Assembly (NCBI GenBank): GCA_963662285.2
Contig: CAXXMV010000006.1
Coordinates: 320,001-384,000, forward strand
From: a bacterium
GTDB taxonomy: Bacteria > Hinthialibacterota > Hinthialibacteria > Hinthialibacterales > Hinthialibacteraceae
DNA length: 64,000 nucleotides
Direction of reading: 5' to 3'
Shown in pieces: positions 1 to 64,000 of this stretch. How positions within the stretch are numbered: the first letter of the stretch is position 1; every line of letters begins with the position of its first letter. Made by a program: the position numbers and the translations under genes. Under the pieces are notes generated by a model. It saw only the letters and a program-made list of their open reading frames with translations, was not told the origin of the DNA and did not search any database.

Positions 1-452
1 ACGAAACGGATGATTCAAGACGCGCTTCGGCTTCGTGCGCGAGAGGATTACACTCCGAAGAAATATACCTCTCGCATTGACCGGCTTTATGAACGGTTGC
101 TGGATTTGGCTTTGGCTTCCTATTCGGATAAAGACGCGCGCCGTTTGGCAAAACGCTTGGAAAAGTATCGTGATGAGTTATTCACCTTCTTAACCCACCC
201 GAATGTTCCGAGTGACAACAACCATGCGGAACGGGAAATCCGCACTGCCGTTCTTATGCGAAAAATTATCTATGGGAATCGAAGCGCCAACGGCGCATTA
301 ACTCAATCGGTCTTGATGACCGTGTTTCGCACACTCAAACGGCGAGGATACAATCCTATCAGTACACTCGTATCCGCTCTCAGTGATTACATTCGAACCG
401 GAAAATTACCTCCATTCCCTCCTGTTATCACTTCAAATGGCTGACCTGTTAC
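1..452 (+). mobile_element. IS66-family element, right end
   Basis: The transposase C-terminus is followed by ...CTGACCTGTTAC (ends 452), matching the GTAA...TTAC termini of IS66. The sequence turns AT-rich immediately after. Confidence 0.8.
10..444 (+). CDS. IS66 transposase TnpC, C-terminal part (5' end cut by the window)
   Basis: LFTFLTHPNVPSDNNHAEREIRTAVLMRKIIYGNRSANGA is a typical IS66 DDE C-terminal motif. Confidence 0.88.
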   Translation: MIQDALRLRAREDYTPKKYTSRIDRLYERLLDLALASYSDKDARRLAKRLEKYRDELFTFLTHPNVPSDNNHAEREIRTAVLMRKIIYGNRSANGALTQSVLMTVFRTLKRRGYNPISTLVSALSDYIRTGKLPPFPPVITSNG

Positions 453-540
453 ATTCATTTTAATCTTTGTTTTATCGTAGAACTTTTGTACAATCTCTGC
501 GTTGTGGATTGCGCTAAACACTTTCATATCAAATATCCTT

Positions 541-1581
541 TCAATTTGATTCCAAAATACTTATTAATTGGGTCAGTTTACTTCGAACTTTTTTTACATG
601 TTCAAGTGTTACATTGCTTTTCAAATTGTTTTGAATCGAAATATCTTTCATATCTATTTTGCTGAACTTATTCAACAAATTAATGACTACCGATTCAACA
701 CTTAAATGCTTTTTGTTTTTTTTACTTTGCAATATCGTCATCTTATCCATGACATATTTTTGAAAAAGTTTTGGTTTATTTCGTTTACCCTTTAACAACT
801 CTGACAATCGAGCAATGTCCTTTTTCCTAATTGATCCTTTGGTAAAGTATGCTAACATTTTGGCATATTCAAATTCAACAAATTTCATTCCAATTGCATG
901 AAACCGTTCTACTGTAATAATTGCATCAATGTGGACTTTTGTCAGATACCCTTCGTCATCATCAATTGAATCTTTCGCTGTATCAGGGAAAGGATACTTT
1001 TTGACATATTCATCAATTGATTCATTTTCTTTTTTCAAACGGATAAACTCAAGGAGTCGAGTTTTTCCTAGACTCGCATTATTTTTCGCAAATTCTCCGA
1101 TTTTTGCAATCTGTTTAGCTTGTTGAAAATACCGTTCTTTTTCAATTCCAAAATTATCACGTTCCCACTTCTTATACACAGACTTTTCATCCAAATAATC
1201 TTCTACCTTGTTTAATATAGTCCCAATTTTAATGAGAAATATAACGATATATTTATCGTTGTGCACCTTCAAATGTTCAATACATCGACAAATTTCAAAA
1301 ACCTGCTTTTGGCCTTCTTTAAGCAGACCTTCTTTATTCTCTTTTTCACACAATTCATTTACTAGTTCTTCATTGTATAATTGGTTAACCTTGATGATTA
1401 TATTTGACGCATAATCTTGGTTATCCATCACGCTTATTTCAGAATGGCTCGTACTATCACATGATAGTGATAAATCAGAATGGCTTTTACTATCACTCGC
1501 TTTTGATGATTTCTGATAGCACTTTTCAATAAACGAATCTTTTTCTTGAACGTCATCATTTGCTAACATTACATCACTCAT
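541..1581 (-). CDS. Hypothetical protein with a DUF3102-like segment
   Basis: 346-aa AT-rich ORF with GGAG upstream. IKIGTILNKVEDYL...YKKWERDNFG...ERYFQQAKQIA resembles the DUF3102 pattern. Confidence 0.55.
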   Translation of the reverse strand: MSDVMLANDDVQEKDSFIEKCYQKSSKASDSKSHSDLSLSCDSTSHSEISVMDNQDYASNIIIKVNQLYNEELVNELCEKENKEGLLKEGQKQVFEICRCIEHLKVHNDKYIVIFLIKIGTILNKVEDYLDEKSVYKKWERDNFGIEKERYFQQAKQIAKIGEFAKNNASLGKTRLLEFIRLKKENESIDEYVKKYPFPDTAKDSIDDDEGYLTKVHIDAIITVERFHAIGMKFVEFEYAKMLAYFTKGSIRKKDIARLSELLKGKRNKPKLFQKYVMDKMTILQSKKNKKHLSVESVVINLLNKFSKIDMKDISIQNNLKSNVTLEHVKKVRSKLTQLISILESN

Positions 1582-1854
1582 ATTTGATCTCCATTTCCAC
1601 TTGTCATCTATAACTCAATAATATTATCAATCGGATAACTTTTTCTTCTACCTAAAAAAATAGAAAATAAATTTTACTGAGTGTTACGTCCGGATAGGTA
1701 TAGAAATTTTTATAGAGTATGAATTGACACCCATGAACCGCGCAGAGTATCCTCCTAGAAATCATGGAAGACGTTCGGAAACTGATAGAAGAGATGGAAA
1801 TAGAAAGCAAATGAGAGGGAGTTGAATTCAGTTCAGGGCGAACTTACTTATTCG

Positions 1855-2475
1855 TTAGGGCCTAATCCAGATAATATCACCTGTACTTTTCAAACCATTA
1901 CTGGCCCGGTAGTAGATGAATCCCTGAATATTGCTCCCAGAGACGTTGTAGTCCAGTTTATGGTTGGGACCGATGCTCCATAGTTCGTAGGAAAAGGGTT
2001 TGCTGGCAAAAGCGCGTGCCACATCTGAAGGATTGTTGGGTACACGTTGGGCTGGATTCATTGCTCCACCTGCGTAAAAAGTCCCATCATTCATGAAAAT
2101 GGTTTCCATATGATACATACCGAACGTCAATCCCCACGCTGTTGGATCGGGTTGGACAACATCCTGGAATAAATCTCGAGGCTGGGATGAGAAATAGGCA
2201 ATGGGCGTTGTTAAATACTTATTCTGCCAGGGTGCATGAACAACACCGGGAAAACCAGCGTGAGGGAAAAACCGTCCATGGTCAATCCGATACATTTCGC
2301 ATGCAGTCACAAAAGATTGCATCTCTCCTTCCGTTTTGGCGATTTTCGCACGAATCTGGGCGTTTAAGAAATTCGGAACCGCAATAGCCGCTAAAATTCC
2401 AATAATGGCAACAACAATCAAGAGTTCGATTAATGTAAATGCGTTTTGTTTATTCTTATCCATGAGAGACTCCAT
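1855..2475 (-). CDS. Prepilin-type N-terminal methylation protein (GspG/pseudopilin-like)
   Basis: NAFTLIELLIVVAIIGILAAIAVPNFLNAQ class III signal; GspG-like ELWSIGPN near the C-terminus. Start may be 2463. Confidence 0.85.
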   Translation of the reverse strand: MESLMDKNKQNAFTLIELLIVVAIIGILAAIAVPNFLNAQIRAKIAKTEGEMQSFVTACEMYRIDHGRFFPHAGFPGVVHAPWQNKYLTTPIAYFSSQPRDLFQDVVQPDPTAWGLTFGMYHMETIFMNDGTFYAGGAMNPAQRVPNNPSDVARAFASKPFSYELWSIGPNHKLDYNVSGSNIQGFIYYRASNGLKSTGDIIWIRP

Positions 2476-2546
2476 TTATTTCTTCTCTTGAATTCGTACT
2501 ACATCGTGTTTTTTTCGGAATTGTTCGATTTTCCAGAGATTGCCTA

Positions 2547-3206
2547 TTATGGGCGATGATTGTATCCACCGCCGGAAGCATTTTTCTCTTCCTTGCTGTT
2601 GGAATGGTAGATAAAACCTTGGGAAGCGAGTCCGTTGCTGATGTCGTAAAAAATCCATTTATCTCCTGGAGCGGGGCCGGGACTTATCATAAACCAGTCG
2701 AATGACATTTTGTAGTCAGCCTTGCGTGTGGGTTTCCCCATTGTGCTAGGGCCGTCATAGGCATCCGTATCATCACACATATAATAGGTATAATCGGGGC
2801 CAGAGGTAATATATAAGCTATGATCCTGTGTCAGTGCATTTTGCCGAAATGGATCTTCCGGGAATGAGTTCAAATATGCAATGGGAGTTGTTAAACGACG
2901 AAATGGGCGCTGAGGATAACTCTCGGCATAATTACTTGGTGGAAAACTGTTTTGATCAAGACGATACATGTCTAAGGTTTTGGCTATGGCGTCCATATCA
3001 CTAAATGATCGTGTTATTTTTGCACGAAGTTGGGCGTTCAGAAAATTCGGAACAGCAATCGCGGCCAGTATTCCAATTATCGCAACGACAATCAGCAGTT
3101 CAATTAAAGTAAAAGCATTTTGGGGCTTCCTTATCAAATTTTTATAAGAAACAGCATCAACTTTTGTTATCGGTAGTTTAATCATAAAAGCCGAGCCTTT
3201 CCCCAC
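2547..3206 (-). CDS. Prepilin-type N-terminal methylation protein (GspG/pseudopilin-like)
   Basis: Same NAFTLIELLIVVAIIGILAAIAVPNFLNAQ N-terminus, plus LTTPIAY and DPF motifs. Start uncertain (3185 possible). Confidence 0.85.
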   Translation of the reverse strand: MGKGSAFMIKLPITKVDAVSYKNLIRKPQNAFTLIELLIVVAIIGILAAIAVPNFLNAQLRAKITRSFSDMDAIAKTLDMYRLDQNSFPPSNYAESYPQRPFRRLTTPIAYLNSFPEDPFRQNALTQDHSLYITSGPDYTYYMCDDTDAYDGPSTMGKPTRKADYKMSFDWFMISPGPAPGDKWIFYDISNGLASQGFIYHSNSKEEKNASGGGYNHRP

Positions 3207-3580
3207 TTCACGTTATAAAGAAATCATTCCTACGTGCAGTTCGATGTTTATCGGAAAGAAAAAAGCCAATACAAACGCCGCTATCCACCAGTTTTGTTGT
3301 GAAAAATGAATCAAAAAACCTTTAGAGATTTTGCGTTGGAATGCAAATGCTTTCATCACGGATTGTTGTAGCGATGCTATCATTTTCTTGATGAGTAGTC
3401 AATTAAAAAAATAATATTTCATAAGAGACATCCCTTTTTCCGCAGAAAAAAACTGTGAATTAGTCGATTCTGATTATAAACAATCAGGAAGATCCAAACG
3501 ACAAATCTCAATGTGAAGAAATTCATTATATATATTTAATACTAATGTTATTGCTAATATGCCCAGAAAGGAGCAAATAT

Positions 3581-3952
3581 ATGCAGAAACTGAAGAAATT
3601 TCGAGTGAAATCGATCAAAAAATGGCTGATTTTACCGATTTTGATTGTATTTTCCTGCTTATTGTCATGCAATCGTGAACCACCCCCGCTCACAATCGAA
3701 TCCACACCCACCCCGCAAATCCACGATCAAACCATCCAAGAAGTCCAAACCACTCTCGCGAATATTCAAGAAACTCAGCAACAACTCATTCAGTCTCAAA
3801 AAAGCATTGATAACATGCAACTTGAAGCAGAACAAATCCGTCAACAATCCGCATTTCTGAAAGGTGCGTGTATATCGGGGACGATTATGGCTTTGGTAGC
3901 CGGTGCGGCGCTGGGTTCGAGAGCACGTAATGCTGCTAAACGAAAGAGGTAA
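3581..3952 (+). CDS. Putative lipoprotein with coiled coil and hydrophobic Gly-rich C-terminus
   Basis: AAGGAG upstream of ATG 3581; basic n-region, hydrophobic h-region, LLSC lipobox, Gln-rich coiled coil. Confidence 0.6.
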   Translation: MQKLKKFRVKSIKKWLILPILIVFSCLLSCNREPPPLTIESTPTPQIHDQTIQEVQTTLANIQETQQQLIQSQKSIDNMQLEAEQIRQQSAFLKGACISGTIMALVAGAALGSRARNAAKRKR

Positions 3953-3958
3953 TTGCTT

Positions 3959-4411
3959 ATGGTCAAAAATCGAGAGAACAAAAACGATGTAGCCGTCATT
4001 CAATCCAAAGAACTTGCGAAATCCCGCAGCACTGAATTATTACCTACGAAAGTCCTCGACTTAATCCCTCCCGTGTATCCGCTCACTGAACCAATTGTGG
4101 ATCGGCTTATATCAAGACGGCATTGGCTTGAACGATCAACCGAAGTTTTTGCGTATTCCTTCAAATCACTTGAGTACGCATTATCCCCATCAGGACGTCT
4201 TCGCCAGTTTCTCAAATTGAATCTGTTATTGCTCTGCATCATCGGCATCCCGCTGCTCATCTTCCTACCCCTTATCGCATTCGCATTCAATCAGTTTGTT
4301 GATATCACTTATAACTTACAACTGTGCGTCACTCATCTGCTGCAAGCCGCTGTTCCCGTCATGATTCTGGTTTTCGTATTATCGCTGATCGTCATGATGG
4401 TTAAGAGATAA
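3959..4411 (+). CDS. Hypothetical membrane protein (two C-terminal TM segments)
   Basis: GAGG upstream; two hydrophobic stretches; in operon with ssb. Confidence 0.6.
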   Translation: MVKNRENKNDVAVIQSKELAKSRSTELLPTKVLDLIPPVYPLTEPIVDRLISRRHWLERSTEVFAYSFKSLEYALSPSGRLRQFLKLNLLLLCIIGIPLLIFLPLIAFAFNQFVDITYNLQLCVTHLLQAAVPVMILVFVLSLIVMMVKR

Positions 4412-4477
4412 CGATTTATTCAGGTCACCCGATCAACAATCATTCAATCAAATACAACTCACAAGAAAGGAATCGAT

Positions 4478-4825
4478 ATGCTGAATCATTGCGTATTAAC
4501 CGGCAATTTAGGCGGCGATCCAGAAATCCGATATACAGCCAATGGAGATCCCGTCGCAACCTTGAACCTGGCGTTTAGGTTTGGAAAGAATGAAACCGGA
4601 TGGATCAAAGTAACATGCTTCAAAAAACTAGCTGAACTCTGTGAAAAGTATCTTCACAAAGGCGCTCGGATTGGAATTGACGGGTATCTGACCCATGAAT
4701 CGTGGGAAACTCAGAACAACGAGAAACGAACCGCAATCAAGATCATTGCCAACTCACTGGAATTCATCAAAACCGACGGGCGTGGTTTCAAGGAAGGTGA
4801 AGACGTCAGTGATCTTCCGTTTTAG
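4478..4825 (+). CDS. ssb: Single-stranded DNA-binding protein
   Basis: N-x-x-V-L-T-GNLGGDPEIRYT OB fold, KGARIGIDG, acidic DLPF tail; AAGGA RBS. Confidence 0.95.
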   Translation: MLNHCVLTGNLGGDPEIRYTANGDPVATLNLAFRFGKNETGWIKVTCFKKLAELCEKYLHKGARIGIDGYLTHESWETQNNEKRTAIKIIANSLEFIKTDGRGFKEGEDVSDLPF

Positions 4826-4856
4826 TCACGTCAATCAACAGAAAGGAACATAAGCC

Positions 4857-5573
4857 ATGAACCAAGAAGAACTCGAACAACACGATCAATCCAAACCCAA
4901 ACTGGACGAACGTTTCATCATGAATATTAAAAACAAGGAGTTCGTTCAATACGCGGGGCTGTTAGATTTGGCTCATCAACATGGTCTGATTAAACTGGAA
5001 GTCGAGCATCTGCAATTTCCAAACCAAGAAAATAACTATACAGCCATCTGCCGTGCGGTTGCCACTTCCAATAACGGCGCGGTGTTTTCTGATATCGCCG
5101 ATGCTGATCCCAATAATGTCAATAAAATGATTACGCCGCACATACTACGCATGGCCAGCACCCGCGCCAAAGCCAGAGCCTTACGTGATATGTGCAACAT
5201 CGGTATCACCTGTATGGAAGAGTTGGGATCATTGGATGAAGTGATCGACGAAAATAAGCAGTCAAATAGTAACCAAAAATCATCAAATTCAACTCGAAAT
5301 ACCAGCAGCAAGCAGCCGCCCAACAAATCAACAACTCCAGAGAAGAATACAGAACAACCAACTGCTTCAACTCCAAAATCAACCCATGATTCACAACTAG
5401 CGCCGAAACTCTCTGAAGCCCAGCACCGCGCCATTCGCAATCTCAGTAACCGTCGTGGCATCAAAGAAGATGAATTGAATAGTCTGGCCGTTAAGACCTA
5501 TGGCGCTTCGGTCGATCAACTCACATTAAGCGACGCATCATCGTTCATCCGTACCTTGCAACAAACTGCGTGA
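4857..5573 (+). CDS. Putative single-strand annealing protein (Rad52/Sak/Red-beta-like)
   Basis: RMASTRAKARALRD helix resembles the SSAP core motif; low-complexity linker and a small C-terminal helical domain; lies between ssb and a nuclease. Confidence 0.55.
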   Translation: MNQEELEQHDQSKPKLDERFIMNIKNKEFVQYAGLLDLAHQHGLIKLEVEHLQFPNQENNYTAICRAVATSNNGAVFSDIADADPNNVNKMITPHILRMASTRAKARALRDMCNIGITCMEELGSLDEVIDENKQSNSNQKSSNSTRNTSSKQPPNKSTTPEKNTEQPTASTPKSTHDSQLAPKLSEAQHRAIRNLSNRRGIKEDELNSLAVKTYGASVDQLTLSDASSFIRTLQQTA

Positions 5574-5682
5574 TTTAACCCAGGCATCAACCGAACAAAC
5601 AAGAAAAAACAAAGGGGACAGGGAACATGGGTTGAAATATCTCTGTCCCTAATTCATTCACTTTCAAAACAAGGAGGTCTGT

Positions 5683-6489
5683 ATGGATATACAAACGCTT
5701 CGCCAACAACCGCATCTATCTGCGTCGTCGATACAAAATTACATTGAATGTGGTCTGCAATACAAATTTGGTAAGATCGACAAGATTCAATCCGAATACA
5801 CATCTGATGCCATGCTGTTTGGATCGTGCATTCACAAGGCATTAGAAAAGTTGCATATCGCCAAAAAAGATAATCGCGAACTCCCAGTGGAAAGGTTACT
5901 CGAACTGTGGGAATCCGAATGGCAAAAGGAAGTAAAAAAGCATCCAGACATCCGGTACAAAGAAGGAGAGAGTTTCGATACTCTTCTGCATCAAGGCCGG
6001 AAACTGCTGACAACCTATTTCAAACAACGCCCCAAGGATTCATTCAAAGTGATCTCTACAGAGAAACCATTCGCTTTTAATCTGGAAGGTGTTCCAATAC
6101 CTATTATCGGCGTTACTGATCTGATCGAAGAAGATTCCGCTGGGAATATTATCATAACCGATTTCAAAACCGCCAGCAAAGCCTATTCCTCTGACGATAT
6201 CGACAAGAGTTTTCAACTGACTGTGTATTACATGGCGGTACGAAAAAATGGATTGGCGAACCGGGAGATACTGCTGAAATTCGATTGTCTGGTCAAAACA
6301 AAAACACCAAAGTTCCAACAGTATTACACCATGCGTACGCCGGAAGATGAGAACCGGGCAGCCCGTAAGATTCAACAAGTCTGGCAAGGCATTGAGAAAG
6401 GCGTGTTTATCCCCAACGATACATCGTGGAAATGCGGATATTGCATGTACAAAGATCATTGTGACAAATGGTTTCAAAAAAGACAGTGA
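5683..6489 (+). CDS. PD-(D/E)XK nuclease, RecB/AddB/Cas4-like with Fe-S staple
   Basis: HLSASSIQNYIEC, FGSCIH, GVTDLIE, DFKT, QLTVY and C-terminal CGYCMYKDHC (1+3 Cys). Confidence 0.9.
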   Translation: MDIQTLRQQPHLSASSIQNYIECGLQYKFGKIDKIQSEYTSDAMLFGSCIHKALEKLHIAKKDNRELPVERLLELWESEWQKEVKKHPDIRYKEGESFDTLLHQGRKLLTTYFKQRPKDSFKVISTEKPFAFNLEGVPIPIIGVTDLIEEDSAGNIIITDFKTASKAYSSDDIDKSFQLTVYYMAVRKNGLANREILLKFDCLVKTKTPKFQQYYTMRTPEDENRAARKIQQVWQGIEKGVFIPNDTSWKCGYCMYKDHCDKWFQKRQ

Positions 6490-6569
6490 AAACGAATTGA
6501 TTTCAGGCCCTCAATCAACAACTACCATGATTGGATTTTCGGACAAATCATAAAGAAGGAGTAATTATC

Positions 6570-6809
6570 ATGAAATCAACCATTATGGTTACTGTAGGCG
6601 GCGGCGTTGTGCAAGGCATTTGGGTATCAAAAGACATTCTTGATACGGTGCAGGTGATTGTGAAAGATTATGATTGTCAGCAGGATGAAGATCAACCAAA
6701 TATGATGAAAGATGAAAACGGGGATATCTGTGAGATGCAGAAATGGGATCAAAACGATTTCATCATCTTAACAGATATTCAGGAAGGATTACTGAAAAAT
6801 GTGACATAG
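6570..6809 (+). CDS. Small acidic hypothetical protein
   Basis: AAGGAG upstream of ATG 6570; inside the operon. Confidence 0.6.
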   Translation: MKSTIMVTVGGGVVQGIWVSKDILDTVQVIVKDYDCQQDEDQPNMMKDENGDICEMQKWDQNDFIILTDIQEGLLKNVT

Positions 6810-6836
6810 ACCAATTCAAAAGAAGGGAGGATAACA

Positions 6837-8720
6837 TTGTCTATGCTTGAATTGAACGATCAACAAAAACAAGCGGCTGAGTTCTATCAGGGAACAGCGA
6901 TGGTGATAGCAGTGCCGGGCAGTGGCAAGACGCTCACCATGACGCATCGTATTGGCAATCTGGTTGAAAAATACAACGTGCCTCCCGAACAGATATTGGG
7001 GATGACGTTTACCCGTAACGCAGCCAACGCCATGCGCGAACGCCTCAAGCCACTGTTGAATAAAAAGGCCAAGCGCGTTCTATTGACTACGATTCACAGT
7101 TTCTGCTTCTACCTGTTGAAGCGGGAAGGCTATTCATTCGAATTACTGACTGGCCATGACCAAGCATCGTTACTCAAAAGCATTATCAACGATCTTAAAT
7201 TGAAGAATCTGACCGTGGGTATGGTACTACGGGAAATCAGTCTTTCCAAAAACAACCTGATACTATTGGACGAGTTTCGAGATTTACATGACGGCGATTC
7301 AACCATGCTTCAGGTGGCTCAGGTTTATGATCAGTACGAACAGCGCAAATCGAAGAAAATGTTGTATGATTTCGATGATTTACTGCTCAACGTCCAGGCG
7401 ATACTGAATAACGAACCAGTTATAAGAGACAAGTACCAAGAGATTTACCGGCATATCCTGGTGGATGAATTTCAAGATACCAATCCGGCGCAAATGGAAG
7501 TATTGAAATTGTTGCTGGCAGACTCGACCGAAGAATCCAGTTGTTGGGTATGCGGCGATGATTGGCAAAGTATTTACGCATTCAACGGAGCCAGCGTAAG
7601 CAATATCCTCAACTTCAGAGATATATACCCGCAGACGGAAACATTCATACTGAATATCAACTATCGCTCAACGCCCCAGATCATTGAGGCATGTCAAACT
7701 CTGATTCAGTTCAACACCCGCAAGATCGATAAACAGGTGCAAGCACACAATACTGATGGTGATGTGGTTATCACCTTGGATTGTTCCAGTGAGGAAGATG
7801 AAGCCTTGCAGATCGTCAATGAGATAAGGGATTTGGTCGGTCGGAAAGGATATCAGTATTCAGATATGGCAGTTTTGTATCGGGCGAACTATCTCAGCCG
7901 TACCATTGAAGAGATATTCTCGCAATACAAGATTCCATACGCAATCGAAAACGGGATGAATTTCTATCAGCGCCGTGAAGTGAAATGGTTGTTGGATTAT
8001 ATGAGAGTGATAAGCGCCCCGGATTCATGTGAAGCAGACGAGGCGTTGCGCTGTATCATCAATATCCCCAATCGCTACATCGGCAAGAAATTCGTGCAGG
8101 AATTAGAGCAATACGCATCTGAACAAGGTATTCATTGGTATGAAGCGTTGAAGGCCATAACCATCGACGCACCATATCTACGGCGTAATGTCCGGGAGTT
8201 GGTTCGCTTGCTTGATCCGCTTGTAACTGAATCAGAATTCATTGAACCATCAGAACTGATTCAAATTCTGCGTGACGTGTTGGATTATGACCGCTTTGTG
8301 GCTGATGATGAGATTCCCAGCCCGGATGACGCCAAGATCGACAACCTCAATCAGTTGAAATTATCCGCCGCCAAGTTCGATGATGTAAAGAGTTTTCTGC
8401 AATATACAGAGACTTTTCAGGATAAAACGGTTGGCTCAGATCAAGAGGGCGTTCAATTGATGAGCATCCACAAAAGTAAAGGCATGGAATTTCCAGTAGT
8501 ATTCGTCATTGGCTTAATCCAGGGAATCCTACCATCCCATAGAGATGGCGATATCGAAGAAGAACGTCGTATCTGCTTTGTCGGTATCTCCCGCGCCATG
8601 CAACTATTGTATCTCAGCACCTGCCAGATTCATCTTGGTCAACCCGCCGTCAAGTCTGTATTCATGGATGAGATCGTTGGAAAGCAAGCCAACTGCCATA
8701 CCTCTTCCCGGCAAGATTAG
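6837..8720 (+). CDS. UvrD/PcrA/Rep SF1A ATP-dependent helicase
   Basis: LNDQQ, AVPGSGKT, DEFQD, GDDWQSIYAFNGA, NYRS, MSIHKSKGMEF, EEERRICFVGISRA. Confidence 0.95.
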   Translation: MSMLELNDQQKQAAEFYQGTAMVIAVPGSGKTLTMTHRIGNLVEKYNVPPEQILGMTFTRNAANAMRERLKPLLNKKAKRVLLTTIHSFCFYLLKREGYSFELLTGHDQASLLKSIINDLKLKNLTVGMVLREISLSKNNLILLDEFRDLHDGDSTMLQVAQVYDQYEQRKSKKMLYDFDDLLLNVQAILNNEPVIRDKYQEIYRHILVDEFQDTNPAQMEVLKLLLADSTEESSCWVCGDDWQSIYAFNGASVSNILNFRDIYPQTETFILNINYRSTPQIIEACQTLIQFNTRKIDKQVQAHNTDGDVVITLDCSSEEDEALQIVNEIRDLVGRKGYQYSDMAVLYRANYLSRTIEEIFSQYKIPYAIENGMNFYQRREVKWLLDYMRVISAPDSCEADEALRCIINIPNRYIGKKFVQELEQYASEQGIHWYEALKAITIDAPYLRRNVRELVRLLDPLVTESEFIEPSELIQILRDVLDYDRFVADDEIPSPDDAKIDNLNQLKLSAAKFDDVKSFLQYTETFQDKTVGSDQEGVQLMSIHKSKGMEFPVVFVIGLIQGILPSHRDGDIEEERRICFVGISRAMQLLYLSTCQIHLGQPAVKSVFMDEIVGKQANCHTSSRQD

Positions 8721-8774
8721 AGTGAAGAATTACAACCAAAACCAAATACAACTTCAAAATCATAGGAGAACAAT

Positions 8775-9704
8775 ATGTCTCAAGTAACCACATTAGGAGA
8801 AGTGCGTGCGCAAGTCGAACAGAAATCCCGGAACCATTGGGATGATTATATTCCAGTGAAGGATATTCAATTCGTTGGATTGCAGAAGAATATGATCCAA
8901 GGTGATGAGCATTTAATGAGACCAGCGGCGCAACGGGCGATCTGTAACCGTCTGGGGATTCCAATTCAGTATTTACAGAAATGCGAGCCGTTATTGCAAG
9001 CGGTTAACCTGAATGAATGGCTGCCCAAAGAACGCAATGATAATCTGTTCGTGCGATTCGACGGCAATGATATCAGAGCGATATTCACGCCGCGCTACAA
9101 ACCAATTGATAATCTGCAAGTACTGGATCGCTTATACGAACAGGGATATGGCGATGATAACAAAATTCAATGCTCGTTAGATGATGAGTTCTTCATGCTC
9201 AATATCCCCGACAAAGAAAAATCCTTCCAAGTAAGGCATGGCGACCGAATGGAACCGGGGATCAGTATCGGCAACAGCGAAGTAGGTATGTCATCGTTAA
9301 CCATTGCAGCATTCGTTCTCAGGCTTATATGCACCAACGGTTTGATCTCCACAACTAGCGTTGAATCTTCATACCGGCATGTCTCGCATCGCATTCTGGA
9401 CGAGTTCCCGCAAGTGCTCAATCAGGTAAGCATGGATCTTAACAAACAGCGTAACCAATGGGAGATTTCAGCCGAAAGCCATGTCGATAATCCAGAAGGC
9501 ACGCTTCGCTCATTCAATAGACAATACAATCTGGATAAGCAAGAAACCGACGCAGTTGATTGGGCATGGAGTCAAGAATCAGGCGAAACGATGTTTGATA
9601 TCGTGAACACCTATACCAAAGCCGCGCAGCATCCCCAGTTACCAGCCGAGAGCGAATATCAGTTACAAAAAGTGGGAGGCAATATTCTGGCGATGATAAA
9701 CTGA
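8775..9704 (+). CDS. DUF932-family protein
   Basis: RAIFTPRYKPIDN and GISIGNSEVGMSSLTIAAFVLRLICTNG are DUF932 hallmarks; AGGAG RBS. Confidence 0.85.
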   Translation: MSQVTTLGEVRAQVEQKSRNHWDDYIPVKDIQFVGLQKNMIQGDEHLMRPAAQRAICNRLGIPIQYLQKCEPLLQAVNLNEWLPKERNDNLFVRFDGNDIRAIFTPRYKPIDNLQVLDRLYEQGYGDDNKIQCSLDDEFFMLNIPDKEKSFQVRHGDRMEPGISIGNSEVGMSSLTIAAFVLRLICTNGLISTTSVESSYRHVSHRILDEFPQVLNQVSMDLNKQRNQWEISAESHVDNPEGTLRSFNRQYNLDKQETDAVDWAWSQESGETMFDIVNTYTKAAQHPQLPAESEYQLQKVGGNILAMIN

Positions 9705-9789
9705 GAATATTTCAAGTATCCCAGGAAACATGACGCAACATAGTCATACCAATCCTAAGAAAACCAAAAGACCAGAAACGAGGTAATAA

Positions 9790-10125
9790 ATGTCGAAAAC
9801 CACTGCCCTAATCGATGAGATACGAAATGATTTGCAACGGTTACAAGCGCTGTCCAATGAAATGAAACAGACATACCGTGAACTAGCCGCCACTCTATTA
9901 AGCGCCCGCGCATTGGTTCCAGAAAATCGTTGGGAAGCATGGGTATCAGCCAACCTGGAATTGGACGTATCAGTAGTAGAGTCGGTGATGGAGCGAGATA
10001 TATCAGCGCTGGGAATCAACTCTCTGATGCTGCCATTAACTTTCGAAGAAGTACAGCAAGCGCCAGAAATTCCCAAACCAAACGGAAGCCGGTTGCATAA
10101 TCGGAAAGCGAAGAAAAAGGTTTGA
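9790..10125 (+). CDS. Small DUF3102-like protein
   Basis: GAGG RBS; ELAATLLSARALVPENRWEAWVSANL resembles DUF3102. Confidence 0.5.
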   Translation: MSKTTALIDEIRNDLQRLQALSNEMKQTYRELAATLLSARALVPENRWEAWVSANLELDVSVVESVMERDISALGINSLMLPLTFEEVQQAPEIPKPNGSRLHNRKAKKKV

Positions 10126-10129
10126 TGAT

Positions 10130-10165
10130 GATTTGAATTGAGATTTGAATTGAGATTTGATTTGT
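10130..10165 (+). repeat. Tandem 12-bp repeat GATTTGAATTGA (two exact copies, one degenerate)
   Basis: Read directly at 10130, 10142 and 10154. Confidence 0.8.
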
Positions 10166-10170
10166 GATTG

Positions 10171-10197
10171 ACTCCATGAGATTGTGGAGTTTTTTTT
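10171..10197 (+). terminator. Intrinsic terminator of the recombination operon
   Basis: ACTCCA...TGGAGT hairpin followed by a T tract. Confidence 0.7.
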
Positions 10198-10314
10198 GTT
10201 GAATGATGATACCAATGAATATGAAATCCACTTTTTACCGTCAGTTGCGTGTGTTGCGTCAGGTTTTGCTCTACCATCACGGTCATTACGCAAATCACGA
10301 TGATATTACAATCA

Positions 10315-13300
10315 TTATTTCTTTCTCTCAATAGGCAAACATACTGTGAACGTCGTCCCTTTACCTATATCACTATCAACCGAAATCGTTCCCCCGTGTT
10401 GTTCGATGATTCCATACGAGAGCGATAATCCCAATCCCGTACCGGAACCAACCGGTTTCGTCGTAAAGAATGGGTCGAAGACTTTTGAGAGATTCTCCGA
10501 TGGGATGCCCTTGCCGTCGTCACGGATGTTTACGATAACGTTGTTGGCTTCCTGTGATGTGGTGATCCATACGTTGCCTTCGCTTTCTTCGTTCGCTTCG
10601 ATGGCGTTGCCCAACAGGTTAACAAATACTTGGTTAATCTTCCCCGGCGAACAGGTCACAGAGGGTAAACCAGCGTAGTCTTTGTGAATCGTAATCTGAT
10701 CTTTGTATCGACTGTGAAGAAGAGTTAATGATGAATCAATAGCTTCGTGGATATCGAATGCCGAATAGTAGTCTTCATCACAGCGTGAATAAAGTCTTAA
10801 ATCCGCGACGATCCGGGCGATGCGGTCGGACCCGTCTTCGAACGATTGTATGAGTTTATCGCTGTCCTCATTCGCGTATTCCAAGTCTTCTTCCTCGTAA
10901 ACTGAATCAAATTCGTTCCGCACTTTTTCGGGTAAACTCTCTTTTTGAGCCACAACAGTGTCAACTGCTTTTTTATACCCAAACAGGTAATCCTTGAGAG
11001 GTTGGATATTGCTCTTAATGAAATTGACTGGATTATTGATCTCATGGGCGACACCGGCAACGAGTTGACCGAGCGAAGCCATTTTTTCGGATTGGATTAG
11101 TTTGTTTTGAGTTTGTTTGAGTTGTTCATGGCTGATCCTGAGATCCGAGTAACTCGTCTGTAAGCGAAAGTGACGATTAAGTGTTGATCCGGCGAAGAAG
11201 AATATGAGTAAACTACAGACAATGATGATAACAAAGAAAGTAGGCTCCTTATACCAGGGCGATAACACAGTGAAATCCCACATCGCGGGAGTTTCGTCGA
11301 TGTTCCAATTTCTATCCATTGCCCTAACCTCGAAACGGTGAGAGCCTGGAGAAAGCCCCGGAATCGATACCATGATATCCGAAGTAAATGGTGACCATTG
11401 TTCATCATCAACACGATGCGAATAATAAAGGCGGGTAGATTCCGTGTATTTCCACTTGTCCCTTGCTTCATAAACAAATTGAGTTTGTCCATTGGATGTG
11501 AATTCATTTATGTTATGTTCGTTACGAATTTTTGTTTCAGGAGGATCAGGATCGCTCTCAGGATGATATATACTGATATTTGCTGTTGTTGCAACATATA
11601 TATTTCCAAGTTTGTTCTTATGTACATTCCATACTTTGGAGACTGGAAGCCCATCTTTTTTATTAATTGATGACCACGAGCCTTTGTCGTACCGATGTAG
11701 GCCATTGCCTGAGGCAACCCATATTATTCCTTCGTGATCTCTCATCATAAAACGAACCGTATCCAATCCAGAATGAAATAATTTCCATTTCGCACCAGAA
11801 AACTCGTAGATGCCTCCCCTTGCTCCACACCATATACGACCGTCTCCAAGATCGAGAATTGAAAATGCTCCCAGGCCTGTATAACCGGATTCCGGGCCAA
11901 AAATAGTGCATTTGCCTTCACGATATAATATGGGGCCATATTTATCACTGTGGCCTATCCATACATCACCGTTATCTGTTTGAACGACATCTCTAATCCA
12001 AGGCCAATTTGAAAGTAAATTGTGATTAAAAACAGAATGAAAATTGATCCCGTCAAAAATTTCTAAAGCATTAAGACCACTTTTCTTATCGGTCGTGATA
12101 ATGAACATTGATTTTTCATTGCGAGGGAATATTGCACCTAATTTTTTGGTTGGATGTGTAATAGTGTCAGTAATTTTATTCAGGGGATCGAAACAATACA
12201 AATTTTCTCGCATTGTCCCAATATATATTTTATCAAACATAACTATAAGATTTTTGGGGACAAAAGAATCTGTTGGTGTGACCTCTTCTGAAAAAGGAAA
12301 AATATCTATAGAGGAATCTTTATTTAATTTTATTAGATTTTCAGTATTAGCACAATATGTATTTCCTTTAGAGTCACTGTCAATCATAGTGTATCTAGAT
12401 TTGGCTTGGGGTATTTCTATAGGTGATCTCCATGTAGAAGGCGCATAGCGTGCAAGACCTCCTCCTTTTAATGCGAACCATACAGAATCGTTAGTGGATG
12501 TCTCAAAATCTGGAATCCACCCAGAAATTAATTGCTCGCTCTCTTTGACCTCTTTCCTGAAACCATCTTGAATAATGTTAATTACTTTATTATCAGTGAT
12601 AAACCAAAGACGATCATCGCTATCTAACCATCCGTCAGTTGTATTGTTTGGAACATCGAAATCGAGAATTTCCCATTCATTATCTTGCAATCTCAAAAGG
12701 ACGGAATTTTCAGTCCCCTGAAATACGAATATACCAATTATATTACTATTTAATTCATTAAAGGTTAATTTAGAATTCATGTACTTTAGGTCATGTACAT
12801 AGTCTGGAAAAGGATATTCAGTCCATGACCATTTTGGGTCTGTTTTTTCTTTTAATCTTTCAAGTTTCATTACACCATTTTGTGAACAAATCCATAAACT
12901 CTTATCAAGAAAATTAAATTTACAATAATTAAATCCTTTGAGAACAGTATCTGTCGGTCCAACAACCACATTTTCAGATTTGCTTGTTGCATCAAACTCC
13001 ATTACGAAATTATTGTTTAGATAAATCACTTTGTCGTAGTCAAAAGGGAAATAATTCCAACTATAACCAGACCTAGTTGGTGCCCAATCGGTGACAGGGA
13101 AATGAATCCAATTTTTTAACGAATGATCATAACGTACTAATTCTACTTTTTCTTGATTAACTGAAATAGACCAAATTTGACCAAATTCGTTCTGGAAAAT
13201 TTTTGCATGAGGATAGGGATTTGGAATATTTAAGACTGAATATCCATCCAAGATATTCATGTCGGGAACATCACCGTGATTTACAAACACTTTTCCATCA

Positions 13301-13449
13301 GGTGTTACGGTAACTTTTGCACAATTGGTCTCATCAAAACCATCATCAATTCCCCAATATCTCCAAACACCTGGAGTCTGAGGCCAAACATCCCAAACAA
13401 GAGAGAAACAAGCTATAATAAAGAATAAAGAATATCTTAATTTCATCAT
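10315..13449 (-). CDS. Sensor histidine kinase: periplasmic beta-propellers, Y_Y_Y domain, TM, NtrB-like HisKA/HATPase
   Basis: Signal peptide; IW-type propeller repeats; HRFEVRAMDRNWN; EKMASLGQLVAGVAHEINNP; FFTTKPVGSGTGLGL. Confidence 0.92.
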   Translation of the reverse strand: MMKLRYSLFFIIACFSLVWDVWPQTPGVWRYWGIDDGFDETNCAKVTVTPDGKVFVNHGDVPDMNILDGYSVLNIPNPYPHAKIFQNEFGQIWSISVNQEKVELVRYDHSLKNWIHFPVTDWAPTRSGYSWNYFPFDYDKVIYLNNNFVMEFDATSKSENVVVGPTDTVLKGFNYCKFNFLDKSLWICSQNGVMKLERLKEKTDPKWSWTEYPFPDYVHDLKYMNSKLTFNELNSNIIGIFVFQGTENSVLLRLQDNEWEILDFDVPNNTTDGWLDSDDRLWFITDNKVINIIQDGFRKEVKESEQLISGWIPDFETSTNDSVWFALKGGGLARYAPSTWRSPIEIPQAKSRYTMIDSDSKGNTYCANTENLIKLNKDSSIDIFPFSEEVTPTDSFVPKNLIVMFDKIYIGTMRENLYCFDPLNKITDTITHPTKKLGAIFPRNEKSMFIITTDKKSGLNALEIFDGINFHSVFNHNLLSNWPWIRDVVQTDNGDVWIGHSDKYGPILYREGKCTIFGPESGYTGLGAFSILDLGDGRIWCGARGGIYEFSGAKWKLFHSGLDTVRFMMRDHEGIIWVASGNGLHRYDKGSWSSINKKDGLPVSKVWNVHKNKLGNIYVATTANISIYHPESDPDPPETKIRNEHNINEFTSNGQTQFVYEARDKWKYTESTRLYYSHRVDDEQWSPFTSDIMVSIPGLSPGSHRFEVRAMDRNWNIDETPAMWDFTVLSPWYKEPTFFVIIIVCSLLIFFFAGSTLNRHFRLQTSYSDLRISHEQLKQTQNKLIQSEKMASLGQLVAGVAHEINNPVNFIKSNIQPLKDYLFGYKKAVDTVVAQKESLPEKVRNEFDSVYEEEDLEYANEDSDKLIQSFEDGSDRIARIVADLRLYSRCDEDYYSAFDIHEAIDSSLTLLHSRYKDQITIHKDYAGLPSVTCSPGKINQVFVNLLGNAIEANEESEGNVWITTSQEANNVIVNIRDDGKGIPSENLSKVFDPFFTTKPVGSGTGLGLSLSYGIIEQHGGTISVDSDIGKGTTFTVCLPIERKK

Positions 13450-13680
13450 AGTTTATCCTATTGAATGCGGTCGGTTACTTAATTATTCAAATTTCATATT
13501 ATATCATATACTACTATCATTATTCATTTTTTAACTATCAAGATCGTAATAGAAACTGCGATCCCTCTAATTTTTTGGGAAATCACCATTATCTGTGTTT
13601 ATACGGTTTGATGTCTTTGTAATAATGATGTGTTCCTTTGTTGAATGATAATCGTCTAATCAAGAGTATTGACATCTCGA

Positions 13681-14004
13681 TTAATCTGAAGCCACACGAT
13701 CTTTCATGCTTTTTCCCGCCTTGAATTGCACAATATTTCTCGCTGGAATTGCGGCTTTTTCGCCTGTTAGCGGATTACGGCCTACTCTGGCAGGAGTTTT
13801 CTTGACATTGAATATCCCAAAATTTCGAACCTCGATCCTTCCTTCTTTTGCCAATAAATCAATGAAAACATTGAATGTGCAGTCGACAATTAACATCAGA
13901 TGTTTCCTTTGAGTTTTATGTCTGTACTTTGATAGACGCTCAGAGAGAATATCGATGATGTCTTGTTTTGTCATTTTCTTATTCCATTTACGTGTTGCTT
14001 CCAT
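13681..14004 (-). CDS. IHF/HU-family DNA-binding protein
   Basis: MTKQDII, IEVRNFGIF, RVGRNPLTGE, FKAGKSMK. Start may be 13974. Confidence 0.92.
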   Translation of the reverse strand: MEATRKWNKKMTKQDIIDILSERLSKYRHKTQRKHLMLIVDCTFNVFIDLLAKEGRIEVRNFGIFNVKKTPARVGRNPLTGEKAAIPARNIVQFKAGKSMKDRVASD

Positions 14005-14006
14005 AT

Positions 14007-14372
14007 TCAGTTTGCCCCTAACATCTCTTCCAAGGCTTGGAATATATCTGTTGGAGAATATGGTTTCAGGATAATCAGGTTCGCACCGTTTTTCATCGCT
14101 TCTTCCCTCGTATTTGGTTGAGAGGAAGCCGTGACCAAACCAATAGGGACATGGGGAAATTTTTCTCTTATACGTGGCATCAATTCAATACCGTTAAGGC
14201 CGGGCAATTGATAATCCAACAAGAATATGTCTGAATGTACTGTATCAATCTGTTCGAGCATTACTTCACCATTCGGGTATGAGATAACTTCATATCCTTT
14301 AAACTCAAGCAAATCCTGAAGATTCTCTCGTAATTCTATTTCGTCATCTACGATTATAATAGTCGTCATCAT
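14007..14372 (-). CDS. Single-domain response regulator (receiver only)
   Basis: IIIVDDE, LLDYQLPG, VTAS, LKPY. The ATG overlaps the upstream kinase stop (TAATG). Confidence 0.92.
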   Translation of the reverse strand: MMTTIIIVDDEIELRENLQDLLEFKGYEVISYPNGEVMLEQIDTVHSDIFLLDYQLPGLNGIELMPRIREKFPHVPIGLVTASSQPNTREEAMKNGANLIILKPYSPTDIFQALEEMLGAN

Positions 14373-17300
14373 TATTCCTCCTTGATTGGTAAACACAATG
14401 TAAATGTTGTTCCACGGCCTTGTTCGCTCTTCACCGTCAGCGCTCCACCATGCAACTCAACCAGTTCCTTGGCAATCGACAATCCCAGCCCTGAACCTTT
14501 GGCGAATTTCTGCGAAGCCGAAGTCCGGTAGAAGCGCTCCCAGATTTTGGTGCATTCTTCTGGAGTCATACCAATGCCGGAATCCTTCACTGATAGTGAT
14601 ACAGAATTACCTTCACATGATAAACATACATCGACGGTTCCATTATCGGGAGTATATTTGATAGCATTAGATATCAGTTCACCTACTACCCGCTCGATCT
14701 TGCTGCCGTCAATATGCAGGTTTATCTCTTCCCCAAGATTGGCGTTGAGCGTGATTTGTTTTTGTTCTGCGGCGGGGTGATTTTCGTTGATTATGTTCTC
14801 CACCAAAGCCTTGAAGGGGATATCGCTTTTTTCTAGAACAATTCGACCAGTTTCGATGCGGTTAAGATCAAGTACATCGTTAATAAGGTTTGTAAGCCGG
14901 TCTACGGATGTTGTGGCGCGGGTCATTACTTTCTGCTGCTTTTCGTTTAGAGCGCCTGCGATACCCATCAGCAGGTTATCGAGGCTGCCTTTGATGGCGG
15001 TTAACGGCGTGCGTAGATCATGGGAGGCTTGGGAGACGAATTGGGTTTTCATATGATCGAGTTGGATCAGTTGCGCATTGGCTTCCTGAAGTTCTACGTT
15101 GGAATGGTTCAGTGCTTTATTGGCATGGCGTAAATGAAAATGGCGATTGATAGCAAAAAGAGCAAAACAAAGCGTAATAAAGGTGCTTATGGATATGAGT
15201 AAGATAAAGATCGGCTCTTTGTACCAGGGCAGCAGCACATTGAACGGCCATGACACCGGGGCTGATATGTTCCAATTCAAGTCCATGGCCCGTACATGGA
15301 AGATATGCGCACCATGAGTAATATCGGGGAAAGACGCAACAGTTTTTCTATCGAAAACCGACCACGGTTCATCATCAACGCGATAGGAATATTGCAGGTG
15401 TTCCTGCTTGGTGTATTTCCATTTATCGATAGCCGAAAAGATAAACCGCACATCAATATGGGGAGCAAATTCTTTAATATTATCCGCTTCGGAAACAAAC
15501 ACTTTTGGTTTATCCTGATCTGCTTTGGGATTATAAGCATACAGACCATCGGATGTGGAAATATAGATATTATTCTTTGCATCTTCGATTACATTGAAAA
15601 ATACATTTCCTCTGGGCAATCCATATTCATAATTGGCAAAAACCCATGAATTATCTTTGTAATGAAAAACACCACGGCTTCCAACGACCCAAACACTGCC
15701 ATCTTCAGCCTGGTGCATACTACGTATGGGACATGACTCTAGTAATTTTTTAACAATTCGCCATTTTTCGCCATCATATTCAGCGATATATTTCCTTCCG
15801 CCCGCCCAAATTTTGCCGTTATTCAGTTCTAATAGAGAAAATACTCCATTATCTTCATAGCCATCCTTCACGCCAAAAGTATAAGTTACACCATCGCGAT
15901 ATAAGACTGGCCCGGTCGGTTTAGCATCACCAATCCACAAATCTCCATCTTTAGTGTATATAGCATCCCGGATACCAATGGCGGTTGGGAGGTCTTTCTG
16001 ATTGATAAGGTGAATAAGTTTTTGACCATCAAATAATTCAAAAGAGCTATTACCTGATGCATTATCCCTGGATACAACAATGTTATTTGGAGGATGTTGA
16101 TTCCAAAAAGTTGATAATCCTTTTGATGGATGTTGAAACTCCTCAAATTCTTCAATCGCTTTATTGAAAAGGATTAATTTCCCCTTCGCACTACCGATAA
16201 GTATTCGTTTATCTTTAATCTCAACTAAATCTCTGGATACAGCAATACCGGCTGGTAAAGAATATGATTTCAATTGATTATCATTCCAACAATACAAATG
16301 CTCTGATGTTGTATCGGTAAACCAAAGATTGCCATCTGAATCAATACCCACATTCATGGACGTACCGGGGAATATTTTATCATCAAATTCCGGCTTATCC
16401 CAAAGTGGAGGAGAATAATGAGCCAATCCATGCGTTGTGGTTAAAAAGAATGAATCATCTTCAAGTATTTCTATATCGTGGCAACGTGCACCAAGGATAT
16501 CGTTCCCTTCAATTTTGATTGACTGATTGTTTGTTAAAATTGATATTCCACCTGCTCTATCAATACTCCAAAATCGTTTTCGGCGATCCTCAAAACCATA
16601 TTGAATGCTACTATTCGCTTCATGACCAGAAGGTTCGTCAAAAACCTTAAAGGAATTATCTTTGAATGAAATAAAATAAGACCTATTCTCGGACAGAGAA
16701 TGCGTCCATCCGTATACTTCATTCCCATGGAGTTCGAAAATACGAAAAAAACCAACGTATTTAATTGAATCAGGAAAGAGATTTTCTTGATATTTCCATT
16801 GATCATTTTCTTTTTTAATTTTCAAGAGTCCTTTATCGGCTGTCACCCAAATTCCGCCATCAGAGGATTTACAATAGTTGGGGTAAAACATATTGAATGA
16901 GGTTTTATCAACAGAAACTATGTTTGTTTTCGTATCTGTATCTGCGTCGTACTCGAAGAGTTGTTCATAATTGGCAAGAACAAATCTGTTACGTCCTATA
17001 AATGCAAAATTGTAATATGAACCTTGAAAAGTAATAGAATCCATTTCTGGAATTGGCTTTTTTTCCCATTCCCCGGTCTCTGGGATATATTTCATAAACC
17101 CCCGTTTGGGTGATGCATCGCTTTCGTAATAGTAAGCCCAATATTGTCCATAAGCATCTTGTTGAACAATGTTCATTATTGGCGGCAAAATCATGGAATT
17201 AACACTGTAACCATCAATAATGCTAACAGCTCTTGCATCTGCATGGTTGACGATAATATTACCATTCGGGCTTAACTTCACCCGCCTGCCATAAGATTCT

Positions 17301-17416
17301 TCAAAACCATCTATGGTCGACCAATAGCGCCATACGGGCGGACTTTGCGCCCAAGATAAAGAATGAAATGTAACTAGAATGAGAATACTCACAATGAATC
17401 TTCGAGCAATTTTCAT
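14372..17416 (-). CDS. Sensor histidine kinase (beta-propeller/Y_Y_Y sensor), array member D
   Basis: Signal peptide, propeller repeats, RAMDLNWN, TM, ASHDLRTPL H-box, KGSGLGL. Confidence 0.93.
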   Translation of the reverse strand: MKIARRFIVSILILVTFHSLSWAQSPPVWRYWSTIDGFEESYGRRVKLSPNGNIIVNHADARAVSIIDGYSVNSMILPPIMNIVQQDAYGQYWAYYYESDASPKRGFMKYIPETGEWEKKPIPEMDSITFQGSYYNFAFIGRNRFVLANYEQLFEYDADTDTKTNIVSVDKTSFNMFYPNYCKSSDGGIWVTADKGLLKIKKENDQWKYQENLFPDSIKYVGFFRIFELHGNEVYGWTHSLSENRSYFISFKDNSFKVFDEPSGHEANSSIQYGFEDRRKRFWSIDRAGGISILTNNQSIKIEGNDILGARCHDIEILEDDSFFLTTTHGLAHYSPPLWDKPEFDDKIFPGTSMNVGIDSDGNLWFTDTTSEHLYCWNDNQLKSYSLPAGIAVSRDLVEIKDKRILIGSAKGKLILFNKAIEEFEEFQHPSKGLSTFWNQHPPNNIVVSRDNASGNSSFELFDGQKLIHLINQKDLPTAIGIRDAIYTKDGDLWIGDAKPTGPVLYRDGVTYTFGVKDGYEDNGVFSLLELNNGKIWAGGRKYIAEYDGEKWRIVKKLLESCPIRSMHQAEDGSVWVVGSRGVFHYKDNSWVFANYEYGLPRGNVFFNVIEDAKNNIYISTSDGLYAYNPKADQDKPKVFVSEADNIKEFAPHIDVRFIFSAIDKWKYTKQEHLQYSYRVDDEPWSVFDRKTVASFPDITHGAHIFHVRAMDLNWNISAPVSWPFNVLLPWYKEPIFILLISISTFITLCFALFAINRHFHLRHANKALNHSNVELQEANAQLIQLDHMKTQFVSQASHDLRTPLTAIKGSLDNLLMGIAGALNEKQQKVMTRATTSVDRLTNLINDVLDLNRIETGRIVLEKSDIPFKALVENIINENHPAAEQKQITLNANLGEEINLHIDGSKIERVVGELISNAIKYTPDNGTVDVCLSCEGNSVSLSVKDSGIGMTPEECTKIWERFYRTSASQKFAKGSGLGLSIAKELVELHGGALTVKSEQGRGTTFTLCLPIKEE

Positions 17417-20400
17417 CTGTTTTGCCTCCCCATAGATAATTTCATTTGAAATTTTGTTCCTTCGTCTTGTTTGCTGGCAACCTCAAGAGTTCCTTCATGC
17501 AATTCAACAAGTTCCTTGGCAATCGAAAGCCCCAGCCCAGAACCTTTGGCAAATTTCTGTGAAGCCGAAGTCCGGTAGAACCGCTCCCAAATTTTAGCGC
17601 ATTCTTCCTTCGTCATACCAATACCGGAGTCCTGCACTGATAGAGATACCATATCACCTTCACATGACAAACCAACTTCAACCATCCCATTATCCGGCGT
17701 GTATTTAATGGCGTTGCTGATCAGTTCCCCCACCACCCGCTCAATCTTGCCGCCATCAATATAAAGGTTTATCTCTTCGCCAAGTTTTGCGTTAAGCGTG
17801 ATCTGCTTCAACTCAGCGGCGGGTTGGTTTTCATTAATAATATTCTCCACTAATGTCTTAAAAGGAATATCGCTTTTCTCCAAAACAATCCGACCAGTTT
17901 CGATACGGTTGAGGTCTAGCACGTCGTTGATCAAATTGGTCAGGCGGTCAACAGAAGTTGTAGCGCGGGTCATGATCTTGGCCTGTTTCTCTGATAGCGC
18001 GCCTGCGATGCCCATCAGTAGGTTATCTAGGCTGCCTTTGATGGCGGTTAGGGGAGTACGTAAATCATGGGAAGCCTGGGAGACGAATTGGGTTTTCATC
18101 TTGTCCAGTTCACGAAGTTGTTCGTTGGCTTCGTGCAGGCTGGTGTTGGCGTCATTGAGGTATTCGTTAGTGGCTTGTAGTTCGTCATTGGTTTCAATAA
18201 GCTGTTCGTCTTTGCGTTGAATATCTTTCAAACTTTGAGCCAGCCGGAAGTGCCGGTTAGCCGCATAGCTGGCAAAGAACAGGATCAACATCGTTCCAAA
18301 CAACACCTGTTGGATAAATCTCGGCTCTTTATACCAAGGCAGAAGAACGGAAAACTCCCACTGCTGCGGCTCCGATTCGTTCCAGTTCATGTCCATCGCT
18401 TTGATTTCAAAGCGGTGATTCCCGGCGGGCAATCCGCTCCGGGATGCGATCGTACCAGTAGTGAAAGGAGACCATTCTTCTTCATCAAGCCGTTGTGAAA
18501 AAAGTAAGCGTTCACTGCGCGTATATTTCCACTTATCCATCCCGCCAAACACAAATTGCGCGTTGCCTCCTGGAGCAACGACTTGACTGTTGAGTTCTGG
18601 GTTGATTTGAGCGATAGGCGGATCCTGGTCCGTATCCGGATTATAGACGCTGATTCCCATGCTGGTTCCCGTCCAGATCCGCCCCTGGCTGTCTTCAAAC
18701 ACCTTCAATATACTTGATGAAGGAAGTCCATCCTCTCCCGTATAATGCACCCAGGAATTCTTTACCGGATCGAAGCAATGCACACCGCTCCCTGTCGCCG
18801 CCCAAATGCGGCCTTTTTTATCAATAATCATTGTACGGACAGCATCAACACCAGTACGAACACTACGCCACGCTATCCCATCGAATTCGCATATCTCATC
18901 CCGTCCCCCGCACCATATTCGTCCATCGCCCAAATCTAAAATAGAAAACGAACCGGTTCCCGGAAAACCGTCCTCTTCCCGGAACAACCGTAATTTTCCA
19001 TTCCGGTATAAAACAGGACCATGTATGTTTTGATGGGCAATCCAGATGTCCCCGTTTTTCGTTTGAAAGATCATTCGGGGATTGCCCCAACCCAATTTAC
19101 TGTACTCTTGGATAATATGGTGAGGAATAATGATTTGATACCGTTGCCCATCGTATTCTTGCAGTGAAAAAGTCCCGGTTTGATTATCAACAAAAGTGAT
19201 CACTGCTTTTCCTCCACTCCATGGATATACAATAAAAGGTTTTAGATGAGAGGGAGATTCGGCTTGCTTAAATTCACCGGTTTCCGGATTAAAAGCCATT
19301 ACACCAATGGGATTCAATCGTATCAATATATTCTCTTCATCAAGACAAGCAAGAAAATCTGTATTATAAATTTCAAAAGAACTATTTTCAGGAAATATGT
19401 GATTGGACCAATTTCCATTTTTAAATGAATAAATTGACTGATTCGTACAAAAGAGAAGTGATCCTGCGGGCGTTTCAGCAATACGGGAAATAGGTTCATT
19501 GATTTCTGGCATCCCTACAGGCGCTATCCATGCAGGGGATGAATAGCGAAGAAGACCTTGCCCAGACGAAATAAAAAAAATCCCGTTGCTTTCATATGCC
19601 ATATTCTTGGCATCATACATTTTAATTCCATGCTGTTCCGGATTGGACGCATCAATTCTATGGAGATAGAGTTTGTCTTTGAGTGCCCATATACAGTTGT
19701 TAAAATCACGAAAACCAGCAATAACAGGTAATTGTTTGTCAGAATGGATGACTGTCCACGATTTCCCGTCAAATTGAACGAGCACATCTTTCTCGTGAAT
19801 TGCAGAATAACTGCTCCCGAAAAGAACGCCATCTTCACGCTCAATTAGATTCTGTATACCTTGCAAATGAGAGTCTTCTGGAAATACATATTCTTTGTGT
19901 TCCCATATAAGTTCCCCATTATTGTCCTGATAGGACAACTTGAGAACACCTCGTTCACCGCAAACCCAGGCTCCTCCGTCTCTTGCCGTTATGATTTCTC
20001 CCAACGTACATTGTGGTGTATCACGGAATATGAGACTATGAAACGTTGAAAGTTTCGTATCCGTTGCGCTAAGGATTTCCGAGATAACGCCGTTTTTCCA
20101 GTTGAACATCTTAATGCAGTCATGAACTGAAAATAATACAGCATTCTCAACAATGGGAGCGATCGGGCAATTCAGGATATCCCAGCTTTGAACTACCGTA
20201 CGAAAATCGGGAATATTATAATGAATCCATTTTTGTGACGTTTCATCAAACCGTCGAAAACCGGTTAATCCATCGCCACAAAAATTTTTGGTTTCATCAT
20301 GGCCAAAACCAAATGTCCACAATTCTCTTGTTGGCCCCTCAAAAACGGCATTGTAAGGTCCTGGAAAGGGAATCTCTTCATAATGATATCCATATCCATC

Positions 20401-20598
20401 CAAAATACTTAAATGTCGTACGTCGCCATGATTGACAAAAAGCCGTCCGCTGGGGCCAATGGTTACATTGTTACTATTGGATTCATCAAATCCATCCCGG
20501 CTGTTCCATAACCGCCACCCCGGTATATCCGATCCGAAGGCCGCTGTTGCCCAAACGCACAAACAAACAGTAATCCTCATCAATACGAAACGTCGCAT
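17413..20598 (-). CDS. Sensor histidine kinase (beta-propeller/Y_Y_Y sensor), array member C
   Basis: Same architecture; FEDSQGRIWTGT propeller repeat; ASHDLRTPL. Confidence 0.93.
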   Translation of the reverse strand: MRRFVLMRITVCLCVWATAAFGSDIPGWRLWNSRDGFDESNSNNVTIGPSGRLFVNHGDVRHLSILDGYGYHYEEIPFPGPYNAVFEGPTRELWTFGFGHDETKNFCGDGLTGFRRFDETSQKWIHYNIPDFRTVVQSWDILNCPIAPIVENAVLFSVHDCIKMFNWKNGVISEILSATDTKLSTFHSLIFRDTPQCTLGEIITARDGGAWVCGERGVLKLSYQDNNGELIWEHKEYVFPEDSHLQGIQNLIEREDGVLFGSSYSAIHEKDVLVQFDGKSWTVIHSDKQLPVIAGFRDFNNCIWALKDKLYLHRIDASNPEQHGIKMYDAKNMAYESNGIFFISSGQGLLRYSSPAWIAPVGMPEINEPISRIAETPAGSLLFCTNQSIYSFKNGNWSNHIFPENSSFEIYNTDFLACLDEENILIRLNPIGVMAFNPETGEFKQAESPSHLKPFIVYPWSGGKAVITFVDNQTGTFSLQEYDGQRYQIIIPHHIIQEYSKLGWGNPRMIFQTKNGDIWIAHQNIHGPVLYRNGKLRLFREEDGFPGTGSFSILDLGDGRIWCGGRDEICEFDGIAWRSVRTGVDAVRTMIIDKKGRIWAATGSGVHCFDPVKNSWVHYTGEDGLPSSSILKVFEDSQGRIWTGTSMGISVYNPDTDQDPPIAQINPELNSQVVAPGGNAQFVFGGMDKWKYTRSERLLFSQRLDEEEWSPFTTGTIASRSGLPAGNHRFEIKAMDMNWNESEPQQWEFSVLLPWYKEPRFIQQVLFGTMLILFFASYAANRHFRLAQSLKDIQRKDEQLIETNDELQATNEYLNDANTSLHEANEQLRELDKMKTQFVSQASHDLRTPLTAIKGSLDNLLMGIAGALSEKQAKIMTRATTSVDRLTNLINDVLDLNRIETGRIVLEKSDIPFKTLVENIINENQPAAELKQITLNAKLGEEINLYIDGGKIERVVGELISNAIKYTPDNGMVEVGLSCEGDMVSLSVQDSGIGMTKEECAKIWERFYRTSASQKFAKGSGLGLSIAKELVELHEGTLEVASKQDEGTKFQMKLSMGRQNR

Positions 20599-23157
20599 TT
20601 ATTCTTCCTTCCAGTGAGGTAGTAGAAGCGAAAAAGTCGTACCTTCCCCTTGTTCACTTTCTACTGCTAGGGATCCTCCATGTAATTCCACTAACTCCTT
20701 AGCAATTGAAAGCCCCAGCCCCGAACCTTTAGCGAATTTTTGTGATGCCGATGTTCGGTAGAAGCGCTCCCAGATTTTGGTGCATTCCTCTGGAGTCATT
20801 CCAATGCCGGAGTCCTTCACCGATAGTGAAACCATATCACCATCACAAGCCAAACCAACATCAACCTTCCCATTATCAGGTGTGTACTTGATAGCATTAC
20901 TAATGAGTTCCCCCACCACCCTCTCAATCTTCCCGCCATCGATATGCAGGTTGATCTCTTCGCCAAGTTTTGCGTTAAGCGTAATCTTCTTCAGTTCGGC
21001 GGCGGGGTGGTTTTCGTTCATTATGTTTTCTACCAATGTTTTGAAGGGGATATTGCTTTTCTCTAGAACAACCCGTCCAGTCTCAATCCGGTTCAGGTCT
21101 AGAACATCATTGATAAGGTTAGTAAGTCGGTCTACTGATGTAGTAGCGCGGGTCATTACCTTTTGCTGCTTTTCGTTGAGAGCGCCTGCGATGCCCATAA
21201 GGAGGTTATCCAGGCTGCCTTTAATGGCCGTTAATGGCGTACGTAGATCATGCGAAGCCTGGGAGACGAATTGGGTTTTCATCTGGTCGAGCTGGATTAG
21301 CTGGGCGTTGGCTTCCTGGAGTTCGACGTTCATGCTGTTGAGTTCTTGGGTTCTACGTTCGACGCGGTCCTCTAGTTCAATGTTTAGCTTTTCCAAATCC
21401 TTATGGGATCGGGCCGAACGATAGGAAATGTAAATTGACATGGAAATGATAAATGCGATAAAGGCAATGGTGACGTTGCGATCCGAAACAATATGGTAAT
21501 AAATGATGGGTGGCCATCGGGTTGTTGGTCCATAAATTACGATTAATGAATAGAGCAACGATCCCATAAGTATTAGAGCGCCGAGAACGAACGTCGTTCC
21601 CTCGCATTTCTTCATCAACGCAACGATTAATACGCGAATCGATTCGATGCAAAACAGAATGGATGCAATCAAAAAGGCGTGGAAGAATAGAGTGGGCAGA
21701 TAAATCATCTCGTCGACCGTCGGTAGAGAGATGAAAACAATCCATCCTACAAGCAACAACCATACGACGATAAACCCCCAATACTGGCGCGGCAGCCTGT
21801 CGTAGACCGCCGAATAGAAAAACGGAAGCAACGAAGCCTGAGCGGCCATCAACAGCGAGAAAAAAAGCCATCGAACGGAATCTAAGACAGCCACTTGCGT
21901 AGTAATGGACAGAATAACGCTCATTCCCCCTAAATAGTCCAAAGCGGCCGCGCACCCCAGAAAAATGGAATAGTACAAATGTTGACGTTGTTTGGGATAA
22001 AAAACAAAAAAGCCGAGGTGAAGGAGCATCATGGCAAGTGAGATCGCGCCCACAAAGGTGTAATTGAATGTTGCGTTGCGAACGCCGAGGATATCCATAT
22101 TACTGGGAACGAGGCGAGCGAATCCCATGATGCTCCGGCTGCCAATTTTGCCGAAAAATTCGGTTACACTCTCATAGCCGTCCGGCGCTCGCATTGTATA
22201 AGAGAGAACGGTCGTTCCCGGTTGCAGGTCGAGCGACCAATGAATCGCATTTCCCCGTACGTCGCCGTCGTGACTGATATGATCGACCGTCCATTGATCT
22301 GGAATATTTTCAACAACGGAAACCGGCGCAGTACTCTCTTGCGGATTCGTCACGCATAGGGTGACGTGAATTCTATCACACATCCGGTAGCGGTCTTTCG
22401 ATACGGTGCGAACGGCATAGGGCATGGCGGGAACGAGTTGTAGATTTGATATTCGAACGCGAGCGGGTTCTATATTATTGTGCGAGTTATATATTTCCAC
22501 TCCATAGTATAGGGATTCTCCCAACGGAAAATCGATCGACCGGCCAACCATCCACTCGATTCCGTCGAATGAGTATTCCGAAAAAATGAATCTCCTTTTC
22601 GCATCAGCCGTCACTCGAGCCAAAATCCAGGGCTGGTAGATATTCGGGAACCCATCGTTAAAAAATTCCTTTCCATTCGCCGTTTTCCAATTCGTATCGA
22701 TCTCCCATTGACCGATACCGTAAACATCAACGAGATAGAAATCGAAATTGGATTTGTTATTGTACAAATCCAATGCATCCGATATGCAGCCTTTGGGATT
22801 CATTGGATTTTGAACGCAAATAGCGGATACGTATAAATCCGACCCTGGATTGTCATTCAAAAGTTCCAATTTGCCCGATATCGTCCAGGAGCCTTTACGG
22901 GTCGTATGGAGATATGCATACCATGCGGTCGCTTCATAGATGGCTTCCGAACCTGCACCTTGAACGCTGAGTTCCAACGGAGAATGTTCGACGCCGTATT
23001 GACGGTCCATATAGGGAGTCCAATCCAAAACTCGTTCAAGCATTCCGTTTCCTGGTAAAGGCGCCGATTCGACTAGAATGGCTTCCTTCTTATCCACTTG
23101 GGGAAAAACGAGAATGGGAATCCATACGAGAGAGAGAATCATCAATATTTTTTTCAT
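20599..23157 (-). CDS. Sensor histidine kinase (beta-sandwich ectodomains plus 7TM-DISM-like membrane domain), array member B
   Basis: Signal peptide, about 7 TM segments starting MMLLHLGFFVFYPK...LYYSIF, ELEDRVERRT coiled coil, ASHDLRTPL. Confidence 0.9.
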   Translation of the reverse strand: MKKILMILSLVWIPILVFPQVDKKEAILVESAPLPGNGMLERVLDWTPYMDRQYGVEHSPLELSVQGAGSEAIYEATAWYAYLHTTRKGSWTISGKLELLNDNPGSDLYVSAICVQNPMNPKGCISDALDLYNNKSNFDFYLVDVYGIGQWEIDTNWKTANGKEFFNDGFPNIYQPWILARVTADAKRRFIFSEYSFDGIEWMVGRSIDFPLGESLYYGVEIYNSHNNIEPARVRISNLQLVPAMPYAVRTVSKDRYRMCDRIHVTLCVTNPQESTAPVSVVENIPDQWTVDHISHDGDVRGNAIHWSLDLQPGTTVLSYTMRAPDGYESVTEFFGKIGSRSIMGFARLVPSNMDILGVRNATFNYTFVGAISLAMMLLHLGFFVFYPKQRQHLYYSIFLGCAAALDYLGGMSVILSITTQVAVLDSVRWLFFSLLMAAQASLLPFFYSAVYDRLPRQYWGFIVVWLLLVGWIVFISLPTVDEMIYLPTLFFHAFLIASILFCIESIRVLIVALMKKCEGTTFVLGALILMGSLLYSLIVIYGPTTRWPPIIYYHIVSDRNVTIAFIAFIISMSIYISYRSARSHKDLEKLNIELEDRVERRTQELNSMNVELQEANAQLIQLDQMKTQFVSQASHDLRTPLTAIKGSLDNLLMGIAGALNEKQQKVMTRATTSVDRLTNLINDVLDLNRIETGRVVLEKSNIPFKTLVENIMNENHPAAELKKITLNAKLGEEINLHIDGGKIERVVGELISNAIKYTPDNGKVDVGLACDGDMVSLSVKDSGIGMTPEECTKIWERFYRTSASQKFAKGSGLGLSIAKELVELHGGSLAVESEQGEGTTFSLLLPHWKEE

Positions 23158-25697
23158 TTCTCACCTACCGGTAATTGCAATATAAATACAGTTCTCTCAC
23201 CCTGTTTGCTTTGTACTGAGAGCGAGCCGTTGTGCAATTCCACTAACTCTTTGGCTATTGAAAGCCCTAGCCCTGAACCCTTCGCAAATTTCTTCGAAGC
23301 ATTCGTTCGATAGAAGCGATCCCAGATTTTGGCGCATTCTTCCTGAGACATCCCAATGCCCGAATCTTTCACGGAAAGAGAAACCGAATTTTCTTCTTGA
23401 ACCAGACTCACACTAACAGTTCCACTTTCTGGTGTGTATTTGATGGCGTTAGATATCAGTTCACCCACCACCCGTTCTATTTTGCTGCCATCGATGTTTA
23501 GAGTATAGTCTCCATCACTGGCATTGAATGTAAGTTGTATGTTTTTCTGCTCAGCCGCAGGGTGGTTTTCGTTGAATATATTTTCAACCAGTGCTTTGAA
23601 TGGTATATCACTTTTTTCTAAAACAATACGACCTGTTTCTATGCGGTTGAGATCAAGCACGTCGTTTATCAGGTTGGTTAGTCGATCAACGGATGTGGTA
23701 GCGCGTAGCATGACCTTTTGTTGTTTCTCTGTTAATGCTCCAGCGATACCCATTAGCAGGTTATCCAGGCTGCCTTTGATTGCAGTCAGCGGAGTGCGTA
23801 GATCATGCGAGGCCTGGGAGACGAATTGGGTTTTCATTTGGTCCAGCTGGATTAGTTGCGCGTTGGCTTCTTGTAGTTCTACGTTGGTATTATTGAGATA
23901 TTGATTGGTGGTATCTAATTCGTCATTGGCTTGTTCAAGTTCGCGTGTGCGTTGTTCGACGCGGTCTTCTAACTCAATATTGAGTTTATGGAGTTCTTTA
24001 TTCGATCTTCCAGACCGTTGCGTAAGATAAATGGAGACTGATAGCAGATAAAAAACAAGACCGCATTTCATAACTATCGCAGCAAATATAGATTGGAAAT
24101 TAAACAAATACGCCGATACTGTATAATAAATTACCGTTCCAATTAATACTACTAATCCAAATGTAATAATCCATATTCCATCAACGCGATTGCGGATTGC
24201 TTGAAGCAATGCCATGAAGAACAAAGAATAAACAATCCCATGAAAAAGCATGGTTGACAATTCAAACGTCATAGGAGCCACTAAGTAACAAACCGCCAAA
24301 ATCAAAGCAGTAATAATTATAATCCAGAAATATTTTGAAAGTTTCCGGTATGAGAGAGTGAAAATGAATAAGGCATTAGTAACAGTCGCAATGATCCCTA
24401 CTAATTGCGATGTAGTTACAAATGAGAAATTTCGATAGTTATTAATTTGACTGATTGAGTAGAATAAACATGAAACGCTCACTAAAAATAAAGTGAAATA
24501 GAGATTTTCTTTTAAGACCGGGTAATATATAAATAAAAATAGATGGACAAAGGCCATCATTAAAAATAATGTAATCAGAAGAGTGTCATAAAAAAGCGTC
24601 TCTATCTTTTTAGGAATATCAATTGTGCTATATGCAATAGTATTGGTTCCACCAATAGTCGCGTCATTGGTTGTTCCATGAAAAGTAGCAGATTTGTTTG
24701 GGTTTTGAGACGATTTAACATAATACCTCAAATATGTTGAACCAGGCCCGGCATCGAGCGACCAATGTATATGATTATTCTCAACAGTTCCTTGTTCAGT
24801 TACAGATGAAATACTCCAATCATCGGGCGTGTATTCATCTATAACCACCGACTCGAAGCCGCCACTGGAATTATAGAGTTCCAAAGTGACTTCCAGCATT
24901 GAATTTTCCGCAAAATGCTCAGCAGAAAATGTTCGACGAACTACAGTTTTGGCTGGTTCGAGAATAACATTCGTCACCCTTATGTGGGAGAGTTCATTTA
25001 CCTCAGCATAATGATTGTTCAGCATTATGCCATAGGCTATTTCTTCACTAATATACAGATAAGAACTGTTTAAAATATTCCACTGTATTCCATCAATCGA
25101 CCATTCGGTAATGAACAAATTCCGGGGAAAGATTCTTGTTATACGAAGGTGCAAGAAATTTTGATCAGAAAAATACTCAAATTTACTACTTTCCATCTTT
25201 TCTAATTCATTCACAACATAAAAACTACGTAAAGAATGTCCGAATGGATACTCATCTAAATTTAAGTTTAAATGACGAGATACGGGATTTTTTCCGTTTT
25301 CACGGACCATCAGACCAGCTTTTGTCGGAATAGAACTTTCACTACAATTTGTAAGTATTTCAATCCTTGCCGATAACCTCCACGAGCCGCTTCTGGTCGC
25401 ATAAAGGAAAAAGCCTTCATCACTTTGATCGCCCAGTTCAAAAGAACCGTTGCCATAAATATCATAGACAAATTCTCCATTGACTTTGGATACTTCGCAT
25501 CGACCGGGAACTTTGAATTTACGCAATTTCGGACCAAACTCTGGTTCAAGTCCCCAATCAGCGGTGGCGCTAAAGATGCCGAGATTAGCCGATTCCTGCG
25601 CCATGCAAGGATTAGCCAGTTCGAATGAACATGCAAAGAAGAGACAAAAAAGAAATAATAAGTTTATAGAGCCACGCCTAACCATGATTTCACCCAC
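23154..25697 (-). CDS. Sensor histidine kinase (ConA-like and Ig-like ectodomains plus 7TM-DISM-like domain), array member A
   Basis: KAGLMVRE beta-sandwich motif, about 7 TM segments, ASHDLRTPL. Exact start uncertain (25685 possible). Confidence 0.9.
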   Translation of the reverse strand: MGEIMVRRGSINLLFLFCLFFACSFELANPCMAQESANLGIFSATADWGLEPEFGPKLRKFKVPGRCEVSKVNGEFVYDIYGNGSFELGDQSDEGFFLYATRSGSWRLSARIEILTNCSESSIPTKAGLMVRENGKNPVSRHLNLNLDEYPFGHSLRSFYVVNELEKMESSKFEYFSDQNFLHLRITRIFPRNLFITEWSIDGIQWNILNSSYLYISEEIAYGIMLNNHYAEVNELSHIRVTNVILEPAKTVVRRTFSAEHFAENSMLEVTLELYNSSGGFESVVIDEYTPDDWSISSVTEQGTVENNHIHWSLDAGPGSTYLRYYVKSSQNPNKSATFHGTTNDATIGGTNTIAYSTIDIPKKIETLFYDTLLITLFLMMAFVHLFLFIYYPVLKENLYFTLFLVSVSCLFYSISQINNYRNFSFVTTSQLVGIIATVTNALFIFTLSYRKLSKYFWIIIITALILAVCYLVAPMTFELSTMLFHGIVYSLFFMALLQAIRNRVDGIWIITFGLVVLIGTVIYYTVSAYLFNFQSIFAAIVMKCGLVFYLLSVSIYLTQRSGRSNKELHKLNIELEDRVEQRTRELEQANDELDTTNQYLNNTNVELQEANAQLIQLDQMKTQFVSQASHDLRTPLTAIKGSLDNLLMGIAGALTEKQQKVMLRATTSVDRLTNLINDVLDLNRIETGRIVLEKSDIPFKALVENIFNENHPAAEQKNIQLTFNASDGDYTLNIDGSKIERVVGELISNAIKYTPESGTVSVSLVQEENSVSLSVKDSGIGMSQEECAKIWDRFYRTNASKKFAKGSGLGLSIAKELVELHNGSLSVQSKQGERTVFILQLPVGEK

Positions 25698-26037
25698 ATT
25701 ATGGAATAGCCAAAATAAATCGAATGATACGATTATCTCAAAAAACAGAAGAAGAGTCTACTTGAGAGGGAGAATCCAACATAAACAGCGGATAATATTT
25801 GATTTGCAAACTGTAATATTTGATATGGCCTGCGGAGAGCGAAATAGGTTAGAATCTGACTTGATCCATTACTCAAATTACGACGCGAACAGCGCTTCTA
25901 TTATGCAATCGTGCAACGACCGTGCAATCCAGGGGTGGTTTGAGGGGGGTCTGAGGGTGGTGTCAACGTGGGGGCAAGATGAGTAAGTGTTTCTAAATGC
26001 TTGCTTTACTGATGTTTACGTGAATTGATGAATGTGA

Positions 26038-26079
26038 CTTCTAAGCAGAGGGTTGCAGGTTCAAGTCCTGCTGGGCGTA
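26038..26079 (+). pseudogene. 3' half of tRNA-Arg(UCU), att site of an integrated element
   Basis: CTTCTAA anticodon loop, GCAGA 3' stem strand, GGGTT variable loop, GCAGG-TTCAAGT-CCTGC T-arm, TGGGCGT-A acceptor strand. No D-arm or complementary 5' strands upstream. Confidence 0.85.
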
Positions 26080-26139
26080 CTTTGATTTTACTTGAGTTGC
26101 TAAAGAATCCCCCCTAATACCTGAAATATCTAAACAAAC

Positions 26140-26167
26140 AAGGGCAGGTCTTATTTGACCTGCCCTT
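26140..26167. terminator. Hairpin, probably the original tRNA-Arg terminator
   Basis: AAGGGCAGGTC-ttattt-GACCTGCCCTT, perfect 11-bp stem. Confidence 0.7.
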
Positions 26168-26194
26168 ATTGCATTTATCACTTATGTTGACAAT

Positions 26195-26230
26195 AAAAGC
26201 GGCTGCATCGCATTGAAGATGCAGCCGCTT
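26195..26230 (-). terminator. Intrinsic terminator of the minus-strand CotH gene
   Basis: AAGCGGCTGCATC...GATGCAGCCGCTT 13-bp stem, followed by a T run on the minus strand. Confidence 0.75.
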
Positions 26231-26252
26231 GATGTTTTATCCGGGCTTTAGA

Positions 26253-29200
26253 TTAATACAATGCCCAATCAGATACAGCGGTTATGTCCGGGCCGTTGAG
26301 GAATTGGTCTGGAGTTAATGCTCCGGCTGACAGGCGAACTTCGTCGATGCGGCCGGGGAGGACGTCGGTGGTTCCGGCTGCGGTGCGGCGCGCTCCAACC
26401 ATAATCGGCAGGTCGCTGTCAGTGCGTAATTTATCATAGGCCAAACCATCTTCATAATGAGTGATCTGCGCCTCGACTTTGTTGCCATCAACATATAGTA
26501 AAACTGGCTGCATGGTATTCTTCAGGTTTACGACTGCTGCGTAATGGTGGAATAATCCATCATATATAACCGCTCCACCGCTGGTCGCGGTATGCAGTCT
26601 TTCGTTGAATCCTGAGTTGGCTGATGCGTCGTTGAGCAAGAAATCGAGCGATCCGGTTTCTGATAGTCCTGCGGCGAAGCGCCATACGCCGTCAACTGAT
26701 GCGTTGGCTTCGTCATAACGGTCGACTAGTATCGCTTCTCCGAAAGAGTTGAGAGAGAACATGGCGTAGCATTCAATGGTCATGCTCTGTTCGACGTCCA
26801 GATATGATTCGGTCGAACCGAACTGGAAGCCATTGCCATCCACCCCGTCAAGCACCAGGGCTGTTGTGTTGGGCTGCTCGGTCAATGGAACCTCGCTATT
26901 AGCGCCCGGCGCTGCGATGGAGGTTGATCCCAGCAGCTGTCCGTCAGGGAACAGGCCAATCGATTCCTTGGCGTCGCCTTCAAAGCGGTAATAGGCGATG
27001 ACATTGCCTTCGGCGATGTCGCCGACCGGGCTGCCTTGAACCACGACGCCTTTGGATGACAGGCGATTTTCGGAAATGGTTCTGATGACGAAGGTATATA
27101 ACTGCCCGTTTTTAAGATCGCGGATGCGGATGCGATTATCGGTGATTGGAGTGGATTCGATGATTTCGTTGTCTTCGAAGATATCCACGCGAATCAGGTC
27201 GGCGGCGGTTGGCTGGCTCCATTGGATGCGCAGAGACTCGTTCATCGGCGTGACAATAACGTTTTCAACGTCAGGCGGCGCCAAGCCGGGATTAAGGCTG
27301 AATGAGGTCGGCTGAGACCAGTCGCTCCATAAGCCATCATTACGCTGATATCTGGCGCGCCAGAAGTAAGTTGTTCCTGCGCCGATAATATAAGCGGGAA
27401 CCTTAATAGATGGCGCATCTACCTTGTTTTGGGAGGACCAGATTGGTTTATAGAAATCGTCGTTGTTTTGATTGATCTCCCATTGCATAACTAATGGCGA
27501 CGAAAAAGCGGTCACTGCTTGCAGTTCAACGATTCGCGAAGTCAGAACCGCATGATTGGCGGGCAGTACGTTCTCCGGCGCGTTGGAAGTATCAGCAGCC
27601 CGGACATTTTTATCTTTCAAGATGAATTCACGGCGGGCGGTGATATACTTTTTCATTTCGGATATCATGTCGTCGATCTGGCCTGGAGAGTTCCAGCGCT
27701 CCATGTTTTCCCTGATAGCATCTTCGAGGTAACTCCAATATGAATCGAAGATAGGATCAAGATGTTCATGGGTGAAAATATGTTCGACAAAATAGCGTAG
27801 GCGCTGGTAGTAGCGGTCGCGGAACTCTGGAACGCCGAGAAAACGCTTGCGCAGTTCGTTGGTTCCGAATACGCCGCCGACAGCTCCGTCTAACAGACTG
27901 TAGTTTGAAATAAGCGGGAAACTGTCGCTGGTGTGGATTTCGCCCCAGGCGTGGCTCATATCCCAGGGAGAGATATACCAGAGCTGGTCAGCGCCTCTGG
28001 ATGGGAAATAGTTCTTTTCGGTGCTATCGACATGCGATAGCACGGCGACGCTGGCCAGGTAATTGAGGTATGTCTCAATATTTACATTGGATTCAAAGAA
28101 TGATTTGAGATCGCTGGAATCGTTTAATTCCTCAATGAAGTTAATCAGAACAGCGATATCGTCTGCACGGCCAATGGCGTTTTCGTATTTCTGGGCGTAG
28201 GCGTCGAAATTGGGTTCTTTGGTTAAGTAACTGCGCCGAGCTTTAATTCCGGCTTTATACAGCTGCGTCTCAGCTGGCATATCATGAGCGTCGAGAAAAT
28301 CTTCGTTATATTGCTCAAGCCCGATGAATAGCCCGTAGTAGGCGTTATTCAATACGACGCGGTAATGCTTGCTATCCGACGCCGGAACGCCCGCCTGCTG
28401 CATGAATTGATAGGCCAGATGTTCCTGGAAGCCGGATTCTCCGCGCAGCAATGGAGATGTCTGGTAGTTGGCGTTGAGGTTGTAGGTGCGTCGGTTGTTC
28501 CAGCGGTGATCTTTGGCGAATTGGATTTTCCAACTCTTCTTGGGTTTGTTGCGTAGAGTGTTTCCCCGGTAACGGATGCCGCCGCTGTTGGATAGATCGA
28601 ACACTTCGCCTTCGATTACCACGAATGATGGTTGTTCAACATCTGACTGAACATTGCGGTTGAGCCAGTTGAGCACTTCCTGTTCGGCGAATAAGTAGAT
28701 AGTGGGATATTTGGGTGGATCAAGGCGGTCTTCTACAAAGAAGGCCAGCGCTTGGGTTTTCTCTTCCTGGCGTGGGATAGTGGCGACTTGACCGGCTTTA
28801 TCAGTAGCGGTGATTTTATAGCGCCAGATTTCGTGGGGTCGGATGGTTTCGGCGTTGTTCAGTTTATAGGAATAGACTCCATCATCGGCGATATTATCGC
28901 CGCTGGTTCCATTATCGAACATGTTAACCGATTTCCACTCGCCCATAACCAGGCCGGTGCCATAGGGAGAGCTTAAGCGCTGGTAGTGCAGGGTGACTGT
29001 GTCGATGCCATCTTCGTCTACCGCTTTGGCGGTGATGGTTATGGCGTCAGCGTCGTCTTCTCCGGCATCCAATACGCGCATCATGGCTAAGGCTGGATGT
29101 AGCGAGAAATCTGAACTGGTCAGGCTGGTGTTATGTCCCTGGACGGCCAGGACGTTCTTGCCGGGACGCAGGTTCTTGATGAAACTGGTGACGTCAAACT

Positions 29201-31496
29201 CTTCCATTGTTCCGGCTTCGTGGTTGCCGTCGGATTCATCGTCAAAGGATGGAGGATTGCCGCTTACATTGGATCGGGCTATTTCAACGCCGTTGAGATA
29301 GGCAATGAACGAGTCGTCGTAATCCACGCCCAGAGCGAGCAGGGCGAAACCTTCAACGCTATCCAGGGTGAAGGTTTTACGGATGTAAAGGCTTAGATAG
29401 CGATTTTGCATATCATTAATGATTGTATTGTCATCATCGTCATCGTATCCAAAACCGGCTTGTCCTTCATCCCATGAGGCATCATCAAAATCAACTGCAT
29501 TCCAATTGGAAGGCGGCGCCTGGTTGCCTTTGAAATATTTCCACTGTTCTTCCATGTCGATGAGTAGTTTTGATTCAGTTTGCTGCTCGCTGGTTGAAGC
29601 AGTCAGTTTATCCGGCGTATGGTTAACCTTGGTGATCCGGGGCGGCTCGTTGGTGGTGATTTGCGAGTTGGGCGCTCCAGGGCTGTTTTTTTGTCCGCTG
29701 CGCCAGTTGTGAGCGTCACGGTTGTCGCCGTTGGGAGTAATTAATTCCAGAGAGTTGCCATCTCCATCAGGCCGGATAGGCCAGGGGAAAGTATCGTTGA
29801 ACTGGACGTAGTCGATCACGATATTCAAATCCGGATCGTCTTGATTAATGTTATTGGTCAGGGCGATGGATTCTCCAGCGTTATTGAGCTGAAGGGTAAA
29901 ATTTCCCACCTTGTTCTGTACTTCGGGATATTGATTTACATTACGGCAAATCAGCAGATAGCCTTTGGCTGGAATGATGGTTCCAGCGGGAATGATGAAG
30001 TTGATGCCTTCGGTAAATCTCCATCCGCTAACATCCACCGCAGTGGCGCCCTGGTTGAAGAGTTCCACGTATTCTTTATCAAGGTTGTTGTCGTATTCTT
30101 CATCTTCGGGGTGATAGAGAACTTCATTGATGATCACATCGTAATCGTGATAATTGGCATCGGTGATCTTGCGGATATTCTCTTTACCCTTGGAACCCAT
30201 CGGCGCAACCGCCCAATTGTTGGGCTGGTTGTTGGGGCGGCTTGGATCAACCAATTCATAAGAACTGATCATTCCTTCAACAAGATTGGGCCATTCGCTG
30301 TTGTCGGAATATTCTACTTGCGTAATCAGATGACCGTTGGGATCGAATAAGCGGATCTGGTCGCCCTGGTCGTTGAGAGAGAAGGGTAGATCGCCGAAGG
30401 TGTTTAAGCCGCCATCCGTTTTTTGTGAAAATACCAAATATCCCTTGGCCGGAATTACGGTTCCCTGCAATATGCGGAAGAAATTAGAATCGTTGGAATC
30501 TTTGATGAGCCAATCTGATAAATCTATTGATTGATTGGTCGGGTTGAATAATTCAATCCATTCATCATAGTTTACCGAATCATCATAAGGGTAGCCGATC
30601 TGAAACTCGTTGATCAGAACTGAACCGGGGAAATGCGGCGCGTTATCTACTTTATAAAGAAAACGGCCTTCGCCGGGGCCGGAGGGCGCATTGATCTGGT
30701 ATCCATCGCTGTTGCTGGCGATTATTGAATAATCCACGACAGTCGCTTCGCTTTGGGCAGGCAGTATGGCGGCGAAGCGGTCTCCCTGCTTGGTCATTGA
30801 TAGCGTCTTGGCGGCGGCGCCGTTAACTGAATAAGAGAGGGTAACGATGTTAATCGTGACGCCTTGTTCAAATAGAGCTTCAATTGTAACTGCGTCCTGG
30901 TCAGATGGCGACTGGGGAATATGTTTGATGCTGATAATCTGTGGAGGCGTGTTTTGAGTCAGTTGGGAATTGGCTTTACCCGGACTGGGTTTCAGGCTGG
31001 CTTTCCAGTATAGGATATTGTTATTATCCACTTGAGGATGCACCAATTCGAGGGATGCGCCATCGCCATCAGCCAGTTTAGGCCAGGGGGCGTTATCGCT
31101 GTATTCGACCTCATCAACTTTCTGGTCGAACTGATCATACAGAGCAATATCTTCACCGCTGTTGGATAGTTTGGTCGGGGCGTAGTTTCCGATGGTATTA
31201 ACTGTTCCGCCAAGATTGTATTGCGCCCGGACGAATAGCTCGTTGCGGCATAGCAGCAGATAGCCATTCGCTTCAATTATGGCGCCTTGAGGAAAAGTAA
31301 ATTCGATTCCGTTCTTGAATTGCCAACCGGCAATATCCACAGGATTTGAATCACTGTTGAAGAGTTCAATATACTCTGCATTGAGATCATCCGAACTGGG
31401 GTGATACATGATCTCGTTTATTACGACCTCTCCAAATGTCGGCATGACGCCAACCACTCCAATTATTAATAACAAGTATACGATTTTACGGCTCAT
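26253..31496 (-). CDS. Secreted multidomain protein: lamin-tail domains, jelly-roll, CotH kinase, FN3, LamG
   Basis: GGAG RBS before ATG 31496 and a signal peptide; repeated VINEIMYHP/EYIELFN; CotH motifs GIRYRGN, KKSWKIQF, DSTEKNY, PWDMSHAWG; LamG IDEVRLS. Confidence 0.9.
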   Translation of the reverse strand: MSRKIVYLLLIIGVVGVMPTFGEVVINEIMYHPSSDDLNAEYIELFNSDSNPVDIAGWQFKNGIEFTFPQGAIIEANGYLLLCRNELFVRAQYNLGGTVNTIGNYAPTKLSNSGEDIALYDQFDQKVDEVEYSDNAPWPKLADGDGASLELVHPQVDNNNILYWKASLKPSPGKANSQLTQNTPPQIISIKHIPQSPSDQDAVTIEALFEQGVTINIVTLSYSVNGAAAKTLSMTKQGDRFAAILPAQSEATVVDYSIIASNSDGYQINAPSGPGEGRFLYKVDNAPHFPGSVLINEFQIGYPYDDSVNYDEWIELFNPTNQSIDLSDWLIKDSNDSNFFRILQGTVIPAKGYLVFSQKTDGGLNTFGDLPFSLNDQGDQIRLFDPNGHLITQVEYSDNSEWPNLVEGMISSYELVDPSRPNNQPNNWAVAPMGSKGKENIRKITDANYHDYDVIINEVLYHPEDEEYDNNLDKEYVELFNQGATAVDVSGWRFTEGINFIIPAGTIIPAKGYLLICRNVNQYPEVQNKVGNFTLQLNNAGESIALTNNINQDDPDLNIVIDYVQFNDTFPWPIRPDGDGNSLELITPNGDNRDAHNWRSGQKNSPGAPNSQITTNEPPRITKVNHTPDKLTASTSEQQTESKLLIDMEEQWKYFKGNQAPPSNWNAVDFDDASWDEGQAGFGYDDDDDNTIINDMQNRYLSLYIRKTFTLDSVEGFALLALGVDYDDSFIAYLNGVEIARSNVSGNPPSFDDESDGNHEAGTMEEFDVTSFIKNLRPGKNVLAVQGHNTSLTSSDFSLHPALAMMRVLDAGEDDADAITITAKAVDEDGIDTVTLHYQRLSSPYGTGLVMGEWKSVNMFDNGTSGDNIADDGVYSYKLNNAETIRPHEIWRYKITATDKAGQVATIPRQEEKTQALAFFVEDRLDPPKYPTIYLFAEQEVLNWLNRNVQSDVEQPSFVVIEGEVFDLSNSGGIRYRGNTLRNKPKKSWKIQFAKDHRWNNRRTYNLNANYQTSPLLRGESGFQEHLAYQFMQQAGVPASDSKHYRVVLNNAYYGLFIGLEQYNEDFLDAHDMPAETQLYKAGIKARRSYLTKEPNFDAYAQKYENAIGRADDIAVLINFIEELNDSSDLKSFFESNVNIETYLNYLASVAVLSHVDSTEKNYFPSRGADQLWYISPWDMSHAWGEIHTSDSFPLISNYSLLDGAVGGVFGTNELRKRFLGVPEFRDRYYQRLRYFVEHIFTHEHLDPIFDSYWSYLEDAIRENMERWNSPGQIDDMISEMKKYITARREFILKDKNVRAADTSNAPENVLPANHAVLTSRIVELQAVTAFSSPLVMQWEINQNNDDFYKPIWSSQNKVDAPSIKVPAYIIGAGTTYFWRARYQRNDGLWSDWSQPTSFSLNPGLAPPDVENVIVTPMNESLRIQWSQPTAADLIRVDIFEDNEIIESTPITDNRIRIRDLKNGQLYTFVIRTISENRLSSKGVVVQGSPVGDIAEGNVIAYYRFEGDAKESIGLFPDGQLLGSTSIAAPGANSEVPLTEQPNTTALVLDGVDGNGFQFGSTESYLDVEQSMTIECYAMFSLNSFGEAILVDRYDEANASVDGVWRFAAGLSETGSLDFLLNDASANSGFNERLHTATSGGAVIYDGLFHHYAAVVNLKNTMQPVLLYVDGNKVEAQITHYEDGLAYDKLRTDSDLPIMVGARRTAAGTTDVLPGRIDEVRLSAGALTPDQFLNGPDITAVSDWALY

Positions 31497-31674
31497 GGAA
31501 TTCTCCAAATCTAGTGAAAATATTTTAAAACAGGGAATAAATATGGACGTAATTATAACAATAGTTATGAATAAGATATCCTTTTTTTGCGTATTTGTCA
31601 CATCTTTAGAGACTGGGAAAGTGTTTTAAGGGCGGTATGGGTCATATTTGGATTGAAATAAGGTTTCTTGATCA

Positions 31675-32049
31675 TTAAACCATGCGGCCTGTCGCCATGC
31701 CGAGGAAGAAAACCACCAGTCCGCCTATGGTTTGGAAACCGATATTCCATAGCGCCATGCCGTATTCCGCGTCGCGCAGCAGCTCGCTGGTTTCGAAGAT
31801 ATAGGTGGAGAATGTGGTGAAGGCGCCCATGAATCCGGTTAAGACTATGGCCCGCGTCTCGCCGCTGATGAGCATTCTCTCTTCGGCTAGGGTCCAGATC
31901 ATACCGAACAGAAAACAGCCCAGCAGGTTAACTACCGGCGTGCCCCAGGCGAATCCGATTCCATCAAACCATTGAACCAGGCCGGATAATCCGTAGCGGG
32001 CGAGGCTGCCCATTCCGCCAGCGATGGCGATTAATAACAATTTCTGCAT
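31675..32049 (-). CDS. crcB: Fluoride efflux channel FluC/CrcB
   Basis: GGMGSLARY, GTPVVNLLGCF, TGFMGAFTTFSTY. Confidence 0.95.
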   Translation of the reverse strand: MQKLLLIAIAGGMGSLARYGLSGLVQWFDGIGFAWGTPVVNLLGCFLFGMIWTLAEERMLISGETRAIVLTGFMGAFTTFSTYIFETSELLRDAEYGMALWNIGFQTIGGLVVFFLGMATGRMV

Positions 32050-32452
32050 TATTAATAACTATCCTCTCTGCGCTGATGTAACAATTTACCTATTGATAAT
32101 ATTTCATGGATAAATAATAGCCTTTGATCGGGTGCGGCGAAGTGCTGAACCGTCTGCTGGAATGAGAATATCTATTAATTTTTGTAACCGTTGAATATTG
32201 TGTATGTTATGCGGTGCGTACTTTATTTAGAGAATATGTAAAGGCAAATTATAAAGAAAACGATTTTTTTTGAATCAGTGGAAAAATTAAAATAAAAAAA
32301 ACTATTTTTACGAATCTATTGACTGGTTTTTTCGTATAACTGTTAGGTTTATGTTTGTTTGTGATGCTATGCGTGTTATATAATCATTAAATATATCGGT
32401 TTTTCGCATTAATTACGCGTGGTTATATGTAAGAAATGAAGGGGATAATTTT

Positions 32453-35400
32453 ATGTATTCATTTTATGATCGAATGTGGAAAAAAAATGTTTCGGGAACG
32501 GGAGTTGGACTCTTGTTAGTGGCTCTATTATTAGGTGGTTCTCAAGGTGCAATAGCGCAAGATGTTTTAATTACTGAGTTTATGTCGATTGATAACCGAA
32601 TTCTTGCGGATGAAGATGGTCAGTTTCCCGATTGGATAGAAATATATAACGCTGGATTGGAAGGCGTTAATTTGCAGGGCTGGCATCTTACTGATGATAT
32701 TAATGATCTTGCTAAATGGACATTTCCTGCGGTTGAGTTGTCTCCCAATGAATACCTGGTGGTTTTTGCTTCAGGGAATAACCGCGTCGATGCTGATAAA
32801 AATCTGCATACCAATTTTAAGTTAAGCGTGGATGGTGAATATCTGGCGTTGGTTAAGCCTGACGGGCAAGAAGTTGTTCATGAATATGGGCCGCTCTATC
32901 CAAATCAGAACGCTCCGCAAGAGGGATTTTCCTATGGAGTGGGGATGAGCAGCGCCAAACTGATTTCGGCTGATAGTGATGTGAGAATATGGACGCCTAC
33001 AGACGATACTCTTGGCGCAACATGGACCGGGCTTGATTTTGATGAAACTGATTGGGTAAGCGCTGCCAATGGCGTAGGTTATGGATCGCAGGAGGGCGTA
33101 TTCTCGGTTACGGTTCATCGAACCCGCGATCAGTTGGTTTCTTTCGGATTTGCTGAGCGGGCATATATTGATGGAAGCAATCTGTTTTCTAAAGCATATT
33201 ATGGTGAATATAGCACGATTAACTTTCATAATATTGTGTGTGATGGTCATTATGGTGATGATGAAACTTTCACTGGCCTGCGTAAACAAATGGATGTAAA
33301 TAATTTTATCGCCTTGGTTACTGGAGTTATACAAATTCCATACGACGGCGTTTGGACTTTCGGCGTCAATTCAGATAACGGCGCTCGTCTGCGTATTGAC
33401 GGGAAAGATGTAATAGAAGATAACAGCGCTCATGAAGCAGAAGATCATTTTGGCGTTGTCGAATTGACAGCCGGGCTTCATGAAATTGATATCTTTTATT
33501 ATGAATATATGGGAGACGCCGGGCTTGAGCTATTCGCCGCTCGTGGAGAGTGGTCTTCTTTTGATCCGGGAAGGTTTCATCTGGTGGGAGATATTGCGAA
33601 TGGCGGTATTCCGTTATCGGGATTTGGTTCTTTGATTCATCATGACGTCGAAGAGTCTCTTAGAGGGCTTAGCGCTTCACTATATCTTCGTATTCCATTT
33701 CAAATCGATAATCCTGCTGACATAAGTCGCTTGGCGCTGAAAATGTTTTATAACGATGGTTTTGTCGCTTATATCAATGGAGAAGAGGTTGCGCGTCGCA
33801 ATGCTCCTGAGGTTGTATCGTGGGATTCATCGGCGGTGCAGAAGCGTTCTGAGGTGGAAACCCTTGATATGGAGACTATTGGTATAGAAATTCCAGCGGG
33901 ATTGCTGGTTTCGGCGACCAATATTCTGGCAATACATAGTATGAATGCCAGTGTGGATGATGATGATTTTCTGGCAGCCCCAAAGTTGGAATTATACTCT
34001 GTTAATTCTAAAAACCAGTTATTTTTCGGTGAGCCAAGTCCGGGAGGGATCAATACTGCAGGAGTAGTGGGATTTGTGCAGGATACGAAATTCAGCCATA
34101 ACCGGGGATTCTATGATGAACCGTTTCTGGTTGACATAACCACTGATACTGCGGATGCGGTTATTCGATATACCACTGATGGTTCAACGCCGTCAGAAGA
34201 TAGCGGTAATGTTTATAGTGCTCCGATATCTATTACGACCACCACTCCATTACGCGCAGCGGCGTTCAAAGCGGGCTATCAGCCGACCGATGTTGATACG
34301 CATTCTTATATCTTTCTAAATGATGTGATTCATCAGACGCGCCCCAATGATAGTTATCCGACTAGGTGGGGCGGCGGAGTGAGTTCTGATTATGATATGG
34401 ATCCAGAGGTTGTTGAAGATGAAGATTACAAGGATACCATTGTTGATGATTTAAAAACCATACCTTCGATATCAATCGTAATGGATGTTGATGATCTTTT
34501 CGGGTCTCAAGGCATTTACACTCATCCAGAGAGCAAAGGAATCCAATGGGAAAGAGCGGCTTCCACAGAATTGATTAATCCCGATGGAAAAGAGGGATTT
34601 CAACTCAATAACGGTATAAGGATGCAGGGTGGATACAGCCGGGTTCCGTCAAACCATAAGCATTCGTTCCGACTGTTATTTAAGCGAGAATACGGTCCTG
34701 CATCATTGCGTTATCCTCTCTTTGATAATTCACCAGTAGAGCGTTTTGATACGCTGACCATTCGTGGTGGATATAACTATACATGGCATTGTGGTTCCGG
34801 TTCAGGCCCTGGATTTGGCAGCAGCATCGGCAGACCTGATTTTATCCGTGATGAATTCGCCCGCCGCACCCAGTTGGATATGGGGCGGCCTGCTTCGCAT
34901 GGAACTTATGTTCATCTTTATCTGAATGGTATGTATTGGGGATTATATGATATCTGCGAACGTCCCGACGACGCATTTTCAGCAGATCATTTTGGCGGTG
35001 AAAAAGAGGATTGGGATAGCATTGCCAGTGGTACTAAAGACATCTATGAAACCCAGGTCAAAGGCGGTGACAAAAACGCCTGGAATGAAATGATGGCCAT
35101 AGTGTATGAGGGCGGCTTTGATAATCAGGATAACTATGAGGCGATTAAGCGATATGTTGATATTCCTAATTTGATTGACTATATGCTCTCCATTTATTTT
35201 ACTGGCAACCGTGATGCACCGACTCAAATAGGTGGTTCCGGAACTCCCTGGAATTTCTATTCCAGTCGATATCGCAAACCGGGCGCCGGTTTCATGTTTT
35301 ACGCCTGGGATTCTGAGTGGATTCTTGAAGAAAATGAAATCGATGTAGTTCGTTTCCACAATGGCATCGATAATCCAGCCAGAATTTTCAGGGAACTATT

Positions 35401-38356
35401 GGCTAATCCAGATTTTCTCATACAGTGCGCTGATCAAATTCAGCGCCATTTCTTCAACGGAGGAGCGTTGACTCCTGAATCTTCCATAAAGCGCTATAGC
35501 AATCTGGCGTCGATCATTGATCGAGCTATAGTCGGCGAATCCGCCCGGTGGGGTGATGCGGCCAGTGGCAGAGCGAAGACGCGCGATGATAACTGGGTAA
35601 AAGAAAGGGATCGCTTGCTCAATGATTATTTCCCGGTGCGTACCGATATTGTGATTCAGCAATTAAAAGATTTCGGTATATATCCTGCTCTGCCTGCTCC
35701 TCAGTTCAATCATACTGGTGGAGATGTTGCTTCTGGTTTTGAATTGACGATGGAGACGATTAGTCCTGATCATGATTCAAATATCCAGTTATTTGAGTTT
35801 ACCGATGAGTGGAAATATATTTCTGCGGGAGAAGCATCTGGCTTGCAGTGGCAATCGGTGGAGTATGATGATTCGGCCTGGCCATCGGGTGGGGCTGGAT
35901 TCTATGCAGGGGAATCATTGGTTACGGCGCCTATGAATACGGAGTTGAGTAATGGCGCGGTTACTTATTATTTCCGTAAGACATTTGAAATTAATGAAGC
36001 AATTGATCTGAATGAAGTCTACTTATGGTTGGTTGGCGTGATTGATGATGGCGCCGTGGTTTATCTCAACGGTCAGGAAGCAGCGCGAATCGGTATGCCC
36101 AATGGGGCGATTAATCAAATTACCTTTGCTAACCGTAAAGTTGATGATGCTCATGAGGAAGCAATCCTAGTTCCTGCCGAATTGCTTAAGGCGGGCGAAA
36201 ATGTATTGGCTGTTGAGGTGCATCAGCATTTGATTAGCGGTAATGACGTCACTTTCGGGATGGTTCCGGTTTTTTCGGTGAAGGAGCAGGGCGGTATTGG
36301 AGAACCTTTTGAGATATGGCAGGGTCCGCTTCAGGTTCCCGGCGGCGCTTCGTATGAAATGCGTATAAAGTTTTATAAGGATGATAATGGTAAACTTACG
36401 GGAACCTTGGATAGCATAGATGAGGATGTGTTTGACATTCCTCTTGATAAGGTAACCCGTACAGATGATAACTGGAGCGTCAGTTTTACAGCCGCTCAAC
36501 TGACTATTGGAGGCCCTTATTTGGATGAAAATACAGTTGATGCGGTTTGGAAGCAACAGACTACAGAGTTTCCTATCGTATTGAAGAAGATTAAATATGA
36601 GCCGCCTAAACCGTCGGTGCTTGATGCGCCGATTTATTACACAGTTGATGGCTCGGATCCACGTTTATCCGGGGGGGATATCAACATGGATCAAGCGCGG
36701 ATTTATGATGCGCCCATTACACTTGATCAAAATACAATAATTCGCAGCCGCTCTTACCGAGACGGAGAGTGGAGCGCCATCACTGAAGCGTCGTTCTTTA
36801 TCGGTGAAGCGACTGCTGATCTGGTGGTTATTCAGGAAAACTTAGTGATTTCTGAAATGATGTATAACCCGGTTGCGGGCAGCGAATATGAGTATATCGA
36901 ACTCAAGAATGTTCACCCGTCAATAGCGCTTGATCTTAGCGGCTTGGCTTTTACGGCGGGTATTGATTACCGTTTTGCAAATGATACGTTCCTGGCGCCG
37001 GGGAGCATTATTCTTATTACCCCTTCAGCAAATGCAGAGGAAAAAGAGGCGTTCTGCGCGTATTACAAACTGGGCGAAGACGTTCTGGTGGTGGGGCCGT
37101 ATAATGGGAAACTGTCAAATAGCGGAGAACTGATTATGCTTACGGCGGCTGATGGTGAGACCGTCGTGCTTGATTTTGAATTTCAGGATGGCCGGGGCTG
37201 GCCGCTGGCCGCTGATGGCGCCGGGCATTCGCTTGTTCCATTAGCATCTGTGAATGAATGGCAGAGAAGCGGTGCGTTATATTATGGCGGCAACTGGCGC
37301 GCCAGTGCATTTATGTCCGGTTCTCCGGGATTGGATAATCCTGACGCTGATCCCAATGTTGTGTTGAATGAAATATACGTCCATTCAGAAAATTCATCAT
37401 CGCTGCAGGATTGGGTTGAAATATCCAATGCTTCAGAGGAATCGGTTGATCTCCAAGGTTGGTATTTAAGTGATGATGCGGATATGTTGAGTAAATGGGC
37501 TATTGCAGAACTCGAAATCCCCAGTCATGGTTTAATTCGGCTTGATAAAGTAAACGGGCTGGAGTCTGTTGACGGGGCTGGTTTTGATCTGGATCGTCTG
37601 GGTGGGGAATTGTATCTTTCCCAACTGCCGGATGTAGAAGGCGCTGGGCGCGTGGTCGATGCCGTTCGTTTCAAAGGACAGCAAGCGGATGTCTCATTGG
37701 GGCGTTATGGAGATGGCGAGCCGTTTTTCTATAGTATGACGCCTAGCGGCGACCTGCCCAATTCTGCGGGAATAGCTCATGTAGTGATTCAGGAGATCAT
37801 GTATCATCCATTAGAAAATGCGAATCAGGAAGAAGGCGCCGGGCAGGTTGAATATATCGAATTGTTGAATCCAACCGATGCGCCTGTTGCATTGTCGACC
37901 AATGGCGTCTCATGGCGTATGGATGGCGGAATTGATTTGGTCTTACCAGAGGGACTATCAATAGCTCCTCAGGAACGCCTGTTGATTGTTGGATTTGATC
38001 CGAATGAGGCAGCGGAGATGGATAATTTCATCAGCGCATATAACATCCCGGTTAATAATACCCAGATTATCGGGCCATATAACGGCAAACTCTCCAATCG
38101 TGGAGAGCGCATCGCTTTAGAAAAACCGTTGTTGCTCAGCAACTCTGGAGAACCAGCGGCCTGGATTATTGTGGATGAGGTGATCTTCGCTGATCAGTCT
38201 CCCTGGCCGATGGAAGCAGATGGAACAGGAGCGTCTTTGCAAAGGATTTCACCTGATGCATCGGGTAATGATCCATCTAACTGGAAATATGCGGAAGCAT
38301 CACCCTGCATGGAGGCAGGGACGTCAACGGCGGTCCAGAGCTGGATGATTTATTAA
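32453..38356 (+). CDS. Secreted multidomain protein: lamin-tail domains, PA14, chitobiase/FN3-associated domains, CotH kinase
   Basis: Signal peptide; ITEFM/DWIEIYN lamin-tail motifs; PA14 FGVNSDNG; IRYTTDGSTP; CotH GIRMQGG, KHSFRLLF, YWGLY, GNRD, AWDSEW. Confidence 0.9.
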   Translation: MYSFYDRMWKKNVSGTGVGLLLVALLLGGSQGAIAQDVLITEFMSIDNRILADEDGQFPDWIEIYNAGLEGVNLQGWHLTDDINDLAKWTFPAVELSPNEYLVVFASGNNRVDADKNLHTNFKLSVDGEYLALVKPDGQEVVHEYGPLYPNQNAPQEGFSYGVGMSSAKLISADSDVRIWTPTDDTLGATWTGLDFDETDWVSAANGVGYGSQEGVFSVTVHRTRDQLVSFGFAERAYIDGSNLFSKAYYGEYSTINFHNIVCDGHYGDDETFTGLRKQMDVNNFIALVTGVIQIPYDGVWTFGVNSDNGARLRIDGKDVIEDNSAHEAEDHFGVVELTAGLHEIDIFYYEYMGDAGLELFAARGEWSSFDPGRFHLVGDIANGGIPLSGFGSLIHHDVEESLRGLSASLYLRIPFQIDNPADISRLALKMFYNDGFVAYINGEEVARRNAPEVVSWDSSAVQKRSEVETLDMETIGIEIPAGLLVSATNILAIHSMNASVDDDDFLAAPKLELYSVNSKNQLFFGEPSPGGINTAGVVGFVQDTKFSHNRGFYDEPFLVDITTDTADAVIRYTTDGSTPSEDSGNVYSAPISITTTTPLRAAAFKAGYQPTDVDTHSYIFLNDVIHQTRPNDSYPTRWGGGVSSDYDMDPEVVEDEDYKDTIVDDLKTIPSISIVMDVDDLFGSQGIYTHPESKGIQWERAASTELINPDGKEGFQLNNGIRMQGGYSRVPSNHKHSFRLLFKREYGPASLRYPLFDNSPVERFDTLTIRGGYNYTWHCGSGSGPGFGSSIGRPDFIRDEFARRTQLDMGRPASHGTYVHLYLNGMYWGLYDICERPDDAFSADHFGGEKEDWDSIASGTKDIYETQVKGGDKNAWNEMMAIVYEGGFDNQDNYEAIKRYVDIPNLIDYMLSIYFTGNRDAPTQIGGSGTPWNFYSSRYRKPGAGFMFYAWDSEWILEENEIDVVRFHNGIDNPARIFRELLANPDFLIQCADQIQRHFFNGGALTPESSIKRYSNLASIIDRAIVGESARWGDAASGRAKTRDDNWVKERDRLLNDYFPVRTDIVIQQLKDFGIYPALPAPQFNHTGGDVASGFELTMETISPDHDSNIQLFEFTDEWKYISAGEASGLQWQSVEYDDSAWPSGGAGFYAGESLVTAPMNTELSNGAVTYYFRKTFEINEAIDLNEVYLWLVGVIDDGAVVYLNGQEAARIGMPNGAINQITFANRKVDDAHEEAILVPAELLKAGENVLAVEVHQHLISGNDVTFGMVPVFSVKEQGGIGEPFEIWQGPLQVPGGASYEMRIKFYKDDNGKLTGTLDSIDEDVFDIPLDKVTRTDDNWSVSFTAAQLTIGGPYLDENTVDAVWKQQTTEFPIVLKKIKYEPPKPSVLDAPIYYTVDGSDPRLSGGDINMDQARIYDAPITLDQNTIIRSRSYRDGEWSAITEASFFIGEATADLVVIQENLVISEMMYNPVAGSEYEYIELKNVHPSIALDLSGLAFTAGIDYRFANDTFLAPGSIILITPSANAEEKEAFCAYYKLGEDVLVVGPYNGKLSNSGELIMLTAADGETVVLDFEFQDGRGWPLAADGAGHSLVPLASVNEWQRSGALYYGGNWRASAFMSGSPGLDNPDADPNVVLNEIYVHSENSSSLQDWVEISNASEESVDLQGWYLSDDADMLSKWAIAELEIPSHGLIRLDKVNGLESVDGAGFDLDRLGGELYLSQLPDVEGAGRVVDAVRFKGQQADVSLGRYGDGEPFFYSMTPSGDLPNSAGIAHVVIQEIMYHPLENANQEEGAGQVEYIELLNPTDAPVALSTNGVSWRMDGGIDLVLPEGLSIAPQERLLIVGFDPNEAAEMDNFISAYNIPVNNTQIIGPYNGKLSNRGERIALEKPLLLSNSGEPAAWIIVDEVIFADQSPWPMEADGTGASLQRISPDASGNDPSNWKYAEASPCMEAGTSTAVQSWMIY

Positions 38357-38383
38357 GGTTTCGTATGCGTAAATGAATTTTTT

Positions 38384-38422
38384 GTGGGATGTGGTGCGAT
38401 TTTGTGCATTGCATCCCACTTT
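38384..38422 (+). terminator. Hairpin terminator after the 1967-aa gene
   Basis: GTGGGATGTGGTGC / GCATTGCATCCCAC stem with G-U pairs, followed by TTT. Confidence 0.65.
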
Positions 38423-38542
38423 AACACCTATAGGTTAGAGAAGAGTTCATTAACAACGAGTTTTTCAGGATTTAATAAATTAACAAAAGCGCCAGTTATA
38501 TCATGAAGAACTGAAATTATTAACAAAGATGGCTCAAATCGC

Positions 38543-38572
38543 TTGACAGAGAAGATAAGCGAGTAATAATTT
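38543..38572 (+). promoter_or_regulatory. Putative sigma70 promoter of tRNA-Gly
   Basis: Perfect TTGACA at 38543 with TAATAATTT starting 15 bp downstream. Confidence 0.5.
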
Positions 38573-38637
38573 CAAAGCGTATTTTGATTGATTTTCTAAA
38601 GAGATAAACAATCAATCCTACCGGATTAACAAAAAAC

Positions 38638-38711
38638 GCGGGAGTAGCTCAATTGGCTAGAGCATCAGCCTTCCAAGCTGAGGGTTACGAGTTCGATTCT
38701 CGCCTCCCGCT
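38638..38711 (+). tRNA. tRNA-Gly(UCC)
   Basis: Full cloverleaf: GCGGGAG/CTCCCGC acceptor, TCAGC-CTTCCAA-GCTGA anticodon arm, TTCGATT T-loop, U discriminator. CCA is not encoded. Confidence 0.95.
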
Positions 38712-38969
38712 TTTACTTTCCCCTCTGATGTTGCTTGACTTACAACCTCTTCTGACTGATTGCATTTCTTTGTTCTTCTCCAAAAAACTGTGATTGATAA
38801 AGCATCACGGTGTTCAGCAGTATGAATCAAAATACGAATCACCTTAATATACAACTGCGGTGAGAAATTTCATTAGCCCCTGATCTGCCGGTGAAGCAGA
38901 TAGATGGATTCGAGTTCTTTTCGGATATCAACACAACATTGATATCGTTGGAAAGCAGAGTTTGTGCAT

Positions 38970-39487
38970 TCAGGAGCGGGAATGGGTTTATGTGTATGCA
39001 AAAAAATTGTTGAACAACGTGGGGGTTGGATCTGGATAGAATCAGAAATCGGTAAAGGAACAAAATTCTTTTTCACAGTTCCAAATATTATAGATACAAT
39101 ACTAAGGAAGGAAATCAATAAAATTAAGCAAGCAAATTGATCCTGGTTGTTATTTTAATCACATCTGATGCAGTTGAAGATATTTTAAAAACGTACGGAT
39201 TGGGCGCGAATTACTATGTCGCCAAGCCAATCGGTCTTGAAGAATTTAACAAGATTATTCATTTGATCAAGGATTTTTGGTTTTGTGATGTAAAACTGCC
39301 AAGCAGGTGAAATGATTATGGGTGGCAAGCCCACCAAAGTCTTAATCGTCGAAGACGATCTCGGAGACGCTTTTTTATTCAAGAACTATTTTTGGATACG
39401 AATAGACCAGACAATAAGATAGTGTTCATGCACGTCGATTGCCTAGCCTCCACATTGAATCGATTGGCTGCGGAGTCATTCAATTAG
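38970..39487 (+). pseudogene. Decayed kinase / Rcp1-like receiver / receiver remnants
   Basis: [35 protein letters not shown] (HATPase end); VVILITSDAVEDILKTYGLGANYYVAKP...KDFW (Rcp1-like C-half); frameshifted KVLIVEDDLGDA...HVDCLASTLNRLAAESF. Confidence 0.8.
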
Positions 39488-39500
39488 AAAGAATCAGGCT

Positions 39501-40592
39501 ATGGAACAAGAATCTAACAATATTATATCAGATAATTCCGAGCAATCCGCTTCCTCGAAAATCCGGGAAAATTTTTCGATGGAAGATATTCAGAAATTGC
39601 TCGTGGATATAGGTTCAACGGTTTCGTCATATAAGGCGGAACAAATCGGCATTGATCCGGAAAATATGGTGAAGACGATACGCGGGGGTCGCGTCGTTTG
39701 GATTACGGTCGATGAGATGAATGCCGTACTTGCCAAACAGAGAAGGTTAACTTCATCCAAGCAAGCCCAGCGATGCATTCGCGGTGAAAACAGTCTCTCC
39801 AATGAAATTTCTCGCAGGATCGATGAGTGCCAGTCCATAATCAATACTATTCGAAAAATCTCGCCAGAAGACAGCCCTGAATTTACCCGGTCAATGCGGA
39901 CGCTTGAATCATTACAAAACCTATCCATAAGTCACGCTCGTGAAGTGCGTGTGCTGGAAGCGGCGATTCAGCGGAAAAAACACGAAGATCCTCTTCTTAA
40001 GGAAATGGATAAAGCCACTGAAGAAATGATGTCCGCCTTAAAAGAAAACGAACATGCGGAGGTAGATGTCTGTCAGTCTTTTTGTGATCGTCACATGGAT
40101 GAATATCTCGCTCGGCAAAAGCGGCTCGATCCGTACATTAAAAAAGCCAAAGAGTACCGCTTGTCATTTTTGCTCAGCAAACAGCAGCTTTTCCAATTAC
40201 AATTTGACTTGATTGAAAATGGAGAACGGGCGCTTACCAAGCATATCGAAGAAATTGTGTATTACGACAAAGAGGCTTTGTATACTGATCAACTGGTTAA
40301 AAATTCCAATGAAATAAGGTCTATACTTGAAGAAAGCCATCCTTTTTTTGATCAATTGTCTGCTTTTTCTCCGGAAGAACTGGAAGATCTAAAGGATCGT
40401 TTTATTAAAGCTGACAAAAATCATTTAAATCCCCTTTTTAACAAGATGCTCTGTTATATCGATTTATTCAGTGTTGCATGGAAGGTGATTATTCAAAAGA
40501 AAATGGAACCTTCTTCTAAAATTACACCAGATGATAAGAAGCCAAAAGATACCAAACGGATGATATATGGGGAAAGACACGAGAAAAGTTGA
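39501..40592 (+). CDS. Hypothetical helical/coiled-coil protein
   Basis: 363-aa ORF at the head of the operon; no recognised motif. Confidence 0.7.
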   Translation: MEQESNNIISDNSEQSASSKIRENFSMEDIQKLLVDIGSTVSSYKAEQIGIDPENMVKTIRGGRVVWITVDEMNAVLAKQRRLTSSKQAQRCIRGENSLSNEISRRIDECQSIINTIRKISPEDSPEFTRSMRTLESLQNLSISHAREVRVLEAAIQRKKHEDPLLKEMDKATEEMMSALKENEHAEVDVCQSFCDRHMDEYLARQKRLDPYIKKAKEYRLSFLLSKQQLFQLQFDLIENGERALTKHIEEIVYYDKEALYTDQLVKNSNEIRSILEESHPFFDQLSAFSPEELEDLKDRFIKADKNHLNPLFNKMLCYIDLFSVAWKVIIQKKMEPSSKITPDDKKPKDTKRMIYGERHEKS

Positions 40593-40605
40593 AGGTGTTA
40601 AATCC

Positions 40606-42348
40606 ATGAAAACTCCAATCAAGGATATACAGGCTTCCATACCCTATGCAGAAATCATTCAGGGATTGAGCCATGGCGCTGAAACTTTATTGAAAGACTT
40701 GAAAGCCGTGCCAAAATCTAATATACAATCGTATTATATCGAAATAGAAAATATTCTTCAATTTTTGGAAACTTTGAGCTTTATTCAAGAGACCATGTCG
40801 AGTGAGCGGCTTCAGGATACGCTTCACAATACTGTTCATTCAATTCATAAAGATGTACATAATATTCCCAAAAATATTCTAACGCAGCTACCACGAGTTT
40901 CCTTGGATAATCAATCAGGCATCCCCAACTTCCTTGTGCAATCCATTCACATGCTCGGACCTTATATTCGCATCGGCAAGAACGAAATGTCGGCATGGGT
41001 TCGGTTGGACTCAGAAGAAGTAGTTTATTATACGCCAGACATACTGGTTGAATGTTTAAGAAATTTTGGTGTGATCAAAGGTTTACTAGAGGATAAGGTC
41101 AGGGATATTTTTGAAAGCAAAAAATATGACGAAGAAGTATGTATTGCAAAAGGCATTGCACCAGAAATGGGCGAAGATGGTCGCATCGAATATACTGTGG
41201 ATATTGATGACCTCGGACAAACGCCTAAAAGATTAAGTTCTCATAAAGTATCATTTAAGGATATCAAACTTTACGAATATGTTGCCGAAGGAAATGTGAT
41301 AGCCAATAAAATACCCCCAAAGCCCGGAAAACCGGGATTCACAGTTACTAACCGAACAATTGCTCCAATCGAAGCGCAAAAAGCCGAATTTCCCGAAATG
41401 GATTTTACAAAAAAATCTGATGATGACAACCATTTACTTGTTACGGAGGATTGTTGTATTAAGAAAATAAATGGGATTATATATTTGGAACCATCATTAC
41501 ACGTTCCAGAAAGCATCTCGTATAAAACCGGTAATGTATCATCAAAAGTGGCAGTGGTTGTTGAGAAAGATGTGCTAACAGGATTTGATTTACATTCGGA
41601 AAAAAGCATTCAAGTCGGTGGAATTGTGGAAGGCGCAAAAATCGAAGCGAAAGGAAATGTCATTATCCGTGGTGGAATCCAGGGAAAAGAGAAGGCGGTA
41701 ATCGATTCTAATGCGGATATCACGGCCAGGTTTATTTCTAATGCTACAACCAACTCATTAGGGAACACGGTTGTCGAATCGGAGATAGTCAACAGCAAGG
41801 TATGGGCTGGAGGACAAGTTTTTGTTACAGGACATCCAGGGAACATTGTAGGCGGTGAGATTAACGCAGATTCAGATGTTGTAGCAAACAGTATTGGCTC
41901 GGAATTATGGATAAAAACTATTATTCGAATCGGCGGCAGGGCGCAAGATTTGACCACCATGATTCGGGAAACACAGGATAAAATCACCAGTCAGGAAGAA
42001 GCTGTCGATAAATGCAACCAGATTATTGATGCTTTGCGAATGCGAGAATCCCAATCTCCGCTTCCCAACAAGGATGTGAAGAAATCCAAACTGCAAGCGG
42101 AAGAAATGCTTTCACAAGCCAAGCAAAATCTGGAAGAACTGTTTTTTGAAAACGATAGCCTTCAAAAACAATATGAGGATAGTCTGCAAAAATCTCGTAC
42201 AGTCCGCGCTAAAGTTACGATTTATCCGGGCACGGTCATTAAAATTCAGGATGTGGAATTAACGGTGAATAATTCTACGGGACCAGTCATGTTTCTGAAA
42301 CAGGGCGCTGAAATCATCCAATTGCCCTATCAAGCAATCCAAAAGTAA
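40606..42348 (+). CDS. FapA-family (DUF342) protein
   Basis: GEDGRIEY, KIPPKPGKPGFTV, ISYKTGNV, VEGAKIEAKGNVIIRGGIQG beta-solenoid, coiled coil, IYPGTVI; AAGGTG before ATG 40606. Confidence 0.85.
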   Translation: MKTPIKDIQASIPYAEIIQGLSHGAETLLKDLKAVPKSNIQSYYIEIENILQFLETLSFIQETMSSERLQDTLHNTVHSIHKDVHNIPKNILTQLPRVSLDNQSGIPNFLVQSIHMLGPYIRIGKNEMSAWVRLDSEEVVYYTPDILVECLRNFGVIKGLLEDKVRDIFESKKYDEEVCIAKGIAPEMGEDGRIEYTVDIDDLGQTPKRLSSHKVSFKDIKLYEYVAEGNVIANKIPPKPGKPGFTVTNRTIAPIEAQKAEFPEMDFTKKSDDDNHLLVTEDCCIKKINGIIYLEPSLHVPESISYKTGNVSSKVAVVVEKDVLTGFDLHSEKSIQVGGIVEGAKIEAKGNVIIRGGIQGKEKAVIDSNADITARFISNATTNSLGNTVVESEIVNSKVWAGGQVFVTGHPGNIVGGEINADSDVVANSIGSELWIKTIIRIGGRAQDLTTMIRETQDKITSQEEAVDKCNQIIDALRMRESQSPLPNKDVKKSKLQAEEMLSQAKQNLEELFFENDSLQKQYEDSLQKSRTVRAKVTIYPGTVIKIQDVELTVNNSTGPVMFLKQGAEIIQLPYQAIQK

Positions 42349-42365
42349 GAGAGCGTTAGAAGAAA

Positions 42366-44141
42366 ATGGTGAAAAAGATACCGGAAAATCATTCTATCGC
42401 AAAAACACTGCAGGAAGAAACTTATGTAGTTGATACGGCGATACAGGATTATCAGGAAGATGTGCGTCTCGCTGAAAAAGAACGCTTGCAAACCAACCAA
42501 AAAAGGGGGCAGTTACTCCAATCTTTACGGGATTCAATGAAACAAGCAGGCCGTGCAACTAATGTTCTCGAAGGAATGCAGCAGGAATTTACTCGCATTA
42601 TCCAGGAAGGATCACCTCAAGAGATAGAACAAACAATCAAACAATACCAGAAACAGATCAGCAGTTTGCAATCCAAGGCTTTGGTGTCAAGTAAAACCGG
42701 TACAGTCATCCGTCAATTTTTCGATCGCGCCAAAGTGTTTCTCGAAAAAAAGAGGATGTTGGCAAAAGTGGAAAATACAATCAATTCTTTTGTCGTTACA
42801 GACCTGGGAAAAACCAACGCTGATTCCACATTGACAAAACTAACTCAGATTACTTCCTCTATTCGCTCTGATCTCCTATCACTCACTGACACGATAATCG
42901 ATCAGATTGAAATGATGGAAGATCAAATTTTAATAGAGATGAATGAAGAAGAAAAGAAACGTTCGTTATTCTATGCTTGCTTATCGTCTTTCGATGATCA
43001 AAAAAAAGGAAAATTAATCTTACTCTGTCAGAAAAAAATTCAAGGTTCAAGTTTTGAAAACCGGTTGCATTTCTTTAAAACGCTTGTCGAACAGTTAGCG
43101 AAGACCGATACGCGTGCAGCGAGAAAAGTGCATTCGCATATTAGAAAAGCAGCACGTTCTCTTTTGAGGGAAGGACAATACAAAAAGGCTGTTTCTGAAC
43201 TATGCTATGCTTTGCACCTCTGGAAAGACGATGTGTATACCTATCGTCTTTTAGCCGATGTGTTTTTCCGTTTGCAGGAAGAGAAAAATGCGTACGTCGC
43301 CTTGGGAGAAGTTCTCCGGCTTTGTCCTGAAGATGACCGTCTGCGAAGGAGAATGGCCGAATATTGGGTGAAAAAAAAATCTTTGCCTAAAGCTATTCAC
43401 GAATATCAAATATTGTTGGAACATCTTCCGGGAAATCTGTCCTTCCGGCGTGAATTAGGGCGTATTTTGTATGATAATAAGTCCTTCAACCAGGTTCCCG
43501 AAGTATTACTGGCCTATGTGCAGACGATGCCGGAAGACCGGGAATGTCTTACATATATTGGAAATTCGTATATTCACCTGAAAGAATGGGAACATGCTAT
43601 TTTATATCTTCAAAGATCGATTGCACTTAATTCCTCCCAACCCGAAACCTTCCAGGTTCTTTCCATAGCATACCGTAAACTTGAACTCTACGAACAAGCA
43701 ATCCAGATTTTAAAAGCGGGTATCAAATTCAATCCCGATTCATTATTACTAAAAATACTGCTCGGGACGCTCTTCCTGGAGTGTGAAATGTGGGATCGGG
43801 TTCTTGCGGTTCTTCAACCTGTTTTTGATGTGCATCCAGATTCCCCGGTTTTGTTGAAAACTATGGGACAAGCTCATCTCTCTCTTGGACATATTGATGA
43901 AGCGCTTTCTTTGTTGACGCAAGCCAACAAATACAAACAAGACGATCCGGCAACATTTGTTGTTCTGGCCCAGGCCTATCGTAAAAAAGGAGATAGTACA
44001 AATACTGTACTTTTCTATGAAAAAGCAATCCAGTTCAATCAAAATGAGACAAGTTTGCTTCAGGAATTAGCGGGCTATTACGCAGAATGCGGGCAATGGC
44101 AACAAGCCACGGAAACACTTAAAAAAACAAAAAAAGAATAA
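42366..44141 (+). CDS. Coiled-coil plus tetratricopeptide-repeat protein
   Basis: About 34-aa helical repeats in the C-terminal half (e.g. LAQAYRKKGD...YEKAIQFN). Confidence 0.85.
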   Translation: MVKKIPENHSIAKTLQEETYVVDTAIQDYQEDVRLAEKERLQTNQKRGQLLQSLRDSMKQAGRATNVLEGMQQEFTRIIQEGSPQEIEQTIKQYQKQISSLQSKALVSSKTGTVIRQFFDRAKVFLEKKRMLAKVENTINSFVVTDLGKTNADSTLTKLTQITSSIRSDLLSLTDTIIDQIEMMEDQILIEMNEEEKKRSLFYACLSSFDDQKKGKLILLCQKKIQGSSFENRLHFFKTLVEQLAKTDTRAARKVHSHIRKAARSLLREGQYKKAVSELCYALHLWKDDVYTYRLLADVFFRLQEEKNAYVALGEVLRLCPEDDRLRRRMAEYWVKKKSLPKAIHEYQILLEHLPGNLSFRRELGRILYDNKSFNQVPEVLLAYVQTMPEDRECLTYIGNSYIHLKEWEHAILYLQRSIALNSSQPETFQVLSIAYRKLELYEQAIQILKAGIKFNPDSLLLKILLGTLFLECEMWDRVLAVLQPVFDVHPDSPVLLKTMGQAHLSLGHIDEALSLLTQANKYKQDDPATFVVLAQAYRKKGDSTNTVLFYEKAIQFNQNETSLLQELAGYYAECGQWQQATETLKKTKKE

Positions 44142-44179
44142 TATAGATCGGTGCTTTAGCACACTCTATGAGGTGAAAC

Positions 44180-45571
44180 ATGAATACGTATTCCATACTC
44201 ATCGTAGATGATGACCCACTTGTTCGCAAGTTGCTGAAGAGAATTTCTCAGGACCTACATTGGATGGTGGAAGAAGCGGCAAGTGGTCAGGAGGCAATAG
44301 AAAAATTGCATAATGCCGTTTTTCAAATATACGTCATTGATGTAAAGATGCCCGGCCCGTCTGGCTTGGAATTGGCAAAAATTATTTTACAGAAAGATCC
44401 AAAGGCCGCCATATTAATATTAACCGGGTATGCCGAAATCAATCAAGCCGTAGATGCCATCAAGAAAGGCGTTTTTGATTATATACAAAAAGATAATATA
44501 GAGAACGAAAAGTTAAAACGCATTCTACAGCGGGCTGCTGAATTTCATGATAATCGAATCACTCAAATTCAGGCGCAACATGAACGGGAGCAATCATTAA
44601 AAAATACGGAAAAATCCAATCAGGAATTTCAAGCCATCCTTGAATTGAGCACGGATTTGATTTTCATTGTGAATGCGAAATCGGGAGAATTTACGGATTG
44701 CAACAAAACCGCCTGCGACACTTTGGGATACAGCCGGACCGAACTTACCTCGCTTAGACTGAATGATATAATCTCTGATTTTCAGGGAGTCGATTGGAAA
44801 CCGGTTTTCCAATTGATACGAAATCAACCCAAAAATGTCATTGAAAAACAGATTATTTGTAAATCAAAACAACGATTTCTGGCTGATTTAACATATGCGT
44901 ATGTGTGTCTGGATACCGGAGAATATCTTGCGGTTATTGCGCGCGATATAACAGAGAGAAAACAAGCCGAAAAAGAAATTGATAATCAGCGCATCAAGGT
45001 AGAAAGTCAGTCGGCTATTCTTGAAACCATCATTGAGAGCATAGATGAGGGGATTTTGATGGCGGACTTAAATGGCGTCATTACTGAAGTTAACAGTTGG
45101 TTTTTGGATTTAGCTCAAACACCCAAAGAATTTGTCATGAATCAAAATATAGGGAAAATTATCCAACTGATCATAGGATGCGAAATCTCGAATCTACTCA
45201 ACGATTATAAAAGCGGCATACATAAAGAAAAAAAATGTCTATATACAGATGTATCGGATAGCCGCTTTATGCTAACGACCCAGCCTATTTATAAACAAGA
45301 AGAATATCAAGGCGTAATTATAAACATCGTTGATGTTTCTGATCTGATATCCAAACAAAAATACGAGGAAAAAGAAATACAATACCATCGTGATTTTCTT
45401 TCCAATGCGGCAAAAGATTTACGAACGCCACTTGAAGGGATCGTGGCCATTTCTGCCCAACTCGCAGAAACATCGCTAGATGCGTCTCAACAGTTACTGC
45501 TGGAAATGATAAAAGAATTCGCCCGTTCTCTCTCTAATTTATTAGAGAGTTGCAGCATCGAAACCAAATAA
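44180..45571 (+). CDS. REC-PAS-PAS-degenerate HisKA protein (no phospho-His, no HATPase)
   Basis: ILIVDDD, IDVKMPG, RDITERK; the H-box reads FLSNAAKDLRTPL and the protein ends after the DHp helices. Confidence 0.85.
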   Translation: MNTYSILIVDDDPLVRKLLKRISQDLHWMVEEAASGQEAIEKLHNAVFQIYVIDVKMPGPSGLELAKIILQKDPKAAILILTGYAEINQAVDAIKKGVFDYIQKDNIENEKLKRILQRAAEFHDNRITQIQAQHEREQSLKNTEKSNQEFQAILELSTDLIFIVNAKSGEFTDCNKTACDTLGYSRTELTSLRLNDIISDFQGVDWKPVFQLIRNQPKNVIEKQIICKSKQRFLADLTYAYVCLDTGEYLAVIARDITERKQAEKEIDNQRIKVESQSAILETIIESIDEGILMADLNGVITEVNSWFLDLAQTPKEFVMNQNIGKIIQLIIGCEISNLLNDYKSGIHKEKKCLYTDVSDSRFMLTTQPIYKQEEYQGVIINIVDVSDLISKQKYEEKEIQYHRDFLSNAAKDLRTPLEGIVAISAQLAETSLDASQQLLLEMIKEFARSLSNLLESCSIETK

Positions 45572-45649
45572 TCGAAGCATTGCGAGATGAATCCATGAAT
45601 TTGAGCGACGATATGATTTTTGTACTTAACGCCAGAAATGGGGAAAATT

Positions 45650-48600
45650 ATGGATTGTAAAGCAGCGGCTTGTGACCGATTGGGGTACTCCCGTCAACCA
45701 TTTTTTCAAGTTCACAATAACTGCCTTAAATGGATGTTACTTATTTTAAGCATTCTATTTGAATTTACTACATTATCATTCTCACAGTCGCCGCCGCACT
45801 GGCGCTATTGGAGAACCGAAGACGGTCTTTGGGAAGCAGTTACGGAGCAAGCCAAAATGGGAAAAGGGGGGAAATTATGGATTACTCATGGAGCTGTTGA
45901 AAATATGAGTATCTTTGATGGATATGCGTTTGAATATATTCCAAGTCCCGCTCACACTGTCCCCGTGTATGAATGCGAATCAGGACAAATTTGGTCGTAT
46001 TTTTATGATGCGGATTCATCAACGGGAGGTCTTCAACAGTTTATCGAGGGCGAATGGATTCGCTACCCGATTGATAAAATTCATTCTCAAGCAAATTCCT
46101 TTTACCCACTCGGTGAGAATCGAGTTTTGTGTTTAGTATCGAGCGGGGTTGTTCTGTTTGACGCGATAAAAAACCAAACTACTGTCGTTAAAAACGAGAA
46201 AAATTCGAGTCTCGGACAGTTTGAAAATTTGGCGCCTGCCCTGGATGGAAGCGTTTGGATTTCTTGTCAGAGAGGATTGGCAAGATTTAAGGGACTTGAT
46301 TCCAGAGATAGCGCTTCTTTCACTTGGGATGAATACTACTATGGCGGCGATCTTGACATTGATTTTCTACGTAATCTTGTAGTGGGTGAGAATGGCGAAG
46401 TCTTCGGTCGCGCCCACTCAAAACTGAGCCAGAAATGGGTTTTAGTGTCCTTCGACGGTCAAACGTGGAAAACCCGATACACATCAGATGAATATTTAAA
46501 TTGTGGGTGGCCGGGAACGGAGGATTCGTTTTGGATCCTCAATGACTCGAAAAAACTACAGCGGATTGAAAATAATCGTTCAACAATGATCGAGAACAAA
46601 CAATCTTTGCAAGGGCAAATAAGGACGGTTTCTTTGGAGAAAAATGGGTGCTTTTGGTTAACGACAACTCTTGGTTTAGTGCGATATGCGCCTTCTGCTT
46701 GGAGATGCCCAGGGGATTCTCCTTCAATCGGCAATATTTTGATTCATAGAATACTTGAAGATAATAAAGGACGCCTCTGGTTAATAGGTCAAAATTCTCT
46801 ACTGCTATATCATAATAATCAATACATAGTATTCTCTCTACCGGCAAACTCCATAGCATTCAATACGGTGGGTCTCTGTTCATTGCCTGATGGGCGAGTC
46901 GTCTACGAAAATTCAAAGGATAAAGTGCTTTGTACGTTTAATCCCGAAACGGAATCATTTGATGAAATTCGTCATCCCGAAGGACGTAGCATAGAATTCG
47001 TCACGCAGAGCCGTGATGGAATGATTTGGGTGGAAACTTCAACAGGCGATCGTAAAAATTGTATTCTTGAAACCTATGATGGCGCCGTTTTCGAATTCAA
47101 GCACATTTTGGGATCGGGTTGGGATGGTGTTAGTTTACGCGATCTTCATGAAGATAAGAATGGCGACCTTTGGATTATGGGATGGGGTGGGGATGGCGTT
47201 GGTGTGTTCAAAAACGGGAAATACTGCTCCTTTGGCCGTAAGGATGGATTGCCTGATTCCGTATGGCTTTCAATTATTGAATTGGATAACGGAAATATCT
47301 GGATCGGAGGCCGGAAATCGATTTTTGAATACGATGGACGTTCTTGGACCGAAATTCGTTCGGGATTCGAGAATGTACGATCTATGATTAAGAGCCGGGA
47401 TGGAAGCGTATGGGCGGCCACACAGAATGGATTGTATCGATACCACCTGGAAAACTGGATCGCAATCACTATGGATGAGGGATTGCCGAGCGACATTGTC
47501 TATGAAGTTTATGAGGATAGTAAAGGAGATATTTGGGTGGGCACAACATCTAGTTTCTGCCGTTATTATCCAAAGGCGGATCCAGATCCCCCTGAAACCT
47601 ATATTTCCTCATCTAGAAACTCAAAAACGATTTCGCCGGGGGGAGATGTAACTTTCAATTACGAGGGGATTGATAAATGGAAATACACGCCTAAAAGCAG
47701 ATTGTTATATTCCCATAGGTTTGATGGTAGAGAATGGTCGAAATATGGAAGAGACACTGTGGTTTCTGCAACAGGATTTAATTCGGGAACCCATAGTTTT
47801 GAAGTCCGTGCGATGGATCGTAATTGGAATGTGGACCCGACACCAGCCTCCTTCGAGTTTACTGTTCTATCGCCTTGGTACAAAGAGCCTCTATTTATCG
47901 TTTTTTTTATCGGCTCGATAATGCTTATATTAGCATCAATGGCCTATGCTATCCATCGCCACTTATGGCTTCATAAACTCGTCGAGCAGAGGACGCGTGA
48001 TCTAAAAGAAGAAATTAATACGCGGGAAAAACTGGAGAAACAATTTATCCAATCCCAAAAAATGGAAGCCATCGGCCAATTGGCTGGAGGAGTGGCGCAC
48101 GATTTCAACAATATTTTAATGGCGATTAACGGGAACAGCGACTTTATCTTAAACCATAAAAATCTTGACCCTTCGATTCGCGAAGATGTTGAAGAAATCA
48201 AAAAATCCGGCCAACGCGCCGCCGCATTGACCCGGCAACTCCTGGCGTTCAGCCGAAAACAAATTCTCAAACCGCAAAATGTGAATATGAATGAATTGAT
48301 TGAGAACATGATCAAAATGTTGTACCGCTTGATCGGAGAAGATGTGAGTTTGAGTTTTATTCCCTGCGAGACATTGGATCAAATCCATATCGATCCGGGC
48401 CAGATGGAACAAGTTATTATGAATTTGGCCGTTAATGCACGCGATGCAATGCTTAATGGAGGATCGCTCACAATAGAAACGAAAAATGTTGATCTGAATG
48501 TAGATTACGCTGCGGCCCATGACAGCGTTAACCCAGGTCCCCACGTTATGCTGGCGGTTAGCGACACAGGCCACGGGATGGATAATAAGACCCAACAGAG

Positions 48601-49180
48601 GATTTTCGATCCATTTTATACGACCAAAGAGCAAGGAAAAGGAACGGGATTGGGATTATCGACTGTGTACGGGATTGTCAAACAGTGTAACGGAAACATC
48701 TGGGTATACAGCGAAATAGGGAAAGGAACCACGTTCAAAATCTATTTTCCCAGCATCGGTCATACTACATCATCTGAATCCATCGAATCTACCGAGGAAC
48801 GCACTCTCCACGGGAAAGAAACGGTATTGATTGTTGAAGATGACGAAATGGTACGCAAGTTATCTTCCCGTGCGTTGAAGGAATTCGGCTACACGATTCT
48901 GGAAGCGAGAAATGGATTAAAAGCACTTGATCTATGTGATGAATATGAAGGCCGAATCGATCTCGTGTTGACCGATGTCATTATGCCGGAGATGGGCGGT
49001 CCCGAACTGGTTAAAAAACTATCAGAACAATATCCCCATATCAAGGTGGTTTATATGTCCGGTTACACAGACAATACCATCTCTCATCATGGCGTCCTTG
49101 AAGAAGGAATCGCATTTCTCAGCAAACCGGCCTCACCGGATGAACTAGGACAAAAAGTCCGGGATGTATTGGATGCTTAA
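45650..49180 (+). CDS. Hybrid sensor kinase: beta-propeller/Y_Y_Y sensor, HisKA, HATPase, REC
   Basis: WRYW...DG, RAMDRNWN, QKMEAIGQLAGGVAHDFNN, LTDVIMP. Start uncertain (45650 or 45734). Confidence 0.9.
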   Translation: MDCKAAACDRLGYSRQPFFQVHNNCLKWMLLILSILFEFTTLSFSQSPPHWRYWRTEDGLWEAVTEQAKMGKGGKLWITHGAVENMSIFDGYAFEYIPSPAHTVPVYECESGQIWSYFYDADSSTGGLQQFIEGEWIRYPIDKIHSQANSFYPLGENRVLCLVSSGVVLFDAIKNQTTVVKNEKNSSLGQFENLAPALDGSVWISCQRGLARFKGLDSRDSASFTWDEYYYGGDLDIDFLRNLVVGENGEVFGRAHSKLSQKWVLVSFDGQTWKTRYTSDEYLNCGWPGTEDSFWILNDSKKLQRIENNRSTMIENKQSLQGQIRTVSLEKNGCFWLTTTLGLVRYAPSAWRCPGDSPSIGNILIHRILEDNKGRLWLIGQNSLLLYHNNQYIVFSLPANSIAFNTVGLCSLPDGRVVYENSKDKVLCTFNPETESFDEIRHPEGRSIEFVTQSRDGMIWVETSTGDRKNCILETYDGAVFEFKHILGSGWDGVSLRDLHEDKNGDLWIMGWGGDGVGVFKNGKYCSFGRKDGLPDSVWLSIIELDNGNIWIGGRKSIFEYDGRSWTEIRSGFENVRSMIKSRDGSVWAATQNGLYRYHLENWIAITMDEGLPSDIVYEVYEDSKGDIWVGTTSSFCRYYPKADPDPPETYISSSRNSKTISPGGDVTFNYEGIDKWKYTPKSRLLYSHRFDGREWSKYGRDTVVSATGFNSGTHSFEVRAMDRNWNVDPTPASFEFTVLSPWYKEPLFIVFFIGSIMLILASMAYAIHRHLWLHKLVEQRTRDLKEEINTREKLEKQFIQSQKMEAIGQLAGGVAHDFNNILMAINGNSDFILNHKNLDPSIREDVEEIKKSGQRAAALTRQLLAFSRKQILKPQNVNMNELIENMIKMLYRLIGEDVSLSFIPCETLDQIHIDPGQMEQVIMNLAVNARDAMLNGGSLTIETKNVDLNVDYAAAHDSVNPGPHVMLAVSDTGHGMDNKTQQRIFDPFYTTKEQGKGTGLGLSTVYGIVKQCNGNIWVYSEIGKGTTFKIYFPSIGHTTSSESIESTEERTLHGKETVLIVEDDEMVRKLSSRALKEFGYTILEARNGLKALDLCDEYEGRIDLVLTDVIMPEMGGPELVKKLSEQYPHIKVVYMSGYTDNTISHHGVLEEGIAFLSKPASPDELGQKVRDVLDA

Positions 49181-49279
49181 GCATATCAATGTTTATATAT
49201 AGGGTCTTTTTTGAAAAGAATTGAACAAGGTACAACGGACTGTTGCGTTTTCTGTTTCATATGACAATAGCTGTCCACG

Positions 49280-52200
49280 ATGAAAATGGAGATAAAAGTT
49301 ATGTTACGAAAGAATGGATTCATTAAACAAGACAATCCACTGATTCTCCTGCTGGTTATCTTAGTCCTGAATTGGATTGTTTTAATGTGGCTGGGCTGGC
49401 ATGTGTATATGTCCTATCGTATAAATGAAACAACACTTGGCCAAAACTCAAAAATTGAAAGATTGCGTGGAACAATCATTCATCTTGATGAAATACTGAC
49501 TATGTCAGCGCGAATGACTGCCGTGACAGGTGATCTTAAATGGGAACAGCGTTACCGCCTATATGAACCACAATTGGATGCCGCAATCAAGGAAGCACTC
49601 GGTATAGCGCCTGAATTACAAAAAGGCGAAGCGGCTGCCAAAACGGATGCAGCTAATACAAAACTTATAGAGATGGAAAACCGCGCTTTTGATTTGATTC
49701 GTCAGGGCCGCATAAAAGAAGCCCAGACGGTTATGTTCGGCGATGAATATGAAACTGAGAAGAAAGTATATGCAGAAGGTATATCCACATTTGCATCTGG
49801 ACTTTCCGGTATCGTCGACGGCAGGTTGGAAGAAATGCAGCGTCGTGACGCTCTTGAAATTATTGCCGTACTGTTTCTGATTCCGCTTTTACTTATTGGC
49901 TGGTTTATTATGTTCCGAGCAATGCGCAGCTGGGCTGCTGACATGAAGGAGAAAAACCTCCTACTTTCCTCAAAAGCTGATGAAACTTTCAAGGAACTTA
50001 GAACCAGTGAAGAAAAATATCAAACAATCTGCAATTCGGCCCAGGATGCGATTCTAATGATGGATCCTTGCGGGAACGTTTCTTTCTGGAATCAATCCGC
50101 TGAACAAATATTCGGGTGGACGGAAGAAGAAATCATTGGTAAGAATCTTCACGACTTACTTTCACCTTTGCAATATCGTGAAATTCAACTGGAGGCATTC
50201 AAACGATTTCAGCAGACCGGTGAAGGAGCCGCCATCGGAAAGATGCTGGAATTATCGGCGATTCGAAAAGATACAACCGAGTTTCCCATCGAGATTTCGC
50301 TCTCTTCGGTACTATTAAAAGATCAATGGCATGCAATTGGAATAATCCGTGATATTTCCGCCCGAAAGGAAATTGAGAATCGACTGATAGAACGGGAAAA
50401 GTTCACAAATGAAATTATAAATTCTGTATTGACAGGCATCGTGATTGTGGAAGAAAGTACACACACAATCATAGAGATCAATAAAATCGGACAGGAAATA
50501 GTCGGACTTTCCCGTGAAGATATTATCGGCAGAGAATGCCATAATTTCATATGTCCTGCGGAGCGGGGACGATGTCCCATCTCGGATTTACATGAAGAAG
50601 TTTATTGTTCAGAGAAAAAACTGTTACGGCATGATGGACAACAGATTGATATTCTTAAAACGGCAACAACAATAAAACAAGGGAATAAAAAGTATATTCT
50701 AGGAAGTTTTCTCGATATCTCCGAACAGAAAAAAGCGGAAACTTTGATAAAGGATTCAGAACAAAAGTTTAAAACTTTGTATAATTCAACAAGTGATGCT
50801 GTCATGTTATTTGATGAAAATGGTTTCTTTGATTGCAATAAAGCAACCTTGAAAATATTTCAATGTCCAAGCCTTGAAGAATTCTGCAAAAAGCATCCTG
50901 CGGATTTATCTCCTCCTCTTCAGCCGTGCGGCGCGGATTCGTTGTTATTAGCCAATGAGAAAATATCGGCAGCAATTGAAACAGGAAGCAATCGATTTGA
51001 ATGGTTACATAAGAGTTTGAATGGTAAAGAATTTTATGCTGAAGTATTGCTTTCTGCAATGGAGTTGAATGGGAAACAAATACTACAGGCTGTTGTACGT
51101 GATATAACCGAGCGAAAGTTTGTTGAACAAGAACTAATTGAAACTAAGGAAGCCGCCGAAAAAGCCAACCTGGCGAAAAGTGAATTCCTGGCCAATATGA
51201 GTCATGAAATCCGTACGCCGATGAACGGGATTATTGGAATGGCCGATATACTTCTCGATACGGAGTTAACATCAAAACAAGCAGGTTATGTGGAAACGAT
51301 CACAAATTCTGCGAACTCATTATTGACTATTCTGAACGACATTCTCGATTATTCAAAAATTGAAGCCGGGAAACTTGAATTAGAACATATCATATTCGAT
51401 CTTCGTAAAATCGTTGAACAAATTGGGCAGTTGTTTTCATCTAAGACGCAGGAAAAAAATCTTGATCTGATCGTCCGGTATTCTCCCGATGCTCCTAATT
51501 CTTTCATTGGCGATCCAGGTCGAATTCAGCAAATTATATCAAATTTATTAGGCAACGCAGTAAAATTCACCGAGCGGGGATATGTGTTGATTGAAGTTGT
51601 CTTCGATTCGATCCGGGAAGATTCGGTCGATATTTGCATAAACATAAAAGACACCGGAATCGGCATAACAGAAGAACAACAAAAAGCTGTCTTTGAAAAG
51701 TTCATGCAAGCGGATAGTACGACAACGCGTAAATATGGTGGAACCGGTTTGGGACTGGCTATATGCAAACAATTAACTGAATTAATGCAAGGGACTATGA
51801 CGATTGAAAGTACGGAGGGGACCGGTTCAATCTTTTCATTACATTTGACTTTACCTAGGCATCAACAAACTGATGAAGTGATTTATTTAGAGAAGAATAT
51901 TGATGGAATCCGCGCTTTAATTGTGGATGACAATGATGTTAACCGTCAAATCCTTATGGAATATCTGAGCAAATGGAACATTCCGGCCATTGAAGCCCGT
52001 TCGGGATTCGAAGCGCTGGAACTACTATACATAAATCATCAAAACAATAATCCATGTGAAATCGCTCTCCTTGATTATCACATGCCAGGCATGGATGGTC
52101 AGGAACTCGCTCAGAGAATCAAGAAAGATCCCCGCATATCGGATACTATCCTCATACTGCTTTCGTCCAGTACTGTCAGAGGTGATTCCAGCCATCTAAA

Positions 52201-53167
52201 AATGGCGGGATTTTCCGCATGCCTCCGTAAACCTATCCGGTCTGCAGAACTGCTCGAAACTCTCAAGCGTTGTTGGTCCGTTCAACAAGACAGAGAATCC
52301 CGGGAAAGCACGCCCGTTCTGGAATTCGAAGAGAAACGGCAAGCAAGAGAAACCTCTAAAAAATATGATTTGAACGTTTTATTGGTGGAAGATAATCGCA
52401 CTAATCAGATGGTTGCAACTAATTTTTTAGAGTCGTTAGGGTGTAAAACCGATCTGGCGGAGAATGGCCGGGAAGCTGTCGAGCGGTATTCTCAAAATCA
52501 ATACGACTTGATTCTTATGGACTGTTCGATGCCGGTTATGGATGGATACGATGCAACCAGAGAAATTCGCTCACGGGAAGATGAAAACCGACATATTCCT
52601 ATTATTGCCATGACAGCTCATGCCATGGAAGGTGATAAAGAGAGATGCCTCGAGGCAGGAATGGATGATTATTTATCCAAACCTGTGCGTAAACAAAATC
52701 TAGAAACAATTCTATCGAAGTACGCCAGTAAAAAATCAGAACAACAAAACCAAGCCAGCGTTGAAAACGATTCTCTTGATCAATCTTATAATGAAGAGGA
52801 AACATCACCCGAAGGAGATCAATATCCTGATTTCGAGAGTGATCGTTTATTCAATGATATAGATCGTGACACAGATGTCATGAATGAAATTGTAGATGCT
52901 TTTTTAGAAGATACCCCTGTAATTATTAACAGATTGCAAAAGGCTCTTGAAAACGGGGAAATCGAGCAAGTTCAAAAAGCCGCCCACCAGTTAAAAGGCT
53001 CAGCCGCAAATTTAGGCGGAATGAAATTAAGTTATCTGGGAAGCCGGATCGAACAAGAAGCAAAACAAAACCAACTTAAACATTGTATGAATTTGTATCC
53101 ATTCTTATCCAATTCATTTGAACAATTGAAGAATAAACTCGATGAGCGAGAATGGGAAAATCAATAA
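49280..53167 (+). CDS. Unorthodox hybrid kinase: periplasmic helical sensor, 3 PAS, HisKA, HATPase, 2 REC, HPt
   Basis: [52 protein letters not shown]. Confidence 0.93.
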
Positions 53168-54480
53168 TCAAGCCGCTTGGATCATAAGAAGCGTGATTTT
53201 AGGAAAAGCATTATGAAACTTTTAATCGCTGATGACGACAGACCAACTCGCATTAAAATGCTTCGCATGATTGAAAAGTGGGGATATGAAGTCATTGAAG
53301 CGGATAATGGTAAGGCGGCCCTGGATATACTGACATCACCCGATCCTCCCCGTATTGCTTTACTTGATTGGATCATGCCGGAAATGGAAGGAGTGCAGGT
53401 TTGTAATGCTATCACCAAAAATAAACAAATTCCACTCATTTATCGGATTCTTATAACATCGAAGCAAGAGAAAGAAGATATTGTCACCGCGTTGGATAGC
53501 GGCGCTCATGATTTCCTGTCAAAACCGGTGGACAACCGGGAACTTAGAAGCCGGATTGCTGTGGGCGAGAGACTCATTCAAGCGGAAGATAATCTGAAAG
53601 AAAGTCAACGGCAACTTTCAACATTAATGAGTAATTTACCCGGGATGGCTTATCGATGCATTTATGATCGAAGCAGACCGATCGAATTTATCAGTAATGG
53701 GTGTTTGCCTCTAACCGGGACTCCTTCAGAAGAATGGGAGCAAAAGGAAAATCAAAGATATTCCGATATAATATATCCCGATGATCGTGAATCGGTTTGG
53801 AATGAAATTCAAGAAGCAGTATCAATGCGTATGCCTTTTCAATGTACGTATCGAATTCAAACTCCAGATAATCAAATCAAATGGGTATGGGAACAAGGCC
53901 GGGGTATTTTTGGAGATGGGCAAGAACCATTGGCATTGGAGGGATTTGTAGCGGATATCACTGAACGGAAGCGGATGGAAGAATCCTTGATCGAATCGCA
54001 AAAAATGAAGGCGATTGCCCGGTTGGCTGGTGGAATAGCGCATGATTACAACAATTATTTTATGATTATCCACTTTTATACAGAATCCCTATTGAAATCC
54101 ATTCCTGCTGAATTAGATATCAGGGAGGATGTTGAAACCATCCGGGAAATTGGGCAACGCGCTTCTTCTTTATCAAAAAACCTTCTTGCCTTCAGTCGAA
54201 ACCAATCTGTCAAAATCGAAGAAATGAATATACATTCTTTTATTCTCGAATTAGAGAAAACACTCTCCCCTCTATTGCCAGAAACCATACGGCTTGAAAT
54301 TATTTCCTCTGATGAAGCAGGAGTGATCCGAGCCAATCCCGGACAAATAGAACAAATTATCATGAATCTTGTGTTAAACGCCCGTGATGCAATTGAGAAT
54401 GAAGGATTAATCACAATTCGGTCGCAAAACATTGATAGACCCGATGGAAGCCTTGATTCATCAAAACTTTCAGGCCCTTA

Positions 54481-55772
54481 GGAATTGTCCATAATTAAGT
54501 TGAACATTTAGGGGTTATATAATAGTTCCATTCCCCATGAAAATCATTTGTGAATAAATTTATATTTTGTAGTTCTTCATCCGTAATTTTAATACCTTTT
54601 TCGTATTTATTAGTATCAAGTTCGACCATAATATTTAAACCGTTTTTTGTAGTCGTGCTACCAATGAGATTTACAATTACCTCATGGCTAATCAAAGGTT
54701 TTCCTCTCCAATTCATACTTATGTGAGAAAACATGCGGTGTTCAATCTTATTCCATTTGCTGGTTCCTGGAGGGAAATGACACACGGATATTTTTAAGCC
54801 CGTTTCAGTCGATAAATTCTGCAAGGCGATTTTCCACAAACGAACACGGTAGCCATTGCTCCCTCCACAATCGGCTGTTATCAAAAGTTCTTTTGCTTTT
54901 GGATAAGCATTCCTGCCCATTTTATTCCACCAACGGCGAATCGTTTCGACTGCAAATTCAGCTGTATCGTGATCCGTGCCGACGCTCACCCAACCTTTAT
55001 CTGCCGTTTGGTCATAGACGCCATAGGGATTTACTTTGCCTTTTTCTTTATCTACAAAATCATACACGCGAACCGATTCAGGCTTACCCTTTGGACACCA
55101 TTCACGCCCTTTGTTTATGAAGTCTCCGACGAGTTCTTTTTTCTTGGTATCCACAGAAATAACAGGTTGCTTTCGACGCTGCAACTGAGCAACTCGCGCA
55201 CAAATAAAATGGAATTGTGCGTCTCGATCAGGATGTTGTTTTCCCTCTTTCGTCTTGTTGTTCGCTTGTAAACTGTAGCCTAATTCAGCCAGAAGATGTG
55301 CAACTTTTTGGCGTTCAATTGCATGACCTTGCTCTTGCAGGGCCGCCGCAAGTTGGCGAACACTTTTACATGTCCAACGTAGCGGGGACTCGGGGTCGCC
55401 ACGTGTTGATGGCTCTACTAATTGTTCAAGGTCATTCAATACCGTTGAGTCGGTTTCAGTAATTGGTTTTCGACCCCCTCCAGAAGAACGTATTCGACCA
55501 ACTTTTTCGGGAGAAAGATAGTCCGATTCAAAAAGATTTTTAATCCCCTGGTGAATGGTTGTACGTGATAGTCCTGTAACTCTGGACACAACGGAAATCC
55601 CGCCATGACCTAGCGATTTTGCTTCCGTCGCCGCCCAAAGTCGTCGCGATTGTTCATCCAATATTGGCTTGAGCAACATGTATTTTTCTTGTATAGTAAT
55701 TTCCGCATCTTTATACATGTAGTAATTATAGCATGGGTAATATATATGTTCAAGTTATTTATGGACAAATCC
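54481..55772 (-). mobile_element. ISAzo13-family insertion sequence, complete
   Basis: 27-bp inverted repeats GGAATTGTCCATAATTAAGTTGAACAT and GGATTTGTCCATAAATAACTTGAACAT (24/27 match); TTA target duplication at 54478-54480 and 55773-55775. Confidence 0.93.
54495..55718 (-). CDS. ISAzo13-family DDE transposase
   Basis: GDPESPLRWT, ISVDTKKKELVG, ITADCGGSNG, PPGTSKWNKIEHRMFS. Confidence 0.95.
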   Translation of the reverse strand: MYKDAEITIQEKYMLLKPILDEQSRRLWAATEAKSLGHGGISVVSRVTGLSRTTIHQGIKNLFESDYLSPEKVGRIRSSGGGRKPITETDSTVLNDLEQLVEPSTRGDPESPLRWTCKSVRQLAAALQEQGHAIERQKVAHLLAELGYSLQANNKTKEGKQHPDRDAQFHFICARVAQLQRRKQPVISVDTKKKELVGDFINKGREWCPKGKPESVRVYDFVDKEKGKVNPYGVYDQTADKGWVSVGTDHDTAEFAVETIRRWWNKMGRNAYPKAKELLITADCGGSNGYRVRLWKIALQNLSTETGLKISVCHFPPGTSKWNKIEHRMFSHISMNWRGKPLISHEVIVNLIGSTTTKNGLNIMVELDTNKYEKGIKITDEELQNINLFTNDFHGEWNYYITPKCST

Positions 55773-56063
55773 TTATGTGGAAATTTCTGTTGAAGATTCA
55801 GGAGTGGGTATCGAGGAGGATAAAAAAAATCAAATTTTTGAACCGTTTTTTACAACAAAAGAATCAGGGAATGAAACCGGATTAGGATTATCCATTGTAT
55901 TTGGAATCGTAACACAACTCGGCGGTATGATTGATGTTGAAAGTGAAAAAGGAAAAGGTACATTATTTAAACTCTTGTTCTCACGCATTATCCATGATGT
56001 ATAATCATAGAAGGGCTAAGAAATGCAGACATAAATAATGCATGTGATAAAGGATAAATAATT

Positions 56064-56453
56064 ATGACGAATAAATATCACTTAAAGGCTAAGACTGTTC
56101 TTATTGTTGATGACGACCGGGTTATACGATTGATTCTAAGAAAGCATTTATCGAAATTAGGCATGGTAATAGTCGGTGAAGCTGCGACTGGACTTGATGG
56201 AGCCTATATGTTCGACAAATATCACCCAGACGTTGTTTTACTGGACGTCCAATTACCCAAAGGGAGTGGACTAACAATTCTCAAACTCATACACGAAATT
56301 AATCCAAAAGCAGTCGTCATTATGCTTACTGGCGATACGTCTGAAGATGTTATTAAAACCGCCATCAATTTAGGCGCGTATGACTATATTTCTAAAAGAG
56401 CCAATGATCTTCCCGAACGTCTTGCTGAATCATTATTAAAAACAATCAAGTAA
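56064..56453 (+). CDS. Single-domain CheY-like response regulator
   Basis: VLIVDDD, VLLDVQLP, IMLTG, YISK. Confidence 0.9.
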   Translation: MTNKYHLKAKTVLIVDDDRVIRLILRKHLSKLGMVIVGEAATGLDGAYMFDKYHPDVVLLDVQLPKGSGLTILKLIHEINPKAVVIMLTGDTSEDVIKTAINLGAYDYISKRANDLPERLAESLLKTIK

Positions 56454-56943
56454 TTGTATTTTGCGCATGCAGATTGAATAGTTTATGTATATTCAGGGTG
56501 AAAAGTGAATTCTGCTAAATGATGAACCGAGAACGCGACTGGCTAACAAAGGGAAATAACTACGGGACTTGCAAGGGATTGCTTGAATATGTCCATATCA
56601 ATCGGAATTTGATCTGATCGAACCGTTTTTCAAGACTCGCGCAACCATTCATGATGAATTTCACATAGTCCTCCTGTTCAAGATTGGATGACTGGATTCT
56701 ACAATGAGGATGAGCTATATATTCAACTGTAGTGTACGAGAATTATATTGGATATTCAAAAACAGTTGAGCAGGATTAGTTTTAGCGCTGTGCAGCCTTA
56801 AAAACAGTTGAAAATTCTTGGTTATTATATAAAACTATGTGGGTTCTATGTTTATGGGTTGTGAAAATTGATTAGATTTTTAGAAAAAAAACTGGATTAT
56901 TTAAATTTTCTGGCTATATCTATATATAACCATGCATTAGGCT

Positions 56944-59900
56944 ATGTCTTACGTTACTAGTTCAAAGGGGAGGGCTATCATGACCTTGAGGATTGTAGGG
57001 TTGAATGGCGGATTAGGCGTGGCGCAAAGAATAATATCAGTCGTGAAGACGCTTTTTACAATCTTTCTACCACTCACTTTTTTATATGCTATATCCGCCA
57101 ATGCCCAGATTCCGCCGATAAAAACCCCGGTTCCAATCATCCACACTCCAACGCCAACTCCGATTGTTATACGCACTTCCGACCTGGAAATTTCTGACTT
57201 GGAAATCAAAGAATCACTATTGATAGCCTCTACTATGGAAGAAGCGGTTCTCCCCATATCATTAATTGTCACGAAAACAAACATTACGGATATCTCTACA
57301 TTAACGATCAAATTTTCACTTTTGGATTCCGGTGGTATAGAAGACGCATCATGGACTATCAGCATCCCGGAAATATCCGTCCTCGAAACCACCAACAAGT
57401 TGGAACTTGATCTGCCGCTGACTGATTTTACTCCTCTGGGAATAGATAGTTATACATTGATCGCAGTGGCTGAACTTAAAAGCCTGATTTCAGAAAAAAA
57501 TAAGGGAAACAACACGACTAGATCTATTGCTACGGATCTGCTGCAGACCAGCGGAACGCTCTGGTTCGGATCGATTCAGACCACTCTTGATCCGAGCACC
57601 GTTTTTACGATTTCGCCAACAATGTTAAACGGCGCGGCTCAATTCGGCGACCAAACCGTATCTTTCGGTTCGCTGACTGTTGATCGCGATTCATCCACTC
57701 TCGATCTTAATGTCATATCTGGAACAGCCACATTTCCTGATATCGATCCTCATACAAGCAATGATTGGGATTATCAACTGACGGATTGCTATTTGAGCAA
57801 AGACGGAGCGTTCGCCAACGCAGCGCTCTATTTTCCCGAAACTGTTTCGTATCGATTGGCTTCTACTTCAGGTCACGCGTTTCGAAAATATCCACTCGAT
57901 CTGGGTGAACAGGCTTTAGATCAAGACCTGGCTCTGATTGAAACCGAAATAGAAATCACTGAAAGCATTGTATTGTATTCCGAAACGCTGCCTCTTTATT
58001 TCAATGGCGACTCAGCTCTTTTCGAACCTGTGGGCAGTTTGTCATTAGTAAATCCAACCGCAAAATACGTACATGCATCCCGTATCGCTATCCCTTCAGG
58101 CGACCGCGCCACTAATGACGGTATGTTTAAGACAAGTTGGAGTACTGGCGCTATCAGTGTTACTGCCTCTGGACTACAAACTGATTTGACAGGCGCTTCA
58201 GGCCAATACCGCCCGGCGTTTCCCCATAAAACCGATGTCGTCCACGGAGATGTGAGCGTGGCGATTAGGGATGGTTCAATCGACCCATCCAGTTCGATCT
58301 CGTCATTGGAGTTAAAGCAAACATCGGGAACCAGCGCCTGTGAAGGTTCTGAAGCCGAACTGACATCGCAATTCGTATTCGATGATTCCGTCTCTCTTGC
58401 TCTCGATGGAGGTATTGCTCACCAAGCCGATATGTCGTCTTCATATACATTCGCGTTCAACACCTGCATAGGTGAAACACTGAGCCTGGCGGCCTGGTAT
58501 CAACCCGGTTTTATTCTGCGTACCACGGCGCCCTCCAGCGCGCTTGATGAGGTTGACCGTTATCTCCTGGCTGGTCGTTCCACGACGTCCATTGATTTGT
58601 ATTATTACGGTGAAGAGTCATTCGTGGCGGGAGAGGGCTATTACGCCGGGATCAATTTCATGCCCGACCACCTGACTGGTATGGCCGTTACTGTTGATAT
58701 CGGCGATGACTCACTCGGTATTACGCTTAACGAAGGAAGCAAGTTTTACATCCGGGGAGGCGGCTATACCGGAACGCTTGATGGAACCCTTGGAGCGGAT
58801 ACTAATTTAGAGCTCTATCCCGATCCACAATGTAGTAATCAGGGATATCAGATAGAACTCACTTCATTCGGGCAAGCTTATCTGGACAACGAATCCGAAG
58901 GGTTGGACTCGAAGATCGACGGGGAGGTCGATATTCCTTTCCCCTCTCAGATCAACATTCCCTTCGATGATATGACGCTAAGTCCATGCGGAAACTTCAC
59001 ATCCGGACAAATCCCCGAAGATGAACAGAACGTCACTCGTACGCTGGCTTATTGGCTCGCGGATCTGCGCCTTTCAACTATTGAGTTCGAACTACGTGAA
59101 GAAAGTTCACCCGACGATGACCGCACATTGTGGATATCCTCCGTCAATCATGTGGATGGTCTTGATACCGATCCATTGATGCAAATCAACCTTCGGCCTT
59201 GCGGAACGATTGCCAAGTCGATGGCAGCCGAGCCAGTTGATACTGCGTTAGATGGATATGGAACAACAATCGAAATATTATACTTGACTGAATATGATCC
59301 AAACGATGGAACGACGCCTAATGGTTTCTATTCGTTCATCAACTCATTGGACGTGCCGTTTTTCGATCCGCCCCGCGTACATAGCCAAATCCGTCCTGAT
59401 ACGCACCGTCTGGCGGATGGTTCGCCTTGGGACGACAGTACCAACGCCGACTCGGATGGCGATGGTTGGCCGGACAATTATTCTCCGAATGCAAGCGACA
59501 GTCTCAGCGATCAGTTTTATAATTACAGCGCTGACCGTTTGATTACAATGCATACGGAAATCGGCGGCGTGATTCCTTTGAATTACGAAGTCAAATACAA
59601 TCCTTCCGACATGTCGTTCAAATCGAGCGAAAGCATCGGGCAGGATTTGCTCGTTATTGATATTGATTCCGAAATCAGAAATCTTAATCAGACCCATGCG
59701 GAAATAACTTTCGGTCTGGAGGTATCGGGAATACCCGAAATCAATTTCTCCAGTCTGGCTGGTGATTTCAGCGATGATATCCAGGAACTAATCTTCGACG
59801 CCATTCGCGACAAACTGGACGAAGTTTCAGAATCGCTCACTGGCGATATGTCAGGAACATTGCGCCCGATTCTAAAGCAATTAATTCAACCTCATGTAGA

Positions 59901-61575
59901 AAACGCGGTTGATTCTATTCAAGGTTACGTCGACAAAGCGCCGGACATTCAATCAGTATATGAAATAGAGGTGGACTTGCAGACGGTCGTCGATCAGATG
60001 CTGAGCAACATCGATCTCGAACATGCCTTCGACGCCACTGGCGCAGACGATATGCTGACCGAAATTATCGCTGTGATCGACGAGGTCGTTGCGATTCTGG
60101 AAGATATCAGCGATGCCGTACAAGTAAGTATTGATGACCTGGACGGATTGGCTGAAGACCTGGTCGAACTTGCGCTCGATATTCTCAATATGGCGACGGA
60201 AATCGATATCTATGAAGTTCTAGACAACATAGAGGAAGTGCAACAGCAAATCGCCGAACCTCTCGCTGAAATCATCGACGTTTTAAATGAAGCAAAAAGT
60301 TATCTCAATGATCCGCTGTCACTCTCTTCGACCTATTTCGGCGATCTTCCCGCTTTGAGAGCGAGCATCGACGCCAGCGTGGCTGATTACCTGTTAGAAA
60401 TGACGGTTGATCAAGTGAATACGCTGGATGCTGAAGAGATCACCAACCTGATCCTCGACGGTATCTTCAATAGCGATATGTTCCAGGAATTTAATTCGTT
60501 CGCGTCGGGGCTGCTTATTCCAGTTAAGGAAATGCTCTACGAACAGGCTAACAATCTACTCGATAAATTAAACGATCTGGTTGATAAATTTCTGGAAGAA
60601 GCGCTGGACTTTACCGAAGGCGCGGAAGGCGCGTTTAAGAACCTGAGCAAATTCAAAGGCGCAGAGATGGAAGGCTACGCCGTAATATCCGGCGACGTTC
60701 TTGAAAAACTCCATATCGACGCCTCGCTGGAATTGGAAATCCCTGATGAGATGACCTTTGGCGGTTATCTGGATATCACTCGTTATGAAGTTGAGAGTGC
60801 AGGCAAGTCATGTTTTGACGATTTTGATTCAGGGGCTGTATTGGATATTAGAATCGGCGCCGAGGATATCAGCCTGAATTGGGGCGCATCGGATCTGTCT
60901 GCTACTATCGAATTCGCCTTAATGCTTTACAACGGTAAACCAGTCAACGTCGGCGGCAGCATTATTACCGAAGGCAGTTTGGATTTCGAGACAGTCACCT
61001 TCAGTGATCTGGGATTCGGCATCGCCATTGGTGAAATAGAAAATTACATCTGGGCTATGGGCAGCGGCTCGTTCAACGATTACACGGTGGATGGAGGCAT
61101 ATTCCTCGGTACTTGTTGTACGCTCGAACCGCTTGAGATTATTGATCCCCAGGTCGCATCGCTTTTGACCATCGACGAGATGAGCGGCGTGTTCGCTAAA
61201 GTTGGGGCGTCGATCCCGATCTATAACTACGGTTGTACGCTACGCGTCGCCGCTGAAGCGGAGATCGGGGCGTGGTATTTCGCTGAAGGCCCCACCTATG
61301 GCGGTAAATTAGTTGCTGGCGCCTATGGAGAAGGTCTCTGTCTTGTCTCCGTTAAAGGCGAGATTACATTGATCGGCGGCAAAGAAGGTTCGGACTATTT
61401 CTTCTATGGAGAGGCCTGGGTTGCGGGAGGTACGGGATTCTGTGAGCCGGAAGAATGGGACACGCTGAGCGATGCATTGAACGACAAATGGTGTCTGGCC
61501 TGCGGGGCTTCGCTCTCACTGACTTATAAGCAGGAAGAATGGGATGTCGATTATGATGCTAAATGCAATGAATAA
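56944..61575 (+). CDS. Very large acidic secreted protein of unknown function
   Basis: 1543-aa ORF with a signal peptide ending ANA-Q and a PTPTP linker, then a beta-rich body, DSDGDG loop, helical block and Gly/aromatic beta C-terminus. The true start is probably slightly downstream. Confidence 0.8.
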   Translation: MSYVTSSKGRAIMTLRIVGLNGGLGVAQRIISVVKTLFTIFLPLTFLYAISANAQIPPIKTPVPIIHTPTPTPIVIRTSDLEISDLEIKESLLIASTMEEAVLPISLIVTKTNITDISTLTIKFSLLDSGGIEDASWTISIPEISVLETTNKLELDLPLTDFTPLGIDSYTLIAVAELKSLISEKNKGNNTTRSIATDLLQTSGTLWFGSIQTTLDPSTVFTISPTMLNGAAQFGDQTVSFGSLTVDRDSSTLDLNVISGTATFPDIDPHTSNDWDYQLTDCYLSKDGAFANAALYFPETVSYRLASTSGHAFRKYPLDLGEQALDQDLALIETEIEITESIVLYSETLPLYFNGDSALFEPVGSLSLVNPTAKYVHASRIAIPSGDRATNDGMFKTSWSTGAISVTASGLQTDLTGASGQYRPAFPHKTDVVHGDVSVAIRDGSIDPSSSISSLELKQTSGTSACEGSEAELTSQFVFDDSVSLALDGGIAHQADMSSSYTFAFNTCIGETLSLAAWYQPGFILRTTAPSSALDEVDRYLLAGRSTTSIDLYYYGEESFVAGEGYYAGINFMPDHLTGMAVTVDIGDDSLGITLNEGSKFYIRGGGYTGTLDGTLGADTNLELYPDPQCSNQGYQIELTSFGQAYLDNESEGLDSKIDGEVDIPFPSQINIPFDDMTLSPCGNFTSGQIPEDEQNVTRTLAYWLADLRLSTIEFELREESSPDDDRTLWISSVNHVDGLDTDPLMQINLRPCGTIAKSMAAEPVDTALDGYGTTIEILYLTEYDPNDGTTPNGFYSFINSLDVPFFDPPRVHSQIRPDTHRLADGSPWDDSTNADSDGDGWPDNYSPNASDSLSDQFYNYSADRLITMHTEIGGVIPLNYEVKYNPSDMSFKSSESIGQDLLVIDIDSEIRNLNQTHAEITFGLEVSGIPEINFSSLAGDFSDDIQELIFDAIRDKLDEVSESLTGDMSGTLRPILKQLIQPHVENAVDSIQGYVDKAPDIQSVYEIEVDLQTVVDQMLSNIDLEHAFDATGADDMLTEIIAVIDEVVAILEDISDAVQVSIDDLDGLAEDLVELALDILNMATEIDIYEVLDNIEEVQQQIAEPLAEIIDVLNEAKSYLNDPLSLSSTYFGDLPALRASIDASVADYLLEMTVDQVNTLDAEEITNLILDGIFNSDMFQEFNSFASGLLIPVKEMLYEQANNLLDKLNDLVDKFLEEALDFTEGAEGAFKNLSKFKGAEMEGYAVISGDVLEKLHIDASLELEIPDEMTFGGYLDITRYEVESAGKSCFDDFDSGAVLDIRIGAEDISLNWGASDLSATIEFALMLYNGKPVNVGGSIITEGSLDFETVTFSDLGFGIAIGEIENYIWAMGSGSFNDYTVDGGIFLGTCCTLEPLEIIDPQVASLLTIDEMSGVFAKVGASIPIYNYGCTLRVAAEAEIGAWYFAEGPTYGGKLVAGAYGEGLCLVSVKGEITLIGGKEGSDYFFYGEAWVAGGTGFCEPEEWDTLSDALNDKWCLACGASLSLTYKQEEWDVDYDAKCNE

Positions 61576-64000
61576 TTTCAAATTGGCGCTTGTGATTGGC
61601 GGATTGCTTTCGGTTCTGACCGTTGCGTCTTTCGCCCAAGATAATATGGATCGTCAAGGCCCGGTCATTTTCGTCGGGCTGGTGGGAGATGGCGCGTCCG
61701 GCAACAGCAAGGTGCTTCTGCGCTGGTATTCGACGCTTGGCGAAATCCCCTTCAGTAAATTCTCGGTCTATCGTAAACCGGGCGATCCCCACGATCCCGG
61801 AACGTTTACCAAAATCACGGCGACGGAGAAACTAAGAAATATTCCCTTGATCCGAAGCATCTTTGAACGACCGGGTGAAGAGGAGATACTGGCGGATATT
61901 ATTGATGTGCTCAGCGCCATGAGTAACACTGCTATCACTGTGGACAACTACGCTCAACAATTGATTGCACTGCTTGATGGTGAAGATTCCTGCGATTCCT
62001 GTATGGCGCAGGGAAGGCTTTTGGCTCAATTAAACTATGGGGTTTCGATTATTGAGGGCTTGGGCTATCTAGACCGCGTCTCACCAACAAAATACACCTA
62101 CGAACTTCGTACTTCCACCTCTCTGGGAACAGATGATCTAGTCATCGGTCGCATCACTATCGACGCCTCAACCAATACTGAACTGCCTGCGCCGGAGTCT
62201 CCCGATGAGGTGATAATCAATGGCATCCGGGGCGACCGGAAAATATTTCTCCGCTGGGGCGCTTCGGAAGATTTGTCGCTGAACGCGCCGCTTCACTTCG
62301 GTTACAACGTCTACCGGAGCGACGGGGCGATCTCTATGACCGACACGTTTGAAAGCCTGGAGAGCGCTGGACAACTTCAAAAAATAAACCGTCTGCCAAT
62401 TATGCTCAATAATTCAGCAGTGACGGAACGGGATGAAAGTGAACGCTATGATTTCATGGACGACAATCTCTCCTTTGATCCAGAGGGACGCTTGGGAGAT
62501 CGATTTGTTGTCGGCGATCAATATACTTATTGGATAGCGGCGCGCGATTTACTTGGACGCCATGGTGCGCCAAGCGATCCCATTATCGTGACTATCGAGG
62601 ATCGTCGTCCTCCGGCCATACCGCGCGGTTTGAAGGCTGTTGAAGAGCAGTTCGGTGCGGACCGGAGAATCAACCTCGTTTGGAACGCTAATACAGATGG
62701 TGATACAGTCGCCTATCATATTTACCGCTACCGTTGGTATCACCACACCGGACGAACCGGATCTTTTACCGATGAAGGCCTGGATTACGGCGGTTTATCG
62801 GAAGGCTATCTGACCACGGTTCTCCATACCGCCAGTGATACTGTGTCATACCGCGATACGGATGTCGGTTTGTCTGACCACGAAAGTAAAGCGTTTTGGT
62901 ACTGCGTGTCCGCTATCGATGCGTCTGACAACAGCAGTCCGCTATCGCCTCCCGTACGCGGCGTCCTCTACGACCGTGACGCTCCATCCCGTCCGAAAAC
63001 AATCCAAATCTGCACGACCCGCTTTGTCTGCGAGCCAAAATTCGAGTTGCTCAGTCAAACTGAGATTAAAACCGATACGACGATTGTTTTCCATTTAGAA
63101 CGAATGGATCAGCGAATCATTGAAACCAAAGTCGTAAAAATAGATAATTCGTTGAAATCACTTTTACACCAGGAAATTTTCAGCAAAAACAACGTTCAGA
63201 CCGCAACGGATACGATCCACAGCAGCGTAACTGGCGAAGGAATGGAAATAAATTACTATTTCTCCTTCAAAACGGTTCTGGGTGAATGGTGCGGCCCCTA
63301 TGAACTGCCCAGGAACTTGTTGGACTTGCTGAAGCATAACTCTAAAAAGCAGTTCGACATTCATGTCCCGATCTACCTGCATCCGGATGCAATCTGCTCG
63401 GATGCAACAATATCTGATCGTTTGCCGCATGTATCATCAGTCGATGGCGGCGCGTCTCCCTTAACCGTTACCGTCACCTTAACCGATGACGCCGAAGGGG
63501 CGATACTCTACCGTGCTGAAGACTGCACCGACTTCCACCGCGTCATTACCGAACGCGCTGCAGAAGGCGAAACTTCGGTTACGTTGGTGGATACCATCCG
63601 CCCCGGATCGACTTCGATAATATGCTATGGCGTACGTCTTTATGATGGCAGCGGCAACCTTAGCGGGATGACCTATCTCGAAAGTCGCGTCGTCTTTGCC
63701 GGCAATGAATCCGTTGTTCCAACTGTTGACGCTATTACATCAGCCGGAACTGATGCTTCACCCGAAGTGCAGATCCGCTGGTTTGGCCCATCCGAAGGGA
63801 TATCCGGTTACCGGATTCACTTTGCTACCGGATCATTCGCAAAATCCGGCGTCTTTGGCGACAGCGGAATAAACGTCATTAACAGCGCAACCAGTATCTC
63901 GTCAATCCATACAGTGGATGAAATCTACTACAGCGAAGAGACCGGGCTTTGGTCGATTCAGTTGGCCTCGCTTGATGACCTGGGCAATATTCCTTTGCAG
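61568..64000 (+). CDS. Secreted fibronectin-III-repeat protein, 3' end outside the window (absent from the ORF track)
   Basis: MNNFKLALVIGGLLSVLTVASFA-Q signal peptide; KVLLRWY, IFLRWG...GYNVYR and PPAIPRGLKA...INLVWNAN...AYHIYR FN3 motifs; no stop seen; overlaps the upstream stop by 8 nt. Confidence 0.85.
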   Translation, partial: MNNFKLALVIGGLLSVLTVASFAQDNMDRQGPVIFVGLVGDGASGNSKVLLRWYSTLGEIPFSKFSVYRKPGDPHDPGTFTKITATEKLRNIPLIRSIFERPGEEEILADIIDVLSAMSNTAITVDNYAQQLIALLDGEDSCDSCMAQGRLLAQLNYGVSIIEGLGYLDRVSPTKYTYELRTSTSLGTDDLVIGRITIDASTNTELPAPESPDEVIINGIRGDRKIFLRWGASEDLSLNAPLHFGYNVYRSDGAISMTDTFESLESAGQLQKINRLPIMLNNSAVTERDESERYDFMDDNLSFDPEGRLGDRFVVGDQYTYWIAARDLLGRHGAPSDPIIVTIEDRRPPAIPRGLKAVEEQFGADRRINLVWNANTDGDTVAYHIYRYRWYHHTGRTGSFTDEGLDYGGLSEGYLTTVLHTASDTVSYRDTDVGLSDHESKAFWYCVSAIDASDNSSPLSPPVRGVLYDRDAPSRPKTIQICTTRFVCEPKFELLSQTEIKTDTTIVFHLERMDQRIIETKVVKIDNSLKSLLHQEIFSKNNVQTATDTIHSSVTGEGMEINYYFSFKTVLGEWCGPYELPRNLLDLLKHNSKKQFDIHVPIYLHPDAICSDATISDRLPHVSSVDGGASPLTVTVTLTDDAEGAILYRAEDCTDFHRVITERAAEGETSVTLVDTIRPGSTSIICYGVRLYDGSGNLSGMTYLESRVVFAGNESVVPTVDAITSAGTDASPEVQIRWFGPSEGISGYRIHFATGSFAKSGVFGDSGINVINSATSISSIHTVDEIYYSEETGLWSIQLASLDDLGNIPLQ

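Follow-up and report, generated by a model that had tools for sequence, protein, structure and literature searches.

An operon of four histidine kinases with unlike sensors and near-identical transmitter modules

In the accepted picture, the DHp specificity residues of two-component kinases diverge soon after a duplication and in this way insulate new pathways, as is the case for paralogues of the EnvZ/RstB type. Several sensor kinases may also be merged into one output, the example in Vibrio being LuxN, LuxQ and CqsS, which converge on LuxU. HK853-RR468 is a one-to-one pair with a small sensor, and the Reg_prop/Y_Y_Y sensors of the Bacteroides hybrid two-component systems bind glycans. In Bacillus subtilis the Kin genes are scattered, and their transmitters have diverged as is ordinary for paralogues. 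The sporulation phosphorelay of this organism is described as a case of many-kinase input from KinA-KinE to Spo0F (PMC8749435). For lineage-specific expansions, Alm, Huang and Arkin report kinase domains whose nearest relatives are paralogues within their own lineage and which are joined to new upstream sensor combinations, and many lineage-expanded kinases that are 'orphans' without an adjacent regulator; they infer duplication followed by shuffling, and the term 'gene conversion' has no occurrence in their text (Alm, Huang and Arkin 2006, PMC1630713).

The locus described here lies in a window of 64,000 nucleotides, the whole stretch of DNA that was analysed, from a bacterium that is uncultured and probably of the Omnitrophota type, and comprises six minus-strand genes (25697-13681) that form one tightly coupled operon according to the list of open reading frames and a reading of the DNA. 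The operon encodes two beta-sandwich/7TM kinases, two beta-propeller kinases, a stand-alone receiver and an IHF/HU-like protein; all features given below are on the minus strand. K1 (23154..25697) is an 847 aa protein that starts from GTG and is listed as an 843 aa version (P0015) in the database, and K2 (20599..23157, 852 aa) is the second kinase of the beta-sandwich/7TM type. K3 (17413..20598, 1061 aa) and K4 (14372..17416, 1014 aa) carry beta-propeller (Reg_prop) sensors. They are followed by the receiver (14007..14372), a 121 aa protein from ATG with a Response_reg match at E 2e-26, and by the last gene of the operon (13681..14004), which encodes the 107 aa IHF/HU-like DNA-binding protein (Bac_DNA_binding, E 2e-24) that scores under the NCBIfam cut-offs for both IHF-beta and IHF-alpha. 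The original prediction of four tightly coupled giant kinases is borne out at each junction: K1/K2 and K3/K4 overlap in ATGA, the TAA of K2 is directly followed by the ATG of K3, and the stop of K4 and the start of the receiver overlap in TAATG. The TGA of the receiver is separated by 2 nt from the ATG of the IHF/HU-like gene.

Two overlapping sigma-70-like promoter matches (25712..25760, 9/12 hexamer matches each) lie just upstream of the K1 start and make a weak candidate promoter, as such sites are no commoner in the region than in shuffles. A terminator-like hairpin found in a consensus scan (26197..26230, 13-bp stem with 8 G-C pairs) follows the upstream LTD/CotH gene and marks the apparent upstream boundary of this operon. 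That the kinases are linked to the giant LTD/CotH proteins nearby was considered and discarded, such a gene being present within 10 kb in only 2 of 40 family loci. The position of the HU gene beside the receiver was likewise rejected as a conserved feature, given that a phmmer scan of the relatives examined found no other receiver-bearing locus with an adjacent HU match; in one relative (L015) an HU-like gene is located 5 kb from the receiver, behind a resolvase. Complex prediction for the receiver with two copies of the IHF/HU-like protein gave a score of 0.00 against a mark of 0.32, which is neutral on binding.

Each of the four kinases contains a transmitter module of about 245 aa that consists of a DHp and a CA domain (K1, 23157..23894; K2, 20602..21339; K3, 17416..18156; K4, 14375..15109). 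HisKA is matched at E 1e-17 to 1e-18 and HATPase_c at E 7e-31 to 5e-28 (1e-17 and 5e-28 in K1), and the motif SHDLRTP aligns with the HK853 histidine. The K4 module, whose closest solved structure is HK853 (E 1e-36), was the query for the family searches and is 84, 89 and 83% identical to the modules of K1, K2 and K3, respectively. All six pairs show 77-90% amino-acid and 72-80% nucleotide identity with a mean column identity of 89%, and 66 of the 70 DHp columns are invariant in K1-K4, in agreement with the claim that the modules are almost identical, the whole DHp helix included. An independent repeat finder recovered two 300-nt stretches in four copies each (67-80% identity, spacing 3047, 3183 and 2552-2555 nt), and the longest exact nucleotide run between any two window transmitters is 23-32 nt. 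A programmed 'shufflon' of sensors via the repeated transmitters is judged unlikely, because the repeats are no more similar than this and exact runs do not exceed 32 nt.

The differences between the modules are mostly synonymous, as had been claimed, with 106-130 synonymous against 36-84 non-synonymous changes per pair. Synonymous sites are near saturation (pS 0.62-0.76) and pN is 0.065-0.148, so that synonymous divergence is not as low as non-synonymous divergence; dN/dS amounts to 0.036-0.096 in the five pairs with finite dS, the sixth pair being saturated. The pS of the DHp domain (0.58-0.78) is not below that of the CA domain, and columns with the same amino acid use identical codons in 41-55% of cases, compared to 35-38% expected from codon usage. 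Near-saturated synonymous sites in combination with low dN/dS show that transmitter identity in the window is held by purifying selection and not by recent duplication. The claim that selection keeps the modules alike thus stands for the window itself and has to be amended across genomes, where concerted evolution also acts.

The sensors are of two architectures, and within each type they share only 30-31% identity (30% for K1 and K2); their synonymous sites are saturated and dN/dS is therefore unobtainable for them. K1 is composed of a signal/anchor helix, a beta-rich ectodomain, a multi-helix membrane domain (hydrophobic segments within residues 365-560), a coiled coil and the transmitter. 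The AlphaFold2 model of K2 (mean pLDDT 74.6) comprises an all-beta ectodomain (residues 42-351), seven membrane-length helices (356-557), a long helix (560-655) that runs into the DHp domain, and an alpha/beta CA domain (701-847). This model supports the predicted beta-sandwich plus 7TM architecture; the Pfam match to 7TMR-DISM_7TM is weak in K1 and K2 (18.7 and 19.8 bits, where the cut-off is 29) and reaches 35.4 bits in P0021 on the same contig, and the DISMED extracellular domain has no Pfam match at E <= 0.01 in the kinase proteins. When the fold of the K2 model was compared with the PDB, all matches were to kinase cores, such as HK853, DivL and GacS, and the ectodomain was left unmatched; an atlas search with the ectodomain yielded ConA-like/lectin and DUF11 cluster look-alikes whose sub-threshold scores (<=0.83) make them leads only. 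The linkers of K1 and K2 differ by exactly 14 residues, which equals two heptads and keeps the register.

K3 and K4 contain Reg_prop repeats (E 4e-12 and 6e-13) and one membrane helix each (residues 761-780 and 733-759, respectively). Of the beta-propeller/Y_Y_Y sensors originally proposed for these two kinases the propellers are thus present, but Y_Y_Y has no match in either protein; it is sub-cut-off in K5 and P0017. K5 (10315..13449) is a fifth kinase encoded 231 nt downstream that combines the same propeller sensor family with a different transmitter. Along its entire length it shares 30% identity with K3 and K4, and its transmitter has only 24-27% identity with the K1 and K2 transmitters and 58% with the receiver-kinase P0220 of the same contig. 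A domain search found no receiver or AraC-type DNA-binding domain fused to K3, K4 or K5.

The transmitter family is found in Omnitrophota-type genomes, and no description of it was found in the literature on this group. It is discrete: among the best 150 representatives, 53 share at least 54% identity with the K4 module and none of the remaining 97 exceeds 39%. A search for the exact 21-aa H-box motif identified it in 44 of the 120 proteins listed and, among the 54 locus or window kinases, in 27. The 54 kinases fall by rough BLAST classes into 25 propeller, 13 7TM and 16 short forms, one 375-aa protein probably being wrongly counted as 7TM. The fetched loci of 16 other genomes account for 50 family kinases and 15 stand-alone receivers. 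The 1,897,099-bp contig that includes the window encodes at least seven family kinases, namely K1-K4 and, elsewhere on the contig, P0005, P0017 and P0021, in line with the expectation that the organism carries further copies. Among 32 word-sharing candidates, only one stand-alone receiver of the matching family was identified on this contig, in a word-based census of proteins of 66-212 aa which divergent or fused receivers would escape. On gene counts, the array looks many-to-one, as had been proposed.

Sensors and transmitters have different histories across genomes, a new observation which indicates that transmitters undergo concerted evolution independently of the sensors to which they are joined. 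Literature searches turned up no account of such homogenisation, by gene conversion or otherwise, in kinase transmitters. The sensor and transmitter trees are in strong conflict (AU p 5e-5 to 3e-97). Sensors group across genomes, with K3 next to L004_CAYPPG_1061 (support 95, 39% identity) and P0017 next to L003_1011 and L014_1024 (support 100), and the K4 sensor groups with P0013 and P0018 (support 98). The transmitter modules cluster by genome, with a window-genus clade of 18 rows (support 98) and K2, K3, K4 and P0005 clustering at 96-99. Rejection is mutual, of the sensor groups by the module data (AU p 3e-97, 5e-9 and 5e-5) and of the genome groups by the sensor data (AU p 2e-73, 5e-5 and 4e-5), the tested groups having been drawn from the sensor tree and chosen after a first module tree was known. 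P0017 and L014_1024 share 54% identity in their sensors and 66% in their modules, compared to 31 and 81%, respectively, for P0017 and K4. Switches between propeller and 7TM sensors on the module tree number 13, against 16.5 +/- 1.8 for shuffled labels (52 rows). In the relative L001, a 167-nt exact tract over the DHp domain, a clear sign of gene conversion, is common to adjacent kinases of 836 aa (7TM) and 1032 aa (propeller); this length was reached in 0 of 500 permutations, and an assembly artefact is possible as the contig is metagenome-assembled. The window holds a single conversion signal, between K2 and K3, that is 27 nt long and marginal (global p about 0.01).

Partner-contact positions were taken from the titles of PDB entries, which name A268, A271, T275, V294 and D297 in HK853 (rewired) and positions 13, 14, 17 and 21 in RR468. 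By HMMER alignment the former correspond to A, G, N, R and T in K4, with the alignment being ambiguous at R, and these residues are the same in all of K1-K4. The latter correspond to E13, L14, N17 and L21 of the operon receiver, where L14, N17 and L21 are invariant and E13 is nearly invariant among 23 receiver homologues, as are D53 and K103 (invariant) and D10 (nearly invariant). The best natural solved matches of the receiver include Spo0F (E 1e-15, second-best) and RR468 (E 2e-15). The closest homologues of the receiver are 85-69% identical compared to 86-89% for those of the kinase module; the receiver is hence less conserved than the module, which runs counter to the simple prediction that the receiver constrains the kinases. 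Furthermore, the residues that distinguish genomes are scattered, in the alpha-2 helix of the DHp domain as well as in the CA domain, and are not confined to the receiver interface, which suggests that more than partner choice, or simple shared descent of the module, contributes.

The small receiver of the operon is probably not the sole acceptor, because a receiver-PP2C phosphatase follows in relatives and one (P0209) is encoded elsewhere in the genome of the window. The gene order kinase(s), receiver, receiver-PP2C phosphatase recurs in L007, L013, L015, L016, L020 and L029 (in L016 a STAS gene follows), and in L034 the receiver-PP2C gene comes directly after the kinase; the contig of the window encodes a receiver-kinase (P0220) in addition to P0209. 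All four kinases retain the H-D-x-x-T motif, as H-D-L-R-T, next to the phospho-histidine, and this motif is the mark of phosphatase-competent HisKA kinases. As it is kept in all four, a summing of kinase and phosphatase activities appears at least as likely as OR logic, and a pure OR gate is doubtful.

From the sequences we infer a shared partner, a mode of signal integration and a downstream path, all centred on the operon as the core of a lineage-specific multikinase network with one transmitter type and a common receiver set, kept uniform by selection and concerted evolution; this is the reading we favour and regard as reasonably probable. The input side consists of two unrelated kinds of extracytoplasmic sensor, distributed over the four kinases of the operon and, genome-wide, over at least seven, one a beta-sandwich plus Ig-like ectodomain on a seven-helix membrane domain and the other a beta-propeller ectodomain combined with a single membrane helix. 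Every sensor is linked to the same HK853-like HisKA/HATPase transmitter through a coiled coil whose number of heptads varies. As their partner-selecting DHp surface is identical, the kinases would most likely act, both as phosphodonors and as phosphatases, on a common receiver or set of receivers. Their targets would include the stand-alone receiver, whose translation is coupled to that of K4, and the receiver-PP2C phosphatase and receiver-kinase encoded elsewhere in the genome are probable others. Several inputs would thereby be merged into a single phosphorylation level, with one small response regulator as the probable point of convergence for a number of outside signals. The uniformity of the transmitters is due to strong purifying selection and, over longer times, also to concerted evolution, either by DHp-centred gene conversion or by replacement of whole modules. 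It is conceivable, if rather less probable than the network itself, that in this Omnitrophota-type lineage the transmitter serves as a genome-wide 'standard plug' which DHp-centred recombination and purifying selection keep receiver-compatible in every copy, so that sensors of ancient divergence or recent acquisition would be wired at once into a pathway already present. This would invert the usual divergence by which paralogous kinases avoid cross-talk; mixed dimers, possible because the DHp domain is identical and the genes are co-translated, may compute combinations of signals.

The likeness of the modules could in principle be a residue of recent duplication or gene conversion without any selection for shared function, a proposal that would account for the clustering of modules by genome and draws on the fact that gene conversion does happen in the family. 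It is contradicted by the excess of pS over pN and the dN/dS of 0.04-0.10 in the window, by the DHp domains of K2 and K4, which are separated by about 30 synonymous changes and not a single non-synonymous one, by exact runs of at most 32 nt and by the 107 within-genome module pairs of all genomes, whose median pS is 0.74 with a minimum of 0.45; this makes it highly improbable. Insulation of the kinases despite their identical DHp domains, with each kinase signalling to a receiver of its own (the stand-alone receiver, the receiver-PP2C, the receiver-kinase or another) that is selected through localisation, through scaffolds or through the sensor and membrane portions, is improbable, though less so. 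The genome or its relatives do hold at least three family-linked receiver types with alpha-1 helices that are similar and not identical (ELRENLQDLLEFKGY vs DIRLNLCDFLELEGY), but the DHp positions that determine partner choice in HK853 are identical in K1-K4, the four kinase genes are co-transcribed and translationally coupled as read from their junctions, and one family stand-alone receiver was found for at least seven kinases among the 32 candidates.

The transmitter may instead be frozen mainly by kinase-kinase assembly, in heterodimers or mixed arrays, or by a common accessory protein rather than the receiver. Conservation extends across the entire module, with 105 of 155 columns invariant in the CA domain, and into part of the coiled coil, and it is higher in the module than in the receiver. 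The linkers of K1 and K2 stay in register, and identical DHp domains are no barrier to heterodimers. However, the alpha-1 helix of the receiver is itself nearly invariant, which fits a co-conserved kinase-receiver interface, and we consider assembly as the main cause unlikely, if the least so of these alternatives. Some members of the array might furthermore act mainly as phosphatases or as RetS-like modulators of the others, so that the array sets thresholds and does not sum its inputs. Multikinase networks with such modulators are described in the literature, and the H-D-L-R-T motif would permit it, but all four kinases have complete HisKA and HATPase_c domains (E 1e-17 to 7e-31) and none looks degenerate; this too is held to be improbable, about as much as insulation.

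If the favoured reading of a shared receiver is true, the operon would provide a natural system for the merging of many surface signals at one phosphorylation node and a case in which gene conversion is able to police signalling specificity. Its sensor-transmitter junctions, which would all be compatible and have coiled coils that vary in length by whole heptads, would also be ready-made parts for the engineering of sensors. The family gives a first hint of how the poorly known Omnitrophota sense their surroundings.

In comparison with the rapid change of DHp specificity residues after duplication, the family of the window does the reverse over a long span: its DHp domain is frozen, the sensors drift to about 30% identity and the transmitters follow the genome. 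As in the report by Alm, Huang and Arkin (PMC1630713), the kinase domains of the window are nearest to paralogues of their own lineage and varied sensors are joined to the same kinase domain. Unlike the cases in that work, sensors here have orthologues in other genomes and transmitters group by genome, which points to homogenisation or replacement of transmitters, and the window copies keep the identity of their specificity residues over saturating synonymous divergence. HK853 of Thermotoga maritima is the closest solved transmitter (31-33% identity) and the template for the contact residues, and RR468, like the operon receiver, stands alone. K3, K4 and K5 share the Reg_prop propeller sensor with the Bacteroides hybrid two-component systems but lack their fused receiver or AraC output domain. 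GacS/RetS/LadS of Pseudomonas couple several kinases to one output through kinase/phosphatase balance and kinase-kinase contacts; the Pseudomonas and Vibrio networks mostly employ hybrid kinases with diverged transmitters and act via Hpt or direct kinase-kinase inhibition, whereas the kinases of the window are non-hybrid, share one transmitter sequence and form a tandem array. The phosphorelay of KinA-KinE and Spo0F likewise has kinases with varied sensors that feed one stand-alone receiver, and Spo0F resembles the receiver of the window; in contrast to the B. subtilis kinases, the four of the window are encoded in one translationally coupled operon and have transmitters that are 77-90% identical.

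K1–K4 are four adjacent sensor kinases of 847, 852, 1061 and 1014 aa, encoded on the minus strand as the first four of six head-to-tail ORFs that span 25697 to 13681 and end with a 121 aa receiver and a 107 aa IHF/HU-like protein (13681–14004). The K1/K2 and K3/K4 junctions are ATGA overlaps, the K3 ATG immediately follows the K2 TAA, the receiver start overlaps the K4 stop (TAATG), and 2 nt separate the receiver TGA from the ATG of the IHF/HU-like gene; the kinase and receiver junctions (ATGA, TAA-ATG, ATGA and TAATG) are those of the original prediction. Consensus scans alone place a strong terminator-like hairpin at 26230–26197, closing the preceding LTD/CotH gene, and sites resembling promoters at 25760–25712. 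Because of these signals and the coupled junctions, the K1-to-HU block has the appearance of a single 12-kb operon. A fifth minus-strand kinase, K5 (13449–10315), with a different transmitter, lies 231 nt beyond the block. The IHF/HU-like protein scores below the NCBIfam cut-offs for both IHF-beta and IHF-alpha, and no such gene adjoins the receiver in the other receiver-bearing loci examined.

Upstream lie two divergent giant surface-type genes at 26253–31601 (minus strand) and 32453–38356 (plus strand), whose 1782 and 1967 aa products combine Lamin-tail, CotH, LamG, PA14 and Fn3 domains; similar genes occur near family kinases in just two of 40 related loci. A second signalling cluster (44180–54481, plus strand), preceded by FapA and TPR genes, encodes two receiver-PAS-HisKA proteins and, between them, a 1186 aa hybrid kinase with a Reg_prop sensor and a 1295 aa PAS kinase that carries two receivers and an Hpt domain. 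The second receiver-PAS-HisKA ORF (53177–54481) lacks an ATPase domain and is followed by a minus-strand ISAZ013-family DDE transposase gene (54495–55718) and a 75 aa ORF corresponding to a C-terminal HATPase fragment (55777–56004), so that 53177–56004 resembles a kinase gene interrupted by an insertion sequence. The window also holds two type IV pilin-like (N_methyl) genes (1855–3206, minus strand), genes for a PD-(D/E)XK nuclease, a UvrD-type helicase and a DUF932 protein (5683–9704, plus strand), and two very large plus-strand ORFs without a Pfam match (56944–64000), of 1543 aa and, running off the window, more than 818 aa.

All four kinases of the operon have complete HisKA and HATPase_c domains and carry between them two ectodomain types, as had been predicted. 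K3 and K4 each combine Reg_prop propeller repeats with a single membrane helix, and K1 and K2 have 7TMR-DISM matches below threshold only. An AlphaFold2 model of K2, built from 21 homologues (mean pLDDT 74.6), shows an all-beta ectodomain (residues 42–351, pLDDT >90 in its second half), seven membrane-length helices (356–557) and a single long helix (560–655) that runs through a coiled coil into DHp helix 1, followed by DHp helix 2 and the CA domain. The nearest look-alikes of the K2 ectodomain in the atlas, with scores of at most 0.83, are ConA-like/lectin and DUF11 clusters and serve as leads only. The linkers of K1 and K2 differ in length by exactly 14 residues, i.e. two heptads.

Behind these sensors stands one frozen transmitter, coupled in the operon to one receiver. 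The final ~245 residues, comprising DHp and CA, are 77–90% identical across all six K1–K4 pairs (mean column identity 89%), and invariant columns make up 66 of 70 in the DHp and 105 of 155 in the CA domain. The corresponding DNA is just 72–80% identical, with 106–130 synonymous and 36–84 non-synonymous differences per pair (pS 0.62–0.76, pN 0.065–0.148). Synonymous divergence of the DHp (pS 0.58–0.78) is as high as that of the CA domain, and K2 and K4 differ in the DHp by ~30 synonymous changes and no non-synonymous one. Columns with the same amino acid use identical codons in 41–55% of cases, compared with 35–38% expected from codon usage, and the longest exact nucleotide run between modules is 32 nt. 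Since synonymous divergence is high and non-synonymous divergence low (dN/dS 0.036–0.096 for pairs with finite dS), transmitter identity in the window is maintained by purifying selection, as originally proposed, which excludes a recent duplication or conversion as its source. The original prediction had made this comparison its decisive test.

The transmitter defines a discrete family with further copies elsewhere in the genome. Among the best 150 representatives from a scan of 1.84 billion with the K4 module, 53 are at least 54% identical to it and the remaining 97 at most 39%, with none between. A word-based search lists the same family, 75 of the 120 matches listed reaching at least 240 bits on re-scoring; K1, K2 and K4 are among the 120 and K3 (1061 aa), whose module shares 83% identity with the query, is not. 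The additional copies that the original prediction had expected were found on the same 1,897,099-bp contig, where the word-based search identifies at least three: P0005 (697 aa, 7TM type), P0017 (1005 aa, a propeller form that matches Y_Y_Y weakly) and P0021 (651 aa, 7TMR-DISM). A genome scan, in a collection that does not include the window's genome, yielded 56 loci, 40 of them of the family, in 16 genomes, three of which are titled Candidatus Omnitrophota. The 40 loci encode 50 distinct family kinases, at most 10 per genome, and 15 stand-alone receivers; with K1–K4 the kinases divide, by rough BLAST classes, into 25 propeller, 13 7TM and 16 short forms. Of these 54 kinases 27 carry the exact 21-residue H-box motif, as do 44 of the 120 proteins listed by the word-based search. 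In one relative, a comparable array on the contig of loci L001 and L004 consists of a 1061 aa kinase, a receiver and kinases of 871, 836 and 1032 aa. A FitA-like ribbon-helix-helix antitoxin gene lies between its first kinase and the receiver (L001 83–370, equivalent to L004 about 6500–6800), and a 96-nt repeat (89% identity) is found in the gap before the 1032 aa kinase (L001 7254–7349) and again just downstream of it (10756–10851).

The transmitter evolves in concert. Groupings in the propeller-sensor tree run across genomes, joining K3 with L004_CAYPPG_1061 (support 95), K4 with P0013 and P0018 (98), and P0017 with L003_QZKN_1011 and L014_CAZTDD_1024 (100), whereas those in the transmitter tree follow genome or genus, uniting K2, K3, K4 and P0005 (96–99), the CAYPPG, QZKN and CAZXSQ rows (95/96) and the two L014 kinases (100/99). 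In AU tests of groups named after the first transmitter tree was already known, transmitter data reject the sensor groups (p-AU 3e-97, 5e-9 and 5e-5) and sensor data reject the genome groups (2e-73, 5e-5 and 4e-5). Sensor and module identities are 54% and 66% for P0017 and L014_1024, 31% and 81% for P0017 and K4, and 37% and 90% for the two L014 kinases. A 73-row transmitter tree requires 13 changes between propeller and 7TM sensors among 52 rows, near the 16.5 +/- 1.8 of shuffled labels, a count inflated by poorly resolved parts of the tree.

Genome-distinguishing residues are scattered over the second DHp helix and the CA domain, and for this reason shared descent or whole-module replacement fits better than adaptation confined to the receiver interface. 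Sequence exchange has left its clearest trace in relative L001, a metagenome assembly and thus open to assembly artefact, where a 167-nt exact tract (6144–6310 and 10103–10269), also found by a repeat finder, is common to the adjacent 836 aa (7TM) and 1032 aa (propeller) kinases; it covers the DHp from the middle of helix 1 through all of helix 2 and was reached by none of 500 permutations in a Sawyer-type test. Shorter H-box tracts of ~61 nt connect three other kinases of that genome, and the only signal in the window is a marginal 27-nt K2/K3 stretch (global p about 0.01). Over 107 within-genome module pairs the median pS is 0.74 (minimum 0.45); therefore conversion is episodic and the long-term uniformity is due to selection.

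The receiver retains the canonical residues D53 and K103, invariant among 23 homologues, and D10, nearly so. Among natural proteins of solved structure it best matches Spo0F and RR468, and the best solved match of the transmitter is HK853. HMMER alignment maps the HK853 positions rewired according to PDB titles (268, 271, 275, 294 and 297) to A, G, N, R and T in K4, the mapping of 294 being ambiguous, and all are identical throughout K1–K4. The RR468 positions rewired in the same sense (13, 14, 17 and 21) align with receiver E13, L14, N17 and L21, invariant or nearly so among the homologues. Since the kinase contact residues are identical and the window's receiver is the only one of 32 word-sharing candidates on the 1.9-Mb contig, one receiver shared by K1–K4 would be the simplest reading. 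Among closest homologues, however, the receiver is 85–69% identical and the kinase module 86–89%, which counts against a simple view of the receiver constraining the kinases.

Relatives usually have the kinase gene or genes first, then the stand-alone receiver and then a receiver-PP2C (SpoIIE-family) phosphatase (L007, L013, L015, L016, L020 and L029). In L034 the receiver-PP2C gene directly follows the kinase, and in L018 a receiver-kinase takes its place after kinase and receiver. In L016 the receiver-PP2C gene is followed by one for a STAS-domain protein, an arrangement characteristic of partner switching that leads to a sigma factor. Elsewhere on its contig the window's genome has a gene of each type, P0209 (receiver-PP2C) and P0220 (receiver-kinase). 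Over 268 aa the K5 transmitter shares 58% identity with that of P0220, and the K5 propeller is as near to those of K3 and K4 as these are to each other; the genome therefore carries one sensor family on two different transmitters, which hints at a second signalling tier.

It is proposed that all kinase copies act on the same receiver set. The H-D-L-R-T motif beside the histidine marks HisKA phosphatase activity, and since it is kept in all four kinases, unstimulated members would drain phosphate and the output would reflect a balance of inputs and not a pure OR. With identical DHp hairpins and coupled translation, mixed dimers would be possible. The stand-alone receiver may act as a sink, relay or effector, and the best candidate for an output route would be receiver-PP2C to STAS, as in relatives.

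In the open-access literature no description was found of kinase gene conversion or concerted evolution like that of this family, nor of such a family among Omnitrophota kinases. Many-to-one multikinase networks are already known, for example KinA–E acting on Spo0F and the Gac network, and so are kinase expansions specific to a lineage that combine domain shuffling with orphan kinases (PMC1630713). Unlike these, K1–K4 form a tandem, translationally coupled array, their whole transmitter is near-identical across saturating synonymous divergence, and the transmitter phylogeny tracks genomes while the sensors have cross-genome orthologues and a conversion tract centres on the DHp.
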